The translations under genes were made by a program, and so were the position numbers. From an uncultured Muribaculaceae bacterium (GTDB taxonomy: Bacteria > Bacteroidota > Bacteroidia > Bacteroidales > Muribaculaceae): 64,000 bases of DNA. Below the pieces are notes generated by a model. That model had not been told where the DNA came from. It worked only from the letters and a program-made list of their open reading frames with translations, and did no database searches. This document shows, one piece after another, positions 1 through 64,000 of this stretch (position 1 is the first letter of the stretch; every line of letters starts with the position of its first letter). The stretch covers positions 38,381 through 102,380 of the forward strand of contig CAJUPY010000007.1 in the NCBI GenBank assembly GCA_910588035.1, read 5' to 3'.

Positions 1-817
1 CGCTGACATCAATACCAATCAACAGACGGGTTGTATAAGGGTGTATCACTCCCATCTGCTCCCAGCCATACCGGCGGCTCGGACGCATGCGGGTGAGTCG
101 ACGTTCATTCGATAGTATCGAAGCCTTGAAGAGTCCGAGTTGACGGCGTATATTGATAGATTTTTCAATGGATACCTTCAAAAGTTCTTTCAACTCTCCC
201 GGAAACGAGCCCCATGAGTTTGTGACCATCGCATGCTCAATCATAGAGTTCATGCGTTCGCAAGCGAAGTCATCATCCTCCCATAGAGCAGACGTGTCAC
301 GGTTGCTGTCAGACATCAGATGACTATATGCTTTGGACGCAAATTCTTTATCTTGTGCAGACTTCGACAGAGTTTCCTTGTCCCCTGTATCAGTTGACCG
401 GGAGGTCAAATCCTCAACTCTATGAGCCAAAATATTGTAGTATCTTTCAAAAGACTCTTTTTGAGGTAGCAAAGGAGTTCTGCCATTGAAAGGATTTATG
501 TGCGTTGCGCCGTGTTGGTAAATTGTATAGTCGCTCGCTACGGTAAGGATTTCCCGGATTGCGTTGATGGGTTGGCGTTGGTAGGGATGTTTGAGCAATA
601 TGCGGATAACTTCACGCCGAAGCAGTTGTTCAATCATCACTTTGCTAAACAGCGACAAAAGTGCAGGATTGTATTCAATCCTCATTTTACCGGAACGGAT
701 AGGGCACAACATATCGGCGTTCTCCTCCACACGATGAGAACACAACGCACTGAAAAGCAATGGTTCCGTGAGAAACCAACGCTCTGACAATTTTGTGATA
801 CACGTGCCCAGGTCCAT
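1..817 (-). CDS. VWA-domain protein with DUF2201_N-like (metallopeptidase-like) N-terminal region; C-terminus lies beyond the left window edge
   Basis: Absent from the ORF track because it runs off the edge. My translation of the minus strand from ATG 817..815 stays open to nt 1: MDLGTCITKLSERWFLTEPLLF...LLRREVIRILLKHPYQR...RMRPSRRYGWEQMGVIHPYTTRLLIGIDVS. The last residues (hhhGxDxS) look like the start of a VWA MIDAS motif. The start is 4 nt after the stop of the upstream ORF, so it is operonic with the AAA+ gene. Confidence 0.6.
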   Translation of the reverse strand, partial: MDLGTCITKLSERWFLTEPLLFSALCSHRVEENADMLCPIRSGKMRIEYNPALLSLFSKVMIEQLLRREVIRILLKHPYQRQPINAIREILTVASDYTIYQHGATHINPFNGRTPLLPQKESFERYYNILAHRVEDLTSRSTDTGDKETLSKSAQDKEFASKAYSHLMSDSNRDTSALWEDDDFACERMNSMIEHAMVTNSWGSFPGELKELLKVSIEKSINIRRQLGLFKASILSNERRLTRMRPSRRYGWEQMGVIHPYTTRLLIGIDVS

Positions 818-821
818 AGGT

Positions 822-1295
822 TTATAATTTATAACCGGTCAGTAATGATACGTCGGAATCCAGTTTATCTATGCGATATAACTCTTTCAAACATTCAGCA
901 ATCGAGGTAAGTCGTTCGGTTTCAGCAAGGAAATTTTTTAAACTTTTCCATGTCATTAATACATTTCCTTTTTGTGGCAACTGAAAGACTATATGAGGCG
1001 ACATTCCAACACCCGACCACTGCCACATTACGTTGGTAGTTAACATTATTCCCTCGGGCAGGCAGTTAGCAGCCAACGCGGAAAGGACTCGCTGGCGAAA
1101 CAGCTTCTCTTTTGCGAATTTTATATCGAATGCGTTATTTGCGGCAGCAAGGGAGATGAGCCGAATTACTTCTTCTTCTGAAAGTTTCTCAATAAACCCT
1201 CGCTTATTGGATGACTGCCATTTTAAAGAACCGGCCTTGGTAATACGATAGTGAATATCGGAGAACGACAGATCGTTTTCATTCCATGATATCAC
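822..1295 (-). CDS. Hypothetical protein; C-terminal part of a 442-codon paralog of 3338..4654, separated from 1353..2147 by one in-frame TAA
   Basis: Same reading frame as 1353..2147. The 19 codons upstream of its ATG (YGYTDQGEFIIRYENSDDY) also align to the paralog (EYGYTDNHEFVIHYPNERNY). The C-terminal region aligns along its length (WSGVGM, W+SLK.FL, ELY+.D). Confidence 0.6.
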   Translation of the reverse strand: MISWNENDLSFSDIHYRITKAGSLKWQSSNKRGFIEKLSEEEVIRLISLAAANNAFDIKFAKEKLFRQRVLSALAANCLPEGIMLTTNVMWQWSGVGMSPHIVFQLPQKGNVLMTWKSLKNFLAETERLTSIAECLKELYRIDKLDSDVSLLTGYKL

Positions 1296-1352
1296 ATAAT
1301 CATCACTGTTTTCGTAACGAATGATAAACTCTCCTTGATCGGTATAGCCATA

Positions 1353-2147
1353 TTAAAGTTTAAGTTTTTTCAAGAGCTTAACGAGCTCTTTAGATTTCGG
1401 CTTATTTGAAGACTTGGTGGTATATGGAGTATATTTCGAGCTAAAACCCAACTTTTTTGAATAGTCTTTAGATAGCCCATCCGTAAAAAACAATTGGTCT
1501 TCCCGAATTCTACCGTTAGCGCCAATCAAGGATGCAGCCCCCGATGAGAGTAACGACATATTAATCTGTTGACGGGTTCTCAGTATTCTCTCTATGCCTT
1601 CTTCGTAATTGTCTGAGCCAACATTAGTACGCAGCAGTACACCCGGCAGCAGTTCAGTGCGGATACTTACTCCAAAAGTATCGTCAGGCCACATAAATCC
1701 ATAGCATTTATACTCAGTGTCATCTGTCAATTCAGCCGATAAAACAGACTCCACAAGAGTTTTCAGCACATCTCTTTGTTTCTCCTTGGATATTACCTTT
1801 TCCTGTTCAGTTCTAAGCGCATCCAGAGCCTCAGCCATACGTTTTAAGCGCGGAATCATACTTTGTAATGCTTCCGGAGCGAATGAAAACGGTTGTATCG
1901 TTTTATTCTCTGCATACATATCAATGCGATACATATTCCCATTCTCAGTAGAACGAATACTTGCAGTGATGAAATAATCATCAGCAACAATTATCTTGAA
2001 AGAATTGTCGGAATAATTATATTCGAAATCAAATCCTGCCTGTTCAAGTTGAGCAGGAATAATTTGTGATAGGTCCGGGAGTGGTATTTCTATTTTCTCA
2101 ATAGAATTTATTATCTCCCACAAATTTGATTCGGTTATTTTTGCCAT
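1353..2147 (-). CDS. Hypothetical protein; N-terminal part of the split paralog of 3338..4654
   Basis: 264-aa ORF. It aligns to residues ~1-265 of the 438-aa protein (PLP.L....IP...EQAGF.FEY, SFKIIV.D, LSKDY.KK.G, KPKS.EL+K.L.KLKL). It ends at TAA 1353..1355, where the paralog has Glu. The start is 1 nt downstream of the AAA+ stop. Confidence 0.65.
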   Translation of the reverse strand: MAKITESNLWEIINSIEKIEIPLPDLSQIIPAQLEQAGFDFEYNYSDNSFKIIVADDYFITASIRSTENGNMYRIDMYAENKTIQPFSFAPEALQSMIPRLKRMAEALDALRTEQEKVISKEKQRDVLKTLVESVLSAELTDDTEYKCYGFMWPDDTFGVSIRTELLPGVLLRTNVGSDNYEEGIERILRTRQQINMSLLSSGAASLIGANGRIREDQLFFTDGLSKDYSKKLGFSSKYTPYTTKSSNKPKSKELVKLLKKLKL

Positions 2148-2148
2148 A

Positions 2149-3216
2149 TCAGTTAGTGCTCTTTATAAAGTTACTGAATTCAAGAATTAGCTGCGGTAGT
2201 TTCTTTGCAAGATAGCCATTGGCTTTGGGATAGCTGCCGCCAAGAAATGCATTGATAAAGTAAGCGTATGCCTCACGCTTGCCGGCATCCTGCAACCATT
2301 GGAAATATGACGAAATATTCTTCTGCATTGGCTCCGTGAATTGCGCAACCCCCTTCAACGAATTGAGCGCCTCGAGAATATCATCATTGAGTAGGGTGAA
2401 ATTCTCCACCGGGAATTGCTCTAATTTTGGAAGAACGGCGTCAAAAGATTTCAGAACATCCATTCCTGTCACACTCCCATCGTTCAGTGACTCTACAAAC
2501 TCTGAAGCTGCTTTTGCGCCAACAATACCTGCAATCATTTTTGCCAGAACAGGAGTGATCTCCGGTTGTCCCGCTATGGCTTTGGCCACGCGTTCCCACG
2601 CTCGGCGGTCGGGCGTTTTGTCAAGCGCGTTGGCTGTAGGGTCAAAGCGGCTGTCGAGCATCGACGGTTTCCGCTGAATGAATGACACAACACGCGGGTC
2701 AAGATCCTGCGATTTGGCCCATTTCAACCAGTCATTAGCCGTTGGACGCAGATTGTAGATATTGAAACGCGATACCAGCGCAGGGTCCAGATCTCCCACC
2801 TGATATTCCTCTCCATCGTTAACAGCTGAAACAATTCGACTTCCTTCAGGCAGTTTGCGCCCAGCAAGCTTGCGGTTCAACACAAGATCCATCACCGTCT
2901 GAAGCATTTCAGGTCGGGCACGGTTCAGCTCATCGAGAAAGAGCACTATCGGCTTCCCATCTGTGGGAAACCAATATGGAGGCATGAAATCAGTTTTCCC
3001 GGTTGTTTCATTCAACCGAGGGAGTCCGATAAGGTCACCTGGGTCACTCATTTGTCCGAGAAACAAAGCGGTTACGGTTATGCCCTTGCCTGTGAAATAA
3101 TCTTCGACAATACGAGATTTACCAATGCCGTGACTACCCACGAGCATAATATTTTGGTCGGCCGGTGTCGACTCAAAAATCTCATATAACTCTTTTACAC
3201 TGATTCCGATTGCCAT
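2149..3216 (-). CDS. MoxR-like AAA+ ATPase (AAA_5 type, CbbQ/NorQ/YehL-like)
   Basis: Walker A GSHGIGKS, Walker B VLFLDELNRA, sensor/Arg-finger region DPALVSRF. Size is 355 aa with a single AAA+ module. It is followed in the operon by a VWA protein, the classical MoxR partner. Confidence 0.85.
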   Translation of the reverse strand: MAIGISVKELYEIFESTPADQNIMLVGSHGIGKSRIVEDYFTGKGITVTALFLGQMSDPGDLIGLPRLNETTGKTDFMPPYWFPTDGKPIVLFLDELNRARPEMLQTVMDLVLNRKLAGRKLPEGSRIVSAVNDGEEYQVGDLDPALVSRFNIYNLRPTANDWLKWAKSQDLDPRVVSFIQRKPSMLDSRFDPTANALDKTPDRRAWERVAKAIAGQPEITPVLAKMIAGIVGAKAASEFVESLNDGSVTGMDVLKSFDAVLPKLEQFPVENFTLLNDDILEALNSLKGVAQFTEPMQKNISSYFQWLQDAGKREAYAYFINAFLGGSYPKANGYLAKKLPQLILEFSNFIKSTN

Positions 3217-3337
3217 TTGATTTACATTTAATACTTATGGAGTGTTAGTTTGGATAGAGATAGACATTCCCCGCGACTCGGCGAAGCAATCCGCCGTACA
3301 CTGCGTTCATAGTTTAGAGACATTGCTATATTCGAGT

Positions 3338-4654
3338 TTATCCTGTGGTAATCTTGACATTCGAATCAGTTGAATCTAATTTGTAAAGTTCGCCGATGAT
3401 ATGAGCTACTTTCTCCAGGCCGTCTGTGTCGTTTAGGAATTCTTTCAGACTTCTCCAACGAATTCGGATAAGGCCGCCTTTAGGAAGGCCCACTGCAAAC
3501 TCCAAAAACATACCAACCCCAGACCATTCTAATTGCGAAGAATAGAGCAGAAGCGTTTCGGCGGGCATGATGTTTTTAGTCATTGCAATCAGTAAAATGC
3601 GACGAAAAGTTGCGTCTGAGCCTGGTTCAGGGGGAAATGCACCATGTTGGAAAGCCAGAGTTATAAATTTAATAACCTCCGATTCTGTTAGTTTTTCAAC
3701 GAGCCCATTTTTAAAAGACTTGCGACGCCTCTTAAACTCTCCTTTCGGGGTGATATTGTACTGGATATCGTAGAACTTAGAATCATCTTCGTTCCACATC
3801 AGAACATAATTTCGTTCATTGGGATAGTGAATCACAAACTCATGATTGTCGGTGTAGCCATACTCCAGTTTCAGCTTTTCTAAAGTTTTTATGAGCTGTG
3901 TTGACTTTGGCTTATACATCTGTGATTTAATCGAATACGGCACGAAGTCAGCCCCGAATAATTTTTTTGTCTCTTTGGTGTAGTCCTTGTTAAGACCATT
4001 CGCCAGTCGGCCGCCACGATAGCCAATCGATAAACCATCCATTTTAGGAAAGACTCCGGTGCCGAACTCGGTCGAAAATTGGGTTACAACTCTTAGGTGG
4101 TTATCTAATACATCAGTATAGTTACTTGGTACATCTGTCCGGATGTAGGAGGAAAGTGTTACTGTCGGAAACAGCTCTGTACACACCACTATGCATGGTT
4201 TTCTATTTTCGTCTCTCCCTAAGAGGCACTTATACGGGACCACCATATTGTGTGTTTCGAGATATGACCTGATGAGTTGGCCCATATCTGCATTTTCGGT
4301 TTGTTTGGCCTTAAGTTTCTGTAAATATGCTTCAGTCTTTCTTAGTTTCGGCATATATGAGAAAAAGTTGTCGGGCTCAAAACAATTATTATCACTGCTT
4401 ACATCTCCGGCATATATTATCACTTGATAACGCTTGATTCCATCGGCGTGTTGAACTATTGTAGCCTCCATACGAAGTTCATCATTCACGATGATTTTAA
4501 ATGAGCAGTCTTCCGGGCTGAACTCGTATGTGAACCCGGCTTCCTGAAACATTTGGGGGATGACAGTTTCCAAATCTAATTTTGGTAACGGTTCATCTGT
4601 CATCCATATATCATCAATTTTGTCTATAAATTGCTGAGGGTTAACAAAATTCAT
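3338..4654 (-). CDS. Hypothetical protein (438 aa), intact paralog of the split gene 822..2147
   Basis: Long ORF in operon orientation. It shows end-to-end similarity to 1353..2147 plus 822..1352. I recognise no family motif. Confidence 0.7.
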   Translation of the reverse strand: MNFVNPQQFIDKIDDIWMTDEPLPKLDLETVIPQMFQEAGFTYEFSPEDCSFKIIVNDELRMEATIVQHADGIKRYQVIIYAGDVSSDNNCFEPDNFFSYMPKLRKTEAYLQKLKAKQTENADMGQLIRSYLETHNMVVPYKCLLGRDENRKPCIVVCTELFPTVTLSSYIRTDVPSNYTDVLDNHLRVVTQFSTEFGTGVFPKMDGLSIGYRGGRLANGLNKDYTKETKKLFGADFVPYSIKSQMYKPKSTQLIKTLEKLKLEYGYTDNHEFVIHYPNERNYVLMWNEDDSKFYDIQYNITPKGEFKRRRKSFKNGLVEKLTESEVIKFITLAFQHGAFPPEPGSDATFRRILLIAMTKNIMPAETLLLYSSQLEWSGVGMFLEFAVGLPKGGLIRIRWRSLKEFLNDTDGLEKVAHIIGELYKLDSTDSNVKITTG

Positions 4655-4684
4655 CTTGTTCAGATATTTGTAAATGGTATTGAT

Positions 4685-5050
4685 TTAGTTATATATTACG
4701 TTGATTTTGATATTTACGGGTTGGTCGGGGGACTTGGTGTAGCCCCAGGCGATGGAGGGTTGGGAGGGGATGTTGCAGAGTTCGTTGGCATAGAGTGCCA
4801 TCTGCCACATTTTGCAGCAGTATTGCTCTCGCACCGACAGGTTGAAAACGATGTCGGAGGCTTCTTTCAGGCCGGGGAGGGCGAGAAACTGTTGCATCAC
4901 ATCCTCAATCTCGTTGCCTTGGAGGGAGTGGAATTGCACTTCGCCGCCTCCTTGAAGCAGGGGCGCGATGTCCTTGTCCCAGTCGAGGGCTATTAGGCGT
5001 TCTCCTTCGGTGGGGATAAACGCCTGCCTTATGTTGTTGATGTCAATCAT
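4685..5050 (-). CDS. Hypothetical protein (121 aa)
   Basis: The ORF start overlaps the stop of the upstream ORF by 1 nt (TAATG), suggesting translational coupling. No recognisable motif. Confidence 0.5.
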   Translation of the reverse strand: MIDINNIRQAFIPTEGERLIALDWDKDIAPLLQGGGEVQFHSLQGNEIEDVMQQFLALPGLKEASDIVFNLSVREQYCCKMWQMALYANELCNIPSQPSIAWGYTKSPDQPVNIKINVIYN

Positions 5051-5511
5051 TAATTCAGGAAGGGAAGTGAGAGTTCGTACTCCTCGGGGAACATGTCGTC
5101 GCCCTCGTCGATTTCATCTTCGGGTGAAGACTCCACCCCGAGAGCAGCGTAGGAGCGTGAGGCATCGTTGGTGATAACACCTTCGTGTGCGGCATCATAT
5201 ATTACATATACGGCTTTAACCATCCCATTAATAGCCTTGATGGGGTCGTAGAGCTGGGGGATGTAGTTGTTGGTCTCGATGTCGATTACGAATTTGCCAA
5301 GCAGCTGCTTTTGCTCCACCTTTTCAAACTGCTTCTCGCTGTCGCCGTTGGCCTCGATCTGCGCCTTGGCTACGATAACCATAGCCGCTTCAATAGCCTC
5401 GGCTGTGCCTTTGAGGATGAAGATGGTATGCACAGGATTGACGGGACAGCTGTAAGGCAACCCACTCTCGTCAATGTCGTGATAGTAGAATTCTGAATAG
5501 TCGTTACTCAT
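5050..5511 (-). CDS. Hypothetical acidic protein (153 aa) with a strongly acidic C-terminal tail
   Basis: I take the internal Met (MSNDYSEFYYHD...) at 5511, 5 nt after the stop of 5517..5765. The 218-aa version in the track would overlap that gene by about 190 nt. The tail is SSPEDEIDEGDDMFPEEYELSLPFLN. Confidence 0.5.
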   Translation of the reverse strand: MSNDYSEFYYHDIDESGLPYSCPVNPVHTIFILKGTAEAIEAAMVIVAKAQIEANGDSEKQFEKVEQKQLLGKFVIDIETNNYIPQLYDPIKAINGMVKAVYVIYDAAHEGVITNDASRSYAALGVESSPEDEIDEGDDMFPEEYELSLPFLN

Positions 5512-5516
5512 AGTGG

Positions 5517-5765
5517 TTAGTTTATTAAAGCGATGAAGGCTCGGCGCATGTCGGAAATGAACTGTCCGAAACGGGGATTGCGGAACATGGTCCAGGGGCG
5601 AAGCAGCAACAGCCACATGGCGGCCGCCACCCATAGTGCAATCTTGATCCAAAGCGTCTCGATTACTGTGACAGCAATTACGGCCATCACTACGGGCACA
5701 CCCCACAGCGACAGCAAAAATGCCAACATCAGCACCACCATTGTCAGTAATCTCAGTTTCGACAT
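5517..5765 (-). CDS. Small membrane protein (82 aa, about 2-3 TM helices)
   Basis: Hydrophobic stretches LLTMVVLMLAFLLSLWGVPVVMAVIAVTVI and IALWVAAAMWLLLL. Operonic position. Confidence 0.5.
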   Translation of the reverse strand: MSKLRLLTMVVLMLAFLLSLWGVPVVMAVIAVTVIETLWIKIALWVAAAMWLLLLRPWTMFRNPRFGQFISDMRRAFIALIN

Positions 5766-5876
5766 CTTATTAAAATCTTGTTATTCATACCATCAGCGAA
5801 GATAGCCAATACCGTACAAAACGGACGGGAAATGCGCCTGTTCAAGACTTGTTCTTGCACTCTTTAGCGATATGCT

Positions 5877-6479
5877 TCATTCCTTTGTGGCATCTCTGAG
5901 TGAAGCGACTTTGCTAACGAGATTGGTCGCGAAGTCAGGGTCTTTCCAATAGGGAAAACCACGATCTCCTTGGTATTTTCCGAGCAGGCCACCGAGATCA
6001 TTCCACATCAATTTGCGATACTGCTTTTCGTCAAGCGAAGTTAGGTCAAAGTCGGGAAACCACTGATGGATAAGCCATTTGTAAGCATCTTCGGGAATCG
6101 CTTCGCCGCATTTGTTCTTAGTGAGTTGTCCAAGCAGTGCATTGGGCATATCCATCTCAAACAGATAGCAGCAATGACCTACATCGCCCGGGGCAATCAT
6201 GAGGTCGAAAACTATCAATTCTACTTCCGACATAGGAGCCTGCTGATACTTGGCTGTAAAGTTTTTCACTTCCACACAGATGCCATAGTTGACATTGCCC
6301 TTTTCGAGCGTGTCAAGCAGGTGGGCGGCTGCTGCGCGTGTGGTTTCATCGGGGCAGCGCACTTCAAGCAGCCAGTCGCGCTGTGTTTTGCCCTCGTGTT
6401 CTTCGAGCCATGCTTTCATGGCCTCAAGTTTACTGAAGTTGTTCATATTGTGGTCGATGATTAATTCATTTTGAAACAT
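5877..6479 (-). CDS. Hypothetical protein (~200 aa)
   Basis: ORF 5877..6515. Candidate starts are 6515, 6479 (MFQNELII...) and 6446 (MNNFSKLE...), so the start is uncertain. No recognised motif. Confidence 0.5.
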   Translation of the reverse strand: MFQNELIIDHNMNNFSKLEAMKAWLEEHEGKTQRDWLLEVRCPDETTRAAAAHLLDTLEKGNVNYGICVEVKNFTAKYQQAPMSEVELIVFDLMIAPGDVGHCCYLFEMDMPNALLGQLTKNKCGEAIPEDAYKWLIHQWFPDFDLTSLDEKQYRKLMWNDLGGLLGKYQGDRGFPYWKDPDFATNLVSKVASLRDATKE

Positions 6480-7044
6480 TTTTAACCCAGTCGTGCATCT
6501 GTTGAAAATGTTCATTCGGTTCTGGGTCTCCCAGGCAGATGATCAAAATGGCAATCAGTATGAACACTACAAGCAGCGCACCGCCAATTGTAATCCATTC
6601 ACGCGTTTCCTGTTTGAGTTCGAGCCATTTGGGATAGCGACGTGCGATGAGTTTGTCGAGCGCATTGGGGCCTGATTCCTTTCGAGGAGAATTTTTGCCT
6701 GCGTTGGCCAAAGGATTTTCTCCTCGGGCAATCTGAGCGTCAATATCCAATAAAGCCTGAGAATTGCCCACGGCTGTTATCATTTTAATCTCATCAGAAG
6801 ACACTACCGTTCCTTTAAGGAATGTTTCTCCGACATATGCAGCCATTTCGCCATTATAGCCATCGCGCATTCCCATTTTGAATTCGATATATTTCTCAAT
6901 AGGTATCTCAACCGGCTTACTTAGCCTGTCACGATGTTTTGTCCCGGGTGGAACCTCAAACATCACACGAACTTTATCACTCATACATTCAGATGCTAAA
7001 CGATGGATGAAAGGTCTCTCTTTAAAAAATAACCTTTCATCCAC
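6466..7044 (-). CDS. Hypothetical tail-anchored membrane protein (192 aa)
   Basis: Single C-terminal TM segment WITIGGALLVVFILIAILIICLG. It starts 16 nt downstream of the 67-aa ORF. Confidence 0.5.
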   Translation of the reverse strand: MDERLFFKERPFIHRLASECMSDKVRVMFEVPPGTKHRDRLSKPVEIPIEKYIEFKMGMRDGYNGEMAAYVGETFLKGTVVSSDEIKMITAVGNSQALLDIDAQIARGENPLANAGKNSPRKESGPNALDKLIARRYPKWLELKQETREWITIGGALLVVFILIAILIICLGDPEPNEHFQQMHDWVKNVSK

Positions 7045-7060
7045 CCTTTGGATTAAGTTT

Positions 7061-7264
7061 TTATCTCAGTTCCTCGCGACGACAGTTGAGCTGAATGTGC
7101 TGGGTGTCAGGACGCAGACCATACTTGCGCTCGAAAGCGTCTTTTGCATTGTCATAGTCAAAGCCGCCACTCATGTTGCTGGGAGCCTCAACTGAAGCAC
7201 CTTTGGGAATACATCCACCATTGCAATAGATATTGTCAGTCACTGTTAGTCTGTAAAGTACCAT
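7061..7264 (-). CDS. Small protein (67 aa) with a CNGGC motif, function unknown
   Basis: ATG at 7264, 27 nt after the amidohydrolase stop. It is preceded at -24 by the same conserved ~29-39-nt element found upstream of the 45-aa peptide ORF. Confidence 0.45.
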   Translation of the reverse strand: MVLYRLTVTDNIYCNGGCIPKGASVEAPSNMSGGFDYDNAKDAFERKYGLRPDTQHIQLNCRREELR

Positions 7265-7287
7265 ATTTTAATAATTTAAGGTGTTTT

Positions 7288-7326
7288 GTGCCTACGTCCT
7301 TTCAAGCGATTCGGCTGATTCTATGT
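7288..7326 (-). repeat. Copy A of an imperfect direct repeat, 23 nt upstream of the 67-aa ORF start
   Basis: Base-by-base alignment with 9774..9812 (offset 2486): 25/29 identical in the core (gtgcctacNNcctttcaagcgNNtcggct) and 31/39 overall. Copy A overlaps the last codons of the amidohydrolase (..AESLERT*). Confidence 0.6.
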
Positions 7327-8089
7327 ATGATTGGGACTCTCCCACAGCTTTCGTTAGGTAGAGTCGTTTGAAGTTGTTGGTCAGAACATCATCTGATATG
7401 TCGTTGGAGAAGTGTATTTGCAGCCAATCAATCCGACTTTTAAGATACTCTGTTGTATCTTTATGTCCGAAATGCTCGGTTATGGGACAATCCGACCCAA
7501 ACAGGATACGTTTATCCAACCCACTCTTGACGTAAGACGCTATGTCAGATACCTCCATGAAAGCGGTATCGACAAATGTATTATGGTATTTTGACAAGAG
7601 AGCCAGCGATTCGTCATTGGGCCGACCATGAGCTAATATAAATTGTCGGTCAGGATTCATCCGTATCAATCTGTCGAACACAGCAGCATGACATTCCGGG
7701 AATAATCCGGTATGCAGCAGAACCGGTAAGTGACTTAATCGGGAATCCTTTATAACTCTGTCAACAAGCGATTCATCATAAAAGAACTGTGGATGTGACT
7801 GCCAATGCATTTTAATCCCTTGCCAGTTGACGCCGGAATCAAGCATCTTGTCTATGGCATTTGTCTCTATCATCTTTGGAGTTACCCACAGGAATGGATA
7901 GCAGTTATCGGCCCATTCTTCTTGCAGCCAGCTCATTTCATGGATTACCAAGTCGTATTCCTCCGCGCATGTAGAGGTTGATGACACTGCAATCGTATCC
8001 ACTCCGGCATTACGCAACATCACAGTCACGTCATCGGGTGAATGATAGCGGTCAACAAACCAACCTATATGCACATGCGCGTCAGTCAT
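7292..8089 (-). CDS. Metal-dependent TIM-barrel hydrolase (amidohydrolase_2-like)
   Basis: N-terminal DAHVHIG (HxH metal ligands), internal LLHTG and ILAHG, C-terminal ILFGSDCP (terminal Asp ligand). The start overlaps the radical SAM stop by 8 nt (ATGACTGA). Confidence 0.75.
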   Translation of the reverse strand: MTDAHVHIGWFVDRYHSPDDVTVMLRNAGVDTIAVSSTSTCAEEYDLVIHEMSWLQEEWADNCYPFLWVTPKMIETNAIDKMLDSGVNWQGIKMHWQSHPQFFYDESLVDRVIKDSRLSHLPVLLHTGLFPECHAAVFDRLIRMNPDRQFILAHGRPNDESLALLSKYHNTFVDTAFMEVSDIASYVKSGLDKRILFGSDCPITEHFGHKDTTEYLKSRIDWLQIHFSNDISDDVLTNNFKRLYLTKAVGESQSYIESAESLERT

Positions 8090-9542
8090 TACTTTGCTCT
8101 CTGGCTTCTTCCACTAATCGTTTGTTCAGGTGGGCGACTTTGCAGAAGTGGTCATTCACTTTAAACATATCTCCACCATTCTCGTTATAGTTGCGCACCA
8201 TGCACATGGCACAGTAGTCCGCAGCTTCACATTCTATGCATTGAGGGAAATCGCGTCGGGTGACATTACGTATTTGCTGTATCTTTTCAGATGACTCCCA
8301 GACCTCTTTCAGACTTTGCTTATAGACATTTCCGACAACGAAACTCTGCCATCCGGCGCAAGGATAAAGGTCACCATTAGCGGCAACACAGATGTCATTT
8401 AAACCTGCACCACACATCGGACCATCCAAGAATTCATCCTGATCGGATGTGAGCGGATTTAGTTCCTGACGCATGGCGGTGTAATCCTTATCGTATTTGA
8501 TGATGTCACGTAAAAGTTCCTCGGTTTCCTCAATGGAAATGCGGTTGGCGAGGTTGTCTGTATCAAGGTCTGCTCTCGCCATCATTATGAAATCTGTTTG
8601 AGCCTTGATGCCTTTGCTTTGGGCATACTTCAATACGTCCTTATAACCGAGCCGGTTCGCTTTCATTACAGGACATGAAACTTGAACGGGAATATCCGCA
8701 GCTACAAGCCGTTCAATAGCATCTTTGGTTTTGTCGAAAGACCCCTTGATTGTGGTTATGTAGTCATGTATCTCTGGATCCATGCTATATAGCGACGTCT
8801 GCACTAATGCCACATTGGTTTCTTTCAGTGCCAGAATGAGTTCTTCGTCTAATGAAATCAGATTTGAGAGCAGCGTAATCTGAAGGTCGTTCTTTCTGCA
8901 ATGTCTCAGAATCTCAATTAAATCTTTATGCAAGAGGGCCTCCCCTCCTGAAAGCGTCACCGCAAAACCACCCATAGATGCAAATTCATCGAGAATAGAT
9001 TTGACTTTCCCGACAGGCATATTAATTCCGTGGTTTTTCTTGGGATTAGGGATATAGCAGTGAATACACCGCTCATTGCACTTGCTTGTCAGCTCGAACT
9101 GGATTACTGTGATTCGCGGATTCTTTGAATCATGACGGAAAGCAAAACCTTCGGTCGGGCTATAATTGTGAAGTTGTTTAAATCGTTGGTCGAAGTCCTT
9201 GGCCAGTTCTTTAGGGTTAACCAGACTATAAGAAAAATCAATATCCTTGGAATCAATATCCGACTCGCTTTCAGAGCGTAAAACGAACTTCGCGTCCTCA
9301 AGAATCATCATCATGTCAACAAAATCGGCATAGATTTCGCGTGGGTCGGCATCTTCGTACATCTTGCACACTTCATTAGCCAAATCCAATTCCTCTTGCG
9401 GTTCTCGGGATAACACGGAGAGAAATGCCGCACCTGAATTATTGAACATGGCGTCATGACGTGTAAGCTGGTTTGTTATATAACCCAGTTCCCCGTCATC
9501 ATAGATTCTGACGTATGTGTTTTTTGACAGTTTTACCTTCAT
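8082..9542 (-). CDS. Radical SAM / SPASM-domain peptide maturase with an N-terminal PqqD-like (RRE) region
   Basis: CxxxCxxC motif in ELTSKCNERCIHCYIPN. C-terminal auxiliary-cluster cysteines: MCGAGLNDICVAANGDLYPCAGW ... FPQCIECEAADYCAMCMVRN ... HFCKVAH. The first ~95 aa (AAFLSVLSREPQEELDLANEVCKMYEDADPREIYADFVDMMMILEDAKFV) resemble PqqD-type peptide-binding domains. Confidence 0.85.
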   Translation of the reverse strand: MKVKLSKNTYVRIYDDGELGYITNQLTRHDAMFNNSGAAFLSVLSREPQEELDLANEVCKMYEDADPREIYADFVDMMMILEDAKFVLRSESESDIDSKDIDFSYSLVNPKELAKDFDQRFKQLHNYSPTEGFAFRHDSKNPRITVIQFELTSKCNERCIHCYIPNPKKNHGINMPVGKVKSILDEFASMGGFAVTLSGGEALLHKDLIEILRHCRKNDLQITLLSNLISLDEELILALKETNVALVQTSLYSMDPEIHDYITTIKGSFDKTKDAIERLVAADIPVQVSCPVMKANRLGYKDVLKYAQSKGIKAQTDFIMMARADLDTDNLANRISIEETEELLRDIIKYDKDYTAMRQELNPLTSDQDEFLDGPMCGAGLNDICVAANGDLYPCAGWQSFVVGNVYKQSLKEVWESSEKIQQIRNVTRRDFPQCIECEAADYCAMCMVRNYNENGGDMFKVNDHFCKVAHLNKRLVEEAREQSND

Positions 9543-9611
9543 GGGTGATAATCATGGTTTAAGGGAACTGGAGCTAACCAAATTGATACTTCTCCAGTTC
9601 CCTGATGTGTC

Positions 9612-9749
9612 TTACTGGCGACATTCGCAAGTTTTGCAAGCACCTGCGCTCGCATGTCCCTGGTGAGGCATGCCTGCTCCACATCCGGCAGCATAAGAAC
9701 CGGTGGGGGCGTTCTTCGCAATCATGGCGGGTTTTACATACTTTTTCAT
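9612..9749 (-). CDS. Candidate RiPP precursor, 45 aa, Cys-rich C-terminus (SCIFF-like)
   Basis: Internal Met of track ORF 9612..9968: MKKYVKPAMIAKNAPTGSYAAGCGAGMPHQGHASAGACKTCECRQ. It ends 69 nt upstream of the rSAM/SPASM gene on the same strand. Four Cys sit in the last 23 residues. The GCG and ACKTC motifs resemble the SCIFF consensus as I remember it. Confidence 0.55.
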   Translation of the reverse strand: MKKYVKPAMIAKNAPTGSYAAGCGAGMPHQGHASAGACKTCECRQ

Positions 9750-9773
9750 TGTGATATGAATTGATGTAGATTG

Positions 9774-9812
9774 GTGCCTACCGCCTTTCAAGCGCCTCGG
9801 CTTTCTCTTTGT
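9774..9812 (-). repeat. Copy B of the same imperfect direct repeat, 24 nt upstream of the 45-aa peptide ORF start
   Basis: See copy A. Copy B lies in non-coding sequence. Confidence 0.6.
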
Positions 9813-10119
9813 GGCACCTTGGAGTATGGGTATAAAAAAAGCGTGGTGCCGTACTTGCTGTCCGTTCCCACGATTCGAGGCCTTCGCATTGCCTATCCTT
9901 GTAAGGAACGAAACAACGCAGAGGCCCACGCGAAATATGTAAGTATACGCGATGTGCCGCATCCCCACGCATGGGGTTACGGCTCACGGCGGATAGAGTT
10001 ACATATCCAACATGGCATCTACCGTTGCTCCGATTCTGACAAGGATATTTGGGAAGTTGCGAAGTTCCGAATCGTCAGAACTGAAGCGTTAAGTAAACGC
10101 TTTCAGTATGTTATGCCGA

Positions 10120-10127
10120 CAAAATTA
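10120..10127 (-). promoter_or_regulatory. Candidate Bacteroidetes -7 promoter box (TAATTTTG) for the minus-strand island
   Basis: The reverse complement of caaaatta matches the TAnnTTTG consensus. There is no good -33 TTTG. It would give a ~360-nt leader before the peptide ORF. Confidence 0.25.
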
Positions 10128-10319
10128 ATCATTAATTCTTATACTGCAAGAATAATTGTGATTAATTACCGATTTATAGCTGAAATAGCCTCTGCATTGC
10201 CGATGCAAAGATGGCGGTTATATTTGAAACGACCGAAAAATCGGGCGTTCACTCCGTTCATTAAAGAAGTATTATCCGGATTTATCGCGATTTATCACGG
10301 TAAAACGGGATAAAACCAC

Positions 10320-10327
10320 TATATTTG
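10320..10327 (+). promoter_or_regulatory. Candidate -7 promoter box (TATATTTG) for 10345..11091
   Basis: Matches TAnnTTTG, 18 nt before the ATG, with TTTA about 20 nt upstream. Confidence 0.35.
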
Positions 10328-10344
10328 AAAAAAAATAAAATTCT

Positions 10345-11091
10345 ATGGGCGTTGATATCAAGTTTTCGCAATCTTATTTCTGGCTTGATTCCTGGATTAT
10401 GGCCAATATAATACAGCTTGGTACAGTGAGTTTTTGTGATCGTTTTGTCGATTATAAGATAGACCCGTGCCGAAGGCTTTATGACCAGATGGTGTTGGCT
10501 GCCCGTTGTTGCACGGCCAATATTGCCGAGGGTACAGCCCGATATTCGACTTCAATCGAGACTGAGATGCGTCTGCTTGATGTTGCCCGCGCCAGTCTTG
10601 ATGAATTGCAGGGTGATTTTTTTCATTATCTTCTGCGCTGCAAAGCTGAAGTCTGGGCAATAGGAAACTCTGATCGGGAAACTCTCTGGACTATGAAATT
10701 GGATACCCCTCAGTATTCCAACAGTCTTTTCCATGATGCTGCTGAGCATATTCTTAAGCAGAAAGCCAAATTTACCCCATGGATTGATAGCGATGTTCCT
10801 ACGGTTGTTGCCAATGCGTTGCTGATTCTTTGTGCAAGAGTCAACCGCATGTTGGAATCTCAGTTGCAGAGTCTGCTGAAACGGTTTCGTCAACAAGGTG
10901 GCTTCACTGAGAATATGACTTCGGAACGTATTGAAGCCAAGCGCCAGCAATCAAAAGAAGGTGGGGCACCTTCATGTCCGAAGTGTGGCAAGCCGATGAT
11001 ACGGCGTATGCAAAAGAAAGGGCAAGGTCAGGGACGGGAGTTTTGGGGTTGCTCTGATTATCCGGGTTGTAATGGCATTAAGAGTATTTGA
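10345..11091 (+). CDS. Four-helix-bundle protein (23S rRNA IVS / Avd-like) fused to a C-terminal topoisomerase-type C4 zinc ribbon
   Basis: LAARCCTANIAEGTARYS is the family-typical NIAEG motif; LDVARASLDELQ also fits. The C-terminus CPKCGKPMIRRMQKKGQGQGREFWGCSDYPGC matches the Topo I-type zinc-finger pattern. Confidence 0.7.
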   Translation: MGVDIKFSQSYFWLDSWIMANIIQLGTVSFCDRFVDYKIDPCRRLYDQMVLAARCCTANIAEGTARYSTSIETEMRLLDVARASLDELQGDFFHYLLRCKAEVWAIGNSDRETLWTMKLDTPQYSNSLFHDAAEHILKQKAKFTPWIDSDVPTVVANALLILCARVNRMLESQLQSLLKRFRQQGGFTENMTSERIEAKRQQSKEGGAPSCPKCGKPMIRRMQKKGQGQGREFWGCSDYPGCNGIKSI

Positions 11092-11171
11092 GGACGATGT
11101 GTGAACGCTGTGAACGCTCATAATTTATGACCTACAACACTAAACGTCATATATTTGCGTAAAAAACAAAT

Positions 11172-11723
11172 ATGCTAAATGATAAGATAAAAGAAATGAT
11201 TCTGGAGAAATTCAATTCTCCAATCCAGTACCCGCAGCAGTGCGAGGCTCTTGCCATGGCTATTCAGGAAGCCACGGGGCAGACTTTAGGCACGACGACA
11301 TTGAAGCGCATGCTCGGCTTTGTCAACGGACCGGCTAACCCGCGCCCGTCGTCGCTCGACATTGTGGCGCAGTATCTCGGCTATCCGGACTATAATCTGT
11401 TGGCAAAGGATTTAGGGGAGGATGCGGAAATTTCTGATTTCCGGGCGGTGGAAAGTATCGCTTCGGCCGACCTCATGCCGGGAGAGCAGATACAGGTGAC
11501 CTATCATCCCAACCGGCTGTTGGTGCTGAGTTATATGGGCGAGAACAAGTATCTTGTCAACGAATCGCGTGGCAGCAAACTTATGAAAGGGGACATTCTC
11601 ACCATCGCAGGCTTCTACGTCGGTTTTGAATTGCTGATAAGTGACGTCGAGCGCGACAAGAAGCACCTCGGCTCCTATCAGGCGGCCAAGCAGGGCGGCT
11701 TGACCGGAGTGGAGATCATTTGA
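11172..11723 (+). CDS. Hypothetical protein (183 aa)
   Basis: Clean ORF with an ATG and a possible N-terminal HTH-like segment (TLGTTTLKRMLGF). No firm family assignment. Confidence 0.5.
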   Translation: MLNDKIKEMILEKFNSPIQYPQQCEALAMAIQEATGQTLGTTTLKRMLGFVNGPANPRPSSLDIVAQYLGYPDYNLLAKDLGEDAEISDFRAVESIASADLMPGEQIQVTYHPNRLLVLSYMGENKYLVNESRGSKLMKGDILTIAGFYVGFELLISDVERDKKHLGSYQAAKQGGLTGVEII

Positions 11724-11743
11724 GATGGCAGCGGTGTCGATAT

Positions 11744-13036
11744 TCATGGCATAGTCTTCTTGCCTCTACGACGTTTATCATGAAAATACAAATCACTCAT
11801 TTCCGAATCTTTTCGCATGAATTTTCCCCATTCCTTGGAAGTGAATAATACATTCATTATATACCATCGATCCTCATACCAATCAAAATGATTGCACACA
11901 CTTGAGATTATATCACTCTGAGCCTTCATCTGTCTTTCCACATATGGACTGAGAGCTTCATCCAGTTGCTCTCCGGTGGATGTGGAGTCGTTCACCAACT
12001 CTATCAGATAGTCCAACTCCGCATGCAGAGGGCCGTAATACTTCAGGACAATTTCATCACCGATTTTAGTTATATAAGCAGAGTCCGGCTTCTGAGGTTC
12101 CACTGCTTTCTTTTTGGGCGTAGGGGGCGTCACCTGCACTACTGACTGCACGGTCGGCGTATCCACACGACTGCTATCAGCTTTAGCTATATTGATTGTC
12201 GTATCGGGTATAGTAATCACAGTCGGGGGAGTCGGTTCAGCGAGCTTATCAATCGGAGTTTGGTTGCTATTGACATACCATAAAGACAGTGATAAACCAA
12301 GCACCAATGAGCTTATCAATAATAGCCAAAGATTGTTTATGCCCCTTGGCTCAAGCGTGTGTTTGATCGACTCTACCGACACGGCGTCCTTTTCGCAGAG
12401 TCGCGCAACCTTGTCCTGTCCGAGCTGTGACGCTATCTTGCCGAGTCCACGGAAATCAATAGCTCCGTCGGCACAGTTGTCACATCCATATTTCTGAGTG
12501 TTGCCGTGGGTCGAGTCGAGCCATGAGGTGTATGCCTTGTCGAGGTCGATGAGCGTCGCGGGGCGGTCGTCGTAAGGAGAGATGATGACATTATCTGCCT
12601 TGATGTCACAGTGCACGATGTTACGGTGGTGGAGATAATCTACAACGTCAACCAATTCAAGCAGCAATCGACCGACAAACTTACGGTTCTTGAGCCGCGG
12701 GTCATCGCGCTTTATCAGTTCGGCAAGCGTATCCCCCTCGATAAAGTCCATGACAATGTAATCACCACCGAATCCTACGTAGCGGGGCAACGACGGATGA
12801 CTCAGCGTCACGCCGAGGTCGTACTCCTTGTCGAAAGCCGCGCGATACAGGGGATTGTCGCGATACTCGGCTTTGAGCCGCTTGACGAAAACGCGCCGCC
12901 GCTGCACCACACACTCATATGCATCACACGTAGAGCCGCTCCTGTCCAATGGTTTGGCCAAGGCGAAATCAACAGCCATCGAAGCCGCCTCGTTCCTGCT
13001 GTCAAATCCTGATACTATGATATTGTCGTCTTTCAC
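11744..13036 (-). CDS. Atypical protein-kinase-like membrane protein (Ser/Thr kinase fold, one TM, C-terminal domain of unknown function)
   Basis: VFVKRLK (VAIK-like Lys), catalytic loop HRNIVHCDIKADNVII, LIDLDKA in place of DFG. No obvious APE motif. TM segment LWLLLISSLVLGLSLSLWYV. Pro/Thr-rich linker. Confidence 0.75.
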   Translation of the reverse strand: MKDDNIIVSGFDSRNEAASMAVDFALAKPLDRSGSTCDAYECVVQRRRVFVKRLKAEYRDNPLYRAAFDKEYDLGVTLSHPSLPRYVGFGGDYIVMDFIEGDTLAELIKRDDPRLKNRKFVGRLLLELVDVVDYLHHRNIVHCDIKADNVIISPYDDRPATLIDLDKAYTSWLDSTHGNTQKYGCDNCADGAIDFRGLGKIASQLGQDKVARLCEKDAVSVESIKHTLEPRGINNLWLLLISSLVLGLSLSLWYVNSNQTPIDKLAEPTPPTVITIPDTTINIAKADSSRVDTPTVQSVVQVTPPTPKKKAVEPQKPDSAYITKIGDEIVLKYYGPLHAELDYLIELVNDSTSTGEQLDEALSPYVERQMKAQSDIISSVCNHFDWYEDRWYIMNVLFTSKEWGKFMRKDSEMSDLYFHDKRRRGKKTMP

Positions 13037-13061
13037 ACCGCAAAGATAGCGAGAATATTAG

Positions 13062-13097
13062 TAAAAAAGAGAGGCTGTGACAAAAATCACAGCCTCT
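13062..13097 (-). terminator. Rho-independent terminator after the S8 peptidase gene
   Basis: Perfect 11-bp stem (agaggctgtga / tcacagcctct), 6-nt loop, followed on the minus strand by CTTTTTT. Confidence 0.7.
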
Positions 13098-13140
13098 GCA
13101 GGGATGAGTATATGTTCTTCAACGAATTGACATCGGATTG

Positions 13141-15348
13141 TTATCTGACAGTCAGTTTGCGGGTGGCGCGTCCCGACTTGCCGTTGACCTCGAGCAGATA
13201 GATGCCACCGGTGAGCGACGAGGCGTCGAGTTCGGCCGATTCGCTGCCTGTGACGACCAATTTGACGGCACCTCCCGAGAGCGAATAGAGCGTGGCGGTG
13301 AAGCCGTCGGCCTGATCAAAGAAGATCGTGAACAGACGACCGTCGGTTGTAATCACTTTCAGCCGGCTTTCAGCATCAGACTCAATGTTGTCGACGCCAC
13401 CCGTGCCTTTGGTTGCTATCACTTCCTTGATTCCACGCAGCGCATTGATCTTGCCGGCACCCCACCATACATCTGATGTCACACCGGTCGTGGTTGCCGT
13501 AGACTCCATGATCGAACGGGCCTTTCCGACCGTCAGATCGGGATCGGCTTCGAGCCAAAGACCAACCGTACCGGTCACAAACGGAGTGGCCATTGATGTG
13601 CCCTGCTCCACCACCCAGTAGTTCTGACGGTCAACACCGTTGACCTTAGACGTTGTCACAGCCGAAGCGGTGGCCTTTTGGGCTGTGTTGGCATTGAGGT
13701 AGGGTGTGCTGTATGATGATATGATACCAGTTCCGGGAGCTGTGATCATCGGCAGATTGCGTCCGTCGGCCAAAGTGCCCCACGACGAGTAGCTCGCGAT
13801 TGCGTTGACGGGGAACGGTGAGGTGTAGGAATAGATATCGCCGTTGATCACCGGCCACCGGTTGCGGGTGTTGAACGCACCGACAACGATGATATTTTCG
13901 CCGCATGCCATTCCGCTGATCGAGCCGTCGGTATTTCCGTTATCCCAGCCGGCTATTCCGTTATTGGTGAACTGATTGACGTTTGAGGTGTAGACATCGA
14001 TGCGCTCTCCGCTCTTGCCTTTGATCAAAAACCCGAGGTGGATATTGTTGTTTGAAGCTTTGGCGGTCACATTGTTGCAGTCCAGACCGATTGTGAAGCG
14101 GTTGTTGTTCGGGTCGAGATTTGGATAGAATGTGATCGAACCGGAGAAATTGTTTGCGAACACCTGCGATACCTGTGAGTTCAGCATAGTGGCCTTGTCG
14201 GCAGGCACAGAGATTGTCTCGACCACCTGTCTGGCGGTCTTGTCAAAGAGAACGACACTGAGATTGATCATGTCGCTTGATGTGCTCCAGATCTCGACAT
14301 TGCCTCTGATTGTGTCATTTTGCGCGAAAAACTTCAGCTCGGTGTCATTGGCGGTAAATGTCTTTCCGGCATGAATGTTGGCATCGCCATCGTTACCGGC
14401 GGCGACACAGATGATCGCTTCCTCACCCAACTCGGCAAGAGCCTTCGAGGTTGCGTCAGTGCCGTCGTGAGGGCCCGAATTGTCTCCGAGCGACAGATTG
14501 ACTGTCAGCGGTTTGTTGACCTCCTTGGCATAATTGATCATCTGCCTGATTCCGACCAGAATCGAGTTGGTGTAAAGCTGACCGGCGCAGATGACGAGAT
14601 TAGCCTCGGGAGCGACACCAAAATAAGGCAGATTGGTGCCGGTTGTGACCTGCCCCATGTCGTTGAGCAGCTTGAACGTAGCCTCACCGTCATAGGAACC
14701 TCCCATGATGCCGGCAACGTGGGTTCCGTGTGTCTTGCTCGTCAGATCGGTGGGCGCGGTCATGATCTCGTCGCCGGTATATTGTTTTGAGGTTCCACTT
14801 CCGGTGAATCGCCAGTACGACTCGATGCGGCTCGTCGTGCCGTCGGCGTTCATGAAATTGACGTGCTGCGGATCGAATCCGGTGTCAAACATGCCGACCA
14901 ACACCCCGTCGCCCTTGAAAGGACGGTTCTGGAGCATAGACTCGCCGAGACCGGTGCCACAGTGAACGGCATTGACCGATCCGGCATTGCGAGCCTTGTC
15001 CATCATCGGGCGCGACATCGTGCCGAAAGACGCGCTTTCAACAGCGTCGATGTTTTCGAGACTCCCGATCTCGTTGACAGGCATGTAGACTATCGAGAAA
15101 TTCTCAGAAACATAGAAAGTCTCATAGCCACGGGCCTCAAGCTCGGCGACAGCACTGTTTCCGTCACTCTGAATCAAAACGGCGGTCATGTCGTTTTCAT
15201 CTTGCCCGACTGACATTGTCTTCAGAGCTGCCGGCTCGGCTTTGACCTTCTCGAGTATCTGCCGCCCCTCGAAGTTGAATTTGCTCTGGGCCAAAACTGA
15301 CCCTGCGGCAGCGAGTGTCAGCAGTAGTGAAATGTAAAATCTATTCAT
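13141..15348 (-). CDS. S8 family (subtilisin-like) serine peptidase with a T9SS C-terminal sorting domain
   Basis: Catalytic triad motifs FDTGFD, HGTHVAGIMGG and GTSMATPFVTG. Signal peptide MNRFYISLLLTLAAAGSVLA. The C-terminal ~80 aa end in GGIYLLEVNGKSGRATRKLTVR, typical of Por secretion tails. Confidence 0.9.
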   Translation of the reverse strand: MNRFYISLLLTLAAAGSVLAQSKFNFEGRQILEKVKAEPAALKTMSVGQDENDMTAVLIQSDGNSAVAELEARGYETFYVSENFSIVYMPVNEIGSLENIDAVESASFGTMSRPMMDKARNAGSVNAVHCGTGLGESMLQNRPFKGDGVLVGMFDTGFDPQHVNFMNADGTTSRIESYWRFTGSGTSKQYTGDEIMTAPTDLTSKTHGTHVAGIMGGSYDGEATFKLLNDMGQVTTGTNLPYFGVAPEANLVICAGQLYTNSILVGIRQMINYAKEVNKPLTVNLSLGDNSGPHDGTDATSKALAELGEEAIICVAAGNDGDANIHAGKTFTANDTELKFFAQNDTIRGNVEIWSTSSDMINLSVVLFDKTARQVVETISVPADKATMLNSQVSQVFANNFSGSITFYPNLDPNNNRFTIGLDCNNVTAKASNNNIHLGFLIKGKSGERIDVYTSNVNQFTNNGIAGWDNGNTDGSISGMACGENIIVVGAFNTRNRWPVINGDIYSYTSPFPVNAIASYSSWGTLADGRNLPMITAPGTGIISSYSTPYLNANTAQKATASAVTTSKVNGVDRQNYWVVEQGTSMATPFVTGTVGLWLEADPDLTVGKARSIMESTATTTGVTSDVWWGAGKINALRGIKEVIATKGTGGVDNIESDAESRLKVITTDGRLFTIFFDQADGFTATLYSLSGGAVKLVVTGSESAELDASSLTGGIYLLEVNGKSGRATRKLTVR

Positions 15349-15587
15349 GAATGGAATGTAATTTAATAGAACATATTGCTCAGATAATAACGCAACGGCG
15401 ACTGCATTTATTGTGCAGCCGCCGTCTATAGTCAGATGTTTGAGTTCACTTTAACGTGCGAGGTTCATGTCTTTGGCCTTGAAGCTCTTCAGACCGATTT
15501 TCTTCGAGCCGTCCTTGACGATCTTCATGTCGCCGAGACCGGCCTTGAAGGGAACGACGGTAGCGGTTTCCTCTACCTCGACGGGGT

Positions 15588-16682
15588 TCAGGTCGAGTAC
15601 AGCGTTCTGGGGAGTAGCTGCGGGAAGCTGCATGATCGCGCCGGGTTTTGCGGGATTCTCCACGATGACCATACACTGATTGCCGGGGCTGTCTCGCCGA
15701 TAGCCGGTGAAAGGAATCCGTCGGTGAAGTTGCACATGCCTACTTCTTCCCACTCGGGTTCGTCTTCATAGCCGGGGAGAACGACCTTGAACAGGCCGTG
15801 GGCGTTTGCAAGGTATCCTTTGCCATCGACAGGAGTACCGATCAGGAGTGATTTCGGCGGGAATTTGATTATACCGTTCTCAAGTGTTCCGAAATTGGCG
15901 GGATCGATGTCTTGGCCCTGTAACAAAGAATTACCGATCAAAGAACCGAACATATAGAAACCATCAAGATCGGGATCAAGAGTGATGCCGCTCTGCTGCC
16001 ATGTCTCGATCCAAACCTGTTTGGGATTGGTGGCATTGATGTAGAGATAGTGGATCTCGCTATCATCATAGAGGTGGTTGTAGGCGAAATTCTTGTAGGG
16101 ATCTACCAAACGGTAATAACCTTTTGTCACAGGGTGCTCCTGAATCTCGACTTCCCACTGCAGATTCTCGATGCGGTAGAGCGAAGCGATGAAGTCATCG
16201 CGATAGATAGCCTTTCCGAGATTTGTCCAGGGGAGATACTTGGCATTGAATGTCAGAGTCTTGGCATAGTAGGGAGTGTCTGTCACATCCTCACCCTCGA
16301 TAGAGACGGTGATTGTGTAGTCGAGGTTGATAGTAATTTTGTCAAGATCGAACGACATTGTGACAGGCGCGCTGTTTTTGCCGGCCTCGAAAGTCACGGT
16401 CGACGGAATGGTGATTCCCTCGCATGCAGGAGAGACTGACGAAGAGATGTTCACAACCTGCTCGGCACCTGCCTCGCTGCGGTAGATCGTGACGTCATAG
16501 CTGTCCATGCCGTCGACAATCTCGATCTCATTGTTTACTGCGGTAGAGAAATATACCGAAGCGGGTGCAACGGGCTCAGCCGCTGTATAGTCGACTTCGT
16601 CGGTGCAGGCGGTGAAACCCGCTGCTGCGGCGCCGGCGATGAGCGACATTATGAATTTATTGAGTTTCATTTTTGTAGTCAA
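15588..16682 (-). CDS. PUL-associated surface lipoprotein (SusE/F-position), apparently frameshifted near its 3' end
   Basis: Lipobox AAAAGFTAC. It lies directly downstream of SusD. A plausible C-terminus continues in another frame (ORF 15451..15753), with the switch at the G4/C4 run 15685..15688. Confidence 0.6.
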   Translation of the reverse strand: MTTKMKLNKFIMSLIAGAAAAGFTACTDEVDYTAAEPVAPASVYFSTAVNNEIEIVDGMDSYDVTIYRSEAGAEQVVNISSSVSPACEGITIPSTVTFEAGKNSAPVTMSFDLDKITINLDYTITVSIEGEDVTDTPYYAKTLTFNAKYLPWTNLGKAIYRDDFIASLYRIENLQWEVEIQEHPVTKGYYRLVDPYKNFAYNHLYDDSEIHYLYINATNPKQVWIETWQQSGITLDPDLDGFYMFGSLIGNSLLQGQDIDPANFGTLENGIIKFPPKSLLIGTPVDGKGYLANAHGLFKVVLPGYEDEPEWEEVGMCNFTDGFLSPAIGETAPAISVWSSWRIPQNPARSCSFPQLLPRTLYST

Positions 16683-16689
16683 CTATAGA

Positions 16690-18315
16690 TTAATAGGTTA
16701 CAGAGTATTTCTCAGACGCATACACACCGCTCGGATCGGGGTTGTTGAAACCGACAAGAGCTCGGTTGTTGTTCTGCTCTGAACGGATTATGACTATATT
16801 CATCCATGCCGGACGGGTGGTTGTGTTGAACTGGGTACCTTCCTGGAACTTTGTGCCGTCATAGCCGCGCACAACCGGTTTGTTCAGACGTTTGTAGTCA
16901 AAGTAGATCAGACCCTCGCCCCAGAACTCGGCACGTTTCTGCTGGAAGACCTCGTCGACGATGTCAGGGTTGGTGCAGGTGTAGTTGGTGTCACGATATT
17001 TCATGAACGACTCGAGAAGGCTCTTGCCCTGTGCTGCATTGGTGTGGGCTGTAGCCTCAGCCTCGATCAGGTACATCTCCTCGACACGCATCAGAGGAAC
17101 TGCCACGGCACAAGAGATGTTGTAATCGTCCATATTGCCCTGACCTGGACGGAATTTCAGCGAGGCATAGGGGCAAAGCTCAATGTCGCTTGCTGCAAGC
17201 TGCTCTCTGTTGATGAACGGAACCTGAGATTCGAGCGGGCTTCCGACAGGTGCCACATAAGAGAGCTTGCGGAAGTCGGTGTCGTTCATTTTGTCATAGA
17301 GACGCGGATCGATCATCAGGAGAGGTTCGGGCGAACTGTAGCCGAACGAGGTCTCGTTGCTCATCCATGATGTCCAGTTGATGATACCAGTCTGAACCTG
17401 ATCATCTTCCTTGACGATCTGCATACCCATCATCCACGACGGGGTGCTGAGCGTGTTGAAACCTGTCGCGCGGTCGAGCCACTGATCTTTGGTGGTCGGG
17501 GTGGCACCCGATTCGTTGATAGCCTTGCGGGCATATTCGGCTGCCTTCGGATAGTTCTCGTCCCACATGTAGAGACGGGCTTTCAGACCATAGACAACAG
17601 CGAGGTCGGGCATTGTCTTCGAGGTGCGGGCCTGGGCTACGATCAGCTCCTCAGCCTTGTCGAGGTCACCGAGAATGAACTCAGACATCTCGGCATGGGG
17701 ACGACGGGGATTGACACGCGCCTCAGCCTCGGTCATGGCCTCGGTGATGATAGGCACGGTCAGACCGGTCACATCGTTGCCGCCTGCGCTTGCTGAGGTC
17801 CCGTCATTGGGAAGGTACTCATACATGCGGGCGAGGTCGAGATAGGCGAACGCACGCATGGCGTAACCGGCTCCGAGGAAATATTTGAGGTCGGCACGCT
17901 CTGTGTTGGGGTCGACAGAACCGATCGTGTTGTTGGCTGTCAGAACCTGTCCGTAGAGGAAGTTCCAGATGAACTGGCAATAGACATAGCCATCGCCCTG
18001 ATATGAATTATTCTCCCAACGCAGATACCAGTCATAGCCCGAAGGAGAGTATTTGACCGGCATGTCGGCGGTCATGACGTCGCGAATGTGCATGATCGAG
18101 CCATAACCCCAGTCGAAATGAAGGTCGTCACGGCCGAGAACGAAGACAGAGTTGAGGTTTGAAGGCATTGCCATTGCAAACGAGCTGGCTGCGCTCGGAG
18201 AAGACATGACCTGCTTCTGAGTCACGATGTTGGTCGGAATAGTCTCCTCGATACAGCCTGTGAGGGCGGTAGAGGTGATTCCGGCAAACAGGAGTGCTTT
18301 ATATATTGTTTTCAT
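16690..18315 (-). CDS. SusD/RagB-family nutrient-binding outer-membrane lipoprotein
   Basis: Lipobox ALTGCIEE, 541 aa, 21 nt downstream of a SusC-like gene, TPR-like helical composition. Confidence 0.85.
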   Translation of the reverse strand: MKTIYKALLFAGITSTALTGCIEETIPTNIVTQKQVMSSPSAASSFAMAMPSNLNSVFVLGRDDLHFDWGYGSIMHIRDVMTADMPVKYSPSGYDWYLRWENNSYQGDGYVYCQFIWNFLYGQVLTANNTIGSVDPNTERADLKYFLGAGYAMRAFAYLDLARMYEYLPNDGTSASAGGNDVTGLTVPIITEAMTEAEARVNPRRPHAEMSEFILGDLDKAEELIVAQARTSKTMPDLAVVYGLKARLYMWDENYPKAAEYARKAINESGATPTTKDQWLDRATGFNTLSTPSWMMGMQIVKEDDQVQTGIINWTSWMSNETSFGYSSPEPLLMIDPRLYDKMNDTDFRKLSYVAPVGSPLESQVPFINREQLAASDIELCPYASLKFRPGQGNMDDYNISCAVAVPLMRVEEMYLIEAEATAHTNAAQGKSLLESFMKYRDTNYTCTNPDIVDEVFQQKRAEFWGEGLIYFDYKRLNKPVVRGYDGTKFQEGTQFNTTTRPAWMNIVIIRSEQNNNRALVGFNNPDPSGVYASEKYSVTY

Positions 18316-18336
18316 TGCCTTTAGTCGTTATTGTTG

Positions 18337-21300
18337 TTAGAAAGTGATGTTGATACCACCTGAAATTGTGCGGATCGGAGAGTAGTAGCTGTTGTTTGCA
18401 GATCCCGCGTCTGAACGGTTGCCACCGTTTTCTGTAGTCACGAGAGCCTGACGCGGATCGAGACCCTGACGTTTGCTCCACAACCAGATGTTGTCGGCGT
18501 TGACATAGAGGCGGAGCGAGCGGAGCTGCAGTTTCTTGGTGATGTTCTCAGGCAAGGTAAAACCTATGGCGAGGTTCTGGAAGCTGAGATATGAAGCGTC
18601 GGTCAACCAGCGGTCGGAGCTTGCGTTGCTGTACTGGTCACCATACTGGTAACGGGGCACGTCGGTTGCGGTATTCTCGGGAGTCCATGCGTTGAGAATG
18701 TCTTTGTGCATGTTCTGTCCCTTGCCCGAGCTGGCATCGGGAGAAGTCATCATGGATGCGTATGTGCCGTCGTAGGCCTTGCCGCCGATAGAGTAGACAA
18801 ACGAAGCGTTGACATCAAACCATTTGTAGCGGAATGCTGTTCCGAAACCACCGTAGACTTTCGGTTGCATGTCGTCAACGAGGAACTCGTCGGCCTCTGA
18901 ATACTTGTTTGTGGTGACAAGATTTCCTGTTTTAACCATTGTGGGCTTGCCGTCAATCTCGACTTCTGCCATCTCATGTTTGTACCAGAGAGACTCACCG
19001 GTGGCTTTGTCGACACCTGCGAAACGTTTCAGATACCATGTGTAGAGGGGTTTGCCCTCACCAAAGAAGTGGCTGCCGCTGCTGTAGCCATAGACACCGT
19101 CGACCTCCATGGTCTTCTTGTCTTCGGGCAGGTAGGTGATCTTGTTCTTGTAGTGTGTGAGGTTGAGATTGATATCCCACTGGAAATCTTTGGTATTGAT
19201 GATTGTTCCGCTCAAATCGAGCTCGACACCTTGGTTGGCCATGTCACCGACGTTGGCATAGTAGCCGGTGTAGCCCATCGACGGCGGGAGTGTGAACCAG
19301 AAGAGCATGTCTGATGTCTTGCGGTAGAAGTATTCGACACTACCGCTGAGACGGTTGTTGAAGAGCTCGAACTCAACGCCGGCGTTGAAGTTACCGTTTT
19401 TCTCCCATGTGATCTTCTCGTTACCCATGCGGTAGGGGGTCACTGACACCTGTCCGTTTGAGTTGACGACGTCATAAGTGTTGATGTAGAGGTAGTCACC
19501 GATGTTGTCATTACCCTGCTCACCGTAAGAAGCTTTGATCTTCAACATGTTGATCCACTCTTTGTCGGCGAGGAAGTTCTCTTTCGAGATCAACCATGCG
19601 CCACCAAACGACCAGAAGTTACCCCAGCGGTGTTTGGGATGGAAGCGTGAAGATGCGTCGCGACGGAACGAAGCCGATGCGAAATATTTCGAATCGTAGT
19701 TATACTGGGCACGCATGAGCCAGCCTTCGTTGTTGTAGTTGGTGGTGTATGATGTCGTCGAGCCGACATTGATCATTCCGGCAAGTTCCATGTTGCTCGG
19801 GTCAAACATGTTTGTGCGTGAACCTGACAGATAGGTGTAGCGGTTCCAGTAGCTTTCGTGACCAAGGAGCACATCGACGCTGTGGCTGCCGAAATCATGA
19901 GCCCATGTGAGCAACTGCTGATAGGTGTAGCTGATGCGGCGTGTGTGAGATTTGGTCAGCATACCGTTGTTTTTCGAATACGCTCCGTAGTAGGGGTTGG
20001 TAAACGAAGTTGTACGCTGGTCAAGATAGTTCATCGAGTTGTTTGAGGTAAACTTGAAGTCTTTGAGGAAACGGATCTCTGCCGAGCCTGAAGCACTGAA
20101 TGCGTTTCCGCTGACAGAAGCCTCGTCGAGAATAGCTGAGCCGATTGCGTTGGTGTTACCACCGAGAACCGGACGTGTCATACCGGCGTTGGTGCCTGCA
20201 CCGTAGTCATAGACAATGTTGCCATTCTGGTCGCGCATCACATTGCCCTGGGCATCGCGGATGTAAAGAGGATAGATCGGAGCGACCGAGCTCACCACTG
20301 CAAACGGGTTGCCCGATGAACCTGACGAACCTTCGTCACCACCGAACTGCTCACGCTCGAAGTGGGTGTAGCTCATGTTACCACCGACTTTCAGCCACGG
20401 TTTAGCCTGTGTGTCGGCAGTCAGACGGCCTGTGAAACGTTTGAAGCCCGATTTGGGTGTGATACCCTCGTTGTCGAGGTAACCGGCCGAAAGATAGAAG
20501 TTGTCGCTGTCGGTTGCCTTGGCTACGCTGAGGTTGTATTCCTGACGCAGACCGTGTCCGTAGGCCTCGTCGGTCCAGTTGTCGGGAGTGACCCAGAAGT
20601 TACCTACCAGACGGCCGAGGGTAGCCTGGGGGTTGAATTTTCCGTTGGTTCCGATCAGCGGCTGTCCGTTGGGAGTGGTGTAGATATTGTAACCGAGGCC
20701 ATACTGATTGGTCGAAGTGAGGTTCTGGTTAGCCCAAGCGTTTGCGGCGGCAGCGCTCATGCCGTTGGCCTGAGCATAGCGGTTGAGGGCACCGTAGTAA
20801 GTCTCGTAGTACATCGCGGGGTTGCTGATGTTGACATAGTCTTGCTGAGAACGGCTGTTCTGTCCCCATTTGGCATCGACAGTGACAACTGCCTCACCCG
20901 ATTTTGCACGTTTGGTTGTGATCAAGATGACACCGTTTGCACCGCGGGCACCGTAGAGGGCGTTTGAGGCGGCGTCTTTAAGAATTGTCATCGAGGCGAT
21001 ATCCTGGGTGTTGATCGTGTTGAGTGAACCGGCGAAAGGAGCACCGTCGACAACGATCAGGGGCTCTGTGCCTGCGGTGATTGACGAGATACCGCGGATA
21101 AGTATTGAAGGTGCGTCAGCACCGGGTGCGCCTGACAGATTTGTCATCTGGACACCGGCTACCTTACCTGTGAGAGCGTTAAGCGGGTTAGAGACCTGGG
21201 CACGTTCGATCTCGGCGGCGTCAATGACGGCGGCCGAACCGGTGAATGCCGATTTCTTTGCTGTACCGTAGGCGACCACCATCACCTCGTCGAGCTGGGT

Positions 21301-21588
21301 GGTGTTGCGGAGAGCGATGCGGATATCGGTGCCTGCATTGACCACCTGGGTCTCATAGCCGACATACGAAACGCGAAGTTTGCTTACGGTTGAAGGCACG
21401 CTGAGCGAGAACCGGCCATCGATGTCGGTGACTACGCCCAAAGTGGTTCCTTCGGCGTGAATGGCAGCCCCCATCAAGGGTTCGCCGTCTTCAGCCGAGA
21501 CAACAGTTCCTGACACCGTCTTGTTTTGCGCAACTGCGCAAAGAGCGGTCATCATCACTGTCATGAGTAATAGAAACAGCTTTTTCAT
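18337..21588 (-). CDS. SusC/RagA-family TonB-dependent outer-membrane transporter
   Basis: Signal peptide, carboxypeptidase-regulatory-like N-domain (VSGTVVSAEDGEPLMGAAI...DGRFSL) and plug region (VVVAYGTAKKSAFTGS). Size is 1083 aa, with a C-terminal ...GGINITF. Confidence 0.92.
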   Translation of the reverse strand: MKKLFLLLMTVMMTALCAVAQNKTVSGTVVSAEDGEPLMGAAIHAEGTTLGVVTDIDGRFSLSVPSTVSKLRVSYVGYETQVVNAGTDIRIALRNTTQLDEVMVVAYGTAKKSAFTGSAAVIDAAEIERAQVSNPLNALTGKVAGVQMTNLSGAPGADAPSILIRGISSITAGTEPLIVVDGAPFAGSLNTINTQDIASMTILKDAASNALYGARGANGVILITTKRAKSGEAVVTVDAKWGQNSRSQQDYVNISNPAMYYETYYGALNRYAQANGMSAAAANAWANQNLTSTNQYGLGYNIYTTPNGQPLIGTNGKFNPQATLGRLVGNFWVTPDNWTDEAYGHGLRQEYNLSVAKATDSDNFYLSAGYLDNEGITPKSGFKRFTGRLTADTQAKPWLKVGGNMSYTHFEREQFGGDEGSSGSSGNPFAVVSSVAPIYPLYIRDAQGNVMRDQNGNIVYDYGAGTNAGMTRPVLGGNTNAIGSAILDEASVSGNAFSASGSAEIRFLKDFKFTSNNSMNYLDQRTTSFTNPYYGAYSKNNGMLTKSHTRRISYTYQQLLTWAHDFGSHSVDVLLGHESYWNRYTYLSGSRTNMFDPSNMELAGMINVGSTTSYTTNYNNEGWLMRAQYNYDSKYFASASFRRDASSRFHPKHRWGNFWSFGGAWLISKENFLADKEWINMLKIKASYGEQGNDNIGDYLYINTYDVVNSNGQVSVTPYRMGNEKITWEKNGNFNAGVEFELFNNRLSGSVEYFYRKTSDMLFWFTLPPSMGYTGYYANVGDMANQGVELDLSGTIINTKDFQWDINLNLTHYKNKITYLPEDKKTMEVDGVYGYSSGSHFFGEGKPLYTWYLKRFAGVDKATGESLWYKHEMAEVEIDGKPTMVKTGNLVTTNKYSEADEFLVDDMQPKVYGGFGTAFRYKWFDVNASFVYSIGGKAYDGTYASMMTSPDASSGKGQNMHKDILNAWTPENTATDVPRYQYGDQYSNASSDRWLTDASYLSFQNLAIGFTLPENITKKLQLRSLRLYVNADNIWLWSKRQGLDPRQALVTTENGGNRSDAGSANNSYYSPIRTISGGINITF

Positions 21589-21689
21589 ACTAATTTATTA
21601 ATAAGACAATAGAATTAATTATTGAGTCAAAATGAAGATAAACAGCACGTTTTGCATTCCACTTGATAAGTAGAAGTGAAAGTTTCGCG

Positions 21690-21697
21690 CAAAGTTA
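21690..21697 (-). promoter_or_regulatory. Candidate -7 promoter box (TAACTTTG) upstream of SusC 18337..21588
   Basis: The reverse complement of caaagtta matches TAnnTTTG, about 100 nt before the ATG. Confidence 0.3.
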
Positions 21698-21816
21698 ATA
21701 CATTTTTAACGATTATAAGCAAGATATATTATGGAAAATGACGATTTAACATTTAAATAATATTGTTTTATAGCATAATTGTGCGATTATGTTGTAAAAA
21801 ACGCGATAAAACACAA

Positions 21817-21849
21817 GAAAACCCCGGAACGCGGTGTCCCGGGGTTTTC
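21817..21849 (-). terminator. Rho-independent terminator after the fimbrillin gene
   Basis: 11-bp stem gaaaaccccgg / ccggggttttc with an 11-nt loop, followed by T-rich sequence on the minus strand. Confidence 0.6.
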
Positions 21850-21870
21850 AAAGAGCGGTTATGTCAGTTA

Positions 21871-22950
21871 TCAATGGCTGTAGCTTGTCTGAACATCGAC
21901 GTAGGTATCGACGGTCGGGGTTCCGAACTCGATCGCACCCATATCTTCGTTTGCATTCACGACCACATTATAAATGTAGTGGTAGCCCGGTTTCCACTCT
22001 GAGAACTGGCTCGTCGAGAGCGGGAATTTGAGAAGGCCATCGTCGTTTGTGCTTCCCTCCACTATATTCTCTGAGGGAGTGTTGGCGTTAGGCCACAGTT
22101 TGACATTGGTCTTGGCATCGTAGACCGAGCACATCAACATGATGTAGTTGTCGTCTTTCGCACCCATTGAGCGCCAGTTCAAGATCTGCGGAATCAGGAA
22201 TTTCGGTCCGCCGAGGCCGGTTTCGCTCAGATCGACCGGAGTGGTGGTCAGAGTCACCACATCTGACTGGGTCGAAGACATGTGGAGCAGATAGGGGAAG
22301 CTGTCAGACTGGTTCGACCAGGTTCCGACAGTCTGATCTGTCGGAGCTCCCGACGTTGTGTTTTTCGGGAATGTGAACTCACCGCTGCTCTTGACATTGG
22401 CCAGGGCAACATTTGTCACATTGACTTTCAGATCGGTGTTGGTCGAACTCAGGAGCACCGTGACCTTTGACAGCGCGTGGCGGAAATTGAACACCACCTG
22501 TGCGTTACCGCCCGCCCCGTTACCGCTCAGTCCGGCGGCCACGGCATAGATCAGGTCGGTCTTAGCCTCATGGTTGGAATACTTCACCGGAGCAAGAGTG
22601 CCGGCCGTACCGATCCACGATGACGGCGCATAGGCATAGAAGTCGACTGTGCCGGCCGGCCAGTATTTCAAAGGTGAATAAGTCCATGTGTTGGACGCTG
22701 TCTTGGTGACGGTCACATTATCCATGAACAAAGTCGGAGCCGAGCCTCCGTTGGTGTAGGCATACACATTGAACTCCGTGAGATTATTGGTCGTCACATC
22801 GCCCGCACGCGAATTGAAATCGGTGTTGGCGGCAAATCTGATCGCACCGTCTTCGGCGATAGTGCTCTCCCTGTCATTTTCAGAACAGGCGGCAAGAGCA
22901 GTCATCAAAGCCAAGGCAGCCGATGCCGGAATAATTGTCTGTAGTTTCAT
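21871..22950 (-). CDS. Fimbrillin-family (Mfa/FimA-like) fimbrial subunit lipoprotein
   Basis: Lipobox MTALAACSEND, ~360 aa, beta-rich. It is the third gene after DUF3575 and DUF5119/Mfa2-like genes, the canonical Bacteroidales arrangement. Confidence 0.65.
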   Translation of the reverse strand: MKLQTIIPASAALALMTALAACSENDRESTIAEDGAIRFAANTDFNSRAGDVTTNNLTEFNVYAYTNGGSAPTLFMDNVTVTKTASNTWTYSPLKYWPAGTVDFYAYAPSSWIGTAGTLAPVKYSNHEAKTDLIYAVAAGLSGNGAGGNAQVVFNFRHALSKVTVLLSSTNTDLKVNVTNVALANVKSSGEFTFPKNTTSGAPTDQTVGTWSNQSDSFPYLLHMSSTQSDVVTLTTTPVDLSETGLGGPKFLIPQILNWRSMGAKDDNYIMLMCSVYDAKTNVKLWPNANTPSENIVEGSTNDDGLLKFPLSTSQFSEWKPGYHYIYNVVVNANEDMGAIEFGTPTVDTYVDVQTSYSH

Positions 22951-22976
22951 AAAATAAAAGATTAAATAATTATAAA

Positions 22977-23930
22977 TCAGGTTGTAATATCAATCTTTAT
23001 GACGTGCCAGCCGTCGACACCAACGACTATGCCGACATCATCACCATCTCCGCCGGGGGGCGTTGGAGAACCGGGTGGCGGAATCTCGACACTGTCAATA
23101 ACAATCGTGACATCGCGCGGGTCAGCAGCTCCGGCGACCTGAGATGTCACATCATACTCCTTGGCAAGCGCGACACCGTCGGTGCGCACCACCTGAAGTC
23201 TGGCCATGAACTTCTGCCGTCCCGGCAAAACACCGAAAGCGGTCGACTTCCCCTCGAGCCGGTTCTCAGCTTCAAGAATCTCCATGTCTACAGCCAGAGA
23301 CACCCCCGGTTCACACATCTGATCACTGGCGATTCTCACACCGGAGGCGACGTCGTCGAGCAAAACCGCCACACGCCGCGCATATCCGATGCCTTCGACA
23401 TGCCTGACAACGACCGTGTAATTGCAGAAGCGACGCTCGGGCAATGCCCTGACAAGACCGAACGGACATTCCTTGCACCCACCGCTGTCCCGCGTATATT
23501 CCACTCCGCAGGGGGTGATGCTTATCTTGTCGACCGTAGCGCAATAGAGATCGCCCGAACTGTCTGCGACACCGTTGATGACGCGTAAAGATGCAGTTAC
23601 AGCGTCGGCCGATGTCTGTTCCGACATGGTGACTGCCGGAAGATCATTGTTATAGGCAACGAGACTGTAGTTGCCGTCGGGAAGTGAAACCGTTCCGCCG
23701 TCACGGCCCGCTATGTCAAACCGCCAGATTCTACTTCTGGAGTCCAATGGAAAAAAGTATAGTGTCATGCCCTTGGGCGAGGCACCGGGATAACGGTCCC
23801 AGTTGAACAGAACCTTTATCTCGCGCTCGTCGGTCGACGGATCGGCAATCTCCTTGTGGTCGCACCCCGTCATCACACCTGTCAGTATCATCGACAGCAA
23901 CATCATGATATGTGCGGCATGGCGTCTCAT
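22977..23930 (-). CDS. DUF5119 / FimB-Mfa2-like fimbrial anchor-type lipoprotein
   Basis: Lipobox LTGVMTGCDHKE, 317 aa. ATGA overlap with the upstream DUF3575-like gene. Confidence 0.55.
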   Translation of the reverse strand: MRRHAAHIMMLLSMILTGVMTGCDHKEIADPSTDEREIKVLFNWDRYPGASPKGMTLYFFPLDSRSRIWRFDIAGRDGGTVSLPDGNYSLVAYNNDLPAVTMSEQTSADAVTASLRVINGVADSSGDLYCATVDKISITPCGVEYTRDSGGCKECPFGLVRALPERRFCNYTVVVRHVEGIGYARRVAVLLDDVASGVRIASDQMCEPGVSLAVDMEILEAENRLEGKSTAFGVLPGRQKFMARLQVVRTDGVALAKEYDVTSQVAGAADPRDVTIVIDSVEIPPPGSPTPPGGDGDDVGIVVGVDGWHVIKIDITT

Positions 23931-24586
23931 AAGTTTATAACCGGATTATTTCCGTTTCCTTTTCCGGGAAACCACACCAATGAAATCTCAAGACCGGTAA
24001 TGCCGAAATAATGGTTGCGGCCACGATAGGTGCTGACATATTCCCCACACTGCGGGATATATTCCGTTCGCCGGCCCGTGGCATATCCCGCCTTGATGCC
24101 GAAATCGATATTCATTCGCCGGCTGATTTTAAGCGAGTAGCCATAAGCAATGCCAATGCCGAGAGTCTGTGGAGACTGCCATCCTTTGTGACCGAATTCG
24201 AAATCATAGCTGTGATATGAACCATAGAGCCCAACATGGTGCCCGGTCATCAGACGCGAACCGTCGCCCGACAGAAACCACCGTCTCATCTCGATCCAGC
24301 CGCCGTAAACACGCCAGCAGCGGTTGCGGCTGTGGCGGCTCCACCATGCCCACACCGCCTCACCGGCAAATGACCATTGCGGCGTCGGACAAAGTTCGAC
24401 GCCGAGGTCAGGAGTCAGCGCGGCACAGTAGAGCGCGTTGGCCCTGACAGCCACACGAGGCTTCATACCGTCATAGTCAGCACTTTGCCCCACAGCCGCG
24501 AAAACCGCTGACACCACCGTAGCCAAAATGACGAGAAAATGCCTCAAGACCGTCAATATGTCATTTTCAGAGTCAGTCATTGTCAA
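23927..24586 (-). CDS. DUF3575-like outer-membrane beta-barrel protein (fimbrial locus)
   Basis: VAVRANALYCAALTPDLGVEL...WSFAGEAVWAWW resembles the DUF3575 N-terminal signature. It is the first gene of the fimbrial operon. Confidence 0.6.
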   Translation of the reverse strand: MTMTDSENDILTVLRHFLVILATVVSAVFAAVGQSADYDGMKPRVAVRANALYCAALTPDLGVELCPTPQWSFAGEAVWAWWSRHSRNRCWRVYGGWIEMRRWFLSGDGSRLMTGHHVGLYGSYHSYDFEFGHKGWQSPQTLGIGIAYGYSLKISRRMNIDFGIKAGYATGRRTEYIPQCGEYVSTYRGRNHYFGITGLEISLVWFPGKGNGNNPVINL

Positions 24587-24702
24587 TAATGTTTGTCTAT
24601 TATTAACATCTTGAAACGTCTGATTGTTGCACGAAACCGATATTAACGTGACTCAAAAACCCACAAAATCTCCTATCAGTTGCAACAGTTGGAAATTTTG
24701 CG

Positions 24703-24710
24703 TAATTTTG
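24703..24710 (+). promoter_or_regulatory. Candidate -7 promoter box (TAATTTTG) for the plus-strand operon starting at 24739
   Basis: Matches TAnnTTTG, 29 nt before the ATG. Confidence 0.35.
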
Positions 24711-24738
24711 CCTTGATTAATTAAGTTACAATACAGTC

Positions 24739-25113
24739 ATGACAGAAGAAACACTTAAAAGTCTTGCCGGCGATAACGACGGATTGTTGACTTATGAATA
24801 TATCGCCAACCACATCGAATCATGTCACGAAGATATCGACAGCCTCATAGAAAACATGGAACGTGCCGACCTGACCGGGCAGTTCCTGGTCAGCACCGCC
24901 CGTTATCTCAATGCAATTGACAGCGACCGGTTCGCTCCGGCGATAAAACGTCTGATCGCGACCGCAATCGAACGCGACCGCGAGCACCGCTACATCGGCG
25001 ACCTGCTCCCCGAAATCTGGGGCGACGACTATGCCGACCATGTTGTCGAGCTCAGCAATGCCGACGACAACTTCCGCCGCATCTACAAACGTCTGTTTCC
25101 AAAGGGCTTCTGA
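24739..25113 (+). CDS. Hypothetical protein (124 aa)
   Basis: Clean ORF. The stop overlaps the next start (TGATG). Confidence 0.55.
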   Translation: MTEETLKSLAGDNDGLLTYEYIANHIESCHEDIDSLIENMERADLTGQFLVSTARYLNAIDSDRFAPAIKRLIATAIERDREHRYIGDLLPEIWGDDYADHVVELSNADDNFRRIYKRLFPKGF

Positions 25114-25949
25114 TGCGCCTGCTTCTCACCATCGCGGCCATACTGCTCCCATTGATGCTGCCGGCCGCTAAAAAACACCCTAAAATGACAAATATCAGCA
25201 ACGGCGACGCGACAGTCGTCATAAAGACCACAATGGGCGACATCACGGTGCGCCTTTTCGGCGACACTCCCCGACATCGCGACAATTTTCTCAAACTTGT
25301 CGAAGACGGCACATACGACGGAGTGTTGTTTCACCGCGTGATCAACGACTTCATGATCCAGGGCGGCGACCCCGAGTCGAAGGATGCCGCACCCGGCAAG
25401 ATGCTCGGGTCGGGTGACCTCGGCTATACGCTTGAAGCCGAGATCGACTATCCGCGCCACTTCCATAAGCGCGGTGCCCTGGCAGCGGCACGCCAGGGAG
25501 ACAATGTCAACCCCGAACGCCGTTCGTCGGCCTCGCAGTTCTATATCGTCACAGGAAAGACCTACAACGATTCGACTCTGACACAGCTCGAACGACGCAT
25601 GGACATGGAACGCAAACAGTCGATTTTCAACCGCCTGCAAACCGAGAACCGCGATTCGATAATGGCAATGCGCCGCAACCGCGACCACGAGGCACTTGAG
25701 AAGTTCAGGCTCGAACTTATAGACCGCACCGAAGCCGAGGCCGCGCAGAATCCTGCCGTTCTCAGCCGGGAGGTACGCGAGGCCTACAGCACTGTCGGCG
25801 GCACTCCACATCTCGACGGAACATATACGGTCTTCGGTGAGGTCACCGACGGCATGGACGTTGTCGACAAGATTCAGAAAGTAGAGACCGACCGTTCTGA
25901 CCGTCCGGTCGATGATGTCCGCATCATCTCGATGAAGGTCATCAAATGA
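25113..25949 (+). CDS. Peptidylprolyl isomerase, cyclophilin type, secreted
   Basis: FHRVINDFMIQGGDP and SQFYIV cyclophilin signatures. N-terminal signal peptide. Confidence 0.9.
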   Translation: MRLLLTIAAILLPLMLPAAKKHPKMTNISNGDATVVIKTTMGDITVRLFGDTPRHRDNFLKLVEDGTYDGVLFHRVINDFMIQGGDPESKDAAPGKMLGSGDLGYTLEAEIDYPRHFHKRGALAAARQGDNVNPERRSSASQFYIVTGKTYNDSTLTQLERRMDMERKQSIFNRLQTENRDSIMAMRRNRDHEALEKFRLELIDRTEAEAAQNPAVLSREVREAYSTVGGTPHLDGTYTVFGEVTDGMDVVDKIQKVETDRSDRPVDDVRIISMKVIK

Positions 25950-27178
25950 ACATAAGCCGTTTCACGCTCCCCAACGGCCTGAGAGTCGTCCACCACCTCG
26001 ACACCTCGACCGCAATGGTCGCCCTGAATGTGCTGTATGATGTCGGGGCTCGTGACGAATCGCCCGAAATGACCGGAATGGCACATCTGTTTGAACACCT
26101 GATGTTCGGCGGCTCGGTGAACATTCCTGATTTCGACTATGCGATCGAACAGGCCGGAGGCACCGACAACGCCTGGACCAGCAACGATTTCACGAACTTC
26201 TACGATGTCGTTCCGGCCGCCAACGCCGAAACCGCATTCTGGCTTGAGAGCGACCGCATGCTTTCACTTGCCTTTTCCGAAAAAGCGCTTGAGGTGCAGC
26301 GCAGCGTCGTGACCGAGGAATTCAAGCAGACAACGCTCAACAGACCCTATGGCGACCTGATGCACCACCTGAGATCGCTCGCCTTTGAACGTCATCCCTA
26401 CCGATCGCCAGTGATAGGTCTGACTCCTGCCCACATCGAAAAAGTCTCACAGACCGATGTAATGGAGTTTTATTTCAACCACTACTCGCCGGCAAATGCA
26501 GTTCTTGTCGTTTCAGGCAATCTGCCGTTTGACCGCACACTCCATTTGGCTGAGAAATGGTTCGGACCGATAGACCGTCGCGACACAGTGAAACGTGATC
26601 TGCCTGTCGAGCCGGCCCAGACAACCCCGCGCCGCAAAGAGGTAATCGCCACCGTTCCTCAGACAGCCATTACAATCGCGTTCAAGATGGGTGGATATGG
26701 AAGCCGTGATTACCGCGCGGCCGACATTCTGACCGACATACTCGCTTCGGGACGCTCGTCGCGGTTCTACCGCAACCTCGTCCTCGCCACCGATCTCTTC
26801 ACCGAGGCCGACGCTTCGATTCTCGGAAGCGAGGATCCGGGTCTGCTGATGATCAACGCACGGCTGACACGCAACGACGACAAGGCTGTCTCAGAGGCCG
26901 AACGGTTGATTCTCTCACAACTTTCAGAGATTGCCGACAACGGGGTGACTCAACATGAACTCGACCGTGCGCTGAATCGTTTTGAATCTGACAACACATT
27001 TGCCAACTTGAGCTATCTGTCGATCGCCCAAGCTTTGGCAATGGCCGAGATTCACGGCGAGAACCTGAACTCCTACGTGGAAAACTACCGCGCCCTGACA
27101 GCCGAAGACATCAACCGTGCGGCCGGAGAGATATTGTCGCCGCAACTCAGTTCAACATTAATATATCGTCCACAATAA
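25946..27178 (+). CDS. M16 (pitrilysin/insulinase) family zinc peptidase
   Basis: Inverted zinc motif HLFEHLMFGG (HxxEH), 410 aa. ATGA overlap with the upstream gene. Confidence 0.88.
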   Translation: MNISRFTLPNGLRVVHHLDTSTAMVALNVLYDVGARDESPEMTGMAHLFEHLMFGGSVNIPDFDYAIEQAGGTDNAWTSNDFTNFYDVVPAANAETAFWLESDRMLSLAFSEKALEVQRSVVTEEFKQTTLNRPYGDLMHHLRSLAFERHPYRSPVIGLTPAHIEKVSQTDVMEFYFNHYSPANAVLVVSGNLPFDRTLHLAEKWFGPIDRRDTVKRDLPVEPAQTTPRRKEVIATVPQTAITIAFKMGGYGSRDYRAADILTDILASGRSSRFYRNLVLATDLFTEADASILGSEDPGLLMINARLTRNDDKAVSEAERLILSQLSEIADNGVTQHELDRALNRFESDNTFANLSYLSIAQALAMAEIHGENLNSYVENYRALTAEDINRAAGEILSPQLSSTLIYRPQ

Positions 27179-30100
27179 ATGAAACGCCATGCCGCACAGT
27201 TTCTGTTGATTCAGGCCATTGTCGCGATTGTTCTCGCGACGATAATGCCGGCATGCTCTCCAAAGAAGAATAATGCGGCGACGCGTCAGTATCAGGCGTT
27301 CATAACAAAATACAACATCTACTACAACGGCGACACCCACTACAAGGAGACGCTCGACGAGATGGAAAAAAACTATGAAGACGACTACACACGTCTGCTC
27401 CACATCCACCCGGCCCAGGCTCGTGCCGACGAAAAAGCGCCACAACCGTCGGGTGATTTCACTCGTTCGATCGAGAAAGCCCAGAAGGCGATTCAACTGA
27501 GATCGATCAAAAAACGTCCGCCACGCAAACCGGGCAAGTCAAATGATGCAGCCTACAAAGAGTGGTTGAAACGCGACGAATATAATCCGTTTCTACACAA
27601 CGCATGGCTCATGATGGGTCGCTCGCAGTTCATGAACGGAGATTTTCTTGGCGCAGCCTCAACATTCTTCTACATCTCGAAACACTTCAAATGGTTGCCC
27701 GAGACAGTCACAGAGGCCAAACTGTGGCAGGCGAGATGCTATTGCTCTCTCGACTGGCTGTTTGAGGCCGAGACCATTCTGACACGTATCAAACCGGCCG
27801 AACTGACCGGCAAACAACTGAAACTGCTCTACTCATCGACCTACGCCGACTTCCTCATCAAAAGCCATAAACCTGATGAGGCGGTCAGATATCTGCGCGA
27901 GGCGGTCGATCTCGCATCAGGACAGCAGAAAACACGTCTGAGATTTCTGTTGGGACAGATCTATGAACAGACAGGCCAGAAGAAAGCCGCCTACGAAGAA
28001 TTCAAAAAAGTCGGTTCAGCCTCAGGAGCCTCCTACCGCACTCAATTCAACGCACGCATAAAGCAGAGCGAGGTATTTGACGGAAGCGACATCAAGCCTG
28101 AAGTCGATGCTCTGAAGAGAATGACACGCTATGACCGAAACAAAGACTATCTCGACCAGATCTATTACGCGATCGGCAATCTCTATCTCTCGCGCAAAGA
28201 CACGCTCAAAGCCATTGAAAACTATCGTCTCGCCGCTGAGAAGAGCACTCGCTCGGGTGTCGAGAAAGCTATTTCGCAGATCACTCTCGGAACGCTCTAT
28301 TTCGAGCGGCACGAATATGAGAAAGCGCAGCCTTGCTATGCTGAAGCAATTCCACTGCTTCCGGAAAGCTATCCCGGCTACGAGACCTTGAAAAAGCGGT
28401 CGGACGTTCTCGACGAGTTGGCCGTATACGCCCAGAATGTCACACTCCAGGATTCACTGCTGAGACTGTCTGCCATGACCCCGGAACAGCAGCGTCAGGT
28501 CGTCAACAAGATAATCGATGAACTGAAGAAAAAAGAAAAAGAGGAAGCCGACAAAGCCGCACGCGAGGAATATCTCGCCCAACAGGCTGCATCAGGGACC
28601 GGGCTTAATGACAATTCGGCGTCAACGCCCAACTCATTCACCCTCAACACCGACAAATCGTGGTATTTCTACAACACCGCTACACGCAATGCCGGTAAAA
28701 CCGCATTTCAGAAACGGTGGGGCAGCCGCCGGCTTGAAGACGACTGGAGGCGGAGAAACAAATCGTCGTTCAACTTCAATGACTTCGACGAAGACAACGG
28801 CGAAAACACCGGGAACGAAGCTGAAACTGAAGCAGAAGGAGATGAGTCCGGAAAACCGGTCGACGAGACCGACGGCGAAGAAAAAGAAAATGCCGACGAT
28901 CCTCATTTCCCCGCCTACTATCTCAAACAGATTCCGAAAACCGACCTCGAGCGTGCCACCTCCAATGAGATCATTCAGGAGGGGTTATACAACATGGGAG
29001 TAATACTCAAAGACAAACTCGAAGATTTCCCTGCCGCGACAAGTGAGTTCGACAGGTTGCTGACCCGTTATCCCGACAACATATACCGGCTCGACACCTA
29101 TTACAATCTCTACCTCATGTTCATGCGTGAAGGCAAGACATCGCTTGCCGACCGCTACCGATTGCTGATCGTAAACGAATTTCCCGACTCAAAATACGGC
29201 ATCGCGATGCGCGATCCGGCCTACCTCGACAACCTCAGGCGAATGGAGCACGAAGAAGAGACTATCTATGCCAAAGCCTATGAGGCCTATCTCGACAACC
29301 GGAACGATGAGGTGCACCGTGCATATGCCGATATATCCGAGAGGTATCCCATGAGCAAGATCATGCCTAAATTCATGTTTATCGACGCCCTCACCTACGT
29401 GACCGAGAATAAACCCGACGAGTTCAAGGAACGGCTTAAGGCTCTGCTCGAACGATATCCGGAGACCGACATCACCCCCGTCGCGACGTCATATCTCAGC
29501 GGACTCGCACGTGGACGCAAACTCCACAGCGGCACATCAAACGTGAGGTCAATGCTATGGGAGACAAGACTCGCCGGAGACTCGGCTGCCGTTTCTGAAA
29601 ATGAGGTAAGTTTCAACCTGAATCCCGATGACAATCAACTTTTCATTTTATTGTTCCCCACCGACACTGTTTCGTCAAACGAGTTGCTGTTCAAGATCGC
29701 ACGCCACAACTTCACATCGTTTGTAGTCAAGGATTTCGATCTCGAGCTGATGAATTTCGGCCGCCTCGGACTTCTGATTGTCAAAGGGTTTGACAATCTC
29801 GGCGAACTTAACAACTACCGCCGCGTCATGGCCTCGAGCGAGTCACTGCAGCTTCCGCCACAAGTTCGGCCGGTCATCATCAGTGCAGGTGACTTCGACA
29901 AACTTCTGAAAGAGGGACGTTCGTTTGAAGACTATTTCAGGTATGCACGTGAACAGATGTATATAGCGACCGAAGAAGCCGTGCTTCCTCCCGAGATATT
30001 CGGTCCGTCGGAAGGCATACCCGACGAAGATGAGCCGCACGCGACAGAGCAGCAATCTGAACAAACGCAGCAACCGACAGCCGCTGACACCCAACCTGCC

Positions 30101-30235
30101 GACACAACAGGGCTGAAAAAGCCAGAGACTAAACCTGCTCCTCAGCCTAAACCACAACCTAAACCACAGCCTAAGAAAAAGAAATTGCCCGACTATCCTG
30201 TCGGATCTGAGGGCGACGACCCGCTTCTCAATTGA
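27179..30235 (+). CDS. Large TPR-repeat lipoprotein, possibly a PorW/SprE-like T9SS component
   Basis: Lipobox TIMPACSPKK. Multiple TPR-like segments (YYAIGNLYLSRKDTLKAIENYRLA, LGTLYFERHEYEKAQPCYAEA). Size is 1018 aa with a low-complexity Pro/Gln/Lys tail. It lies immediately upstream of porX. The family call rests on architecture only. Confidence 0.5.
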   Translation: MKRHAAQFLLIQAIVAIVLATIMPACSPKKNNAATRQYQAFITKYNIYYNGDTHYKETLDEMEKNYEDDYTRLLHIHPAQARADEKAPQPSGDFTRSIEKAQKAIQLRSIKKRPPRKPGKSNDAAYKEWLKRDEYNPFLHNAWLMMGRSQFMNGDFLGAASTFFYISKHFKWLPETVTEAKLWQARCYCSLDWLFEAETILTRIKPAELTGKQLKLLYSSTYADFLIKSHKPDEAVRYLREAVDLASGQQKTRLRFLLGQIYEQTGQKKAAYEEFKKVGSASGASYRTQFNARIKQSEVFDGSDIKPEVDALKRMTRYDRNKDYLDQIYYAIGNLYLSRKDTLKAIENYRLAAEKSTRSGVEKAISQITLGTLYFERHEYEKAQPCYAEAIPLLPESYPGYETLKKRSDVLDELAVYAQNVTLQDSLLRLSAMTPEQQRQVVNKIIDELKKKEKEEADKAAREEYLAQQAASGTGLNDNSASTPNSFTLNTDKSWYFYNTATRNAGKTAFQKRWGSRRLEDDWRRRNKSSFNFNDFDEDNGENTGNEAETEAEGDESGKPVDETDGEEKENADDPHFPAYYLKQIPKTDLERATSNEIIQEGLYNMGVILKDKLEDFPAATSEFDRLLTRYPDNIYRLDTYYNLYLMFMREGKTSLADRYRLLIVNEFPDSKYGIAMRDPAYLDNLRRMEHEEETIYAKAYEAYLDNRNDEVHRAYADISERYPMSKIMPKFMFIDALTYVTENKPDEFKERLKALLERYPETDITPVATSYLSGLARGRKLHSGTSNVRSMLWETRLAGDSAAVSENEVSFNLNPDDNQLFILLFPTDTVSSNELLFKIARHNFTSFVVKDFDLELMNFGRLGLLIVKGFDNLGELNNYRRVMASSESLQLPPQVRPVIISAGDFDKLLKEGRSFEDYFRYAREQMYIATEEAVLPPEIFGPSEGIPDEDEPHATEQQSEQTQQPTAADTQPADTTGLKKPETKPAPQPKPQPKPQPKKKKLPDYPVGSEGDDPLLN

Positions 30236-30250
30236 TTAACGACAACGACT

Positions 30251-31798
30251 ATGAGCAACAACAAGATACTTTGGGCCGACGACGAGATCGACCTTCTCAA
30301 ACCCCACATTCTGTTTCTCAGAGCCAAAGGCTACGAAGTCACAACGGTCAATAACGGTCGTGACGCCATCGAACTTGTGGAAGCAGAGCCATTTGACCTT
30401 ATCATTCTCGACGAGAACATGCCCGGATTGACCGGACTTGAGACCTTGTCGATAATCAAGCAGACTGTTCCGGCCACTCCTGTAATCATGATCACCAAGA
30501 GTGAGGAAGAGAACATTATGGATCAGGCCGTCGGCAACAAGATCGCCGACTACCTGATAAAGCCTGTGAATCCCAACCAGATTCTGTTGTCTATCAAGAA
30601 AAACCTTCACAGCGACCGGTTGGTGTCGGAGCAGGCTTCAAACGACTATCGGCGTGAATTCATGCAGATTTCCGATTCCATTAACCGTTGTGACTCGATC
30701 AGTGAGTGGAACGACCTCTACAAGCGCATTGTCTATTGGGAACTGAACCTCGCTTCAGCCGGCACAAACATGGACGAGATGCTGGAGATGCAGAAAGACG
30801 AAGCCGACCTGACATTTTATAAATTTGTCAAACGCAACTATGAGAACTGGATCACAGCCGACAGCACCGACCGTCCGACTATGAGCCACGACATCTTCAA
30901 GAAAAAAATATTTCCATTACTCGACAACGGGGAGAAAGTGTTCTTCATTTTGATCGACAATTTCCGCCTTGACCAATGGGAGGTCGTCAAACCGCTGCTC
31001 AAAGAATATTTCACCTTTGACGAAGACCTTTACTGCTCGATTCTGCCGACAGCCACACAATATGCGCGAAACGCGATATTCTCCGGCCTGCTTCCACTTC
31101 AGATCTCGAAAATGTTTCCCGATCTGTGGGTCGATGAAGAGTCTGACGAAGGGAAGAATCTCAACGAATCGCCCCTGATCGCCACTCAATTTGAACGTTT
31201 TCGACGCAAATGCAGGTTTTCCTACAACAAAATAAACGATTCAGCTTCGGGCGAAAGGCTGATACGCGATTTCTCAAATCTCGAGACAAACGACCTTAAC
31301 GTTATTGTCCTGAACTTCATCGACATGTTGTCTCACGCACGCACCGAGTCAAAAATGATCAGGGAGCTTGCGTCGAGCAACGCCGCCTACCGCTCACTGA
31401 CAGAATCATGGTTCCGCCACTCGTCGGCAATAGAACTGTTCAGGAAGATAGCCGACAAGAAATACAAGATCGTTCTGACAACAGACCACGGGTCAATCAG
31501 AGTTACCAATCCGCTGAAAGTAGTCGGTGACAGAAACACGAACACAAACCTGCGTTACAAAGTAGGCAAGAATCTAAGCTACAACAACCGTCAGGTCTAC
31601 GAAATAAAACGCCCCGAAGCATTCGGTCTACCATCGCCGAACGTATCCTCGGCATATATATTTGCCGGAAACCACGACTTTTTCGCTTACCCAAACAACT
31701 ACAATTACTACATTCAATATTACGCCGATACGTTCCAGCACGGCGGCATCTCGATGGAAGAGATGCTCGTTCCGCTGATCACGCTGACGGCAAAATAA
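30251..31798 (+). CDS. porX: Response regulator with a PglZ/alkaline-phosphatase-like output domain (T9SS regulator PorX)
   Basis: Receiver domain [18 protein letters not shown]...[14 protein letters not shown]-terminal PglZ features [13 protein letters not shown] and [10 protein letters not shown]. Size is 515 aa. Confidence 0.8.
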
Positions 31799-31808
31799 CC
31801 ACATCATC

Positions 31809-32246
31809 ATGACAAAGGAAATCACTATCAATTCGACCGACGATCTCGAACGGGCTGCCGGTGAATTTATCGCTCTGATGGACAACTTCACCATTTTCGC
31901 CTTCTACGGAACAATGGGAGCCGGCAAGACCACCTTCATCAATGCACTTGTCAAACGTCTCGGCGTGACTGACGACGCCACAAGTTCGCCATCTTTCTCA
32001 ATCATAAACGAATATCGCTCAGACACAACCGCCGAACTGATATACCATTTCGACTGCTATCGTCTGGAATCGACCGACGAAGCACTCGACATCGGCGTGG
32101 AAGACTATTTTGACTCGGGAGCATTGTGTCTGATCGAATGGCCTGAACGCATCGGTGAGATTCTGCCCGACGACACGGTCAGAATTGACATCAGAGTCAA
32201 CGACGATGATTCGCGAACATTGACAGTCACCACTCCTGAAGAATGA
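31809..32246 (+). CDS. tsaE: tRNA t6A37 threonylcarbamoyl-transfer ATPase TsaE
   Basis: P-loop [19 protein letters not shown] motif, 145 aa. Confidence 0.88.
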
Positions 32247-32980
32247 ACCTGATCACACTCGACAAAGCGGAGTCAACAAACACAGAACTGGCGAAAATGG
32301 CCTCACAGGCCATTAACGGAACAATTGTCAGGGCGGTCGACCAGACATCGGGACGCGGACAACGCGGCAACTCCTGGGAATCGGAAGCGGGCAAGAATCT
32401 GACGTTCTCGGCGTTCATTGTGCCTGAAGGCATTCTCGCATCAGAGCAATTTCTGATTTCCCAGGCGGTTTCGGTCGCCATCTCCGACGTCATCAGACGC
32501 TATGTGCATCAACTTGAAGATGTCGCAATCAAATGGCCTAACGACATTTATGTCGGAAATCAGAAAATCTGTGGAATTCTGATCGAGAACTCGATCACCG
32601 GCACACGGATCGGACACTCGATTGTCGGCATAGGCATAAACGTAAACCAGCTCAGGTTCGAATCTAACGCTCCCAATCCGGTATCCATGATTCATTTTGT
32701 CGGAAGTGAACTGCCACTTGAACCCCTTCTCGCTGAATTCTGGAACGAGATTGACAAGAGGCTTCTCATGCTGAACTCCGACAGCGGCCGGCGTAGCCTG
32801 CGTGCCGATTACTTCAAAAACCTGTGGCGCGGTTCAGGCTTCTATCCTTATGCAACACCGGGAGGAGAACCGTTTGAGGCAGAAATTGTCGACATAGGCG
32901 ATGACGGAATGCTCACCTTGCGCGACACCGACGGCAACACTATGGCATTCGCTTTCAAGGAAGTACAATTCATTTTATAA
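32243..32980 (+). CDS. birA: Biotin--[acetyl-CoA-carboxylase] ligase
   Basis: [11 protein letters not shown] biotin-binding loop, KWPNDIY, GIGINVN; 245 aa with no N-terminal HTH. Confidence 0.88.
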
Positions 32981-32988
32981 ACAACCAG

Positions 32989-33855
32989 ATGATTAAAGTG
33001 TGGATTGAGGCGATGAGACTGCGCACACTGCCGGTTTCGGTCGCCGGCGTCATAACGGCAGCTGCCCAATGTCAGCTTTCGGGCGAACTGAGGGTAACGC
33101 CGGTCGTTTTGTGTCTTCTGTTCGCCGTCCTGGCACAGATCGCATCAAACTTCGCAAATGAATATTACGACTTCAAGGCAGGACTCGACCGTCCCGGCCG
33201 CGAAGGTCCGCGCCGAGGTGTGACCGAAGGTGACATAACGCCTCAGTCAATGAAAAAAGCCACGTTCTTCACCCTCGGATCAGCATGTGTCATCGGGCTG
33301 TCGCTCGTCTTCTACGGCGGACTATGGCTCATTGCTGCCGGAATCGCGATCGCCCTCGGGGCACTCGCCTACAGCGCAGGCCCCTACCCTTTGTCCCGTC
33401 ATGCTCTTGGCGAGGTAGCCGTGTTTTTCTTTTTCGGAATAATTCCGGTCAATCTGACCTATTATGTCTCGACACTCCACTGGAGTCTTGAATGTCTGGC
33501 CTCATCTGTAATCATCGGGCTATATGGAGCCAACGTCTTGATAACCAACAATTACCGCGATGCCGTTGATGATGCCTCGGTAGGCAAGACCACAATAGCC
33601 GTGAAATTTGGCCGCAACTTCGCCGCAACGCTTTACCTGATGAACGGCATAGCGGCTTTTCTGCTGATGAGTCTGACTTGGAACGACGATGAAAGCTGGA
33701 CAATTGTCATCAGATCTCTCTTCCTGCTCATTCACCTCATTCTCTGGAACCGCCTCATTAAACTCGAGGGAGCAAAAATCACAAAAATTCTTGCCGCGAC
33801 ATCAATGCTCATGCTTGCCTACGCCCTCTCCTATCTGGCTTACAGCTTCTCATAA
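32989..33855 (+). CDS. menA: 1,4-dihydroxy-2-naphthoate polyprenyltransferase (UbiA family)
   Basis: AMRLRTLPVS N-terminus, NFANEYYDFKAGLD Asp-rich motif and a second motif NNYRDAVDD. About 8-9 TM segments. Confidence 0.85.
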   Translation: MIKVWIEAMRLRTLPVSVAGVITAAAQCQLSGELRVTPVVLCLLFAVLAQIASNFANEYYDFKAGLDRPGREGPRRGVTEGDITPQSMKKATFFTLGSACVIGLSLVFYGGLWLIAAGIAIALGALAYSAGPYPLSRHALGEVAVFFFFGIIPVNLTYYVSTLHWSLECLASSVIIGLYGANVLITNNYRDAVDDASVGKTTIAVKFGRNFAATLYLMNGIAAFLLMSLTWNDDESWTIVIRSLFLLIHLILWNRLIKLEGAKITKILAATSMLMLAYALSYLAYSFS

Positions 33856-33873
33856 AATTCCGACGACATGACA

Positions 33874-33908
33874 AAAGAGTGTGCAGGTTACTTTCCGGCA
33901 CACTCTTT
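33874..33908 (+). terminator. Rho-independent terminator after menA
   Basis: Perfect 11-bp stem aaagagtgtgc / gcacactcttt with a 13-nt loop; the 3' arm ends in TTT. Confidence 0.5.
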
Positions 33909-34026
33909 CCGCATATTCTGACCCCTTGGTGAGAACCTGTTTCCACACAATGGCAGGCCTGACAGAAAGAGCATGAAACAGTTGAAAAAACTGCCGCTTA
34001 ATCTTCTGTATTTCAAAAAATTTCGT

Positions 34027-34034
34027 TATCTTTG
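34027..34034 (+). promoter_or_regulatory. Candidate -7 promoter box (TATCTTTG) for the ROK/manA operon
   Basis: Matches TAnnTTTG, about 70 nt before ATG 34103. Confidence 0.35.
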
Positions 34035-34102
34035 TGTTCTAAGGAGATCGTTAAAAATGTGATCAAAAAAACATACTCTTAAACAATTTTTTCACCACCA
34101 GA

Positions 34103-35203
34103 ATGTATAGAGACGACAAACGAATAGTGATCACCCTCGATGCCGGAGGCACAAATTTTGTGTTCAGCGCGATGCAAGGGTGTGAATTCATAATCGAACC
34201 TGTCTGCTATCCATCAAATTCAGAAAATCTCGACCTGTGTCTGCAAACAATGGTCTGCGGATTTGAGGAAGTTATCAGTCGTTTGCCCGAACAGCCCGTC
34301 GCAATCAGTTTTGCATTTCCCGGACCGGCCGACTACGAAGCAGGAATCATCGGCGGATATCTGCCCAATTTCCCATCGTTCAGAAACGGTGTCGCGCTCG
34401 GACCATTTCTGTCGCGACATTTCGGGCTGCCGGTGTTCATCAACAACGACGGCGACCTCTTCGCCTATGGAGAGGCTATGGCCGGAGTCCTGCCCGAGAT
34501 CAACCGCCGCATAAAAGAGATGGGCGGAACACGCACCTACCGTAACCTTCTCGGATACACCTTAGGCACCGGTCTCGGCATCGGGTCGGTGATCAACGGA
34601 AACCTGAACCGCGGCAACAACTGCTGTGTTGAGACATTTTGTCTGCCACATAAACATGGCCGTGAAATTATTGTCGAAGACGGCGTGTCAATAAGAGCGG
34701 TGCGTCGAGAGTATGGCGCATTGACCGGGTGTCACGACCACAACCTGACACCTCTTGATATTTTCCTGATCGCCGAAGGAGAGAAAGAGGGCGACCGCGA
34801 GGCGGCACTCAGAGCTTTTGAACTCTTCGGTGAGGTCGCCGGCGACGCATTTGCCATGGCAACCACCTTGACCGATTCGCTGATCGTAATCGGTGGCGGA
34901 CTCTCGGGAGCGATGAAATATATCAAACCGGCGTTGCTCAAAGAGTTACGCTCGACATTGAAAACAATCGGAAGCGAATGTGTCAGGCGCGTTCAGCCTG
35001 AGGTATTCGATCTTGACAACGAAGATGAATTCGCCGCTTTCGTAAAAGGCAACCCGATTGAGATCAAGGTTTACGGAAGCGATGACACAACTGTTTACGA
35101 CACAATGAAACGCACCGGAGTGATAGTGTCGAAAACAGGAGCCATTAAATCGATCTCGACCGGTGCCTATGTTTACGCACTTTCTCAAATCGACAACAAT
35201 TGA
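34103..35203 (+). CDS. ROK-family sugar kinase (glucokinase-like)
   Basis: ITLDAGGTNFVFSA phosphate-1 motif, INNDGDLFAYGE and GTGLGIG. 366 aa. Confidence 0.75.
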   Translation: MYRDDKRIVITLDAGGTNFVFSAMQGCEFIIEPVCYPSNSENLDLCLQTMVCGFEEVISRLPEQPVAISFAFPGPADYEAGIIGGYLPNFPSFRNGVALGPFLSRHFGLPVFINNDGDLFAYGEAMAGVLPEINRRIKEMGGTRTYRNLLGYTLGTGLGIGSVINGNLNRGNNCCVETFCLPHKHGREIIVEDGVSIRAVRREYGALTGCHDHNLTPLDIFLIAEGEKEGDREAALRAFELFGEVAGDAFAMATTLTDSLIVIGGGLSGAMKYIKPALLKELRSTLKTIGSECVRRVQPEVFDLDNEDEFAAFVKGNPIEIKVYGSDDTTVYDTMKRTGVIVSKTGAIKSISTGAYVYALSQIDNN

Positions 35204-36174
35204 CAATGTTGAAAAAACCGTTGCATTTTGCGCCCTATCTAAAATCGGTGATCTGGGGCGGAGAACGAATCCCATCATACAAAGGTATTGAAACCGATCA
35301 GCATAACATTGGCGAAAGCTGGGAAATCTCAGCTGTTTCAGGCCATGTCTCGATAGTCGACAGAGGTGAATTCAAAGGAAAATCTCTGACCGAGATGATC
35401 GAGCTCTTTGGAGCGGATCTCGTCGGCGATGCAAACTTGAAAAAACACGGAACCCGGTTTCCTCTGCTGATCAAGTTCATAAATACCGCCGGCGATCTGT
35501 CGGTTCAGGTACACCCCAATGACAACCTTGCCCGGCTGCGCCACAACTCCCCCGGAAAGACCGAGATGTGGAATGTGATCGAGACAACTCCCGGTGCCAA
35601 GATCTATGCCGGGCTGTCTGAGGCAATCACTCCCGATGAATATGAACGACACGTAGCCGACAAAACAATCATGGACGTGATTGCATCACACGACTCGTCG
35701 GCCGGAGATGTGTATTTTCTTCCGGCCGGACGCATCCATTCTATCGGAGCCGGGAATCTTCTGGCAGAGATTCAACAGACAAGCGACATAACATACCGGA
35801 TATATGATTATGACCGGTTGGACAAAGACGGAAATCCGCGTCAATTGCACACCGACCTCGCCCGTGAGGCAATAGACTATCAGGTATATTCGTGTTACAA
35901 GGAAAATGTGAAATCTCCGTTGCTTGTAGATTGTCCCAACTTCGCCGTTCACCGGTTAATCTCCACGTCTGAAAATGAACCGGCAATCATTCCCGACACC
36001 CGCGATTCTTTCACAATAGTGATGTGTATCTTGGGTAATGCCACGGTGAGATTTGCCGATGGTGACAATCTTTCCGAGACTGCGATTCCCCAAGGTGACA
36101 CATGGCTGTTTCCGGCCGACATGAAAGGACTGGAATTGACCGGTGACACCACCGTCCTCACAATTCAAAGCTGA
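35200..36174 (+). CDS. manA: Class I mannose-6-phosphate isomerase
   Basis: GESWEIS, SVQVHPND, EMWNVI and LPAGRIHSIG motifs. ATGA-type overlap with the kinase gene. Confidence 0.85.
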   Translation: MTMLKKPLHFAPYLKSVIWGGERIPSYKGIETDQHNIGESWEISAVSGHVSIVDRGEFKGKSLTEMIELFGADLVGDANLKKHGTRFPLLIKFINTAGDLSVQVHPNDNLARLRHNSPGKTEMWNVIETTPGAKIYAGLSEAITPDEYERHVADKTIMDVIASHDSSAGDVYFLPAGRIHSIGAGNLLAEIQQTSDITYRIYDYDRLDKDGNPRQLHTDLAREAIDYQVYSCYKENVKSPLLVDCPNFAVHRLISTSENEPAIIPDTRDSFTIVMCILGNATVRFADGDNLSETAIPQGDTWLFPADMKGLELTGDTTVLTIQS

Positions 36175-36196
36175 TCTGACACATAGACCGAACAGA

Positions 36197-36231
36197 AAAC
36201 GGGCCGCATCCTCGAGGGGTGCGGCCCGTTT
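36197..36231. terminator. Bidirectional hairpin terminator between convergent manA and 36288..38321
   Basis: Perfect 12-bp stem aaacgggccgca / tgcggcccgttt flanked by A-run and T-run. Confidence 0.7.
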
Positions 36232-36287
36232 CCATCAGACAGGAACATGAAACCTTGTCTATAATTAATCTAACCAATCAGTCGTTT

Positions 36288-38321
36288 TCACTTTTTCCCA
36301 AGCAGAAATTGCTCGGCACGTCCCGGTGTATAAAGCTGCCACAGAGAAGCCACGGTCCATCCCGGAGCAAAAATATTGTTGTAATATCCTTTTCCGTTGC
36401 GGCCATAGTCCCAGTTGGTGTGCTGGATAACCTCGGGATAGTATCCGGTTTTAGCTATGTCACATTTATGATTGCCATAGGGTAGCAACTGGCTCATTGA
36501 TGATGAGATCACTCCGGCAAAATCCGAGAAACGGGGTTCGTCATATTCTTTGGCAAGCCATCGCAACACATCGGCAAACTCAAAGACAAACACATCGATA
36601 TGATTGTTCTCGACCGACACATTACCCCAGCCACGTGTCTTCAGGCCAACATCGCCGAGCATCTGGCCTTTCGCAAACGGAACATCCCAGGTATAATACC
36701 ATGACAAGGCGAAGTATGCTGCTTTCCTTGCCAGGTCGGCACAGTGGCGACGCTCTTCACCCTTGGTCACAAGAGCCAGATAATAAGCCGCCGTCGAGGC
36801 ATAGAGTGAAGCTTCCTTGTCTTCGCAGTTCGCATCAAGTGTCGATGAGAAATAGTCTGATTTGGAAATTAGTTCGTGTTCCAGATATTCCATTGTGCGG
36901 CGTGCTGACTCAAGATAGCGTTTGTCTTTGAAATATTTGTAACCCATGACCAGTGGCAAAGTGGCCGAAGGGGTGCTTCCTCCGCTCGCGTCGATCATGG
37001 TGTGGTCATCTTTGAACTTGCGTGGAAAGCTACCATCTTCGTTCTGAAGTGTCAGCATGGCGTCAAGCAAGTCTTTGATTTTATTATCCCATTGACGATG
37101 ATTGCGTTTATGACGTTTCTCATACATCAGATAATTCAACATTGCATAAGCACCCTCCGACTGCCGGCGAATGCTGCGCACACCGTCATCTCCACCACGG
37201 TCAGCCTTGAGCACTTCCTTGAAGAAACCCGCAGGTGAAAAACCGTTTTCAAGATATGTGTCGTAGATAGCGGCAGACATGTCCACAAATTCCTGACGTG
37301 AATTCTGCTCGCCATACTCCAGGGCATTGAATGCATTGAGAAGGGTGCGACCGAGAAAACCCACCTCTGCTATATCGGTCGACTCACAAGTGGCAGTGAG
37401 CAACTCGACACCCGAGAAATACTTCAACGGCTCGCGGTCGACATAGCTTTCCGTAAAAAAATGGCTCAAAGCCTCCTTCACTTGATCTGACGTGTAGGGA
37501 GATTCCACAGAAACCGGACGGAATGTATCATAGCAATATTCCCACGTCTTTCTCACACAGTCGGCATAGTCATCAGCTCCGGTTTTAACCAGTTCCCAAT
37601 TTAAAGTGATCTTCTCTCCTTTGCCAAGTTTCTGATATGCCTCGACAGAGGGAGCCAATGTAAGTTTTCTTATATAAGTTCTGGGAGCCTCTTTGTAGGG
37701 GAAACCATAACAAAGTCGGGTCAGACCGCCGTCATTTTCAAAACCGGTGTATCCTATCGACGTTTCACCCGACACGATGACCTCACCCTCTTTGTGCGTG
37801 GTCAGGGCCTCTTTATCAAGACAATCGAGACGGGCCACAGTCACATATTCACCTTTATCCGGATTATACACTCCGGTCAGAGGTGAGCTCAATCGGTCTT
37901 CACGTACAAGCCAACTGTCCGACTCACGGAATGAGGGTGCGTTTTTAGGTGACCGCAGATTCTGTCTGTACCAGAACCCGGGCATGAAATATTGGTTATC
38001 GGCATGCCTGAAGCCGGTATTCACCTTCTCGCCGTAGTTGAAATAGACATCGTCTGACGCGCTGATGACTACCGTCACATGTTGACGTGTTCCATCGGTT
38101 GTCACTTTGCGCGACACACTGACCGGTATCTCATCTGACACCGGTGCCACATAAAGTCCGTCACCTCTGTCGGTAAAAGACAATTCGTGGGCAACTGCCT
38201 TATTTCCCGGAGTTTTCAATGATATGGTCGCCTGCAGGCCTGAAGTCACGGCTGGTGCTGCTGTCAGGCCAAACACTCCGGCTGTCATACAAAAACCTGA
38301 AAACAATCTTTTTACGCTCAT
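36288..38321 (-). CDS. Secreted 677-aa PUL protein of unassigned family; beta-rich N-terminal half plus a helical, Trp/Tyr-rich C-terminal half (candidate glycan lyase/hydrolase)
   Basis: Signal peptide MSVKRLFSGFCMTAGVFGLTAAPA. It is the last gene of the PUL. The C-terminal half has repeated aromatic-rich helical segments compatible with an (alpha/alpha)6 toroid. I recognise no catalytic motif. Confidence 0.6.
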   Translation of the reverse strand: MSVKRLFSGFCMTAGVFGLTAAPAVTSGLQATISLKTPGNKAVAHELSFTDRGDGLYVAPVSDEIPVSVSRKVTTDGTRQHVTVVISASDDVYFNYGEKVNTGFRHADNQYFMPGFWYRQNLRSPKNAPSFRESDSWLVREDRLSSPLTGVYNPDKGEYVTVARLDCLDKEALTTHKEGEVIVSGETSIGYTGFENDGGLTRLCYGFPYKEAPRTYIRKLTLAPSVEAYQKLGKGEKITLNWELVKTGADDYADCVRKTWEYCYDTFRPVSVESPYTSDQVKEALSHFFTESYVDREPLKYFSGVELLTATCESTDIAEVGFLGRTLLNAFNALEYGEQNSRQEFVDMSAAIYDTYLENGFSPAGFFKEVLKADRGGDDGVRSIRRQSEGAYAMLNYLMYEKRHKRNHRQWDNKIKDLLDAMLTLQNEDGSFPRKFKDDHTMIDASGGSTPSATLPLVMGYKYFKDKRYLESARRTMEYLEHELISKSDYFSSTLDANCEDKEASLYASTAAYYLALVTKGEERRHCADLARKAAYFALSWYYTWDVPFAKGQMLGDVGLKTRGWGNVSVENNHIDVFVFEFADVLRWLAKEYDEPRFSDFAGVISSSMSQLLPYGNHKCDIAKTGYYPEVIQHTNWDYGRNGKGYYNNIFAPGWTVASLWQLYTPGRAEQFLLGKK

Positions 38322-38359
38322 AAAATCAAATATCTTTGTTGTATACAGAGTAAAGCTTC

Positions 38360-39355
38360 TTATTTTTGAGAAAAGACCGGGGCTTTGGCTGTCGAAGCCG
38401 GTTCACCTCCGCTCACCGAAGGCCACCCGTCGATCCAGTTGATCTTGTCTAACATCAATTTACGACCTTTCGGTCCCGAGACCTCGACGGCATGATACAG
38501 CATCCAGTCATTTCCCTCATCGTCAGTGACAATTTCTGAATTATGCCCGGTGCCGACAAAATCACGGTTCTTATGAATAACTATCTCATGGTTGTTGTCA
38601 AGCATCCCTTTCCCCTGCTTGTCAACATAGGGACCGAGAAGACTGTCTGAACGCCCAACAACGGTGGTGTAGGTGCTCTTCAGACCTTCACAGCAGGTTC
38701 CTGTCGACGCAAAGAAATAGTACTTGCCATCTTTTTTGTGTATGTAAGTGCCCTCATAGGCCGTTCCGGCAACTTTCACCACCGGGGTTCCCTCGCGCAA
38801 CGACAGGCCGTCATCAGTCAATTCCACTGCATAAATTCCACGGAAACTTCCGAAAAACAGATATTTCTTGCCGCCGTCCTCAATGTAGAACGGATCAATG
38901 CAGTTCTTCACGCCGATCTCATTGCTCCGGAACATCATGCCATTGTCAGTGAATGGTCCCGAAGGTGAATCTGACCACGCGCTTCCGATGCCGCAGGTCC
39001 ATTCTCCTCCCCAGACCGACATCGAATAGTGCAGTACATACCTGTCACCTACCTTGCTGATGTCAGGGGCCCAGATTCCGGCCTTAGGCTCGAAAGAAGG
39101 GCGGGTGGAATCATTGAAAGCGGTTCCGACAAACTCCCAGTCGACAAGATTTCTTGACCTGAAAACGGGAAGATTTCTGACTGTTTCAGTGACATAGAGA
39201 TAGTAATAACCGTCTCCCCCGTCAATCACCGACGGGTCCGGCATATTTCTGTCTGATACCGGATTGCTGTATTGCCCGGGGCTTTCCATAGCCATAAGCG
39301 TCATGCTTATGGCTATGGCCGAGCCTGCTAAAAACTTTTTGAGCATACTACTCAT
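38360..39355 (-). CDS. Glycoside hydrolase family 43
   Basis: NMPDPSVIDGGDGYYYLYVT (catalytic Asp), WAPDISKVGDRYVLHYSMS and GHNSEIV. I take the start at M34 (39355), 16 nt after the upstream stop; the track ORF extends to 39454. Confidence 0.85.
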   Translation of the reverse strand: MSSMLKKFLAGSAIAISMTLMAMESPGQYSNPVSDRNMPDPSVIDGGDGYYYLYVTETVRNLPVFRSRNLVDWEFVGTAFNDSTRPSFEPKAGIWAPDISKVGDRYVLHYSMSVWGGEWTCGIGSAWSDSPSGPFTDNGMMFRSNEIGVKNCIDPFYIEDGGKKYLFFGSFRGIYAVELTDDGLSLREGTPVVKVAGTAYEGTYIHKKDGKYYFFASTGTCCEGLKSTYTTVVGRSDSLLGPYVDKQGKGMLDNNHEIVIHKNRDFVGTGHNSEIVTDDEGNDWMLYHAVEVSGPKGRKLMLDKINWIDGWPSVSGGEPASTAKAPVFSQK

Positions 39356-39371
39356 ATATCTGGGTATTCTG

Positions 39372-40394
39372 TCAGAAAACCGGACGTTCATAAGTTGTCG
39401 ACGGACCTTTCTGGGCCAGCACAGGCCAACCGTCAACCCACTTGATCTCATCAAGCATCAGGTAACGTCCGCCGGCAGGTTTCTCCCTGTAGTAGCTGTG
39501 GTAAAGCAACCAGTCCTTACCCTCGCTGTCAGTGATCAGCTGCGAGTTATGTCCGGGGCCGACGAATTTATCATTGCCGCGTATAACAACTTCAAATCCG
39601 TTATCAACCATAGATTTGCCGCTTTTATCAACATAGGGTCCGAGAACCGATGTCGAACGTCCGACGACAGTCATGTAGGTGCTCTGCATTGAGTTGCAGC
39701 AGCTGCCTACCGAGGCAAACAGATAGTAGTAGTCGCCGTGTTTGTGAATGTGAGGAGCCTCGAACGCGTTACCGGCAACAAGAACTTTCTCTGCCTTGGC
39801 CGTTGCGAGATCGGGATAGGGGCGGGTGCCGTCGGCTGTCAGCTTAATGGCGTAAAGGCCGTTGAAACTGCCCCACACAAGATATTTCTGACCGTTGTCG
39901 TCATAGTAAGCCGGATCGATCGAATTGCGCACCCCGATTTCATTTGAAGTGAACAATTTTCCCTTGCCGTCGACTGAAATATCGAATGAGAACGGCCCCT
40001 CAGGACTGTCGGCCGATGCGATGCCGATTCCGGCGGTAGCGGGGCTGCCCATTGCCGACATTGCAAAGTAGAGAATATATTTGTCACCGACTTTCTCGAT
40101 GTCGGGTGCCCACATGGCGGCACCCTTGGTGGTCACAAACGACGGAGCCTTGACAAACATCTTGCCGCCGTCGGTCCAGTTCACCAAATCAGTTGACTTA
40201 CGTATCTTTGTCGTGTTGGTGGCAAACAGGTAGAACGTGTTTCCCTCTTTCCACACGGTGGGGTCGGCCGCGCTGTAGTCTGTCAGCGGATTGCTGTAGG
40301 GGTTGGCATAGACCTTCAGATCGTTGTCGTTGTCTGAACACGAGGCAAGCGCAAGAACCCCGAGTGCCAATGTCAGAATATGTCTGGTTTTCAT
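39372..40394 (-). CDS. Glycoside hydrolase family 43 lipoprotein (tandem paralog)
   Basis: Lipobox VLALASCSDND; AADPTVWKEGNTFYLFAT, WAPDIEKVGDKYILYFAMS and GHNSQLI. Confidence 0.85.
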   Translation of the reverse strand: MKTRHILTLALGVLALASCSDNDNDLKVYANPYSNPLTDYSAADPTVWKEGNTFYLFATNTTKIRKSTDLVNWTDGGKMFVKAPSFVTTKGAAMWAPDIEKVGDKYILYFAMSAMGSPATAGIGIASADSPEGPFSFDISVDGKGKLFTSNEIGVRNSIDPAYYDDNGQKYLVWGSFNGLYAIKLTADGTRPYPDLATAKAEKVLVAGNAFEAPHIHKHGDYYYLFASVGSCCNSMQSTYMTVVGRSTSVLGPYVDKSGKSMVDNGFEVVIRGNDKFVGPGHNSQLITDSEGKDWLLYHSYYREKPAGGRYLMLDEIKWVDGWPVLAQKGPSTTYERPVF

Positions 40395-40406
40395 TACAGT
40401 TCAGTT

Positions 40407-42224
40407 TTAATTACGTTTTTCAAGTTCTTCAACAGGTATATTGTCCTCATAGCCGTCATAGCCGTAGTTCTGGTTGATGCGGCCTTCGGTATTTGATTCA
40501 ATAGCGTTGCGGGGAATCGGCCACCAGACGTGATAGGGCTTCATTATGAACGCATTGGTCGAATAGTAATATTCCGTTGCAAAGAAGTTGTTCTTCGCCA
40601 TGATGCGGTCATAATACCAGTTTTTCTCCGAGAAGTTATCCAATGAATATCCGTCATCGCCGCGTTCAGCCTTCAGACATGCGATACGTGTCAGCTCAGA
40701 CTTGCGGTGATCTTCGAGGAACAGCTCGCGTGCACGCTCGTCAAGAATGTCGTCAAGAGTCACTGTTTTCAGCTCCGGAGCGTTGACACGGCGACGGATT
40801 GCGTTTACGTCGTCTGTAGCCTCCTTGATTTTTCCCATCCACCAATATGCCTCGGCACGGTTCAGATAAGTCTCGGCCAGACGGAAGATATATTGGTCGG
40901 TGAAACCGCCGACAGGAACTTTACCGCCTGCGTTGATGTCGTCTTTGCTGACAAGCACCTTTACGATCGGGAACGAGAAGTAGCAACGCATTGTGTCCGT
41001 GCAGTATTTCGGGTCTACAGGCTGGCCGAAATATTTGGCGCTTCCACCTTTGCTCGACGGAAGATTATAGACAATGCGCGAGCGGTCAAACCAGTTGTTT
41101 GAATTATGACGCATGTCATCGCCACATTTGTCCCAAAGCGCGAACTGGGCATAGTTTGTCGGACGTATCTTGGCAAGACCACGGCCGAGAAACTCAAGCT
41201 GCTCATAACCGCTGTAGATGCCTGAAGCATCGGTGGTTCCGTTCTTTCCATCGGGAGTTTTCATCTTTGATCCGGCGTGCCACTGCGGGACGAAATTACG
41301 CTTGCGGCGCGATCCGCTCGGCGATGAACAGCCCTCGAGGCCATATCGCTCCTGACCGACCATGATAGCCTCGGCATTTTCAAGTGCGCTGATATTCTCC
41401 TCCTGGAAAAGGTCATTGTAAACATCTTTTGTCTTGTCTGACGCATTTACACCGAATCGGGTTGTCATCAGATGCAGACCGTAGTTGTCGATACAACGTG
41501 TGGTTGCGTTGACAGCCTCCTGGAAGTCTCCGTTGGCAAGATAGATTTTCGCCAGCAGATGTTCTCCTGCGGCACGGTTCACCGCGCCACGCATGGTCGA
41601 CTTGGGCAACCATTTGACGGCAAACTCCATATCTTCCTTGATGTGGCTCAGAATGGTTTTGCGCGAAACGGTGTTGAAATCGAGTTTCGCACCGGTGATC
41701 TCCTGTCCGATCCAGGGAACATCGCCAAACTGGTTGACAAGCAGATAATACCAGTAAGCCCTGTGGAAATAACCCTCGGCCAGACATGCGTTGCGGTCTT
41801 CTTCAGAAGCCATGCCTGTCGCTTCGGCCGAACGGGTGATGACGGTGTTGGCATATTTGATTCCGTTCCATGCCCACACCCAATATCTCAGGTGGAGATA
41901 CATGTTTGTGGTCGGAGTGAGCTGGGTGACCATGTTGTGGATCTCTTTTGTCTCGGGACCTCCCATTACGGCGAGGTCTGACCATGCGTACTCATAGACG
42001 ACAAATGTCTCGCAGTTGCCTGAGTTGAATGCGTCGCCAAACCACTCGAAGTTCAGCTGCTTGCGGCAGAGTCGGAGCATGGTGTTCAAGCCGTCGCGGT
42101 CGACAAAAGTATTTTCAGGCGTGAGAAATGACATGGCGTTTGGCTCCAGATCGACACACGATGTTGATCCTGCGGCCAGCAATCCTGCGGCCAGACAGCC
42201 TATTATATATTTTTTCGCTTTCAT
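40407..42224 (-). CDS. SusD/RagB-family lipoprotein
   Basis: Lipobox AAGSTSCVDLEP, 605 aa, directly downstream of SusC. The RAEAYWW-type motif is typical of the family. Confidence 0.88.
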   Translation of the reverse strand: MKAKKYIIGCLAAGLLAAGSTSCVDLEPNAMSFLTPENTFVDRDGLNTMLRLCRKQLNFEWFGDAFNSGNCETFVVYEYAWSDLAVMGGPETKEIHNMVTQLTPTTNMYLHLRYWVWAWNGIKYANTVITRSAEATGMASEEDRNACLAEGYFHRAYWYYLLVNQFGDVPWIGQEITGAKLDFNTVSRKTILSHIKEDMEFAVKWLPKSTMRGAVNRAAGEHLLAKIYLANGDFQEAVNATTRCIDNYGLHLMTTRFGVNASDKTKDVYNDLFQEENISALENAEAIMVGQERYGLEGCSSPSGSRRKRNFVPQWHAGSKMKTPDGKNGTTDASGIYSGYEQLEFLGRGLAKIRPTNYAQFALWDKCGDDMRHNSNNWFDRSRIVYNLPSSKGGSAKYFGQPVDPKYCTDTMRCYFSFPIVKVLVSKDDINAGGKVPVGGFTDQYIFRLAETYLNRAEAYWWMGKIKEATDDVNAIRRRVNAPELKTVTLDDILDERARELFLEDHRKSELTRIACLKAERGDDGYSLDNFSEKNWYYDRIMAKNNFFATEYYYSTNAFIMKPYHVWWPIPRNAIESNTEGRINQNYGYDGYEDNIPVEELEKRN

Positions 42225-42260
42225 TTGAAATGCTTGTTGATATTTTTCCGATTTATTAAA

Positions 42261-45200
42261 TTATAAGGTAATATTCATGCCGAATGTCCAGATGCGCGGG
42301 GTGATCGCGTTTGTGAGCGGATCGTTGTGGCGCCAGCCCGAGATGACGAAAGCATTGTCGACATTGACATTGAAACGAAGATTCTCGATACCCGCACGAC
42401 GGATAAGTTTCTGAGGGAAAGTATATGCAAGCGACATGTTCTGCATTCTCACATAGTTTCTCTTCTCATAAATATTCACCGTCGGATTTCCGACATTGGA
42501 GCCGAGACGGGCATATTTGCCGCTCTGATTCCAGGGTGTCCAGTATTCTGTCCAGCGAGAGTTGCTGGTGTTGTAGAAACGGTTTGTCTCGTTGCGGGCG
42601 ACATTGTCGACGGCGAGCCAGTCAAATTCACCACGGAGAGTGAAAGAGAAGTTGATGCACTTGAACAGGTTCAGGTTGCTGGCCAGGGTCATGCGGTGTT
42701 TCGGACGTTTGTTTCCGAGCCACACCTTATCTTTGTCGTTGATGACACCATCGTTGTTGACATCGAGCAGACGGGGGTCTCCGGGGAGCTTGCCATATTT
42801 CGCTGCCTCATACTCCTCACCGAGCTGCCAGATTCCGATGAACTTATAGTCATAGATCTCATCGATGCCGTGGCCGATATACCAACCGTTCTGAACGTCA
42901 TCGTCCTCACGTTTGCCGATCACGTTGCCATCACCGTCAAGAATATCGATCATGTTGCCATAGAGATGTTTGATCTCGTTGTGGTTGGTAGAGTAAGACA
43001 GTGTTGTGCTCCAGGTGATGTTCGGCTGACGAATGTTGACGCTCGTGACCGAGACCTCGGCTCCGCGGTTGGCGATCTCACCAAGGTTTGAAGCCAGCTT
43101 GCCGTAACCTGAGATCTCAGGCAACGCACGGTCCATCAACAGATCGTTGGTTTTATTCTTGTAAACCTCGACCGATCCATAGAGACGGTTGCCGAGGAAA
43201 GCGAAATCAACACCCCAGTTCCAACCGGTGGTCGTCTCCCACTTGATATCGCGGTTGGCAAGGCTCGAAGGATAGACAGCCTTGTAGTTTTCACCGTCTT
43301 GAATGACATTTGAGATCGTAAGGCGTGAAAAAGCGGCATATCTGCCGATATCGCGGTTACCGGTCTGACCCCATGACACACGGAGTTTGAGGTTGTCGAG
43401 CCATGTGATGTCACGCAGGAATTTTTCCTCTGACAGACGCCAACCGCCTGCGAATGTCCAGAACGTTCCGTAAGGGTGATTCTGACCGAAAGCCGAGAAT
43501 CCGTCACGACGAACAGATCCGGTGAACAGATATTTCTGCATAAGCGTGTAGTTCAGACGCCAAAGAAGGCCGTTACCGGTCTGCATCTGGTCATCGGAGG
43601 TGACAGTAGGTTTGATACCGGCTTGAATGCCGTGGAAACCCAGGGCTCCGTTAGGCTGGAAACCTTCATTATTGCTCTGGGTGCTCCAGTTCTGATATTT
43701 TTCAGCAGTGTAGACAAACGTGAAGTCAAAGGCATGGATTCCGAAAGTCTTGTTCCATTTCAGCATGTTGTCGATTGTCCATTCATAATCTGAATATTCA
43801 CGACGTTTCGCACTGCCGCCGGGAACCTGTCCGGGAACTTGGTCTGAAGTGTAGTAATAGTCTTTCTGCATGCCGTAACGCACGTTGTAAGTGGTCTGCC
43901 ATGAGAAACCGAAAGGAAGAGTTACTTTACCCCACAGCGACGAGTTGAAGTTATAGAAACGGAAATACTTGTCGTTGCAGTAGTGGGCCATCAACGGGTT
44001 TGTCAGACGGTTGTCGTCCCAGGGACGCGCCTTCACAGTTCCGTCCTCATTCCACATGTCGCCGAACGGACTCATTGCCTTGGCTGCGCCGCCATCGGCC
44101 TTGATCTCGTCCGACCCTTTGTGGGTGAACTGGGTGTTGGTTCCGACGCTGAGCCAATTGTTGATCTTGACATCAAGATTCATGCGCATGCGGGTTGCGC
44201 GGAAGTGATCACCTACCACAATACCGTCATTGTCGGTGTGTCCGACTGACAGATAGTAGTTCACGCGGTCGGTTTTTCCAGACACAGAGGCATTGTAATC
44301 CTGACGGAAACCTTTACGATAGACCAGATCCATCCAGTCGGTCACCTTACCGGCCTTGTAATTGGCAACCTCAATCGGGTTGAACTCCATGCGCTGCATC
44401 CAGGTCTCGATGTAGTCGCCTGAGAACGAGCTGTCATATCCCGCCCACTGCTCCTGGGTCACACCGGCAGGCAGATTGAACGGATTATCGTAATAGCCCA
44501 GACCCATTTGCTGCGCTCCGGGTTTGAAATAGTCTATTGTCTTGTAGTAGTCGGCGCGTCGCTGCAGATACTGTTCCGCAGTAGGCATCTCAGGCATGAA
44601 TGTAGACTCGGCGAAACCGACTTTCGCGGTCAGGTTGATGATAGGCTTGTCGGTTGTACCGCGCTTGGTATTGATTATGATCACACCGGCTGAACCTTTC
44701 GAACCGTAGACAGCTGTCGAGCTGGCATCTTTCAGAACGTCGATGCTCGCGATGTCGTTAGGGTTGATATCCTCGATACTACCATAGAATATCACACCGT
44801 CAAGCACAATAAGCGGGCTTGTGGAAGCCTTCAGCGACTGCTCGCCGCGGATCAGCACTCCTGACGCACCGCCACCTGCGTCGGTCGAGGGGGTGATGTT
44901 GACACCCGGAACCGCTCCTACGAGAAAATCGTAGGCGTTGGTCGCGACACGGCTGTTGATAACATCTTCACCGACATGGGCTACCGCTCCGGTAAGGTCT
45001 TTTCTCTTCATCGTGCCGTAACCGATGACCACAACGTCATCAAGCATCAGCGACGATTCCTCCATGGTGACATCGACTTTTGTCACACTTGAACCGACCG
45101 TACGCTCAACGGGCTCATAACCGATAAATGTAAATACAAGGGTGCTGTTTTTACCCGGAATCCGCAAGACGTACTTACCGTCGACATCTGTCATTGTGGC

Positions 45201-45383
45201 GATGTTGGGATTATCCTTCAACTTGACTGTCGCTCCGATAATCGCTTCTCCTGAAGCATCAGTCACAACTCCGCTCACACTCCTATCCTGTGCATAGGCC
45301 TGCGCGAATATAACAGAGACCAGAATTAGCATCAGCATTCTGATTCTGCCATAAAATACGAACTCTGAAAATTTTTGTTTCAT
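42261..45383 (-). CDS. SusC/RagA-family TonB-dependent transporter
   Basis: Start taken at MKQKFSEF... (45383). Carboxypeptidase-regulatory-like domain VSGVVTDASGEAIIGATV, plug VVVIGYGTMKRKDLTGAV, C-terminal WTFGMNITL. Confidence 0.92.
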   Translation of the reverse strand: MKQKFSEFVFYGRIRMLMLILVSVIFAQAYAQDRSVSGVVTDASGEAIIGATVKLKDNPNIATMTDVDGKYVLRIPGKNSTLVFTFIGYEPVERTVGSSVTKVDVTMEESSLMLDDVVVIGYGTMKRKDLTGAVAHVGEDVINSRVATNAYDFLVGAVPGVNITPSTDAGGGASGVLIRGEQSLKASTSPLIVLDGVIFYGSIEDINPNDIASIDVLKDASSTAVYGSKGSAGVIIINTKRGTTDKPIINLTAKVGFAESTFMPEMPTAEQYLQRRADYYKTIDYFKPGAQQMGLGYYDNPFNLPAGVTQEQWAGYDSSFSGDYIETWMQRMEFNPIEVANYKAGKVTDWMDLVYRKGFRQDYNASVSGKTDRVNYYLSVGHTDNDGIVVGDHFRATRMRMNLDVKINNWLSVGTNTQFTHKGSDEIKADGGAAKAMSPFGDMWNEDGTVKARPWDDNRLTNPLMAHYCNDKYFRFYNFNSSLWGKVTLPFGFSWQTTYNVRYGMQKDYYYTSDQVPGQVPGGSAKRREYSDYEWTIDNMLKWNKTFGIHAFDFTFVYTAEKYQNWSTQSNNEGFQPNGALGFHGIQAGIKPTVTSDDQMQTGNGLLWRLNYTLMQKYLFTGSVRRDGFSAFGQNHPYGTFWTFAGGWRLSEEKFLRDITWLDNLKLRVSWGQTGNRDIGRYAAFSRLTISNVIQDGENYKAVYPSSLANRDIKWETTTGWNWGVDFAFLGNRLYGSVEVYKNKTNDLLMDRALPEISGYGKLASNLGEIANRGAEVSVTSVNIRQPNITWSTTLSYSTNHNEIKHLYGNMIDILDGDGNVIGKREDDDVQNGWYIGHGIDEIYDYKFIGIWQLGEEYEAAKYGKLPGDPRLLDVNNDGVINDKDKVWLGNKRPKHRMTLASNLNLFKCINFSFTLRGEFDWLAVDNVARNETNRFYNTSNSRWTEYWTPWNQSGKYARLGSNVGNPTVNIYEKRNYVRMQNMSLAYTFPQKLIRRAGIENLRFNVNVDNAFVISGWRHNDPLTNAITPRIWTFGMNITL

Positions 45384-45661
45384 GGAATATGATAATAAAA
45401 TGGTTGTTGCGTTTATTTGATCGCTTGAAAATTGTTCCGCTAAATTACCTTGAAAATGCCTCAACCGATAGAACTACTATCTCAAAAAAAGGAAATTTTG
45501 TCTAATATGCATTCTATTTCAAGCATTTGAGACTATAGCGGCACATATTTGGCATATTTGGTATTTATGTTGCCGGCACGTTTTTCAAAAGAACAATTGA
45601 ACTGATTTAAATTGCCTGCGGGGCTGATTTAAACCAGTTCAATTCTTTCATTCAGTTGTTT

Positions 45662-48640
45662 TCATTTAACCACCGCGTCAGCGACATATTGGCTTCGGGT
45701 AGGCTCGGGTCCCATATACGACCGCTTCAGGCCGCCGAAGTCAAGAACTATTTTCTGAATAACCGTACCCGCATCGCCACAGATCACCTTAACCGTGTGC
45801 TTGCCCGGTTTGTCAACGTGCAGCGTGGTCTTGTTGATGCGGCAGTTCTTCAGCGCACTCTCATACCAGATCTGGGCATACTCGACTGAAGAAGTCGAGG
45901 GATTCATCACCGGACCGTCGTCAATGCAGATTCCATACTTCGTTTCTGAATTGGTCTGCTCATGGCCGGCATATCCTCTGTCCTTACTCAATGTGAATGT
46001 CGGAAGCACATAGGTGTAGACATCGACCGAACCTTGGTCAAACGTGTAGAAATCATATTCAAGACGCGGAGTCTCACGTCCGGCTGTACGCTGCGGAGCA
46101 GCCACCGGATCACCGATCTGGACCGCCAGATTCTCAAAACCCATGAACGGAACTACGGTCATCTTGATCTCTTCGTTCTCTTTTTTACGGTGGAATCCGG
46201 CAGCATCAATCGAGACATATCCGTTGTGCTCGACATACATGGTGTCGATTTCAGCCAACGACGGAGCTGACGGATTGAAGACCGACAGATGCACACGTTC
46301 TTTTTCACCGTTGTCAGAGACGATGTCAATGTGTCCCTCAATATTCTCACCTGCCGGCAGCTTGGCCCAGTCTACATCGACCATGACGCGCTCATCGTCA
46401 CCATTGCCTTTTACCCGGTCGAGCATGATCCAGCCGTCTGAGACACGGGCTGTCCATGACATCGGCTTCGAACCTTTGTTGAACACGTCGACATAACTTG
46501 GCCGGCGGAAATATGTGTTGAACACCGGAAGCATATGGTTGCCACGGCCCTTGAGACCATCTTCCTGCTCTGCCTCAACGCCGAGCGACGCTCCCTGTTC
46601 GAGATTGACATCAAAAAGCTTGGGCAATTCAAAATAGGCTGCGGCGAAACCCTGTTTCATTGTCATCATGTGATTCCACTTGCCGTCAAGAAGCGAGTTA
46701 TAGCCTTCGGTGATGATGTCAAGACTGTCGTGACATGCTTTCGCCGATTGGGCAAACATGGCGGCCGATGCACGCTGTTGCGACGCATACCGGCGGTTGC
46801 GCTGCCCGTCAAGAACCATTCGGTTCAGCAGTTCACAACCTTTGACCGGATAGTACAACGCCTGATAAAGACATGCTTTTTTCTTCTCATCTTTGGTGTC
46901 GGCGAGCAATCGGTCGACGATCGCACCGATACGGCGGTATTCCGCCACTCGTTTGTCCGCTTCACGATAATTCGTGAGTGAGAAATCGGTGTCGGTGTTG
47001 CGTTCACGACCGTGGCGGTCTGTCGCCCATTGGTAACCCCAGCCCATGAATTCAGGACGGCGTGAGAATGACAGACGATAGAATGCGTCACAGACATCAT
47101 CATATGCCTCACGGTCGGCATCGCCGAGCATCGAGCACAGCCACTCGGTTCGATAACCGGCGGCACGGTCGAAATTGAATGAATCTATGTCATAAGCCAT
47201 TGCAAGGAAGAAATCAACTGCAAACTCACACGACTTGATATCACCCGCGTTGAGCAACCACACGCGGTCGGCCGTGAGGTCGTAGGCTTTGCGCAACTCC
47301 TCAAACATGATTGTGGGTGATGCCGTGTGCATCCACAGATGATCATGGGGTTTACCCAGATATGACGCATGGTAGTAGACGCCGGAACGTCCCGAACGTT
47401 TCTGCTCCCTGACGCTGCTCAGTCGTTTCATGTAGCCATAGTTGTCATCGGGCCAGATGATAGTGACATCATCGGGCAAATCGAGACCCTGGTCATAGAC
47501 ATCGAGCACCTCCTTGTAGGGTGTGAAGGCCTGGGGAATATCATAACCCGGCTTGCCGATATTGTCAACGAGCATCTGACGCTGCGCCAGAAGTGCTTCC
47601 TGAAGCATCTTCGCACGCTCACCCATGTCGTTGCTGGCCTTCATGCCACGGTCGTGAAGACCGCGCAACGCAAGCGTGTAGACATTTTCATAGGGTGCAA
47701 GCTCTTTTGCGCGTGCGTTCAACACACTGTCGACCCCCTTGCGGTTGTCAATATAATCCCACTCGCCATATTTGTCACGGTGCCACTCGCTCGCCGTGTT
47801 CAGCAACAGAGGTTCGCAGTGAGACGACCCCATCACAATGGCATAGCGGTCGGCGATCTCACGGTTTTCGGGAATGGTGTGGAATGCCGTCGAGGCCTCA
47901 TGCATGGCCGGACAAAGGTAATTGGCCTGAAGACGAAGCAACAGCTCACAAACCTTCTCATAGGTGCGCGGACCGATATTGCCGCGCTCTTTCTCGAAGT
48001 TTTTCTTTGCCCAACGCAACAGACCCCAGTCTTCGTCGTTGATGAAGATTCCGCGATACTTCACTGAAGGTACTTTTGACACAAACTTGTCGACCTTCAG
48101 ATTGACATCGCGCCGGCTTGCGACCGGTGCGTCCATCCACCAGTACCACGGCGATACACCAATCGCTTTTGAAACAGAAAGAAGCCCATAGGCAGTGCCG
48201 CGACGGTCACAGCCAGCGATCACAAGTGCCTTGTCAACACCCTGAACAGGCTTGTCGACGAGCTGGACAAGATACTGCTCCCAACCACCCTCAAGCGGTT
48301 TGACATCAATCTTGCCCGATGCCGCCATGCGGTCGATCCAGGCATTCTTTCCTACCGTTCCTACAATCACGCAGGTTCTCTCGGGTCTGCAATCGGTGGT
48401 GCCGACAGCCGGACGTTTGCCCGTCACAGCCTCGACATCGCCGGCAAACAGTCCCGTCGCGACCTTCACGACCTCGGCATCTTGCGGGTCATAGTAGACC
48501 GCGACAGCACCGTTGTCGCGAACCAATTGAAATATGCCGGCACCTTTTCCTTTATCGCTCACCGTCACCTGGGCGTCGGCTGCGACCGAGCAGACGGCGA
48601 AAAGAGCGAACGATGTCAGTAATTTCTTTATTATTCCCAT
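45662..48640 (-). CDS. Glycoside hydrolase family 115 (alpha-glucuronidase type)
   Basis: 992 aa with a signal peptide. VKYRGIFINDEDWGLLRWA and GSSHCEPLL regions match GH115 as I know it. Confidence 0.8.
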   Translation of the reverse strand: MGIIKKLLTSFALFAVCSVAADAQVTVSDKGKGAGIFQLVRDNGAVAVYYDPQDAEVVKVATGLFAGDVEAVTGKRPAVGTTDCRPERTCVIVGTVGKNAWIDRMAASGKIDVKPLEGGWEQYLVQLVDKPVQGVDKALVIAGCDRRGTAYGLLSVSKAIGVSPWYWWMDAPVASRRDVNLKVDKFVSKVPSVKYRGIFINDEDWGLLRWAKKNFEKERGNIGPRTYEKVCELLLRLQANYLCPAMHEASTAFHTIPENREIADRYAIVMGSSHCEPLLLNTASEWHRDKYGEWDYIDNRKGVDSVLNARAKELAPYENVYTLALRGLHDRGMKASNDMGERAKMLQEALLAQRQMLVDNIGKPGYDIPQAFTPYKEVLDVYDQGLDLPDDVTIIWPDDNYGYMKRLSSVREQKRSGRSGVYYHASYLGKPHDHLWMHTASPTIMFEELRKAYDLTADRVWLLNAGDIKSCEFAVDFFLAMAYDIDSFNFDRAAGYRTEWLCSMLGDADREAYDDVCDAFYRLSFSRRPEFMGWGYQWATDRHGRERNTDTDFSLTNYREADKRVAEYRRIGAIVDRLLADTKDEKKKACLYQALYYPVKGCELLNRMVLDGQRNRRYASQQRASAAMFAQSAKACHDSLDIITEGYNSLLDGKWNHMMTMKQGFAAAYFELPKLFDVNLEQGASLGVEAEQEDGLKGRGNHMLPVFNTYFRRPSYVDVFNKGSKPMSWTARVSDGWIMLDRVKGNGDDERVMVDVDWAKLPAGENIEGHIDIVSDNGEKERVHLSVFNPSAPSLAEIDTMYVEHNGYVSIDAAGFHRKKENEEIKMTVVPFMGFENLAVQIGDPVAAPQRTAGRETPRLEYDFYTFDQGSVDVYTYVLPTFTLSKDRGYAGHEQTNSETKYGICIDDGPVMNPSTSSVEYAQIWYESALKNCRINKTTLHVDKPGKHTVKVICGDAGTVIQKIVLDFGGLKRSYMGPEPTRSQYVADAVVK

Positions 48641-48666
48641 TTTGAAGCTATTTCTGCATTTTCAAT

Positions 48667-49773
48667 TTACTTTTCCATCAAAGCAGCCACACACCATAGC
48701 ACTGGACCCTGTCCGTGATAGTCACCGGTGTTACGCGGACGGTCATAATAATACTGCTTGTCGTTTTTCTTATTGGTTCCGGCACATACGTTGCTGATCT
48801 GATTCTTCTCATTGATGTAGTCAACCAATGCCAGCCAGCCTTTTCTGGCAGCAGGACCATACTCCTTGGCATCGAGCCAACCGTTTTTAACACCATTGAT
48901 AAAAGCGTAAATGAACATTGCCGAACCCGATGTCTCGGTCCAGTAATCAGGCTCGTCAAGAAGCTGATTCCACAAGCCTTCCTTATTCTGATATTGGAGA
49001 AGGCTCTTCATCATGGTCTGATATCCCTCCATGATGCGTGCTCTGTCCTTGTGGTTTTTGGGCAGATTTTTCAGAACCTCGGTCATACCGGCCGCCATCC
49101 AGCCATTTCCGCGACCCCAGTAATAGGGAACGTCGGGAGCATGATAGAACAACCCGTTGGGACGCTGCAGCTCATCGAGATACTTCACCATTTCACGGGC
49201 GGTGCGGTCAAGATATTTCATGTCACCTGTCACCTTGTAGGCCTGGGTCTGCACGATAGGTATCATATACATGTCGTCGATCCACATGCGGGTCTGCCAT
49301 GAATAACCGTCATCAGCCCATGCTTTCTGTTCGGCGGTCGCGTCAGCAGGCACCTGCCACTGGGTGTCGGCATAGGGCATTCCGACTTCTTTATAGCGGG
49401 TATCGCCGGTCACTTCATAAAGCCACAGTGGCAGACTTCCAAACATGTTGACATCAACATGGTTCATGATCGGAAGATACTTGCTCTCTTCATTGAACAG
49501 ATGCTCGAAACGACGCTGCAACAGTGTCATCAGCGATTTGTCATCTGACAGATTGGCATAACGGATAGACCCGTTCCAATAAAAAGTCTCTGGATATCCG
49601 ATCCACTTGCCGATGTGAAGGGCATGTTTCTCGGTCACAAATCTGTAAGCCATGCGGCGTCCCACTTCCTCAGGTGTATATCCCTGCGGGAAATTTTTCA
49701 ACGCGCTTTTCTGTGCTGTCAAACATTGCAGTGACAGCATCAACATCAAGACAGTCAATAGTTTTTTTACCAT
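48667..49773 (-). CDS. GH105/GH88-type unsaturated uronyl hydrolase
   Basis: WIDDMYM motif, YYWGRGNGW. ~370 aa with a signal peptide. Confidence 0.8.
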   Translation of the reverse strand: MVKKLLTVLMLMLSLQCLTAQKSALKNFPQGYTPEEVGRRMAYRFVTEKHALHIGKWIGYPETFYWNGSIRYANLSDDKSLMTLLQRRFEHLFNEESKYLPIMNHVDVNMFGSLPLWLYEVTGDTRYKEVGMPYADTQWQVPADATAEQKAWADDGYSWQTRMWIDDMYMIPIVQTQAYKVTGDMKYLDRTAREMVKYLDELQRPNGLFYHAPDVPYYWGRGNGWMAAGMTEVLKNLPKNHKDRARIMEGYQTMMKSLLQYQNKEGLWNQLLDEPDYWTETSGSAMFIYAFINGVKNGWLDAKEYGPAARKGWLALVDYINEKNQISNVCAGTNKKNDKQYYYDRPRNTGDYHGQGPVLWCVAALMEK

Positions 49774-49801
49774 AATGATTGATTTTTTTAATATTTTGAA
49801 T

Positions 49802-52570
49802 TTATAATTTCTGATCTGTCGCTATAGCCACTGCGACCTTTGAGTCGGCACAGCCATAATAGAGATACAACTTTCCATTGAGATAGACAAGCCCCTCGGT
49901 GAACACCGTGCCGGCTTTATATTGCCCGCTCTTTTCAAAAGGAGCCTCGGGTCTGAAGAACGGTGAGTCAAGACGGTCGATCAATTTCAGCGGATCGGAA
50001 GAATCCATCAGCATCTGTCCCGCACAATATGCTCCGGCCGGATAAGATCTGTCACCGCGCCTCGGGTCATTTTTTCCATTATATATCAGAACTATGCCGT
50101 CGGCAGTGCGAACAGCGGGTGGCCCGCACTCGGTCATCTGGCTGTCGAAATAGCCGTTGCGCGGCGTTGCTATCTTCAGCAGTTCCCCGTTTTTGTCCAA
50201 CACCGGAGTCCAGTCGACAAGATTGTCAGAGGTGGCTGCGTGCACGGCATACTCGCCCCAATACATGAAATATTTCCCGTCGACCTTGTCAATCACAAGT
50301 CGGTCATTCTTCAGAGAAGTCAATATCGAAGCTGATTTCGTGGCTATCCCGGCAAAACGTCCGTCATAGGCTTTGGCAAATGCAGGCCCATGCTTGCGCC
50401 AATGCTTCAGATCACGCGACGTCGCCACCGACAACCGGGGTGTCTTGCGGTTCCACGACGTATAAAACATCACGTACAGACCATCTTCAGTAACCGCCAC
50501 ACGTGGATCCTCACACCCGCCTGTGCAATCGATATCGGTAAATTCATCTCCTCCGGGATACAGAACCGGCTTTTTATCGCGTGACATATTGACTCCGTCG
50601 CGGCTCTCGGCATAACCGATGCGTGACGTTCGCTTACCGATGCCTTGTCCTGAATTGTCTTCCGCCCGATATAATACGGCTATACGGTCTCCTTTGACGA
50701 CAGCTGCCGGATTGAACACGAAACTCTCTTCCCATTTAACTTTCTCACCTCTCATCGGGCAATCAAAAAGCGTAGGCCGCGGCTCCAACACCGGATTCTT
50801 GCCTTCGGGACGCACAAAGGGTCCCAATACCCATGTTTTTTCTTCAAGATCAGCATTCCAACCGGTCAGCTTGCCGCTCAACGCCAGTCGCTGGGCTTCG
50901 GCAAACCGGGGACTGTCTGGCGTCATGTCCTTGAAATAGACAAGCGTTGCCCCGTTGGCAATCAAACGTTCCTGAAGTTCCCTTACATCAACATTCTGAA
51001 CCGTAGTTCCGCCGTCGATTGCCAACGATGCAGCTATGCCAGCAGCTTGACCAAGTGCCATCCAACATGGCTCCATACGTAGCGTCGAAAAACCGATGTG
51101 AGAACCCGACACCGGAACCGGAAACAACAGGTTCTTGACCGTTTTCGGAACTATGACGCCGTAGGGAACCGTATAGGGAACGGTCTGATAGCTTATGAAT
51201 CCGTCGAGATGCGCTCTTCCCGGCTCCCGCTTCCGTGCCCCGTGTGAATCAAGGGCATAATGACTTGCCGTTATTGAAGTGGAATGGACCGGCGGTCGCT
51301 GGCCGTCGGCCACGGGAAGCGCGTCATTGGCAGTGAAGAAATACACTCCCTCAAATCTGCGGCCCTCTCTGACATAGACCTGACGGGGAAAATTGCCGTT
51401 GTCGGCATATTCATCTTTTGACAGCCCCCACCTCCTGACCGCCTCACGGAAATGAGACGGAAGCTCAGGGTCATTCTGCGCAAACCACAGCAGACCGAGC
51501 GTGTAGTCCTTGAGCCGCTGCGCAAACCGGTCACGCCACTCCCATGATGATGTCGGCCAAGGCCAATTCTCCTCAGGAAGGTCGGTCGAAATGAACGCAC
51601 CGTGCTGGTTGTTGGCGTCGGTCTTGCCATTGGGCAGCGAAACGACACTGCTGATCTTGCCGATGCCCCAACTGTCGCCGGGAAGACGGGTGACATTGCC
51701 GGCCGCTATGTGGCGGCGGTTAGCCTCAAGCATGCTGTCGGTGACATTGCGCATTACTCTCAACGTATTTCGACCGGTCCACACATCTTCTACCAACGAT
51801 TCATATTCTTTTCTGTCATATCGCGCCGGCTTCTCTATCTCAACCCGGTTGTCTGCTCTGTCAGTCAGACAAAGGCGGTAGTTATAGGCCTGAACGGCAT
51901 TATCGGGCTCGCCGGTCGATCCGGCAGCCGGACTGCTTTTCCAATATTCATAAGTCCGGCCTGCACCCGGCTCTCCAAATTCCTCTTTGCTTTCACGGCC
52001 TATACGGAACGGTACGCCGGCTGCTGCACCGAGATCTCCCTCGTAGGTTGCATCTACAAAGATCTTGCCTGCATAATTTTCAATCTTGCCGGTTTCCCGA
52101 TTCCGTACGTTGATGCCTTCAATGACCCCTTCCCTGACTGTCACATTCGCGGGATCGGCATCAAACTGCCGCTTTGTAAGCACACTAATTTTATCACTAT
52201 GCTCATCGAGCATATCTGCAAAAACCTTTTCCGCGACCGAAGGCTCGAAATGGAACCCGTCGCTACAATCTTTTACCTGTTGTGAATCTTCGCCATATTT
52301 ACCTATATAATATCTTTTCACTCTCTGCGTGAACTCGCGGAACAGTCCTGTCGTAGCCCCGCGGGTGGCGATATCAGTCGCCCCCAGACCATTGGCCGGA
52401 AGACCTCCCACATGAGATGTACGTTCAAGCAACACCGATGTCTTGCCTTCGCGGGCCGCAGCTACCGCCGTCATGATTCCACCCGGCGTGCCCCCGACGA
52501 TAACCACATCATAGGCTTGCACAGCTGCAACAAACATCATTGCAGTCAGAAACAAAACGATCCGCCTCAT
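49802..52570 (-). CDS. Fusion protein: N-terminal FAD-dependent oxidoreductase domain plus C-terminal GH130-like beta-propeller domain
   Basis: The N-terminus YDVVIVGGTPGGIMTAVAAAREG is a GxGxxG dinucleotide fold. From ~aa 570: FNPAAVVKGDRIAVLYRAED, IGYAESRDG, GGCEDPRVAVTEDGLYVMFYTSW and YFMYWGE, all typical of GH130 (DUF377). Confidence 0.75.
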   Translation of the reverse strand: MRRIVLFLTAMMFVAAVQAYDVVIVGGTPGGIMTAVAAAREGKTSVLLERTSHVGGLPANGLGATDIATRGATTGLFREFTQRVKRYYIGKYGEDSQQVKDCSDGFHFEPSVAEKVFADMLDEHSDKISVLTKRQFDADPANVTVREGVIEGINVRNRETGKIENYAGKIFVDATYEGDLGAAAGVPFRIGRESKEEFGEPGAGRTYEYWKSSPAAGSTGEPDNAVQAYNYRLCLTDRADNRVEIEKPARYDRKEYESLVEDVWTGRNTLRVMRNVTDSMLEANRRHIAAGNVTRLPGDSWGIGKISSVVSLPNGKTDANNQHGAFISTDLPEENWPWPTSSWEWRDRFAQRLKDYTLGLLWFAQNDPELPSHFREAVRRWGLSKDEYADNGNFPRQVYVREGRRFEGVYFFTANDALPVADGQRPPVHSTSITASHYALDSHGARKREPGRAHLDGFISYQTVPYTVPYGVIVPKTVKNLLFPVPVSGSHIGFSTLRMEPCWMALGQAAGIAASLAIDGGTTVQNVDVRELQERLIANGATLVYFKDMTPDSPRFAEAQRLALSGKLTGWNADLEEKTWVLGPFVRPEGKNPVLEPRPTLFDCPMRGEKVKWEESFVFNPAAVVKGDRIAVLYRAEDNSGQGIGKRTSRIGYAESRDGVNMSRDKKPVLYPGGDEFTDIDCTGGCEDPRVAVTEDGLYVMFYTSWNRKTPRLSVATSRDLKHWRKHGPAFAKAYDGRFAGIATKSASILTSLKNDRLVIDKVDGKYFMYWGEYAVHAATSDNLVDWTPVLDKNGELLKIATPRNGYFDSQMTECGPPAVRTADGIVLIYNGKNDPRRGDRSYPAGAYCAGQMLMDSSDPLKLIDRLDSPFFRPEAPFEKSGQYKAGTVFTEGLVYLNGKLYLYYGCADSKVAVAIATDQKL

Positions 52571-55296
52571 CTCCCGATCTTATTGCCGAGATTAAACTTC
52601 CGCTGGCCTGAATTCCAGCCCTCAAACATAACCGTCACATCTTCAGGCACATTTTCTGATGCAGTCTCGATTGTCACGACTTTATCCTCTCCCGGCATGA
52701 GGGTGAAGAAATTGTCAGTGTAATATGACGGTCTGACCGCACTGCCACCGCCGTCTTGAAGTTGCAGGCGGTTAAAGAACGCTATCGTTTTAGAGGCGTT
52801 GCGAACAGTCACATCAACAAATGTCCGGCCGTTCTCAACACGCCGTCCGCCTACTTTCACCTTGACGTTGGCCGGCTTCATCCGGCTAAGTTTCTCAAAA
52901 CCCGACACGGCAGGCCCGGTAAGTGTCTTGCTTCCCTCATAACGGTCGTTGGAACGCCAATAGAAGTTTGAGCCAACCTTCTCCCCGTTGTTGTCGGTCA
53001 ACACGAGATTGATGAAATGCACCTGCGAGATATCATCGGGAAATTCCACTTTCAGCAAATCATTCGCGACACCATCTTCCGGAACATTCACCTTCACCAT
53101 CTTTTCCCAAACCTTGCGGCTGTCGAGATCATAGACCTGGGCGACAAGTGTATGATTCTCCACCGGTCGATAGTAGTCGTTGACAACAGACACCGTATTC
53201 TTCAGATAGTCGAACTGCGGATGAACCGGCTCGAGCGAGTTGGCAGTGTGATAGAGCGAGGCCGTCGGCTCAAGAGACCAATCCCACATGCGTGACGCGA
53301 CCTGGCGAACCGGACAATTGTGATACCAGAACAACAACCCCGAGCAGAATCGGTCTCCATATCCGAGCTTGTTGTAATTCCAGACTTCCCATATGCTTTT
53401 TGAGTTCATCGCTCCGACAAGCTGGGCTTTCCGGGCGAACTCATCGATTGAAGACGATTTGCCGTAGTGGTTGACAAGGTCCGTATATGTGGTCGACATC
53501 AAGTGGAAACCATTACCGTCGAGGTAATCCCAAACCTCTTTGTTCACAGGCCACAGATCTTTCTCGTCCATCATCTCACGCAGAATCTCGACCGTGGGGA
53601 GTGTCGGCGCACCATACTCCGGATTGAATCCGTCGACACGGCTTCCGCGCGGTGATGCCGTATTTTCATAATGCTGCATCGGGTTCACCTGTTTATAAGG
53701 ACTGCCGTCATGAACCCCGTCACACTCCGACTGCATCTGATAGCCACGGGTGCCGTCAAGTCTGGCAATAAGTTCGGGAGTGCCCGAAACCTCGCTGCTC
53801 TCGTTTGACGCGACATAATAGGCCAGCGACGGATGGTTGCGCAACCGCTTGACGGTCGATTCGACGTTTGCAAGATAGTTGGCCTTGTCCGACGGATGTT
53901 TGGTGTCGCCTGTCAGCCAGAATTCCTGCCAGACAAGAATTCCGAGTTCATCACACAACTGGAAGAAATAGTCTGACTCCGCGATGCCACCGCCCCACAT
54001 TCTCAGAAGATTGATGCCAGCCTGGCGGGTATAGCGCAACTCAGCATAGGTGCGTTCGTCTGACGTACGCAACATAGCTTCAGGAATCCAGTTTGAGCCT
54101 CTGATAAACAACCGTTTGCCGTTGACATAGAAAACTCTCGACCGGTCGGGGGTGTTGCGGTCTGAGGTTATATCCCTGATTCCAAAACGAGTCGTCAGCG
54201 AATCAGACACAACTCCGTCAACATCTACCGTCATTTTCAACTCATAGAGATTCTGCGGTCCTTTGTTCAATGGCCACCACAAACGCGGATTCTTGATTAT
54301 CAGTTGCGGAAATTCATCGGCCGTGAACTCAATGACCTTATCTTCTCCACGTTGCACCTTGAGCGTTTTCTCAAAACTTATGCCCTCTCCGGCAATCTCA
54401 CCTTTCACCGTACAGTTTACCGGAGCGTAGCCGTCGGTCGCGTTCACGACCTCAACCGATATCGATTCGGTCGCGCGGTCATAACCGGGCTTGTCAAGCT
54501 CTGACTTCACAAAAGCATGGCGAAGCGCGATCTTGCCGGTCGTGTAAAGTGTGATGTCTCGCCATATGCCCGTATTTCTGTCTCTTATGCCATCCATGAA
54601 TGTGAAATCCCAGCCAACAGACATAAGCATGGTCGTGTTCAGACCGATCTCTCCGTTGCCTCCGTTGCGGAATTCTCCGGGAGCTCCCCAGCTTTTGGGT
54701 TCGGTGCTTCCGGGAGCATCGACCGGATATACTTTCACCGCCAGCACATTTCCCTTACCCTCTTTGACATAATCGGTGACATTGATGCAGTTCTGCATGA
54801 ACATCCCCTTGGGAGTGCCGACAAGATGACCGTTGACCCATATCTCCGCACGATAGTTGATTCCGTCGGCCTTGAGCCAGACAATTTTATCTCTGAACGA
54901 CTCGGGAACATCAAACTCGGTGCGGAACCAATAGGTATAGAAGTCACGGCCCGCTACCGAGATGTCAGGAATCAGGCCCGACTCTATCTTATTGTTCAGA
55001 CCATAGTAAGGCTCGGGATATTTCTTATTATAGACCAATGAATTAAGCACCGTGCCCGGCACAACCGCCTCCATCCAATCATCGGCAGAAAAATGCCCGG
55101 TCGAGATCGTCTGTCCGCCTTCGGCCAATTCGTCGGCTTTCTTCATCTGCCATTTGCTCGATCCGCCATGTAAGGCTTCAGAACTCAACCTGATCACGTC
55201 ACCGTCAGCCGATCTGTTTTCTCCTGTGGCCAGACACGTGGCCACGACACAAATCAGGCATAGAACCGAGGTCAATATACGTTGCATGTAATACAT
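52567..55296 (-). CDS. Glycoside hydrolase family 2
   Basis: 909 aa with a signal peptide. Sugar-binding/Ig/TIM-barrel order. LRMWGGG, WQEFW and ASNESS (acid/base Glu region). Confidence 0.8.
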   Translation of the reverse strand: MYYMQRILTSVLCLICVVATCLATGENRSADGDVIRLSSEALHGGSSKWQMKKADELAEGGQTISTGHFSADDWMEAVVPGTVLNSLVYNKKYPEPYYGLNNKIESGLIPDISVAGRDFYTYWFRTEFDVPESFRDKIVWLKADGINYRAEIWVNGHLVGTPKGMFMQNCINVTDYVKEGKGNVLAVKVYPVDAPGSTEPKSWGAPGEFRNGGNGEIGLNTTMLMSVGWDFTFMDGIRDRNTGIWRDITLYTTGKIALRHAFVKSELDKPGYDRATESISVEVVNATDGYAPVNCTVKGEIAGEGISFEKTLKVQRGEDKVIEFTADEFPQLIIKNPRLWWPLNKGPQNLYELKMTVDVDGVVSDSLTTRFGIRDITSDRNTPDRSRVFYVNGKRLFIRGSNWIPEAMLRTSDERTYAELRYTRQAGINLLRMWGGGIAESDYFFQLCDELGILVWQEFWLTGDTKHPSDKANYLANVESTVKRLRNHPSLAYYVASNESSEVSGTPELIARLDGTRGYQMQSECDGVHDGSPYKQVNPMQHYENTASPRGSRVDGFNPEYGAPTLPTVEILREMMDEKDLWPVNKEVWDYLDGNGFHLMSTTYTDLVNHYGKSSSIDEFARKAQLVGAMNSKSIWEVWNYNKLGYGDRFCSGLLFWYHNCPVRQVASRMWDWSLEPTASLYHTANSLEPVHPQFDYLKNTVSVVNDYYRPVENHTLVAQVYDLDSRKVWEKMVKVNVPEDGVANDLLKVEFPDDISQVHFINLVLTDNNGEKVGSNFYWRSNDRYEGSKTLTGPAVSGFEKLSRMKPANVKVKVGGRRVENGRTFVDVTVRNASKTIAFFNRLQLQDGGGSAVRPSYYTDNFFTLMPGEDKVVTIETASENVPEDVTVMFEGWNSGQRKFNLGNKIGR

Positions 55297-55464
55297 AACG
55301 ATAATGATTGAATGTTAATCTTTCAGAATAGTTTTAAGGGTTTTGTTTCTGTTGCAAAAGTAATCCATTCATCACGCACAGACCCGTCATAATGTCCCAT
55401 TAAATGAAATTTTCATCTCAAATCAAATCTCACGATGCTCCTTATCTTCTGCTTCTCAGCCATT

Positions 55465-58400
55465 TCAGGAAAAATCTTTCGGCAACACCCCATATTGCTT
55501 CAGGAAACACTTGGTGAAATATGACGACGTATTGAATCCGACCATATAACAGATCTCATTGATGCGGTATTCCTTTTCCCTCAACAGCTGGGCCGCACGC
55601 TTCAGTCGCTCGACCCTCAGATATTCTTTAGGAGTGAGGTCAAGAACTCCCTGCACCTTGCGGTAGAAACTCGATCGGCTCATGTTGAAACTCTCGGCCA
55701 TATCATCGATGTTGAAATCTTGATTTGACAGATTGGTCTGAATCACATTTTCAAGTTTCTTGATAAATTCCTCATCGGCCTTGGTCAATGCCATCGTGCT
55801 CACCTCAGCATAATGTGAATTCGCAAAATCTTTCCGCAATTTCTCCCGGCTATTGATCAGATTGGAGACTACTGCGATCAGATATTCCGATGAGAACGGT
55901 TTTTCAATATAGGAGTCGGCTCCGAGTTCCATACCCTCGATTTTTGACTGTATGTTGGTCTTTGCGGTCAGAAGAACAACCGGAATATGACTGTAGTCGA
56001 TATTCGACTTGATTGTCCGGCAAAGCTCGAACCCATCCATCTCAGGCATGACAACGTCACTGACAACCAGATTGACAAAGTTGTTATCAAGTATCCCGAG
56101 GGCTTCCTTGCCGTTGGCGGCCGTAAGAACTGAATAATGTCTCGACAACTGGCGTTTTATAAATTCACGCATCTCGTCATTGTCTTCAACGACAAGAACC
56201 GTGTGTTTTCGCTCCTTGCCCGAATGGTCTTTGATCTGGTTCTGCACACTCCCGGCCTGATCTGTCAACGGATGTTCTCTCTGTCCACTTTCAAGAACCG
56301 TAGCATCGGCCTGATCAAGAGGCATAGTCAGAACAAACGTATTGTTTGCCGCCTCGGCTGCCATGACAAGCGTTCCGCGGTGAAGTTCGGCAAGCGATCG
56401 CGACAATGCAAGTCCGATGCCGGTGCCGGTCGCGACACGGCCCTCATCTTCCTCACTGAATCTCACAAATGGCTGAAAAATCGGTTCCCTGACCTCCGGC
56501 GGTATCTCCAGACCGTCATTCTCGGTGATAACCTGAAACTGACGGCCCTCATAATCAACCTTCAGCCTTACATGAAGATATGATTCGGCATACTTTATCC
56601 CGTTATTCAATAAATTGCTGAGAATTTTCGTGAATGCCTCGCGATTGACGTGGGCATCGACACTCTCCTGTGGAATCTCGAGCGTGAAGTCCAGACCACG
56701 CTGGCGGGCCACTGTCTGGAAGCGGGTGTAAGTATCCTTTACGATGTCAGTTAGATTACATTTGGTGAAATTCAACTTATAGCCCCGGCTTTCCACTTTT
56801 CTGAAATCAAGAAGTTGATTCGTCAGATTCAGCAGACGTTCGGTGTTGCGGCTCATGATGCTGAGATCTTCATGCGTCTCGCTGTCGAGCTGCTTGCTCT
56901 GGAGTATGTTGTCAAGCGGACCCTTGATCAAAGTGAGCGGAGTGCGTATCTCATGGGCCACATTGGTGAAGAAATCTATCTTGGCCTTATACAGTTCCGT
57001 TTCTTTCTGCCTCTCGAACTTCTCCAGCTGGTGGGCGCGGGCCTTTTCAGTCTTGTGTTTCATGTAGCGGAACAACAAGACTGTTCCTATTATAATGATG
57101 AGAATATATGCCATATATGCCCATGTCGACAGATAGAACGGTGGCAGAATCTTGATCTTGAGTTTATACTCATCACCCAACGTGGCACCCTCCGCACTGT
57201 CCGGATCAACCAGTTTCATTTTGAACAGATAGTTGCCATGTCCGAGATTGGAATATGTCACGATCGGGCTTTCGCCAAGCTCAATCCACTCATCGTCGAA
57301 TCCCTCGAGTTTATACATCAGCCTGTCTTTCTTCATTCCCTGGAAACCGAGTGAACCGATGCGGAGTGAAAACGAATTCTGACCCGACCCCAATGTGATG
57401 TCTTCTGAATATGTGATGCTCTTCTCAAGAGGTGAACCTTCGTCATAGGGATAGACCTCCTTGTTGAACAACATGAAATCAAAAATGGCAAGTCCGGCAC
57501 GACTCCGTTCTTCTACAAACGACTCCGGATTAAACCTCACGAATCCGTCAAGACAACCAAGGTAGATATCTCCGTTGTCGTCGCAGAAACTCGACTGGTA
57601 GTTGAACTGGTCACTCAAAAGTCCGTTTGACGTGTTGTAGCTCTTGACCTGCATCGTCTCAGGCTGAAACTTCATCAGCCCCACATTGGTCGTCAGCCAC
57701 AACTGCCCTTTGCAGTCTTCGACAATCTGATAGACAACGTCGGCCGGCAAACCGTTTGCCGTGTTGTAATTGGTGAACTTGTCGGTGACATTGTCAAACA
57801 GGCTGCATCCGCCACCCTCGGTCGTCACCCAGACGCGCCCCTGCGCTTCCGAGATGCTAAGAACTTTATTGCTCGACAGACTGCCCTCATCGGGGTCGTT
57901 ATGAAGATAATTTTTCCACCTGTGTCCGTTGACATCATAACAATAGACTCCGTTCACATATGTGGCCAACCAGATATTTCCGTCTGAATCCTCCTTTATG
58001 TCATATATGAACTTTCCGTCAAGCTCACCGATACGTTCAAAACCGTCGCTGTGACGGTCATAACGAAGAAGCCCGAACATCGTGCCGACATAAACATCGC
58101 CCGTCGTCGTGTGACATATCGCGAACACACTGTTGTCATTCAACGACTGCGGAGTCTGGCCCTGCTGATAGGTTCTGACTATTCTCATGCTGTTGATGTC
58201 GATGATCTTAAGACCCTTGGAAAATGTTCCGACCCACAATTCATCGCCGACAGCACATAGTCCCTGAATATTCCTGAAACCGTCGCTCGACTCTACAAAC
58301 GTGAATTTCTTCGTCTGCGGATTGAACATGTTCAGTCCGCCGTCTTCCGTTCCGATCCAGATCATTCCGTTCCTGTCCTTGCAGAACTTGCGCACACGCT

Positions 58401-59478
58401 TGCCGTGCAATCCACCTCCCGACTGCGACGGATAATACTTCTCGAAATACTCGGTCGATTTCGGCAGAAAATCAACTCCACCGAAATATGTCCCGACCCA
58501 CAGCCCGCCGTCGCGGTCCTCATACAAAGCATATATCGCATTGTCTGACAGAGAGTGGAGGTCATTCCCCTCAGAGCTGCTCAGATGCCGGAAATGTCGT
58601 GTGCGCAAATTATAAATGTAGATGCCCGACTCAGCTCCGATCCAAAGCTCCTCATTGGTGCGCACCAGAATGTCTCGGCAGAATATAGGCTCTCCCGACT
58701 CATCGCTGCTCAGAAGACCCGTCAAATTGCCTGTCGTCAGATTGAGCATGTGAACTCCGCTTCTGATCGAACTGATATAAAGGCAGTTGTAAGGGCCGGG
58801 AACAATTTTCATAATGACATCATCCTTGAAAATCTCCTCACCGCCTGTCTTCGTCACATACGGATTAACCGTCTCCAGATCATCGTCTGAATAATATAGA
58901 CCGCTGCCATAGAACCCGATCCAGATGCGGCCGCCATTGTCCATCACGAAACTCTGGACATTACTCTTGAAATGATCCGGTTTATGCTGTCTTAAATCAT
59001 CTGACGCCTCATCATAGCAATACAGGCCCTCCGACTCGACAGCTATCCAGATACGCCCTCGCTTGTCGCCCTCAATGGCCGTGACAGTGTGCTCGATATC
59101 AGCCTTGCCGCCGTTGATCTCTCTGAATGGAACAAATATCTCACGCTCCGGATAATAGACATAGAGTCCCGCATCGGTGCCGACCCAGATCCTCCCTTCG
59201 CCATCCTCATAAAGACATTTGATGAAATTGTTACCCAGACTATGACCGTTGTGCGCATCACGCTTGAATGTCCTGATTGTCATGCCGTCATATCGACACA
59301 AACCCCACTTGGTCCCGAACCACAGAAACCCCTTCCGGTCCTGCACTATGGCATAGACCGTAGCCTGTGACAATCCTTCCTGTATTCCGATATTTTTAAA
59401 ACAGTAATTACCGGCAACGGCCGACAAGCCGCTTAACACATAGATCAGGAAAACCACAATCGCAATTCCTCTTTTCAT
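55465..59478 (-). CDS. Hybrid two-component system regulator (periplasmic beta-propeller sensor, HisKA/HATPase, receiver, AraC HTH)
   Basis: Start taken at MKRGIAIV (59478). Repeated propeller motifs (G.LW.GT..GL). TM segment AYMAYILIIIIGTVLLF. H-box FFTNVAHEIRTPLTLI. Receiver VLVVEDNDEMREF...SDVVMPEMDG. C-terminal AraC HTH ICYMVGFNTSSYFTKCFLKQYG. Confidence 0.92.
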   Translation of the reverse strand: MKRGIAIVVFLIYVLSGLSAVAGNYCFKNIGIQEGLSQATVYAIVQDRKGFLWFGTKWGLCRYDGMTIRTFKRDAHNGHSLGNNFIKCLYEDGEGRIWVGTDAGLYVYYPEREIFVPFREINGGKADIEHTVTAIEGDKRGRIWIAVESEGLYCYDEASDDLRQHKPDHFKSNVQSFVMDNGGRIWIGFYGSGLYYSDDDLETVNPYVTKTGGEEIFKDDVIMKIVPGPYNCLYISSIRSGVHMLNLTTGNLTGLLSSDESGEPIFCRDILVRTNEELWIGAESGIYIYNLRTRHFRHLSSSEGNDLHSLSDNAIYALYEDRDGGLWVGTYFGGVDFLPKSTEYFEKYYPSQSGGGLHGKRVRKFCKDRNGMIWIGTEDGGLNMFNPQTKKFTFVESSDGFRNIQGLCAVGDELWVGTFSKGLKIIDINSMRIVRTYQQGQTPQSLNDNSVFAICHTTTGDVYVGTMFGLLRYDRHSDGFERIGELDGKFIYDIKEDSDGNIWLATYVNGVYCYDVNGHRWKNYLHNDPDEGSLSSNKVLSISEAQGRVWVTTEGGGCSLFDNVTDKFTNYNTANGLPADVVYQIVEDCKGQLWLTTNVGLMKFQPETMQVKSYNTSNGLLSDQFNYQSSFCDDNGDIYLGCLDGFVRFNPESFVEERSRAGLAIFDFMLFNKEVYPYDEGSPLEKSITYSEDITLGSGQNSFSLRIGSLGFQGMKKDRLMYKLEGFDDEWIELGESPIVTYSNLGHGNYLFKMKLVDPDSAEGATLGDEYKLKIKILPPFYLSTWAYMAYILIIIIGTVLLFRYMKHKTEKARAHQLEKFERQKETELYKAKIDFFTNVAHEIRTPLTLIKGPLDNILQSKQLDSETHEDLSIMSRNTERLLNLTNQLLDFRKVESRGYKLNFTKCNLTDIVKDTYTRFQTVARQRGLDFTLEIPQESVDAHVNREAFTKILSNLLNNGIKYAESYLHVRLKVDYEGRQFQVITENDGLEIPPEVREPIFQPFVRFSEEDEGRVATGTGIGLALSRSLAELHRGTLVMAAEAANNTFVLTMPLDQADATVLESGQREHPLTDQAGSVQNQIKDHSGKERKHTVLVVEDNDEMREFIKRQLSRHYSVLTAANGKEALGILDNNFVNLVVSDVVMPEMDGFELCRTIKSNIDYSHIPVVLLTAKTNIQSKIEGMELGADSYIEKPFSSEYLIAVVSNLINSREKLRKDFANSHYAEVSTMALTKADEEFIKKLENVIQTNLSNQDFNIDDMAESFNMSRSSFYRKVQGVLDLTPKEYLRVERLKRAAQLLREKEYRINEICYMVGFNTSSYFTKCFLKQYGVLPKDFS

Positions 59479-59581
59479 ATATGCTCTTTTTTGAGAAGTA
59501 AAGTTAACCGGTATTTGATTTTCAAAATACAACAACCGGTTCAAATTATCCTACTTTTATCCCAAACACTATTCCATCCGG

Positions 59582-60199
59582 CTAATTGTCAGCTATTTCA
59601 CCTGCAACCGCATCGAAATAGGCATCCGTGACCGCGATATCTTCGTTTGGAGCGAACACATTCTTGATGCGCCCACTGCCGCCCTCTTCTACCGTAAAGA
59701 AAAACACACGGTTATCATCTTCCAGCGGAATCCCGAGCTCGCCACGTAACTTATACAATCTGTCATCTGAGATACCGGCCTCCGCTCTGATTCTGCCTGA
59801 CGCATGACTCAACGACTCGGGCATCACAAGCCAAACAAATCTTCCGTAGTCACTCTCCCTGAGGTGACCGCAGACAGCCTTTACACAATCCCAGCATGCC
59901 AATGGTGTGAAATACATATAGATGACGCTGTCTTTTGTCAACGACCTGAACCCGACTTCCCTGTCATTCATGTCCGACAAACGCGTGACCTTAAAGTCAA
60001 TTTTTCCATCCTGATTGGAAAATATATCCTCAACCATGTCGGCCATGTCATACTCCAGCCTCATGACAGCCTCTGTGTCTACCGGCTCAAACATTTCATT
60101 CCCGGACGGAGATGCCTGATCCGACTGTCTGCACATGCTGACTGCCAATGCCGGCACCAGCATCAACACCACGATTCCGATATACGCTATTCCCCTCAT
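59582..60199 (-). CDS. Lipoprotein with a CxxC motif (possible thioredoxin-fold protein)
   Basis: Signal/lipobox LVPALAVSMCRQ and a PLACWDCV motif. The family assignment is tentative. Confidence 0.45.
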   Translation of the reverse strand: MRGIAYIGIVVLMLVPALAVSMCRQSDQASPSGNEMFEPVDTEAVMRLEYDMADMVEDIFSNQDGKIDFKVTRLSDMNDREVGFRSLTKDSVIYMYFTPLACWDCVKAVCGHLRESDYGRFVWLVMPESLSHASGRIRAEAGISDDRLYKLRGELGIPLEDDNRVFFFTVEEGGSGRIKNVFAPNEDIAVTDAYFDAVAGEIADN

Positions 60200-60317
60200 C
60201 TATTGCTCTAACTTGTTCTGATCTTTCCTACAAAATTAGAGAATGTTGCATTTATCATCAAACAGTGGGCACGATTTTAAACTTTAATAACAATTTATTT
60301 AAACTGTTAATACATCC

Positions 60318-61097
60318 CTACCCCAAAACCACATCGAGCACCATCATCAGGGCAAACCCGACAGTGAATCCTACAGTTCCCATGTTGGAATGTTCTCCCG
60401 TCTGCGTCTCCGGTATCAGCTCCTCAACCACGACATAAATCATCGCGCCAGCGGCAAACGCCAGAAGATAAGGCAGAACCGGAATGACGGCCGAAGCCAG
60501 CAAAATGGTGACCACGGCGGCGATCGGCTCGACGATGCCACTCATAGCCCCCAACAGAAAAGACCTTCGTTTGCTGTTGCCGGCCGCACGGAGAGGCATA
60601 GAGACGATAGCCCCCTCCGGAAAATTCTGAATCGCGATGCCGATAGCCAACGCAAGGGCGGCCGACATCGGAACATAAGCGTTCTGACCCAACGCCGCGG
60701 CAAGCGACACTCCGACGGCCATACCTTCGGGAATATTGTGGAGCGTGACGGCAAACACCAGCTTGGTCGTTTTCGACAGTTTGCTCCGGGGGCCTTCGCT
60801 CTGACCTCCCTCAATATGCTGGTGAGGAACCATCATGTCGAGAAGCAACAGAAAACCGATGCCCAGAACAAAACCGACAACTGCCGGAACCACCCTCATC
60901 ACACCCTCTTCGCCCGTCATATCCATCGACGGTATCAGCAAAGACCAGACAGATGCCGCGACCATAACTCCGGCAGCAAATCCCGTCAGCGACTTTTCAA
61001 GCATGACGTTCATCTTCTGTCTCATCATGAAAACACAAGCCGCACCCAAAGCGGTGCCTGCAAAAGGTAATATGAGTCCTGTCAACAATCCTGTCAT
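60318..61097 (-). CDS. zupT: ZIP-family divalent metal transporter
   Basis: HNIPEGMAVG and QNFPEGAIV signature helices. 259 aa, ~8 TM segments. Confidence 0.85.
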   Translation of the reverse strand: MTGLLTGLILPFAGTALGAACVFMMRQKMNVMLEKSLTGFAAGVMVAASVWSLLIPSMDMTGEEGVMRVVPAVVGFVLGIGFLLLLDMMVPHQHIEGGQSEGPRSKLSKTTKLVFAVTLHNIPEGMAVGVSLAAALGQNAYVPMSAALALAIGIAIQNFPEGAIVSMPLRAAGNSKRRSFLLGAMSGIVEPIAAVVTILLASAVIPVLPYLLAFAAGAMIYVVVEELIPETQTGEHSNMGTVGFTVGFALMMVLDVVLG

Positions 61098-61341
61098 ATT
61101 TTTTTAACGGTCCAACGACATTTTTGTTTTACCATGAAATTAAAACATTGCCTGTGTCGGCGAAAAAACGTAACTTTGCGTCTGAACCCCGCGATGTGTG
61201 GCTCCTCAGAGAATGTTTGATGCCGGGCATCGGAAGGTCAGCAACATAAGAAAAGCGTTTACCCACATTTTATTCCTGGCTCCCCGCTTTTTATTTACTC
61301 ACGGCCATAACGGAGTCAATGGCATAATCCAGTGCTTGTCC

Positions 61342-61953
61342 ATGAAATTTGAAAAATACACCAGAGAAAGTCTGAGCGTGACGATTCCGATACCGGAATC
61401 ATTCAGCGACTGCATCTTATTGGCCAAAAGTGACCAGTTCCGGTTGAGCGGTCGCGTCAAATCAACATTCCGCCTGTTTTTTGATGCTCTAAAATTACCT
61501 TTCAACCCACAGTCATATCTTGTCTGGTTTAGATTGGCATCAGTAAAAGGTTTTTGGAGATTACCATTTATCGCCCTTCATCATTGGTCTGGTTCTTTTT
61601 GTAAAATTGACATACCGCGCACGACAAAAATAGGTTTCGGTTTTTATATCGGCCATGGAATGTGCATGGTCATTAGTGAAGATACAATTATCGGAAACAA
61701 TGTCAATGTGAGCCAGTTTCTCAACATCGGAACAAATTGCTGCACTCCTGCATTGATTGGCGACAATGTATATCTCGGTCCTGCAGTCTGTGTTGTGGAA
61801 GATGTTACAATTGGCGAAAATGCCGTCATCGGGGCTGGTGCTGTCGTATCCAGGAGCATTCCGGCAAACGCCACTGCCGTTGGAGTACCTGCCAAAGTGG
61901 TCAACTACAACACAAAAAATTATATTAACAACAAATTCAACTTGCCCTGGTAG
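61342..61953 (+). CDS. Left-handed beta-helix (hexapeptide-repeat) acetyltransferase, serine-O-acetyltransferase-like
   Basis: Start taken at MKFEKYTRE (61342). Hexapeptide repeats IGNNVNVSQFLNIG...IGDNVYLGPAVCVVEDVTIGENAVIGAGAVV...GVPAKVV. Confidence 0.7.
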   Translation: MKFEKYTRESLSVTIPIPESFSDCILLAKSDQFRLSGRVKSTFRLFFDALKLPFNPQSYLVWFRLASVKGFWRLPFIALHHWSGSFCKIDIPRTTKIGFGFYIGHGMCMVISEDTIIGNNVNVSQFLNIGTNCCTPALIGDNVYLGPAVCVVEDVTIGENAVIGAGAVVSRSIPANATAVGVPAKVVNYNTKNYINNKFNLPW

Positions 61954-61984
61954 ACCCCACCACTGAAGCAACCTCAATAAAAAG

Positions 61985-62016
61985 ACAAAGCCGCACCATT
62001 TTTGGCGCGGCTTTGT
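61985..62016. terminator. Bidirectional hairpin terminator between convergent genes
   Basis: Stem acaaagccgc / gcggctttgt (10 bp, plus 2 more pairs) with a T-rich loop, flanked by A-rich and T-rich sequence. Confidence 0.55.
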
Positions 62017-62033
62017 AAATATTATATTTCAGA

Positions 62034-64000
62034 TTACCAGATCACAACCTGCTCCTCGGCCGGCAGATAGAGCTTGTCGCCCTCCTTGATGCCGAACGCC
62101 TCGAAGAACGGTGTGATGTTTCTCAGCGTGACATTCACACGGTTATTGGCCAGCGAGTGAACATCGCTCACCGTGCGGTTGCGCATCTCGGCCTCACGGA
62201 TGTTGTTCGCCCAGATGTTGGCATAGTTCATGTAGAACACCTGCATCGGGGTGAAACCCTCGATCTTGGCCTCCTCGCTCTCTACGTCGACTCCCTTTTT
62301 CGCCTGCGAGTCGAGGAACGCGGTGCGTGACACTCTCAGACCTCCCTGGTCGGCGATATTCTCTCCGAGAGTGTACTGTCCGTTGGCATAAAGTCCGGGG
62401 AGAACCTCGACCGCATTGAACTGCGCCACAAGCCCCTGAGCCAATTTGTTGAACGCCTCGATATCGGCCTCAGTCCACCAGTTCTTCATGTTGCCTTCGG
62501 CGTCGAAGTTGCGGCCCTGGTCATCAAATCCGTGGGTCATCTCATGGCCGATGACAACTCCGATGCCGCCATAGTTCTCGGCGTCAGAAGCCTCCGGATC
62601 GAAGAACGGTGCCTGAAGAATGCCGGCCGGGAACACGATCTCATTCGCCATTGGGTTATAGTAGGCGTTGACCGTCTGCGGTGTCATGCCCCACTCGCTC
62701 TTGTCAACAGGTTTGCCCCACTTCGAGTAGGTATCGGCCTGATGCCACATAGAGACAGCGTGCATGTTGTCATAATAAGACTTCGACGGATCGATCTCCA
62801 TCGACGAGTAATCTTTCCACTTGTCGGGATAACCGATCTTGACGGTGAAAGCTGCGAGTTTCTTCTGTGCGTTAGCCTTGGTCGAATCGCTCATCCAAGT
62901 CAGGTTGTCGATATGCTTGCCAAGTGCCACGCGAAGGTTCTCGACAAGACCGATCATGTATTGTTTCGATGATTCCGGGAAATATTTCTCGACGTAGAGC
63001 TGACCGATAGCCTCACCCAACGCTGCTTCGGTCGCACCGAGTGCACGTTTCCAGCGAGGACGCTGCTCTTTAGCTCCCGAAAGGACCTTCGAGAACTCGA
63101 AGTTGGCGTCGGTGAAGTTGTCGCTCAGCTTTGAAGAAGCCTGGCTCACATATTTCCACAGATAGTAGTCTTTTACCTCACGGTCGCTCAGCGACGACAT
63201 CAGATCGTTGGCGCGTTTGACAGTGTTCATCTCCGTCACGATGACCGTGTCGGGAAACTCGATGCCCATGGTCTCGATGAAGAAACGGTCCCAGTTGATC
63301 GAAGGATACATCTTGCGGAGCTCGTCGGCCGATTTCGGGTTATACATCGCCGGAATGTTGCGGCTTTCCTCTCGTGTCCAGGTCTCCTCGGCAAGCGATT
63401 TCTCGATCTTCATCACGTTCTCAACGATGCGTGCGGCATCTTCTTCGCCATATCCCGCATTTTTCATCTGGGCAGCGATCAGCTTCTTGTAGGCTTCGCG
63501 AACGGTGGCGTTATGCTCGTCGTCAAGAAGATAGTAGTCACGGTCACCCATGCCCAATGATCCGCCCGAGACATACATCGCATAGCGGTTTGAGTCGCCC
63601 ATGTCTTCCATGGGGCCGGCACCGAAAAACGGACTCGCGTAGTTTCCGTGCATCCACATGAACAGGTCGGTCATACCATCGGCCGGCGTATCCTCGATCT
63701 TCTTCAGATCGGCCTGGATCGGTGCCGCGCCCTCTTCGTTGCGGCGCACGGAGTCCATCGCCTGTGAATAGATGGTGGCAACCTTGAATGCGACTGTGCC
63801 GGGTTCAGGATTCTGATCCGACAGATTGGTGACTATGTCTCTGACACGGCGTTCTGCCTCGTCTGAGAGAACGTTGAACTGACCGTAGCGTGAATACTCG
63901 TCAGTCAGCGGATGTGCTTTCATCCAACCGTCATTGACATGTGTGTAGAAGTCTTCACCCGGGGCTATCGAGTCATTGACATAAGCGGGGTTGAGACTCT
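62034..64000 (-). CDS. pepO: M13 family (neprilysin/PepO-like) zinc metallopeptidase; N-terminus beyond the right edge
   Basis: VIGHEMTHGFD (HExxH), ENIADQGG, C-terminal ...EEQVVIW. The frame stays open upstream of the track Met to nt 64000 (..PGEDFYTHVNDGWMKAHPL, a conserved M13 N-domain motif). Confidence 0.88.
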   Translation of the reverse strand, partial: SLNPAYVNDSIAPGEDFYTHVNDGWMKAHPLTDEYSRYGQFNVLSDEAERRVRDIVTNLSDQNPEPGTVAFKVATIYSQAMDSVRRNEEGAAPIQADLKKIEDTPADGMTDLFMWMHGNYASPFFGAGPMEDMGDSNRYAMYVSGGSLGMGDRDYYLLDDEHNATVREAYKKLIAAQMKNAGYGEEDAARIVENVMKIEKSLAEETWTREESRNIPAMYNPKSADELRKMYPSINWDRFFIETMGIEFPDTVIVTEMNTVKRANDLMSSLSDREVKDYYLWKYVSQASSKLSDNFTDANFEFSKVLSGAKEQRPRWKRALGATEAALGEAIGQLYVEKYFPESSKQYMIGLVENLRVALGKHIDNLTWMSDSTKANAQKKLAAFTVKIGYPDKWKDYSSMEIDPSKSYYDNMHAVSMWHQADTYSKWGKPVDKSEWGMTPQTVNAYYNPMANEIVFPAGILQAPFFDPEASDAENYGGIGVVIGHEMTHGFDDQGRNFDAEGNMKNWWTEADIEAFNKLAQGLVAQFNAVEVLPGLYANGQYTLGENIADQGGLRVSRTAFLDSQAKKGVDVESEEAKIEGFTPMQVFYMNYANIWANNIREAEMRNRTVSDVHSLANNRVNVTLRNITPFFEAFGIKEGDKLYLPAEEQVVIW

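What the first reader, a model, noticed from the sequence alone, without database searches (positions are those of the whole stretch)
1..4654. MoxR-type AAA+ ATPase / VWA-DUF2201-like module flanked by two paralogous ~440-aa proteins of unknown family
**Seen in the sequence:** the gene order on the minus strand is 438-aa unknown, AAA+ (GSHGIGKS / LFLDELNRA), a 442-codon paralog of the first gene, then a VWA protein (..LLIGIDVS at the window edge). Gaps after the ATPase are 1 nt and 4 nt. The two unknown proteins align end to end, and I cannot place them in any family.

**Established knowledge:** MoxR-class ATPases work with VWA partners as remodelling or metal-insertion machines (CbbQ/CbbO, NorQ/NorD, RavA/ViaA). 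MoxR-VWA cores also recur in predicted NTP-dependent conflict systems.

**Inference:** the duplicated unknown proteins may be clients or effectors of this ATPase/VWA pair. This four-gene architecture is not one I recognise as described. Its location in an AT-rich island with many orphan ORFs fits an accessory (defence, conflict or specialised assembly) system.
Basis: partly seen in the sequence, partly recalled or inferred. Interest (0 to 1): 0.7.

Follow-up and report, generated by a model that had tools for sequence, protein, structure and literature searches.

The report
MoxR–vWA module with new third protein
A gut Muribaculum genomic island carries a well-known ATPase/vWA pair that has gained a fast-evolving, previously undescribed ~440-residue protein family, always encoded between the two genes and multiplied around them; its function is unknown.

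Summary
On the minus strand lie a 438-aa unknown protein, a MoxR (AAA_5) ATPase, a 35%-identical paralog and a DUF2201_N/vWA gene cut by the window edge. Gaps after the ATPase are 1 and 4 nt.

- **Corrections.** The second paralog is broken by an in-frame TAA (window 1353-1355) that is fixed in the population. The locus continues past the window with three more distant paralogs.
- **The unknown family ("X").** X matches nothing in Pfam, PHROGs, NCBIfam, PADLOC, PDB or BFVD. It is very rare: 7 hits among 1.84 billion representatives.
- **Linkage.** In all 12 independent loci recovered, X sits between the ATPase and DUF2201, usually with overlapping stop and start codons. Copy number is 1-6.
- **Rate.** Across seven loci the ATPase is 61-82% identical, DUF2201 49-64% and X 18-33%. 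X has no conserved polar residue.
- **The pair is known.** The ATPase-DUF2201 pair occurs in N4-like and jumbo phages, on conjugative plasmids and in about 80 gut-bacterial genomes, mostly without a middle gene.
- **Context.** The module is cargo on an integrative island of roughly 17-25 kb.

Best reading: a three-part MoxR-X-vWA machine in which X is a non-enzymatic, diversifying adaptor or client, possibly conflict-related. It is a new variant of a known kind.

The parts
3338..4654 (-). X paralog A (438 aa), intact. It lies upstream of the ATPase.
   Evidence: ORF. No Pfam, PHROGs, PADLOC or NCBIfam hit. Its exact sequence is known only from an uncultured Muribaculum sp.. The AF2 model with a 6-sequence alignment has pLDDT 72 and pTM 0.59: two alpha/beta lobes joined by a low-confidence linker at about residues 198-250.
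3258..3309 (-). 52-nt element in the 121-nt spacer between X-A and the ATPase. It recurs in the spacer before paralog F524 outside the window.
   Evidence: Direct repeat D2, 87% identical (L001 9908-9959 and 17427-17478). Its core occurs once in the window and only in this locus among 100 loci. The fold is not better than shuffles.
2149..3216 (-). MoxR-class AAA+ ATPase (355 aa). Walker A GSHGIGKS lies at 3115-3138 and Walker B LFLDELNRA at 2917-2943.
   Evidence: Pfam AAA_5, 34 bits against a cutoff of 22. phrog_1297, E 3e-54. Walker A is fully invariant and the Walker B core F-L-D-x-L is invariant, with Glu replaced by Asp in the Burkholderia homolog.
822..2147 (-). X paralog B, the positional equivalent of the X gene found in all related loci. 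It is interrupted by an in-frame TAA at 1353-1355, giving ORFs of 264 aa and 157 aa.
   Evidence: 35% identity to A, E 2e-69. The split is seen in L001, L002, L096 and L097, and in 113 sample blocks.
1..817 (-). First 272 codons of the DUF2201_N + DUF2201 (vWA-like) gene; the full gene is 387 aa in L001. The degenerate zincin motif REVIRILLKH lies at 587-616. The MIDAS motif DVS(GS) starts at 8-10 and runs off the window.
   Evidence: Motif analysis.
4685..13036 (.). Left arm of the genomic island that carries the module. It holds small conserved unknown genes (121 aa 4685-5050, 153 aa 5050-5511, 82 aa 5517-5765), an amidohydrolase (7292-8089), a radical SAM/SPASM gene (8082-9542), a Zn-ribbon protein (10345-11091) and a Ser/Thr kinase (11744-13036).
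   Evidence: Low GC. Pfam hits. The same families are syntenic in L003, L004, L017, L098 and L105.

Best explanation
The locus is a three-part MoxR-X-vWA module carried as cargo on an integrative genomic island of Muribaculaceae and related Bacteroidales.

**Shown**
- The ATPase has intact Walker motifs.
- The vWA partner keeps its MIDAS motif (DxSGS). Its N-terminal zincin-like domain has lost both His of HExxH, so it cannot be a conventional metallopeptidase.
- X is a lineage-specific, non-enzymatic, two-lobed alpha/beta protein that is always encoded between the two genes.

**Inferred**
- X is the third subunit, either the adaptor or the client.
- By analogy with characterised MoxR/vWA pairs, the vWA protein holds X or an X-bound target and the ATPase ring remodels or releases it.
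- X genes diversify by duplication, by cassette exchange anchored in the conserved DUF2201 3' end, and by decay. The TAA-broken copy B is one example.
- This pattern suggests that X faces a variable partner. The most likely setting is conflict between the island or its host and other mobile elements, as defence or counter-defence.

**Split of confidence**
- About 0.75 that X is a functional partner of the pair on a mobile island.
- About 0.35-0.4 that the role is conflict-related.
- The single figure given (0.55) is for the statement as a whole.
For: **Linkage**
- X lies between AAA_5 and DUF2201 in 12 of 12 independent loci: L001, L003, L007, L016-L020, L101, L103, L105 and L107.
- The ATPase-to-X gap is -4 to +17 nt and the X-to-DUF2201 gap is +2 to +41 nt.
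- No X member was found away from this ATPase.

**Clade restriction**
- Among the genome-scan loci, X occurs only in the five whose ATPase is 64-77% identical to the window's (L016-L020).
- The other 75, at 54% identity or less, have the ATPase directly followed by DUF2201.

**Rate**
- Across seven loci the ATPase is 61-82% identical, DUF2201 49-64% and X 18-33%.

**Copy-number flux and decay**
- There are 1-6 copies per locus, including truncated copies (264/157 aa here, 245 aa in L019).

**Cassette exchange**
- A 213-nt, 94%-identical remnant of the DUF2201 3' end precedes paralog E443.
- E443 and C453, which follows the intact DUF2201 gene in the equivalent position, share only about 20% identity.

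**No catalytic signature**
- The 19-sequence alignment has one invariant column, a Leu.

**Partner motifs**
- MIDAS is kept and HExxH is lost across the gut clade. Plasmid and phage homologs keep HExxH.

**Mobile context**
- L103 is bounded by HTH_17 and a serine resolvase on one side, and by a YafQ/ParE toxin gene with its small neighbour and a tyrosine integrase on the other.
- In L105 the block of genes shared with the window's island lies between biotin-synthase-type radical SAM (BATS) / YitT genes on one side and CNNM and Fic genes on the other; these are probably host genes.
- The Duncaniella island L098 has the same backbone without the module.

**Mechanistic analogy**
- MoxR-vWA pairs, and ternary MoxR-vWA systems with a variable third component, are described in PMC7159879.
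Against: - There is no experimental or structural evidence of any X-ATPase-vWA contact.
- X has no detectable homolog or fold match. Foldseek against PDB and BFVD gave nothing significant, so 'adaptor' rests on context only.
- No hit to any PADLOC defence model.
- The positional 'core' copy B in this very genome is nonsense-interrupted, so that copy cannot be essential here.
- The same ATPase-DUF2201 pair works without any middle gene in about 75 other loci, often among housekeeping genes (argininosuccinate synthase, ABC-F, UvrD). This argues against an intrinsically conflict-related core.
- Fast evolution could reflect relaxed constraint rather than diversifying selection. dN/dS was not measured.
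- The AF2 model is of moderate quality only (pLDDT 72).
Confidence: 0.55

Rival explanations
1. X proteins are building blocks or clients of a cytoplasmic assembly. The MoxR/vWA chaperone pair matures or assembles them, as in virion or tail assembly in phages and in the archaeal virus ATV. The paralogs would be different subunits of one structure, not alternative specificities.
For: - Phage homologs of the pair were proposed to act in virion assembly, and a MoxR-vWA pair is required for ATV tail assembly (PMC7824862).
- X is non-enzymatic with long helices (residues 94-134 and 403-429) and repeated alpha/beta lobes.
- Several paralogs coexist in one operon.
Against: - Copy number varies from 1 to 6 between close relatives and copies decay. 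That is unusual for stoichiometric subunits.
- No capsid, tail or other structural phage genes were found in the island (PHROGs; Pfam).
- X was not found in IMG/VR or in phage genomes.
Confidence: 0.15
2. The module serves the mobile element itself: establishment, anti-defence or host takeover after transfer. X paralogs would act as adaptors that direct the ATPase/vWA remodeller to different host proteins, such as defence complexes.
For: - The ATPase-DUF2201 pair is typical of mobile elements. Relatives of the ATPase occur in 587 phage records and 126 plasmids. Examples are N4-like phages, the pCAR1/R478/Rts1/SXT/R391 backbones (PMC2642839) and a position next to the VirB T4SS on pBMC401.
- The island carries recombinases, toxin-antitoxin genes and a DprA-like protein, which acts on single-stranded DNA.
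- The fast evolution of X fits an arms race.
Against: - The island variant without the cassette (L098) is widespread, so the module is dispensable for the element.
- No transfer genes were seen in the X islands apart from an FtsK-like protein in L019.
- Context alone cannot distinguish this from host-protective defence.
Confidence: 0.2
3. X genes are selfish or neutral insertions that happen to sit in a permissive spot of the operon. They have no functional tie to the ATPase/vWA pair and are decaying.
For: - Copy B is nonsense-interrupted.
- Truncated copies occur elsewhere (L019, 245 aa).
- Divergence is extreme.
- The pair works without X in most genomes.
Against: - Twelve of 12 loci keep an intact X exactly between the two genes, often with 4-nt overlaps that suggest translational coupling.
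- Full-length ORFs of about 430-460 aa are maintained at 18-33% identity, which requires purifying selection on length and fold.
- The exact proteins recur in more than 100 sample blocks.
Confidence: 0.08

Closest known systems
Phage and plasmid MoxR (AAA_5, phrog_1297) + DUF2201_N/DUF2201 (phrog_1314) pair. [quoted passage not shown] 2021 (PMC7824862), and pCAR1 ORF101/ORF103, which is conserved in R478, Rts1, SXT and R391 (PMC2642839).
   Same: - The same two protein families lie in the same order and orientation.
- On Arcobacter p82_LEO_62 and Burkholderia pBMC401 a single unknown gene also sits between them.
- The function is experimentally unknown there too.
   Different: - The middle genes are unrelated to X and to each other.
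- The Burkholderia middle gene is conserved at 57-88% across 60 plasmids, whereas X diverges to 18-33%.
- Phage and plasmid homologs keep HExxH. This gut clade has xExxR, so the proposed peptidolytic role cannot be carried over.
- Tandem expansion of the third gene was not seen in the two plasmid regions and the three phage regions inspected.
MoxR-vWA-centric ternary conflict systems (VMAP, iSTAND, FtsH and beta-propeller types) of Kaur, Burroughs, Iyer and Aravind 2020 (PMC7159879).
   Same: - A MoxR ATPase and a vWA co-factor are joined by a conserved third protein in one operon.
- That third protein is lineage-variable.
- The published mechanistic proposal is that the vWA protein captures a peptide of a partner and the MoxR protein remodels the complex.
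   Different: - The ATPase scores below the bpMoxR cutoff: 13.1 bits against 27.
- X hits no Pfam family.
- The vWA protein carries no C-terminal effector domain. It has a degenerate N-terminal zincin-like domain instead.
- The hosts are unicellular gut anaerobes, not multicellular bacteria.
- The third gene is amplified in tandem.
Classical MoxR/vWA chaperone pairs: RavA-ViaA, CbbQ-CbbO, NorQ-NorD, CoxD-CoxE, and ATV p618/p892.
   Same: A MoxR-class ATPase gene is adjacent to a MIDAS-bearing vWA gene. The general remodelling logic is the same (own knowledge, plus PMC7159879 and PMC7824862).
   Different: - No client gene of those systems (Rubisco, NO reductase, CO dehydrogenase, fumarate reductase) lies nearby.
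- No NCBIfam equivalog hit.
- The vWA protein is of the DUF2201 type.

Membership tests
MoxR-class AAA+ ATPase (Pfam AAA_5, PF07728) | Profile match above the curated threshold | tested here: met
   34 bits against a cutoff of 22, covering the whole 139-position profile. phrog_1297 E 3e-54.
MoxR-class AAA+ ATPase (Pfam AAA_5, PF07728) | Intact Walker A (GxxGxGKS/T) and Walker B (hhhhDE) | tested here: met
   GSHGIGKS and LFLDELNRA are present. G27, G30, G32, K33, S34 and D95 are invariant across five distant homologs.
DUF2201-type vWA protein (PF13203 + PF09967) | Profile matches to both domains | tested here: met
   The window fragment hits DUF2201_N at 38.7 bits against a cutoff of 23.2. The full 387-aa gene in L001 has both PF13203 and PF09967 on record.
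DUF2201-type vWA protein (PF13203 + PF09967) | MIDAS motif DxSGS | tested here: met
   GIDVSGS is present. The DxSGS motif is kept in most of the 84 aligned homologs, and about ten show a substitution at the Gly or second Ser position.
DUF2201-type vWA protein as a 'putative metallopeptidase' | Zincin HExxH zinc-binding motif in the N-terminal domain | tested here: not met
   The motif is REVIRILLKH here. Of the 84 aligned homologs, the 81 from gut-bacterial loci have xExxR (or xTxxR/xMxxR) at this position, and only the plasmid and phage sequences L012, L013 and L014 have HExxH.
MoxR-vWA ternary conflict systems (Kaur et al. 2020) | MoxR of the system-specific type (Pfam bpMoxR, PF20030) | tested here: not met
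   13.1 bits against a cutoff of 27.
MoxR-vWA ternary conflict systems (Kaur et al. 2020) | The third component is a VMAP, iSTAND, FtsH or beta-propeller protein, and effector domains are fused to the vWA protein | tested here: not met
   X has no Pfam hit in any of 19 members beyond isolated chance-level matches. The DUF2201 protein ends right after the vWA domain.
Known anti-phage defence systems (PADLOC-DB v2) | Any component matching a defence-system model | tested here: not met
   No hits for the ATPase, the DUF2201 protein, all X paralogs and their neighbours.
Integrative mobile genomic island | Recombinase genes at the ends, presence/absence polymorphism and host genes on both sides | tested here: inconclusive
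   Relatives meet it. L103 has a serine resolvase plus HTH_17 and a tyrosine integrase. In L105 the block shared with the window's island lies between probable host genes. L098 is a cassette-less backbone. For the window's own island the far end lies beyond the DNA I could fetch, and no att sites or excision were tested.
X as a functional subunit of the MoxR/vWA pair | Physical interaction with the ATPase and/or the vWA protein | not testable with these tools
   Only genomic linkage is available (12 of 12 loci).

The most novel reading that the evidence does not exclude
The X arrays are a diversifying repertoire of recognition or adaptor subunits for a new MoxR-vWA-based immune or counter-immune machine of gut Bacteroidales. 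New X cassettes would be swapped in by recombination anchored in the conserved DUF2201 3' end. This would be a fifth, mechanistically distinct type of ternary MoxR-vWA conflict system, found in unicellular gut anaerobes and carried on a mobile island.
Probability: 0.3. Interest if true: 0.75.

Novelty: new variant of a known kind. Interest (0 to 1): 0.55.

Why it matters
- **An uncharacterised, common pair.** The MoxR (AAA_5)-DUF2201 pair is among the commoner gene pairs of unknown function on phages, conjugative plasmids and ICEs, and no target is known for it.
- **A candidate partner.** Here the pair has captured a dedicated third protein that evolves three to four times faster than its partners and is amplified and exchanged as cassettes. 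That gives a concrete candidate for the pair's substrate or adaptor, and a tractable entry point through pull-downs and multimer prediction.
- **A possible new conflict system.** If the conflict reading holds, it adds a new type of ATP-driven system in Muribaculaceae, a dominant but poorly characterised mouse-gut family.
- **A correction to database naming.** The whole gut clade of 'putative metallopeptidase' DUF2201 proteins lacks the zinc ligands, so the database name is misleading for these proteins.

Tried and rejected
**Placing X in a known family or fold (all negative)**
- Sequence searches with X: Pfam, PHROGs, PADLOC, NCBIfam, a PDB profile search, tblastn against phages, IMG/VR and JGI metagenomes. 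None gave a real hit.
- Foldseek of the AF2 model (pLDDT 72) against PDB and BFVD. Best E-values were 6e-3 and 1.3e-3 with TM below 0.2, weak dsRBD-like or uncharacterised hits that I judged not significant.

**Looking for distant relatives of X (rejected)**
- The plasmid middle genes from Arcobacter and Burkholderia: hhalign probability 0.1%.
- The conserved ~195-aa gene after DUF2201 in Treponema, and the other third genes. The best hhalign P-value was 0.015 and one hmmsearch hit reached E 7e-5 in a tiny database. These are not significant, so I left them as unexplained.

**Other ideas**
- Internal duplication of X, N lobe against C lobe: only a 34-column match, P 8e-5, probability 61%. Suggestive, not established.
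- The TAA as a sequencing error: rejected, because it is present in independent assemblies and in about 113 sample blocks.
- The island as a prophage: rejected. No PHROG structural hits, no DNA match to phages and no tRNA.
- Sigma-70 promoter and terminator scan: at chance level and not informative for Bacteroidales.
- The 52-nt spacer repeat as a structured RNA: the fold is not better than shuffles.

- Extending the window's own island beyond L096.

Full report
**1. What is in the window**

- All the genes below are on the minus strand:
  - X-A: 3338-4654, 438 aa.
  - A 121-nt spacer.
  - A 355-aa ATPase: 2149-3216.
  - A 1-nt gap.
  - X-B: 822-2147.
  - A 4-nt gap.
  - An open frame from 817 to the window edge.
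- **ATPase.** It is MoxR-class: Pfam AAA_5 at 34 bits against a cutoff of 22, with Walker A GSHGIGKS and Walker B LFLDELNRA. It belongs to phrog_1297 (E 3e-54).
- **Edge gene.** It hits DUF2201_N (38.7 bits against 23.2) and phrog_1314.
- **The two X proteins.** X-A and X-B align end to end at 35% identity, E 2e-69.
- **The stop in X-B.** X-B has an in-frame TAA at 1353-1355 where X-A has GAA (KLKL*YGYTD). It gives ORFs of 264 and 157 aa.
  - The same split is seen in two MAGs.
  - The 157-aa ORF is indexed in 113 sample blocks against 116 for the ATPase.
  - The nonsense mutation is therefore real and fixed.
- **Composition.** GC is 0.43-0.47 over the first 12 kb and about 0.49-0.54 elsewhere.
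- **Organism.** The only database name attached to X-A is 'uncultured Muribaculum sp.'.

**2. The locus continues beyond the window**

- The contig that carries the identical genes (L001/L096, GCA_948587655) shows the full 387-aa DUF2201_N + DUF2201 gene.
- After it come, in order:
  - a 453-aa gene;
  - a 273-aa LRR/DUF285-like gene;
  - a 94-aa remnant of the DUF2201 C-terminus;
  - a 443-aa gene and a 524-aa gene;
  - a 646-aa UPF0227-hydrolase fusion;
  - a DprA/LDcluster4-like gene.
- The 453-, 443- and 524-aa proteins are distant paralogs of X-A and X-B (BLAST; iterated HMM E 1e-80 to 1e-117).
- The genome therefore has five X genes around one ATPase/vWA pair.

**3. How rare X is, and where it occurs**

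- **Rarity.**
  - A word-indexed search of 5.8 billion proteins returned only the query itself.
  - An exhaustive HMMER search of 1.84 billion representatives, using a profile of X-A and X-B, found 7 proteins. Four were pieces from this same locus: X-A itself, the two X-B pieces and the C-terminal part of F524. Three were real homologs, P0004-P0006.
  - A last search with a 19-sequence profile added P0128-P0132.
- **Position.** Every recovered member on a contig long enough to show neighbours lies next to the same ATPase family. In 12 independent loci an X gene sits exactly between AAA_5 and DUF2201.
  - The ATPase-to-X gap is -4 to +17 nt and the X-to-DUF2201 gap is +2 to +41 nt.
  - Extra copies occur upstream of the ATPase (L001, L019, L020) or after DUF2201 (L001, L103, L107).
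  - Some loci have arrays of four to six copies (L018, L019).
- **Absence elsewhere.** X was not found in IMG/VR, in JGI metagenomes or in phage genomes.

**4. The ATPase/vWA pair is known and widespread; X is the novelty**

- **Mobile elements.** Relatives of the ATPase occur in 587 phage records and 126 plasmids, and relatives of the DUF2201 protein in 220 phage records. Examples:
  - the N4 gp24/gp25-like genes of phage JWAlpha;
  - the jumbo-phage 'MoxR-vWA chaperone pair with an N-terminal metallopeptidase' (PMC7824862);
  - pCAR1 ORF101/ORF103, conserved in R478, Rts1, SXT and R391 (PMC2642839).
- **Plasmids with a middle gene.** On Arcobacter and Burkholderia plasmids a single gene also separates the two. 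Those middle genes are unrelated to X and to each other. The Burkholderia one is well conserved across 60 plasmids.
- **Gut genomes.** A scan of GTDB species genomes with the ATPase found 110 relatives, of which 80 loci were kept. They come from gut and rumen Bacteroidales, Treponema and Elusimicrobia.
  - In about 75 of them the ATPase is directly followed by DUF2201.
  - These pairs often lie among housekeeping genes: argininosuccinate synthase, ABC-F and UvrD.
  - X occurs only in the five loci whose ATPase is 64-77% identical to the window's (L016-L020). This indicates one acquisition followed by expansion.

**5. Properties of the three components**

- **ATPase.** Walker A is invariant and the Walker B aspartate is conserved across distant homologs.
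- **vWA protein.** The MIDAS motif DxSGS is kept in most homologs, with a few substitutions.
- **N-terminal domain of the vWA protein.** The zincin motif is REVIRILLKH here.
  - Of 84 aligned homologs, the 81 from gut-bacterial loci have xExxR (or xTxxR/xMxxR) at this position, with an invariant Arg in place of the second His.
  - Only the three plasmid and phage sequences (L012, L013, L014) keep HExxH.
  - The domain is therefore not a conventional metallopeptidase in this clade. The peptidolytic role proposed for phage homologs cannot be transferred.
- **X, sequence.**
  - The 19-member alignment has one invariant column, a Leu, and no conserved polar residue. This argues against an enzyme.
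  - No signal peptide or hydrophobic N-terminal segment is evident by eye in the N-termini.
- **X, structure.** The best AF2 model (pLDDT 72, pTM 0.59) shows two alpha/beta lobes. Each has roughly helix, five strands, a long helix, three strands and a helix. A low-confidence linker at about residues 198-250 joins them.
- **X, internal repeat.** The starts of the two lobes match weakly (hhalign P 8e-5, probability 61%), which hints at an internal duplication.
- **X, fold search.** Foldseek found no significant PDB or BFVD match.

**6. Evolutionary behaviour of X**

- **Rate.** Across seven loci the ATPase is 61-82% identical, DUF2201 49-64% and the positional X only 18-33%.
- **Lobes.** The two lobes evolve at different rates in different subfamilies:
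  - L018 copies a and b: N lobe 80%, C lobe 54%.
  - P0004 against P0005: N lobe 25%, C lobe 57%.
- **Decay.** Copies decay, as in X-B here and the 245-aa copy in L019.
- **Cassette exchange.** In L001 a 213-nt, 94%-identical copy of the DUF2201 3' end lies just upstream of E443. C453, which follows the intact DUF2201 gene in the equivalent position, shares only about 20% identity with E443.
  - A neutral remnant that has diverged by 6% cannot date from the same duplication as proteins that differ by 80%.
  - E443, and probably F524, therefore came in by recombination with a different cassette that used the conserved DUF2201 end as the homology anchor. This step is inference.

**7. Genomic context**

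- **Shared backbone.** X-bearing loci share a backbone of small unknown genes (82, 153 and 121 aa), an LRR/DUF285-like gene, a UPF0227 hydrolase, a DprA/LDcluster4-like gene and often a Ser/Thr kinase.
- **Edges.**
  - In L103 the block is bounded by HTH_17 and a serine resolvase on one side, and by a YafQ/ParE toxin gene with its small neighbour and a tyrosine integrase on the other.
  - In L105 the block shared with the window's island lies between biotin-synthase-type radical SAM (BATS) / YitT genes on one side and CNNM and Fic genes on the other, which are probably host genes.
- **A cassette-less relative.** A Duncaniella island (L098) has the backbone (83, 151, 120, LRR-like, UPF0227, DprA-like, then HigB/HTH and a transposase) but no ATPase, X or DUF2201.
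- **Conclusion.** The module is cargo inserted between the '121-aa' gene and the LRR-like gene of an integrative island of about 17-25 kb. The island size is my estimate from these loci.
- **Not a prophage, not a known defence system.** No PHROG structural genes, no tRNA and no phage DNA similarity were found. No PADLOC defence model matches.

**8. Interpretation**

- **Shown.**
  - A conserved, tightly coupled three-gene core: MoxR, X and vWA.
  - X is specific to this core, non-enzymatic, fast-evolving, amplified and exchanged.
  - The module sits on a mobile island.
- **Inferred.**
  - X is the third subunit. In characterised MoxR/vWA systems and in the ternary systems of PMC7159879, the vWA/MIDAS protein holds a partner and the ATPase remodels or releases it.
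  - X is either the adaptor that brings in variable targets or the client itself.
  - The diversification pattern and the mobile context make a conflict role, defence or counter-defence, the leading guess. It is only a guess.
  - The core pair also exists without X among housekeeping genes, and nothing identifies an effector.
- **Rivals.** An assembly client, element-serving anti-defence, and a neutral hitch-hiker are set out separately with their tests.

**9. Verdict**

One paralog is a broken gene, and the paralog family and the island extend past the window.
- The ATPase/vWA pair is a known kind. The X family, its obligatory position inside the pair and its cassette-like expansion are new.
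- I rate this a new variant of a known kind, with interest about 0.55.

Noticed in passing
window 7292-9542 (minus strand): A radical SAM/SPASM protein (486 aa) overlaps a downstream Amidohydro_2 protein (265 aa) by 8 nt. The pair is conserved at the same place in the related island L003. It may be a peptide- or metabolite-modifying pair that belongs to the island.
   Followed up: partly
window 3258-3309; L001 9908-9959 and 17427-17478: A 52-nt element, 87% identical between its two copies. Both copies lie in the spacers just upstream of the ATPase and of paralog F524. It is found only in this locus and shows no convincing RNA fold. It may be a shared promoter or regulatory site, or a recombination scar.
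   Followed up: partly
L001 15803-16087 (outside the window): A 94-codon remnant of the DUF2201 C-terminus (213 nt at 94% DNA identity to 13339-13551) lies directly upstream of paralog E443. It is a footprint of cassette duplication or recombination.
   Followed up: yes
L016-L095 (DUF2201 genes): All 81 aligned DUF2201 proteins from gut-bacterial loci (Bacteroidales, Treponema, Elusimicrobia) lack the HExxH zinc ligands and have an invariant Arg instead of the second His. The 'putative metallopeptidase' name is misleading for this clade.
   Followed up: yes
L056, L061, L064, L066, L070-L092 (Treponema loci): A conserved ~195-aa unknown gene directly follows DUF2201 in 17 loci, so there is a different three-gene arrangement. 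Its similarity to the X N lobe is only marginal (hmmsearch E 7e-5 in a small database; hhalign P 0.015). Two Bacteroidia loci (L034, L038) and one Treponema locus (L088) instead have unrelated genes of 460-475 aa in that position.
   Followed up: partly
window 11744-13036; L017 2254-3405; L105 1275-2543: A Ser/Thr protein kinase and an adjacent 183-aa unknown protein are conserved near one end of the shared gene block in three otherwise divergent loci. They may belong to the island rather than to the host.
   Followed up: no
L001 19111-21051, compared with L105 13183-17322 and L098 9378-10004: The 646-aa protein is a fusion. Its UPF0227 (YqiA-like esterase) N-terminus and its C-terminal regions are separate genes in other islands (326, 210 and 124 aa), so gene fusion and fission occur within the island backbone.
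   Followed up: partly
L096 19133-19933 and homologs P0008-P0127: The island's DprA/LDcluster4-like protein belongs to a very large Muribaculaceae family: 1843 proteins at E 1e-10 or better. This suggests the island backbone is far more common than the MoxR/X/DUF2201 cargo.
   Followed up: partly
window 13141-15348: A 735-aa Peptidase_S8 protein with a faint Por_Secre_tail (type IX secretion) signal lies just outside the low-GC island. The rest of the window has large ORFs of 1000+ and 500-600 aa that were not examined.
   Followed up: no

What the first reader, a model, noticed from the sequence alone, without database searches (positions are those of the whole stretch)
7061..9749. SCIFF-like 45-aa Cys-rich peptide + RRE-radical SAM/SPASM maturase + amidohydrolase: candidate thioether RiPP cluster in a Bacteroidales genome
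**Seen in the sequence:**
- A 45-aa ORF (MKKYVKPAMIAKNAPTGSYAAGCGAGMPHQGHASAGACKTCECRQ) ends 69 nt upstream of a 486-aa protein on the same strand.
- That protein has a CNERCIHC radical SAM cluster motif, a C-terminal Cys-rich SPASM-type region and an N-terminal PqqD-like segment.
- The next gene is a DAHVHIG...GSDCP TIM-barrel hydrolase that overlaps the maturase stop by 8 nt, which suggests translational coupling.

**Established knowledge:**
- rSAM/SPASM enzymes with an RRE next to a short Cys-rich ORF are peptide maturases (sactipeptides, ranthipeptides).
- The SCIFF family ('six cysteines in forty-five residues', maturase ScfB/CteB) is mainly clostridial and forms Cys-to-Thr thioethers.

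**Inference:**
- This peptide is also 45 aa and shares GCG and ACKT.C motifs with SCIFF as I remember it. It has only four Cys.
- It sits in Bacteroidales and is coupled to an amidohydrolase_2-type enzyme, which is not a standard RiPP tailoring or leader-removal partner.
- It could therefore be a divergent or undescribed ranthipeptide-like class.
Basis: partly seen in the sequence, partly recalled or inferred. Interest (0 to 1): 0.75.

Follow-up and report, generated by a model that had tools for sequence, protein, structure and literature searches.

The report
Uncharacterised Bacteroidales peptide-maturation gene cassette
A 45-residue peptide gene, a radical-SAM peptide-modifying enzyme and a metal hydrolase form a three-gene cassette that recurs in hundreds of gut and rumen Bacteroidales species, so it is a real, widespread and apparently unstudied modified-peptide family, not a relative of the clostridial SCIFF peptides.

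Summary
**Observation.** It is correct, and all genes lie on the minus strand:
- peptide, 9612-9749
- RRE-radical SAM/SPASM enzyme, 8082-9542
- amidohydrolase-fold enzyme (AH), 7292-8089, overlapping the maturase stop by 8 nt

**Conservation.**
- Relatives of the maturase occur in 520 GTDB species genomes.
- A same-strand peptide is found in 76 of 81 loci. The other five are cut contigs.
- The peptide pattern is MKKYxKxxxIAKNxPxGS[Y/F]AAGC-P-(variable loop)-CxxC-E/D-xxx.
- The AH is present in 72 of 81 loci.
- Six AH homologues at only 31-33% identity, from other lineages, still sit beside an rSAM/SPASM gene. Each has a peptide of the same family nearby.

**Further evidence.**
- A second rSAM paralogue appears only where the peptide has an extra internal Cys (p = 3e-7).
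- A strong hairpin follows the peptide gene in 67 of 78 cases.

**Family placement.** It is not SCIFF:
- There is no TIGR03973 match.
- The maturase reaches no NCBIfam cut-off.
- Only three Cys are conserved.
- The "GCG/ACKT.C" resemblance is peculiar to this member.
- I found no paper describing the family.

**Best reading.** This is a new RiPP family. Cys-based cross-links probably close a variable loop, and a probably dinuclear metallohydrolase then processes the peptide. The chemistry and the biological role remain inferred.

The parts
9612..9749 (-). Precursor peptide gene (45 aa). Residues 1-22 (nt 9684-9749) form the conserved leader-like segment MKKYVKPAMIAKNAPTGSYAAG. Residues 23-45 (nt 9615-9683) are Cys23 + variable loop + C-terminal CKTCECRQ (family motif CxxC-E/D-xxx). 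The stop codon is nt 9612-9614.
   Evidence: ORF. Same-strand homologues in 76 of 81 loci. Position-by-position conservation. At least 1194 peptide clusters, all unnamed.
9562..9603 (-). Stem-loop (12-bp stem) between the peptide stop codon and the maturase start. Probably an attenuator, terminator or mRNA-stabilising hairpin that sets the precursor:enzyme ratio.
   Evidence: dG -24.1 kcal/mol, z -4.3, 0 of 200 shuffles as stable. A hairpin of unrelated sequence follows the peptide gene in 67 of 78 cases in other loci.
8082..9542 (-). Peptide maturase (486 aa). N-terminal RRE/PqqD-like domain (aa ~1-100), radical SAM core with C155-x3-C159-x2-C162, and a SPASM domain (C377...C395, C435-x2-C438-x5-C444-x2-C447, C467).
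   Evidence: Pfam. Invariant Cys. PDB profile hits SkfB, PqqE, SuiB and CteB. AlphaFold model with pLDDT 80.8. Best fold match is SuiB over ~500 columns.
7292..8089 (-). Amidohydrolase-superfamily TIM-barrel enzyme (265 aa), start overlapping the maturase stop by 8 nt. Conserved H5-x-H7 (>=90%) and invariant K93, H95, H126, H154 and D200 lie at or immediately after predicted beta-strand ends. This pattern fits a carboxylated-Lys dinuclear metal site.
   Evidence: Pfam Amidohydro_2 in all 41 members, TatD_DNase in 27 of 41. Invariant residues. AlphaFold model with pLDDT 93.9. Best fold match is 3cjp, an uncharacterised protein, then LigI, IDCase and ACMSD. Downstream of the maturase in 72 of 81 loci.
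7061..7264 (-). 67-aa ORF 27 nt downstream of the hydrolase gene. Weak DUF6140 resemblance. Whether it belongs to the cassette is uncertain.
   Evidence: Pfam DUF6140 at 20.4 bits against a cut-off of 27. No significant tblastn match in the other 80 loci. Small proteins that look similar by eye occur near the cassette in L001, L003, L043 and L067; this was not tested.
11744..13036 (-). Membrane-anchored Ser/Thr protein kinase (430 aa). Not part of the core cassette, but a homologue lies within 6 kb of the cassette in 32 of 81 loci.
   Evidence: Pkinase 1.6e-12. Family 2.
11172..11723 (+). 183-aa protein of unknown function that pairs with the kinase (28 of 81 loci).
   Evidence: Family 3. No Pfam, NCBIfam, PADLOC or PDB match.

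Best explanation
**What it is.** A self-contained three-gene RiPP cassette of a family that has not been described.

**Shown**
- A short peptide gene, an RRE-radical SAM/SPASM enzyme and an amidohydrolase-fold enzyme are inherited together.
- This holds across Bacteroidales and in a few other anaerobe lineages.

**Inferred mechanism**
1. The peptide is transcribed in excess, because a hairpin follows its gene.
2. The N-terminal RRE domain of the maturase binds the conserved N-terminal segment of the peptide (MKKYxKxxxIAKNxPxGS[Y/F]AAG).
3. The radical SAM/SPASM domain makes one or more cross-links that use the conserved cysteines: Cys23 and the C-terminal CxxC.
4. The most likely products are Cys thioethers. 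One candidate is a link to the conserved Glu/Asp that follows the CxxC, which would resemble the Cx3D/E motifs of freyrasin and QhpC. This would close the glycine- and asparagine-rich variable loop into a ring.
5. The translationally coupled hydrolase, probably dinuclear, then cuts an amide bond of the modified peptide. It would remove either the leader after AAG or the fixed four-residue tail.

**Likely role.** The loop is variable and there are extra unrelated ORFs inside many cassettes. Some assemblies carry two cassettes, and the surroundings are low-GC accessory DNA. All this points to a strain-level interaction or signalling role rather than housekeeping.
For: **Conservation of the three genes**
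- Maturase relatives occur in 520 species genomes.
- The peptide is on the same strand in 76 of 81 loci, and the rest are cut contigs.
- The AH is present in 72 of 81 loci. Seven of the nine absences are contig ends.
- All six AH homologues at 31-33% identity that I looked up sit beside an rSAM/SPASM gene, each with a same-family peptide nearby.

**RRE-rSAM-SPASM architecture**
- Supported.

**Cysteines as the reaction sites**
- Cys23 and the last Cys of the CxxC pair are invariant in the 39-sequence alignment. Among all 78 peptides, 73 have CxxC exactly four residues from the end, and the other five have CxxxC.
- All 10 loci with a second intact rSAM paralogue have a peptide with one extra internal Cys. 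None of the 57 peptides without an internal Cys has a second rSAM (Fisher p = 2.8e-7).
- The two enzymes also occur fused in one 826-aa protein.

**Other points**
- Tyr can be Phe, so Tyr-OH chemistry is not needed.
- Glu or Asp follows the CxxC in 68 of 78 peptides, and in 119 of 120 from the larger set.
- The hairpin is reported.
- The AH ligand set HxH/K/H/H/D sits at or just after strand ends in a model with pLDDT 93.9.
- An amidohydrolase-fold enzyme as a RiPP peptidase has a precedent in PurAH (PMC10885120).
Against: - No chemistry was observed. The type of cross-link, its partner residue and the bond cut by the AH are all inferred.
- The maturase is equally distant from thioether, C-C cross-link, epimerase and cofactor enzymes. 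Its best NCBIfam scores are to the heme enzymes AhbD and NirJ2, far below their cut-offs.
- The nearest folds to the AH are uncharacterised proteins, lactonases and decarboxylases of the Amidohydro_2 clade, with TM about 0.6. They are not peptidases.
- No exporter, protease or immunity gene is conserved, so a secreted product is not shown.
- The link between a second rSAM and an extra Cys rests on related loci, so the independent events are fewer than 10.
- The Phocaeicola/Bacteroides subfamily lacks the AH, so the AH is not always needed.
Confidence: 0.6

Rival explanations
1. It is a divergent member of the SCIFF/ranthipeptide family (ScfA/ScfB, CteA/CteB), making Cys-Thr gamma-thioethers as in thermocellin.
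For: - The peptide is 45 aa and rich in Cys, and this member has an ACKTC string.
- CteB is among the PDB sequence hits.
Against: - There is no TIGR03973 hit for three family peptides at E <= 1.
- The maturase reaches no NCBIfam cut-off, and TIGR03974 is not among the 25 families shown (scores down to 66 bits).
- CteB matches only residues 135-244, at 40 bits.
- Three Cys are conserved, not six. Length runs from 38 to 61 aa. The Thr is not conserved.
- Ranthipeptide calls based on TIGR03973 are nearly absent from Bacteroidota (PMC13289728).
Confidence: 0.04
2. The maturase performs a non-thioether reaction. Candidates are a C-C or C-O cross-link, epimerisation, or conversion of Cys to another residue. 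The cysteines would then serve as metal ligands or form disulfides in the product.
For: - The best fold match is SuiB, a Lys-Trp cross-linker.
- The maturase is equally remote from all characterised SPASM enzymes.
- An invariant aromatic residue (Y/F) and an invariant Asn sit in the conserved segment.
- CP...CxxC resembles a three-Cys metal knuckle.
Against: - The number of rSAM genes tracks the number of Cys.
- Besides Cys, few conserved residues lie outside the leader-like segment: Pro24, the E/D after the CxxC and the following residue, mostly Arg.
Confidence: 0.2
3. The cassette makes an intracellular peptide-derived cofactor or a metal- or redox-active peptide, in the manner of mycofactocin or PQQ. 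The invariant GS[Y/F]AAGC segment would be the part that is modified, and the AH would excise it as MftE does.
For: - The operon is compact and has no exporter.
- The most invariant stretch is GS[Y/F]AAGCP.
- MftC and PqqE are among the moderate hits.
- The hydrolase is coupled to the maturase, as in the mycofactocin pathway.
Against: - The loop varies in length and sequence, yet the C-terminal motif is strictly conserved.
- Two assemblies each contributed two loci.
- The cassette sits in low-GC accessory DNA.
- No partner oxidoreductases are conserved.
- The cassette occurs in only 520 of about 185,000 species genomes.
Confidence: 0.12
4. The small ORF is spurious, and the rSAM and hydrolase act on a small molecule or on another protein (an anaerobic sulfatase maturase or a heme-type enzyme).
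For: - The top NCBIfam scores are to AhbD and NirJ2.
- anSME is among the fold matches.
Against: - The peptide is conserved in 76 of 81 loci, always on the maturase strand, with a conserved hairpin after it.
- An RRE domain is present.
- All NCBIfam scores are far below their cut-offs.
Confidence: 0.02

Closest known systems
Ranthipeptides and QhpC-type thioethers made by RRE-rSAM/SPASM enzymes (PapB/freyrasin Cx3D motifs; QhpD Cys-Asp/Glu links; CteB/thermocellin)
   Same: - A short Cys-containing precursor sits next to an rSAM/SPASM enzyme with an N-terminal RRE.
- A Cys lies four residues before a conserved Glu/Asp (C-x-x-C-E).
- The number of maturases scales with the number of Cys.
   Different: - There is no sequence membership in any of these families.
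- Only three Cys are conserved, placed at the two ends of a variable loop.
- The leader motif (AKNxPxGS[Y/F]AAG) is different.
- The hydrolase is a dedicated partner.
- The host range is Bacteroidales.
- The chemistry is untested.
SuiB/streptide and SkfB/sporulation killing factor maturases (nearest solved structures)
   Same: - The RRE + radical SAM + SPASM (or twitch) architecture is the same.
- SuiB aligns over about 500 columns.
- SkfB is the best PDB sequence hit.
   Different: - Sequence identity is 14-18%.
- The substrates and motifs are different.
- SuiB makes a Lys-Trp C-C bond.
- SkfA is exported and cyclised by other dedicated genes.
PurAH/BotAH of bottromycin biosynthesis
   Same: An amidohydrolase-superfamily metalloenzyme encoded in a RiPP cluster cuts the recognition peptide off the modified core (PMC10885120).
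   Different: - PurAH does not appear among the PDB sequence matches of the AH profile at E <= 1.
- It works with a YcaO pathway and removes a follower peptide.
- The AH here belongs to the Amidohydro_2/TatD-like branch, and its substrate is unknown.
Mycofactocin pathway (MftA, MftB, MftC, MftE)
   Same: - A small peptide, an RRE, an rSAM/SPASM enzyme and a hydrolase that processes the modified peptide.
- MftC scores 101 bits.
   Different: - The score is well below the cut-off of 265.
- MftE is a creatininase-family enzyme.
- The MftA C-terminus (GVY) is absent.
- There are no MftD or MftF homologues, and the middle of the peptide is variable.

Membership tests
SCIFF peptide (TIGR03973, six Cys in forty-five residues) | The peptide matches the TIGR03973 model | tested here: not met
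   hmmscan against NCBIfam at E <= 1 gave no family for the window peptide or for two other family members.
SCIFF peptide (TIGR03973, six Cys in forty-five residues) | Six conserved cysteines in a peptide of about 45 residues | tested here: not met
   The window peptide has 4 Cys. The family has 3 (50 of 78) or 4 (28 of 78), and lengths run from 38 to 61 aa.
SCIFF maturase ScfB/CteB (TIGR03974) | The maturase scores above the family cut-off | tested here: not met
   No family reached its cut-off. The best was AhbD at 127 bits against 500. TIGR03974 is not among the top 25, whose scores go down to 66 bits. CteB (5wgg) matches at 40 bits over residues 135-244 only.
Ranthipeptide or sactipeptide (defined by chemistry) | Cys sulfur linked to the alpha (sacti) or beta/gamma (ranthi) carbon of another residue | not testable with these tools
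   This needs MS/MS or NMR of the product. The only indirect support is that the number of rSAM genes tracks the number of Cys.
RiPP cluster with an RRE-dependent rSAM/SPASM maturase (generic kind) | Radical SAM CxxxCxxC motif plus a SPASM Cys motif | tested here: met
   Pfam Radical_SAM 6.6e-25 and SPASM 6.2e-12. Invariant C155, C159, C162, C377, C385, C395, C435, C438, C444, C447 and C467.
RiPP cluster with an RRE-dependent rSAM/SPASM maturase (generic kind) | RRE (PqqD-like) domain | tested here: met
   PqqD is sub-threshold in this member (19.5 against 23.4). PF05402 is precomputed in about 70 of the 120 listed homologues. The model shows a confident beta3/alpha3 domain at residues 1-100. 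SuiB aligns over its full length.
RiPP cluster with an RRE-dependent rSAM/SPASM maturase (generic kind) | A conserved short precursor gene adjacent on the same strand, with a conserved recognition segment and a more variable core | tested here: met
   Found in 76 of 81 loci. The leader has invariant A, N, G, Y, A, G and C and near-invariant S. The loop shows about 20% pairwise identity.
Anaerobic sulfatase-maturating enzyme (anSME/AtsB) | Match to anSME models, a neighbouring sulfatase gene, and no RRE | tested here: not met
   No anSME model is among the 25 NCBIfam families shown for the maturase, and none of those reaches its cut-off. An RRE is present. No sulfatase family recurs in the 81 neighbourhoods. 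anSME is only a lower-ranked fold match.
Amidohydrolase superfamily, dinuclear carboxylated-Lys subtype | HxH (strand 1), Lys (strand 4), His (strand 5), His (strand 6) and Asp (strand 8) at or just after strand ends of a TIM barrel | tested here: met
   K93, H126, H154 and D200 are invariant, and H5 and H7 are conserved at 90% or more. They lie at or just after strands 2-11, 91-94, 123-126 and 150-153, with D200 next to the short strand residues that precede helix 203-207, in a model with pLDDT 93.9. Metal content and Lys carboxylation cannot be tested here.
Known anti-phage defence systems (PADLOC) | The proteins match a defence-system model | tested here: not met
   The peptide and the AH have no hit. 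The maturase matches only the generic rSAM core of pVip (60 bits over residues 146-297). The neighbouring kinase matches only through its generic kinase domain.

The most novel reading that the evidence does not exclude
- This is a new RiPP class.
- Its cross-link, or the step catalysed by the dedicated dinuclear hydrolase, has no precedent.
- Its hypervariable, ring-closed loops act as strain-specific signals or weapons among gut and rumen Bacteroidales.
- The membrane Ser/Thr kinase and its partner, linked to the cassette in about 40% of loci, may sense them.
Probability: 0.3. Interest if true: 0.8.

Novelty: new variant of a known kind. Interest (0 to 1): 0.62.

Why it matters
- Bacteroidales dominate gut and rumen communities, yet no modified-peptide natural product from them has been characterised.
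- The one survey I found covers only clusters with GG-motif precursors, most of them with peptidase-containing exporters.
- This cassette is compact, with three genes in about 2.5 kb. It is present in hundreds of species and has more than a thousand distinct precursors.
- antiSMASH's ranthipeptide rule, which keys on the SCIFF model, would not call it a ranthipeptide cluster.
- It offers a tractable system for finding a new radical SAM transformation.
- It offers a new role for an amidohydrolase-fold enzyme in peptide maturation.
- It may be a new route of strain-level interaction in the gut.
- The rule "one extra Cys, one extra maturase" gives an immediate handle for experiments.

Tried and rejected
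- **SCIFF/ScfB membership:** rejected by HMM tests.
- **Defence system:** PADLOC gave only generic rSAM and kinase-domain hits.
- **Phage origin:** one weak hit (33% identity) in IMG/VR, so the cassette is not phage-borne.
- **RNA elements:** no Rfam match in 6000-13500 at E <= 1. No tRNA in the window.
- **Literature:**
  - The peptide motif strings appear in no paper.
  - A general search on Bacteroidota radical SAM peptides found nothing specific.
  - No paper links a ranthipeptide cluster with an amidohydrolase.
  - The Bacteroidales RiPP survey (PMC10352776) covers other clusters.
  - The rSAM-RiPP compendium (PMC10288494) does not mention Bacteroidetes or a hydrolase in its text.
- **AH function from relatives:**
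  - A PDB sequence search with the single protein found nothing.
  - The profile found only an uncharacterised protein (3cjp) and TatD-like DNases.
  - The fold search gave Amidohydro_2 lactonases, decarboxylases and hydratases at TM about 0.6.
  - No function can be transferred.
- **Rosetta-stone fusion:** the 826-aa homologue P0009 is not a maturase-hydrolase fusion. It is a fusion of two rSAM/SPASM modules.
- **Partner protein of the kinase:** no Pfam, NCBIfam, PADLOC or PDB match.
- **Subtilase at 13141-15348 as a leader peptidase:** rejected, because it is not conserved in other loci.
- **The 67-aa ORF:** no significant match in other loci.


Full report
**1. The observation**

The features are real but lie on the minus strand.
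- The 45-aa ORF MKKYVKPAMIAKNAPTGSYAAGCGAGMPHQGHASAGACKTCECRQ is at 9612..9749.
- It ends 69 nt before a 486-aa ORF at 8082..9542, which contains CNERCIHC.
- A 265-aa ORF at 7292..8089 starts MTDAHVHIG, contains GSDCP, and overlaps the stop of the 486-aa gene by 8 nt.

Pfam results:

| Domain | Result |
|---|---|
| Radical_SAM | 6.6e-25 |
| SPASM | 6.2e-12 |
| PqqD | sub-threshold, 19.5 bits against 23.4 |
| Amidohydro_2 | 28 bits against 26.4 |

The exact maturase sequence is recorded from an uncultured Duncaniella sp. (Muribaculaceae).

**2. Is it more than chance?**

The maturase has more than 3000 homologues in the protein collection. Relatives occur in 520 species-representative genomes, nearly all of them Bacteroidales from gut and rumen.

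I took the 80 best loci plus the window and scanned all six frames for the motif G[SA]Y[ASV]AGC.
- It occurs in a short ORF on the maturase strand in 76 of 81 loci.
- The five exceptions have cut or short upstream flanks.
- The 78 distinct peptides are 38-61 aa long.

Conservation within the peptide:
- The first 22 residues are strongly conserved, as M-K-x-Y-x-K-x-x-x-x-A-K-N-x-P-x-G-S-Y-A-A-G. Several positions are invariant.
- Cys23 is invariant and is usually followed by Pro.
- A loop of very variable length and sequence follows. It is rich in Gly, Pro, Ser and Asn.
- The peptide ends C-x-x-C followed by exactly four residues in 73 of 78 cases. The first of these four is Glu or Asp in 68 of 78.

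A profile of these peptides finds at least 1194 clusters at 90% identity. None has a name other than "hypothetical protein" or any Pfam domain. In the best 120 of them, 119 end CxxC[E/D]xxx. Loops of equal length share only about 20% identity.

**3. The three genes travel together**

I clustered all ORFs of the 81 loci.
- The amidohydrolase-fold gene (AH) lies downstream on the same strand in 72 loci.
- Seven of the nine absences are contig ends.
- The two true absences, L068 and L075 (Phocaeicola massiliensis DSM 17679), belong to one subfamily. Its peptides have an N-terminal extension and end CDYGG.

The link also holds at great distance. I looked up six AH homologues that share only 31-33% identity with the window protein; one carries a Synergistaceae name.
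- Each sits beside an rSAM/SPASM gene.
- Each has a peptide of the same family nearby. Two examples are MAYSKPKVKARSARRMSFAAGCPEQTHGNWNCYSCEIQKD and MKKYVKPQLVAKNNPTGSFAAGCPAKECHHTACIRCERTN.
- These show that the invariant Tyr can be Phe.

**4. The maturase**

- A profile search of the PDB gives SkfB (1e-18), PqqE, SuiB and CteB as the best relatives.
- The AlphaFold model has pLDDT 80.8 overall.
- It shows a confident N-terminal domain of strands followed by three helices at residues 1-100.
- The best fold match is SuiB over about 500 columns, RRE included. SkfB, DesII, anSME and PqqE follow.
- The invariant Cys pattern gives the radical SAM cluster and a full SPASM motif.
- No NCBIfam model comes near its cut-off. 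The best is AhbD at 127 bits against 500.

The protein is therefore an RRE-rSAM/SPASM peptide maturase of no curated family. Its chemistry cannot be read from homology.

**5. The hydrolase**

- All 41 aligned homologues hit Amidohydro_2, and 27 also hit TatD_DNase.
- K93, H95, H126, H154 and D200 are invariant, and H5 and H7 are conserved at 90% or more.
- In a model with pLDDT 93.9 they lie at or just after strand ends of a TIM barrel.
- From established knowledge of the amidohydrolase superfamily, HxH/Lys/His/His/Asp is the ligand set of the dinuclear, carboxylated-lysine hydrolases such as dihydroorotase and phosphotriesterase.
- It is not the set found in the mononuclear decarboxylases of the Amidohydro_2 clade.
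- The nearest solved proteins are an uncharacterised Clostridium protein (3cjp) and, at TM about 0.6, LigI, IDCase, LigY, LigJ and ACMSD.
- The only RiPP precedent I found for this fold is PurAH/BotAH, which removes the bottromycin follower peptide (PMC10885120).

**6. Evidence that the cysteines are the reaction sites**

- Ten loci carry a second, diverged rSAM/SPASM paralogue, at 29-40% identity to the window maturase. An eleventh, L079, has a split copy.
- All of them have a peptide with one extra Cys inside the loop.
- None of the 57 peptides without an internal Cys has a second maturase (Fisher p = 2.8e-7).
- The loci are related, so the independent events are fewer.
- The two modules also occur fused in one 826-aa protein.

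This is what one expects if each enzyme installs a link at a given Cys. I therefore favour thioether formation. Because Cys(-8) sits four residues before the conserved Glu/Asp, a Cys-to-Glu/Asp link is a concrete candidate. That would resemble the Cx3D motifs of freyrasin and the links in QhpC (from my own knowledge). This remains inference.

**7. Regulation and context**

- A 12-bp-stem hairpin lies between the peptide and the maturase (9562..9603; dG -24.1, z -4.3).
- Hairpins of unrelated sequence follow the peptide gene in 67 of 78 cases. From my own knowledge, this arrangement is common in bacteriocin and RiPP operons, where it gives an excess of precursor.
- No exporter, protease or immunity gene is conserved.
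- In 45 of 76 loci, additional and mostly unrelated ORFs sit inside the cassette. The window has the minimal form.
- A membrane Ser/Thr kinase occurs within 6 kb in 32 of 81 loci and its unknown ~190-aa partner in 28, including the window.
- Neighbours elsewhere include ORFs that, judged by eye from their sequences and not tested, look like an AbiEi/AbiEii pair, DUF4143 and AAA-ATPase-like proteins and a GIY-YIG protein.
- The first 12 kb of the window have 42-49% GC, against 50-56% beyond.
- The cassette is essentially absent from viral contigs.

It therefore lies in accessory DNA.

**8. Comparison with known systems**

It works like an RRE-rSAM/SPASM RiPP cluster. It is not a SCIFF or ranthipeptide family member by any sequence test.

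The literature searches found no description:
- The motif strings appear in no paper.
- The Bacteroidales RiPP survey treats only clusters with GG-motif precursors, most of them with PCAT exporters (PMC10352776).
- In a rumen-isolate survey (PMC13289728), the ranthipeptide rule keys on TIGR03973, and ranthipeptide calls were nearly absent from Bacteroidota.

**9. Verdict**

- The RiPP interpretation is supported, but the SCIFF framing is not.
- The cassette is a large, apparently undescribed family with a dedicated hydrolase partner.
- Its chemistry, its product and its biological role are still open.

Noticed in passing
Loci L027, L028, L043, L044, L046, L052, L054, L061, L069, L077 (and L079, split copy): A second, diverged rSAM/SPASM paralogue is present only where the peptide has an extra internal Cys (10 against 0 of 57; p = 2.8e-7). 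The protein P0009 (826 aa) is a fusion of the two modules.
   Followed up: yes
window 9562-9603 (-), and after the peptide gene in 67 of 78 cases in L001-L080: A strong hairpin directly follows the peptide stop codon. The structure is conserved but the sequence is not.
   Followed up: yes
L003-L080 (45 of 76 loci), between the peptide, maturase and hydrolase genes: Extra same-strand ORFs of 50-500 aa are inserted inside the cassette. Most are unrelated to each other (29 of 72 are singletons), and 16 of 72 have predicted membrane segments. Their role is unknown; they could be immunity or accessory genes.
   Followed up: partly
window 11744-13036 (-) and 11172-11723 (+); 32 and 28 of 81 loci: A membrane Ser/Thr kinase and an unknown ~190-aa partner recur within 6 kb of the cassette, on either side and in either orientation. 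The partner matches no known family.
   Followed up: partly
L068, L074, L075 (L075 = Phocaeicola massiliensis DSM 17679, NZ_KB905473): A subfamily whose peptides have an N-terminal extension and end C-x-x-C-D-Y-G-G. L068 and L075 have no hydrolase gene within 6 kb; L074 is cut by the contig end. L075 is the only isolate genome I recognised among the 80 loci.
   Followed up: partly
L003, L007, L008, L027, L035 (similar ORFs in L058, L059), just upstream of the peptide gene: A second small Cys-rich ORF family (~59 aa), with several Cys and often ending EEAENP. It has no Pfam match.
   Followed up: no
L010, L015, L017, L048: Maturase variants of about 605 aa, longer than the window maturase at the C-terminal end. 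In these loci the peptide gene lies downstream of the maturase, and several extra genes precede the hydrolase.
   Followed up: no
window 1-12000 against 12000-30000: The region holding the cassette has 42-49% GC against 50-56% beyond. It is full of ORFs without family matches, plus one AAA_5 ATPase at 2149-3216. This fits an acquired accessory island. There is no tRNA in the window.
   Followed up: partly
window 13141-15348 (-): A subtilase (Peptidase_S8) with a type IX secretion sorting domain lies next to the kinase. It is not conserved near the cassette in other loci.
   Followed up: yes
window 10345-11091 (+): A protein combining a four-helix-bundle (23S rRNA IVS-type) domain, the four-helix-bundle suffix domain and a topoisomerase-type zinc ribbon. 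It lies between the peptide promoter region and the kinase pair.
   Followed up: no
window 30251-31798 (+): A response-regulator receiver domain fused to a PglZ domain, downstream of an M16 peptidase and a large TPR protein.
   Followed up: no
window 7061-7264 and 6466-7044 (-); L001 5088-5294 and 5302-5736: A 67-68-aa ORF lies next to a ~150-190-aa C-terminally membrane-anchored protein. The pair is downstream of the hydrolase in the window but upstream of the peptide in the closest relative, L001. The membrane proteins are homologous. The small ORFs have no significant similarity.
   Followed up: partly
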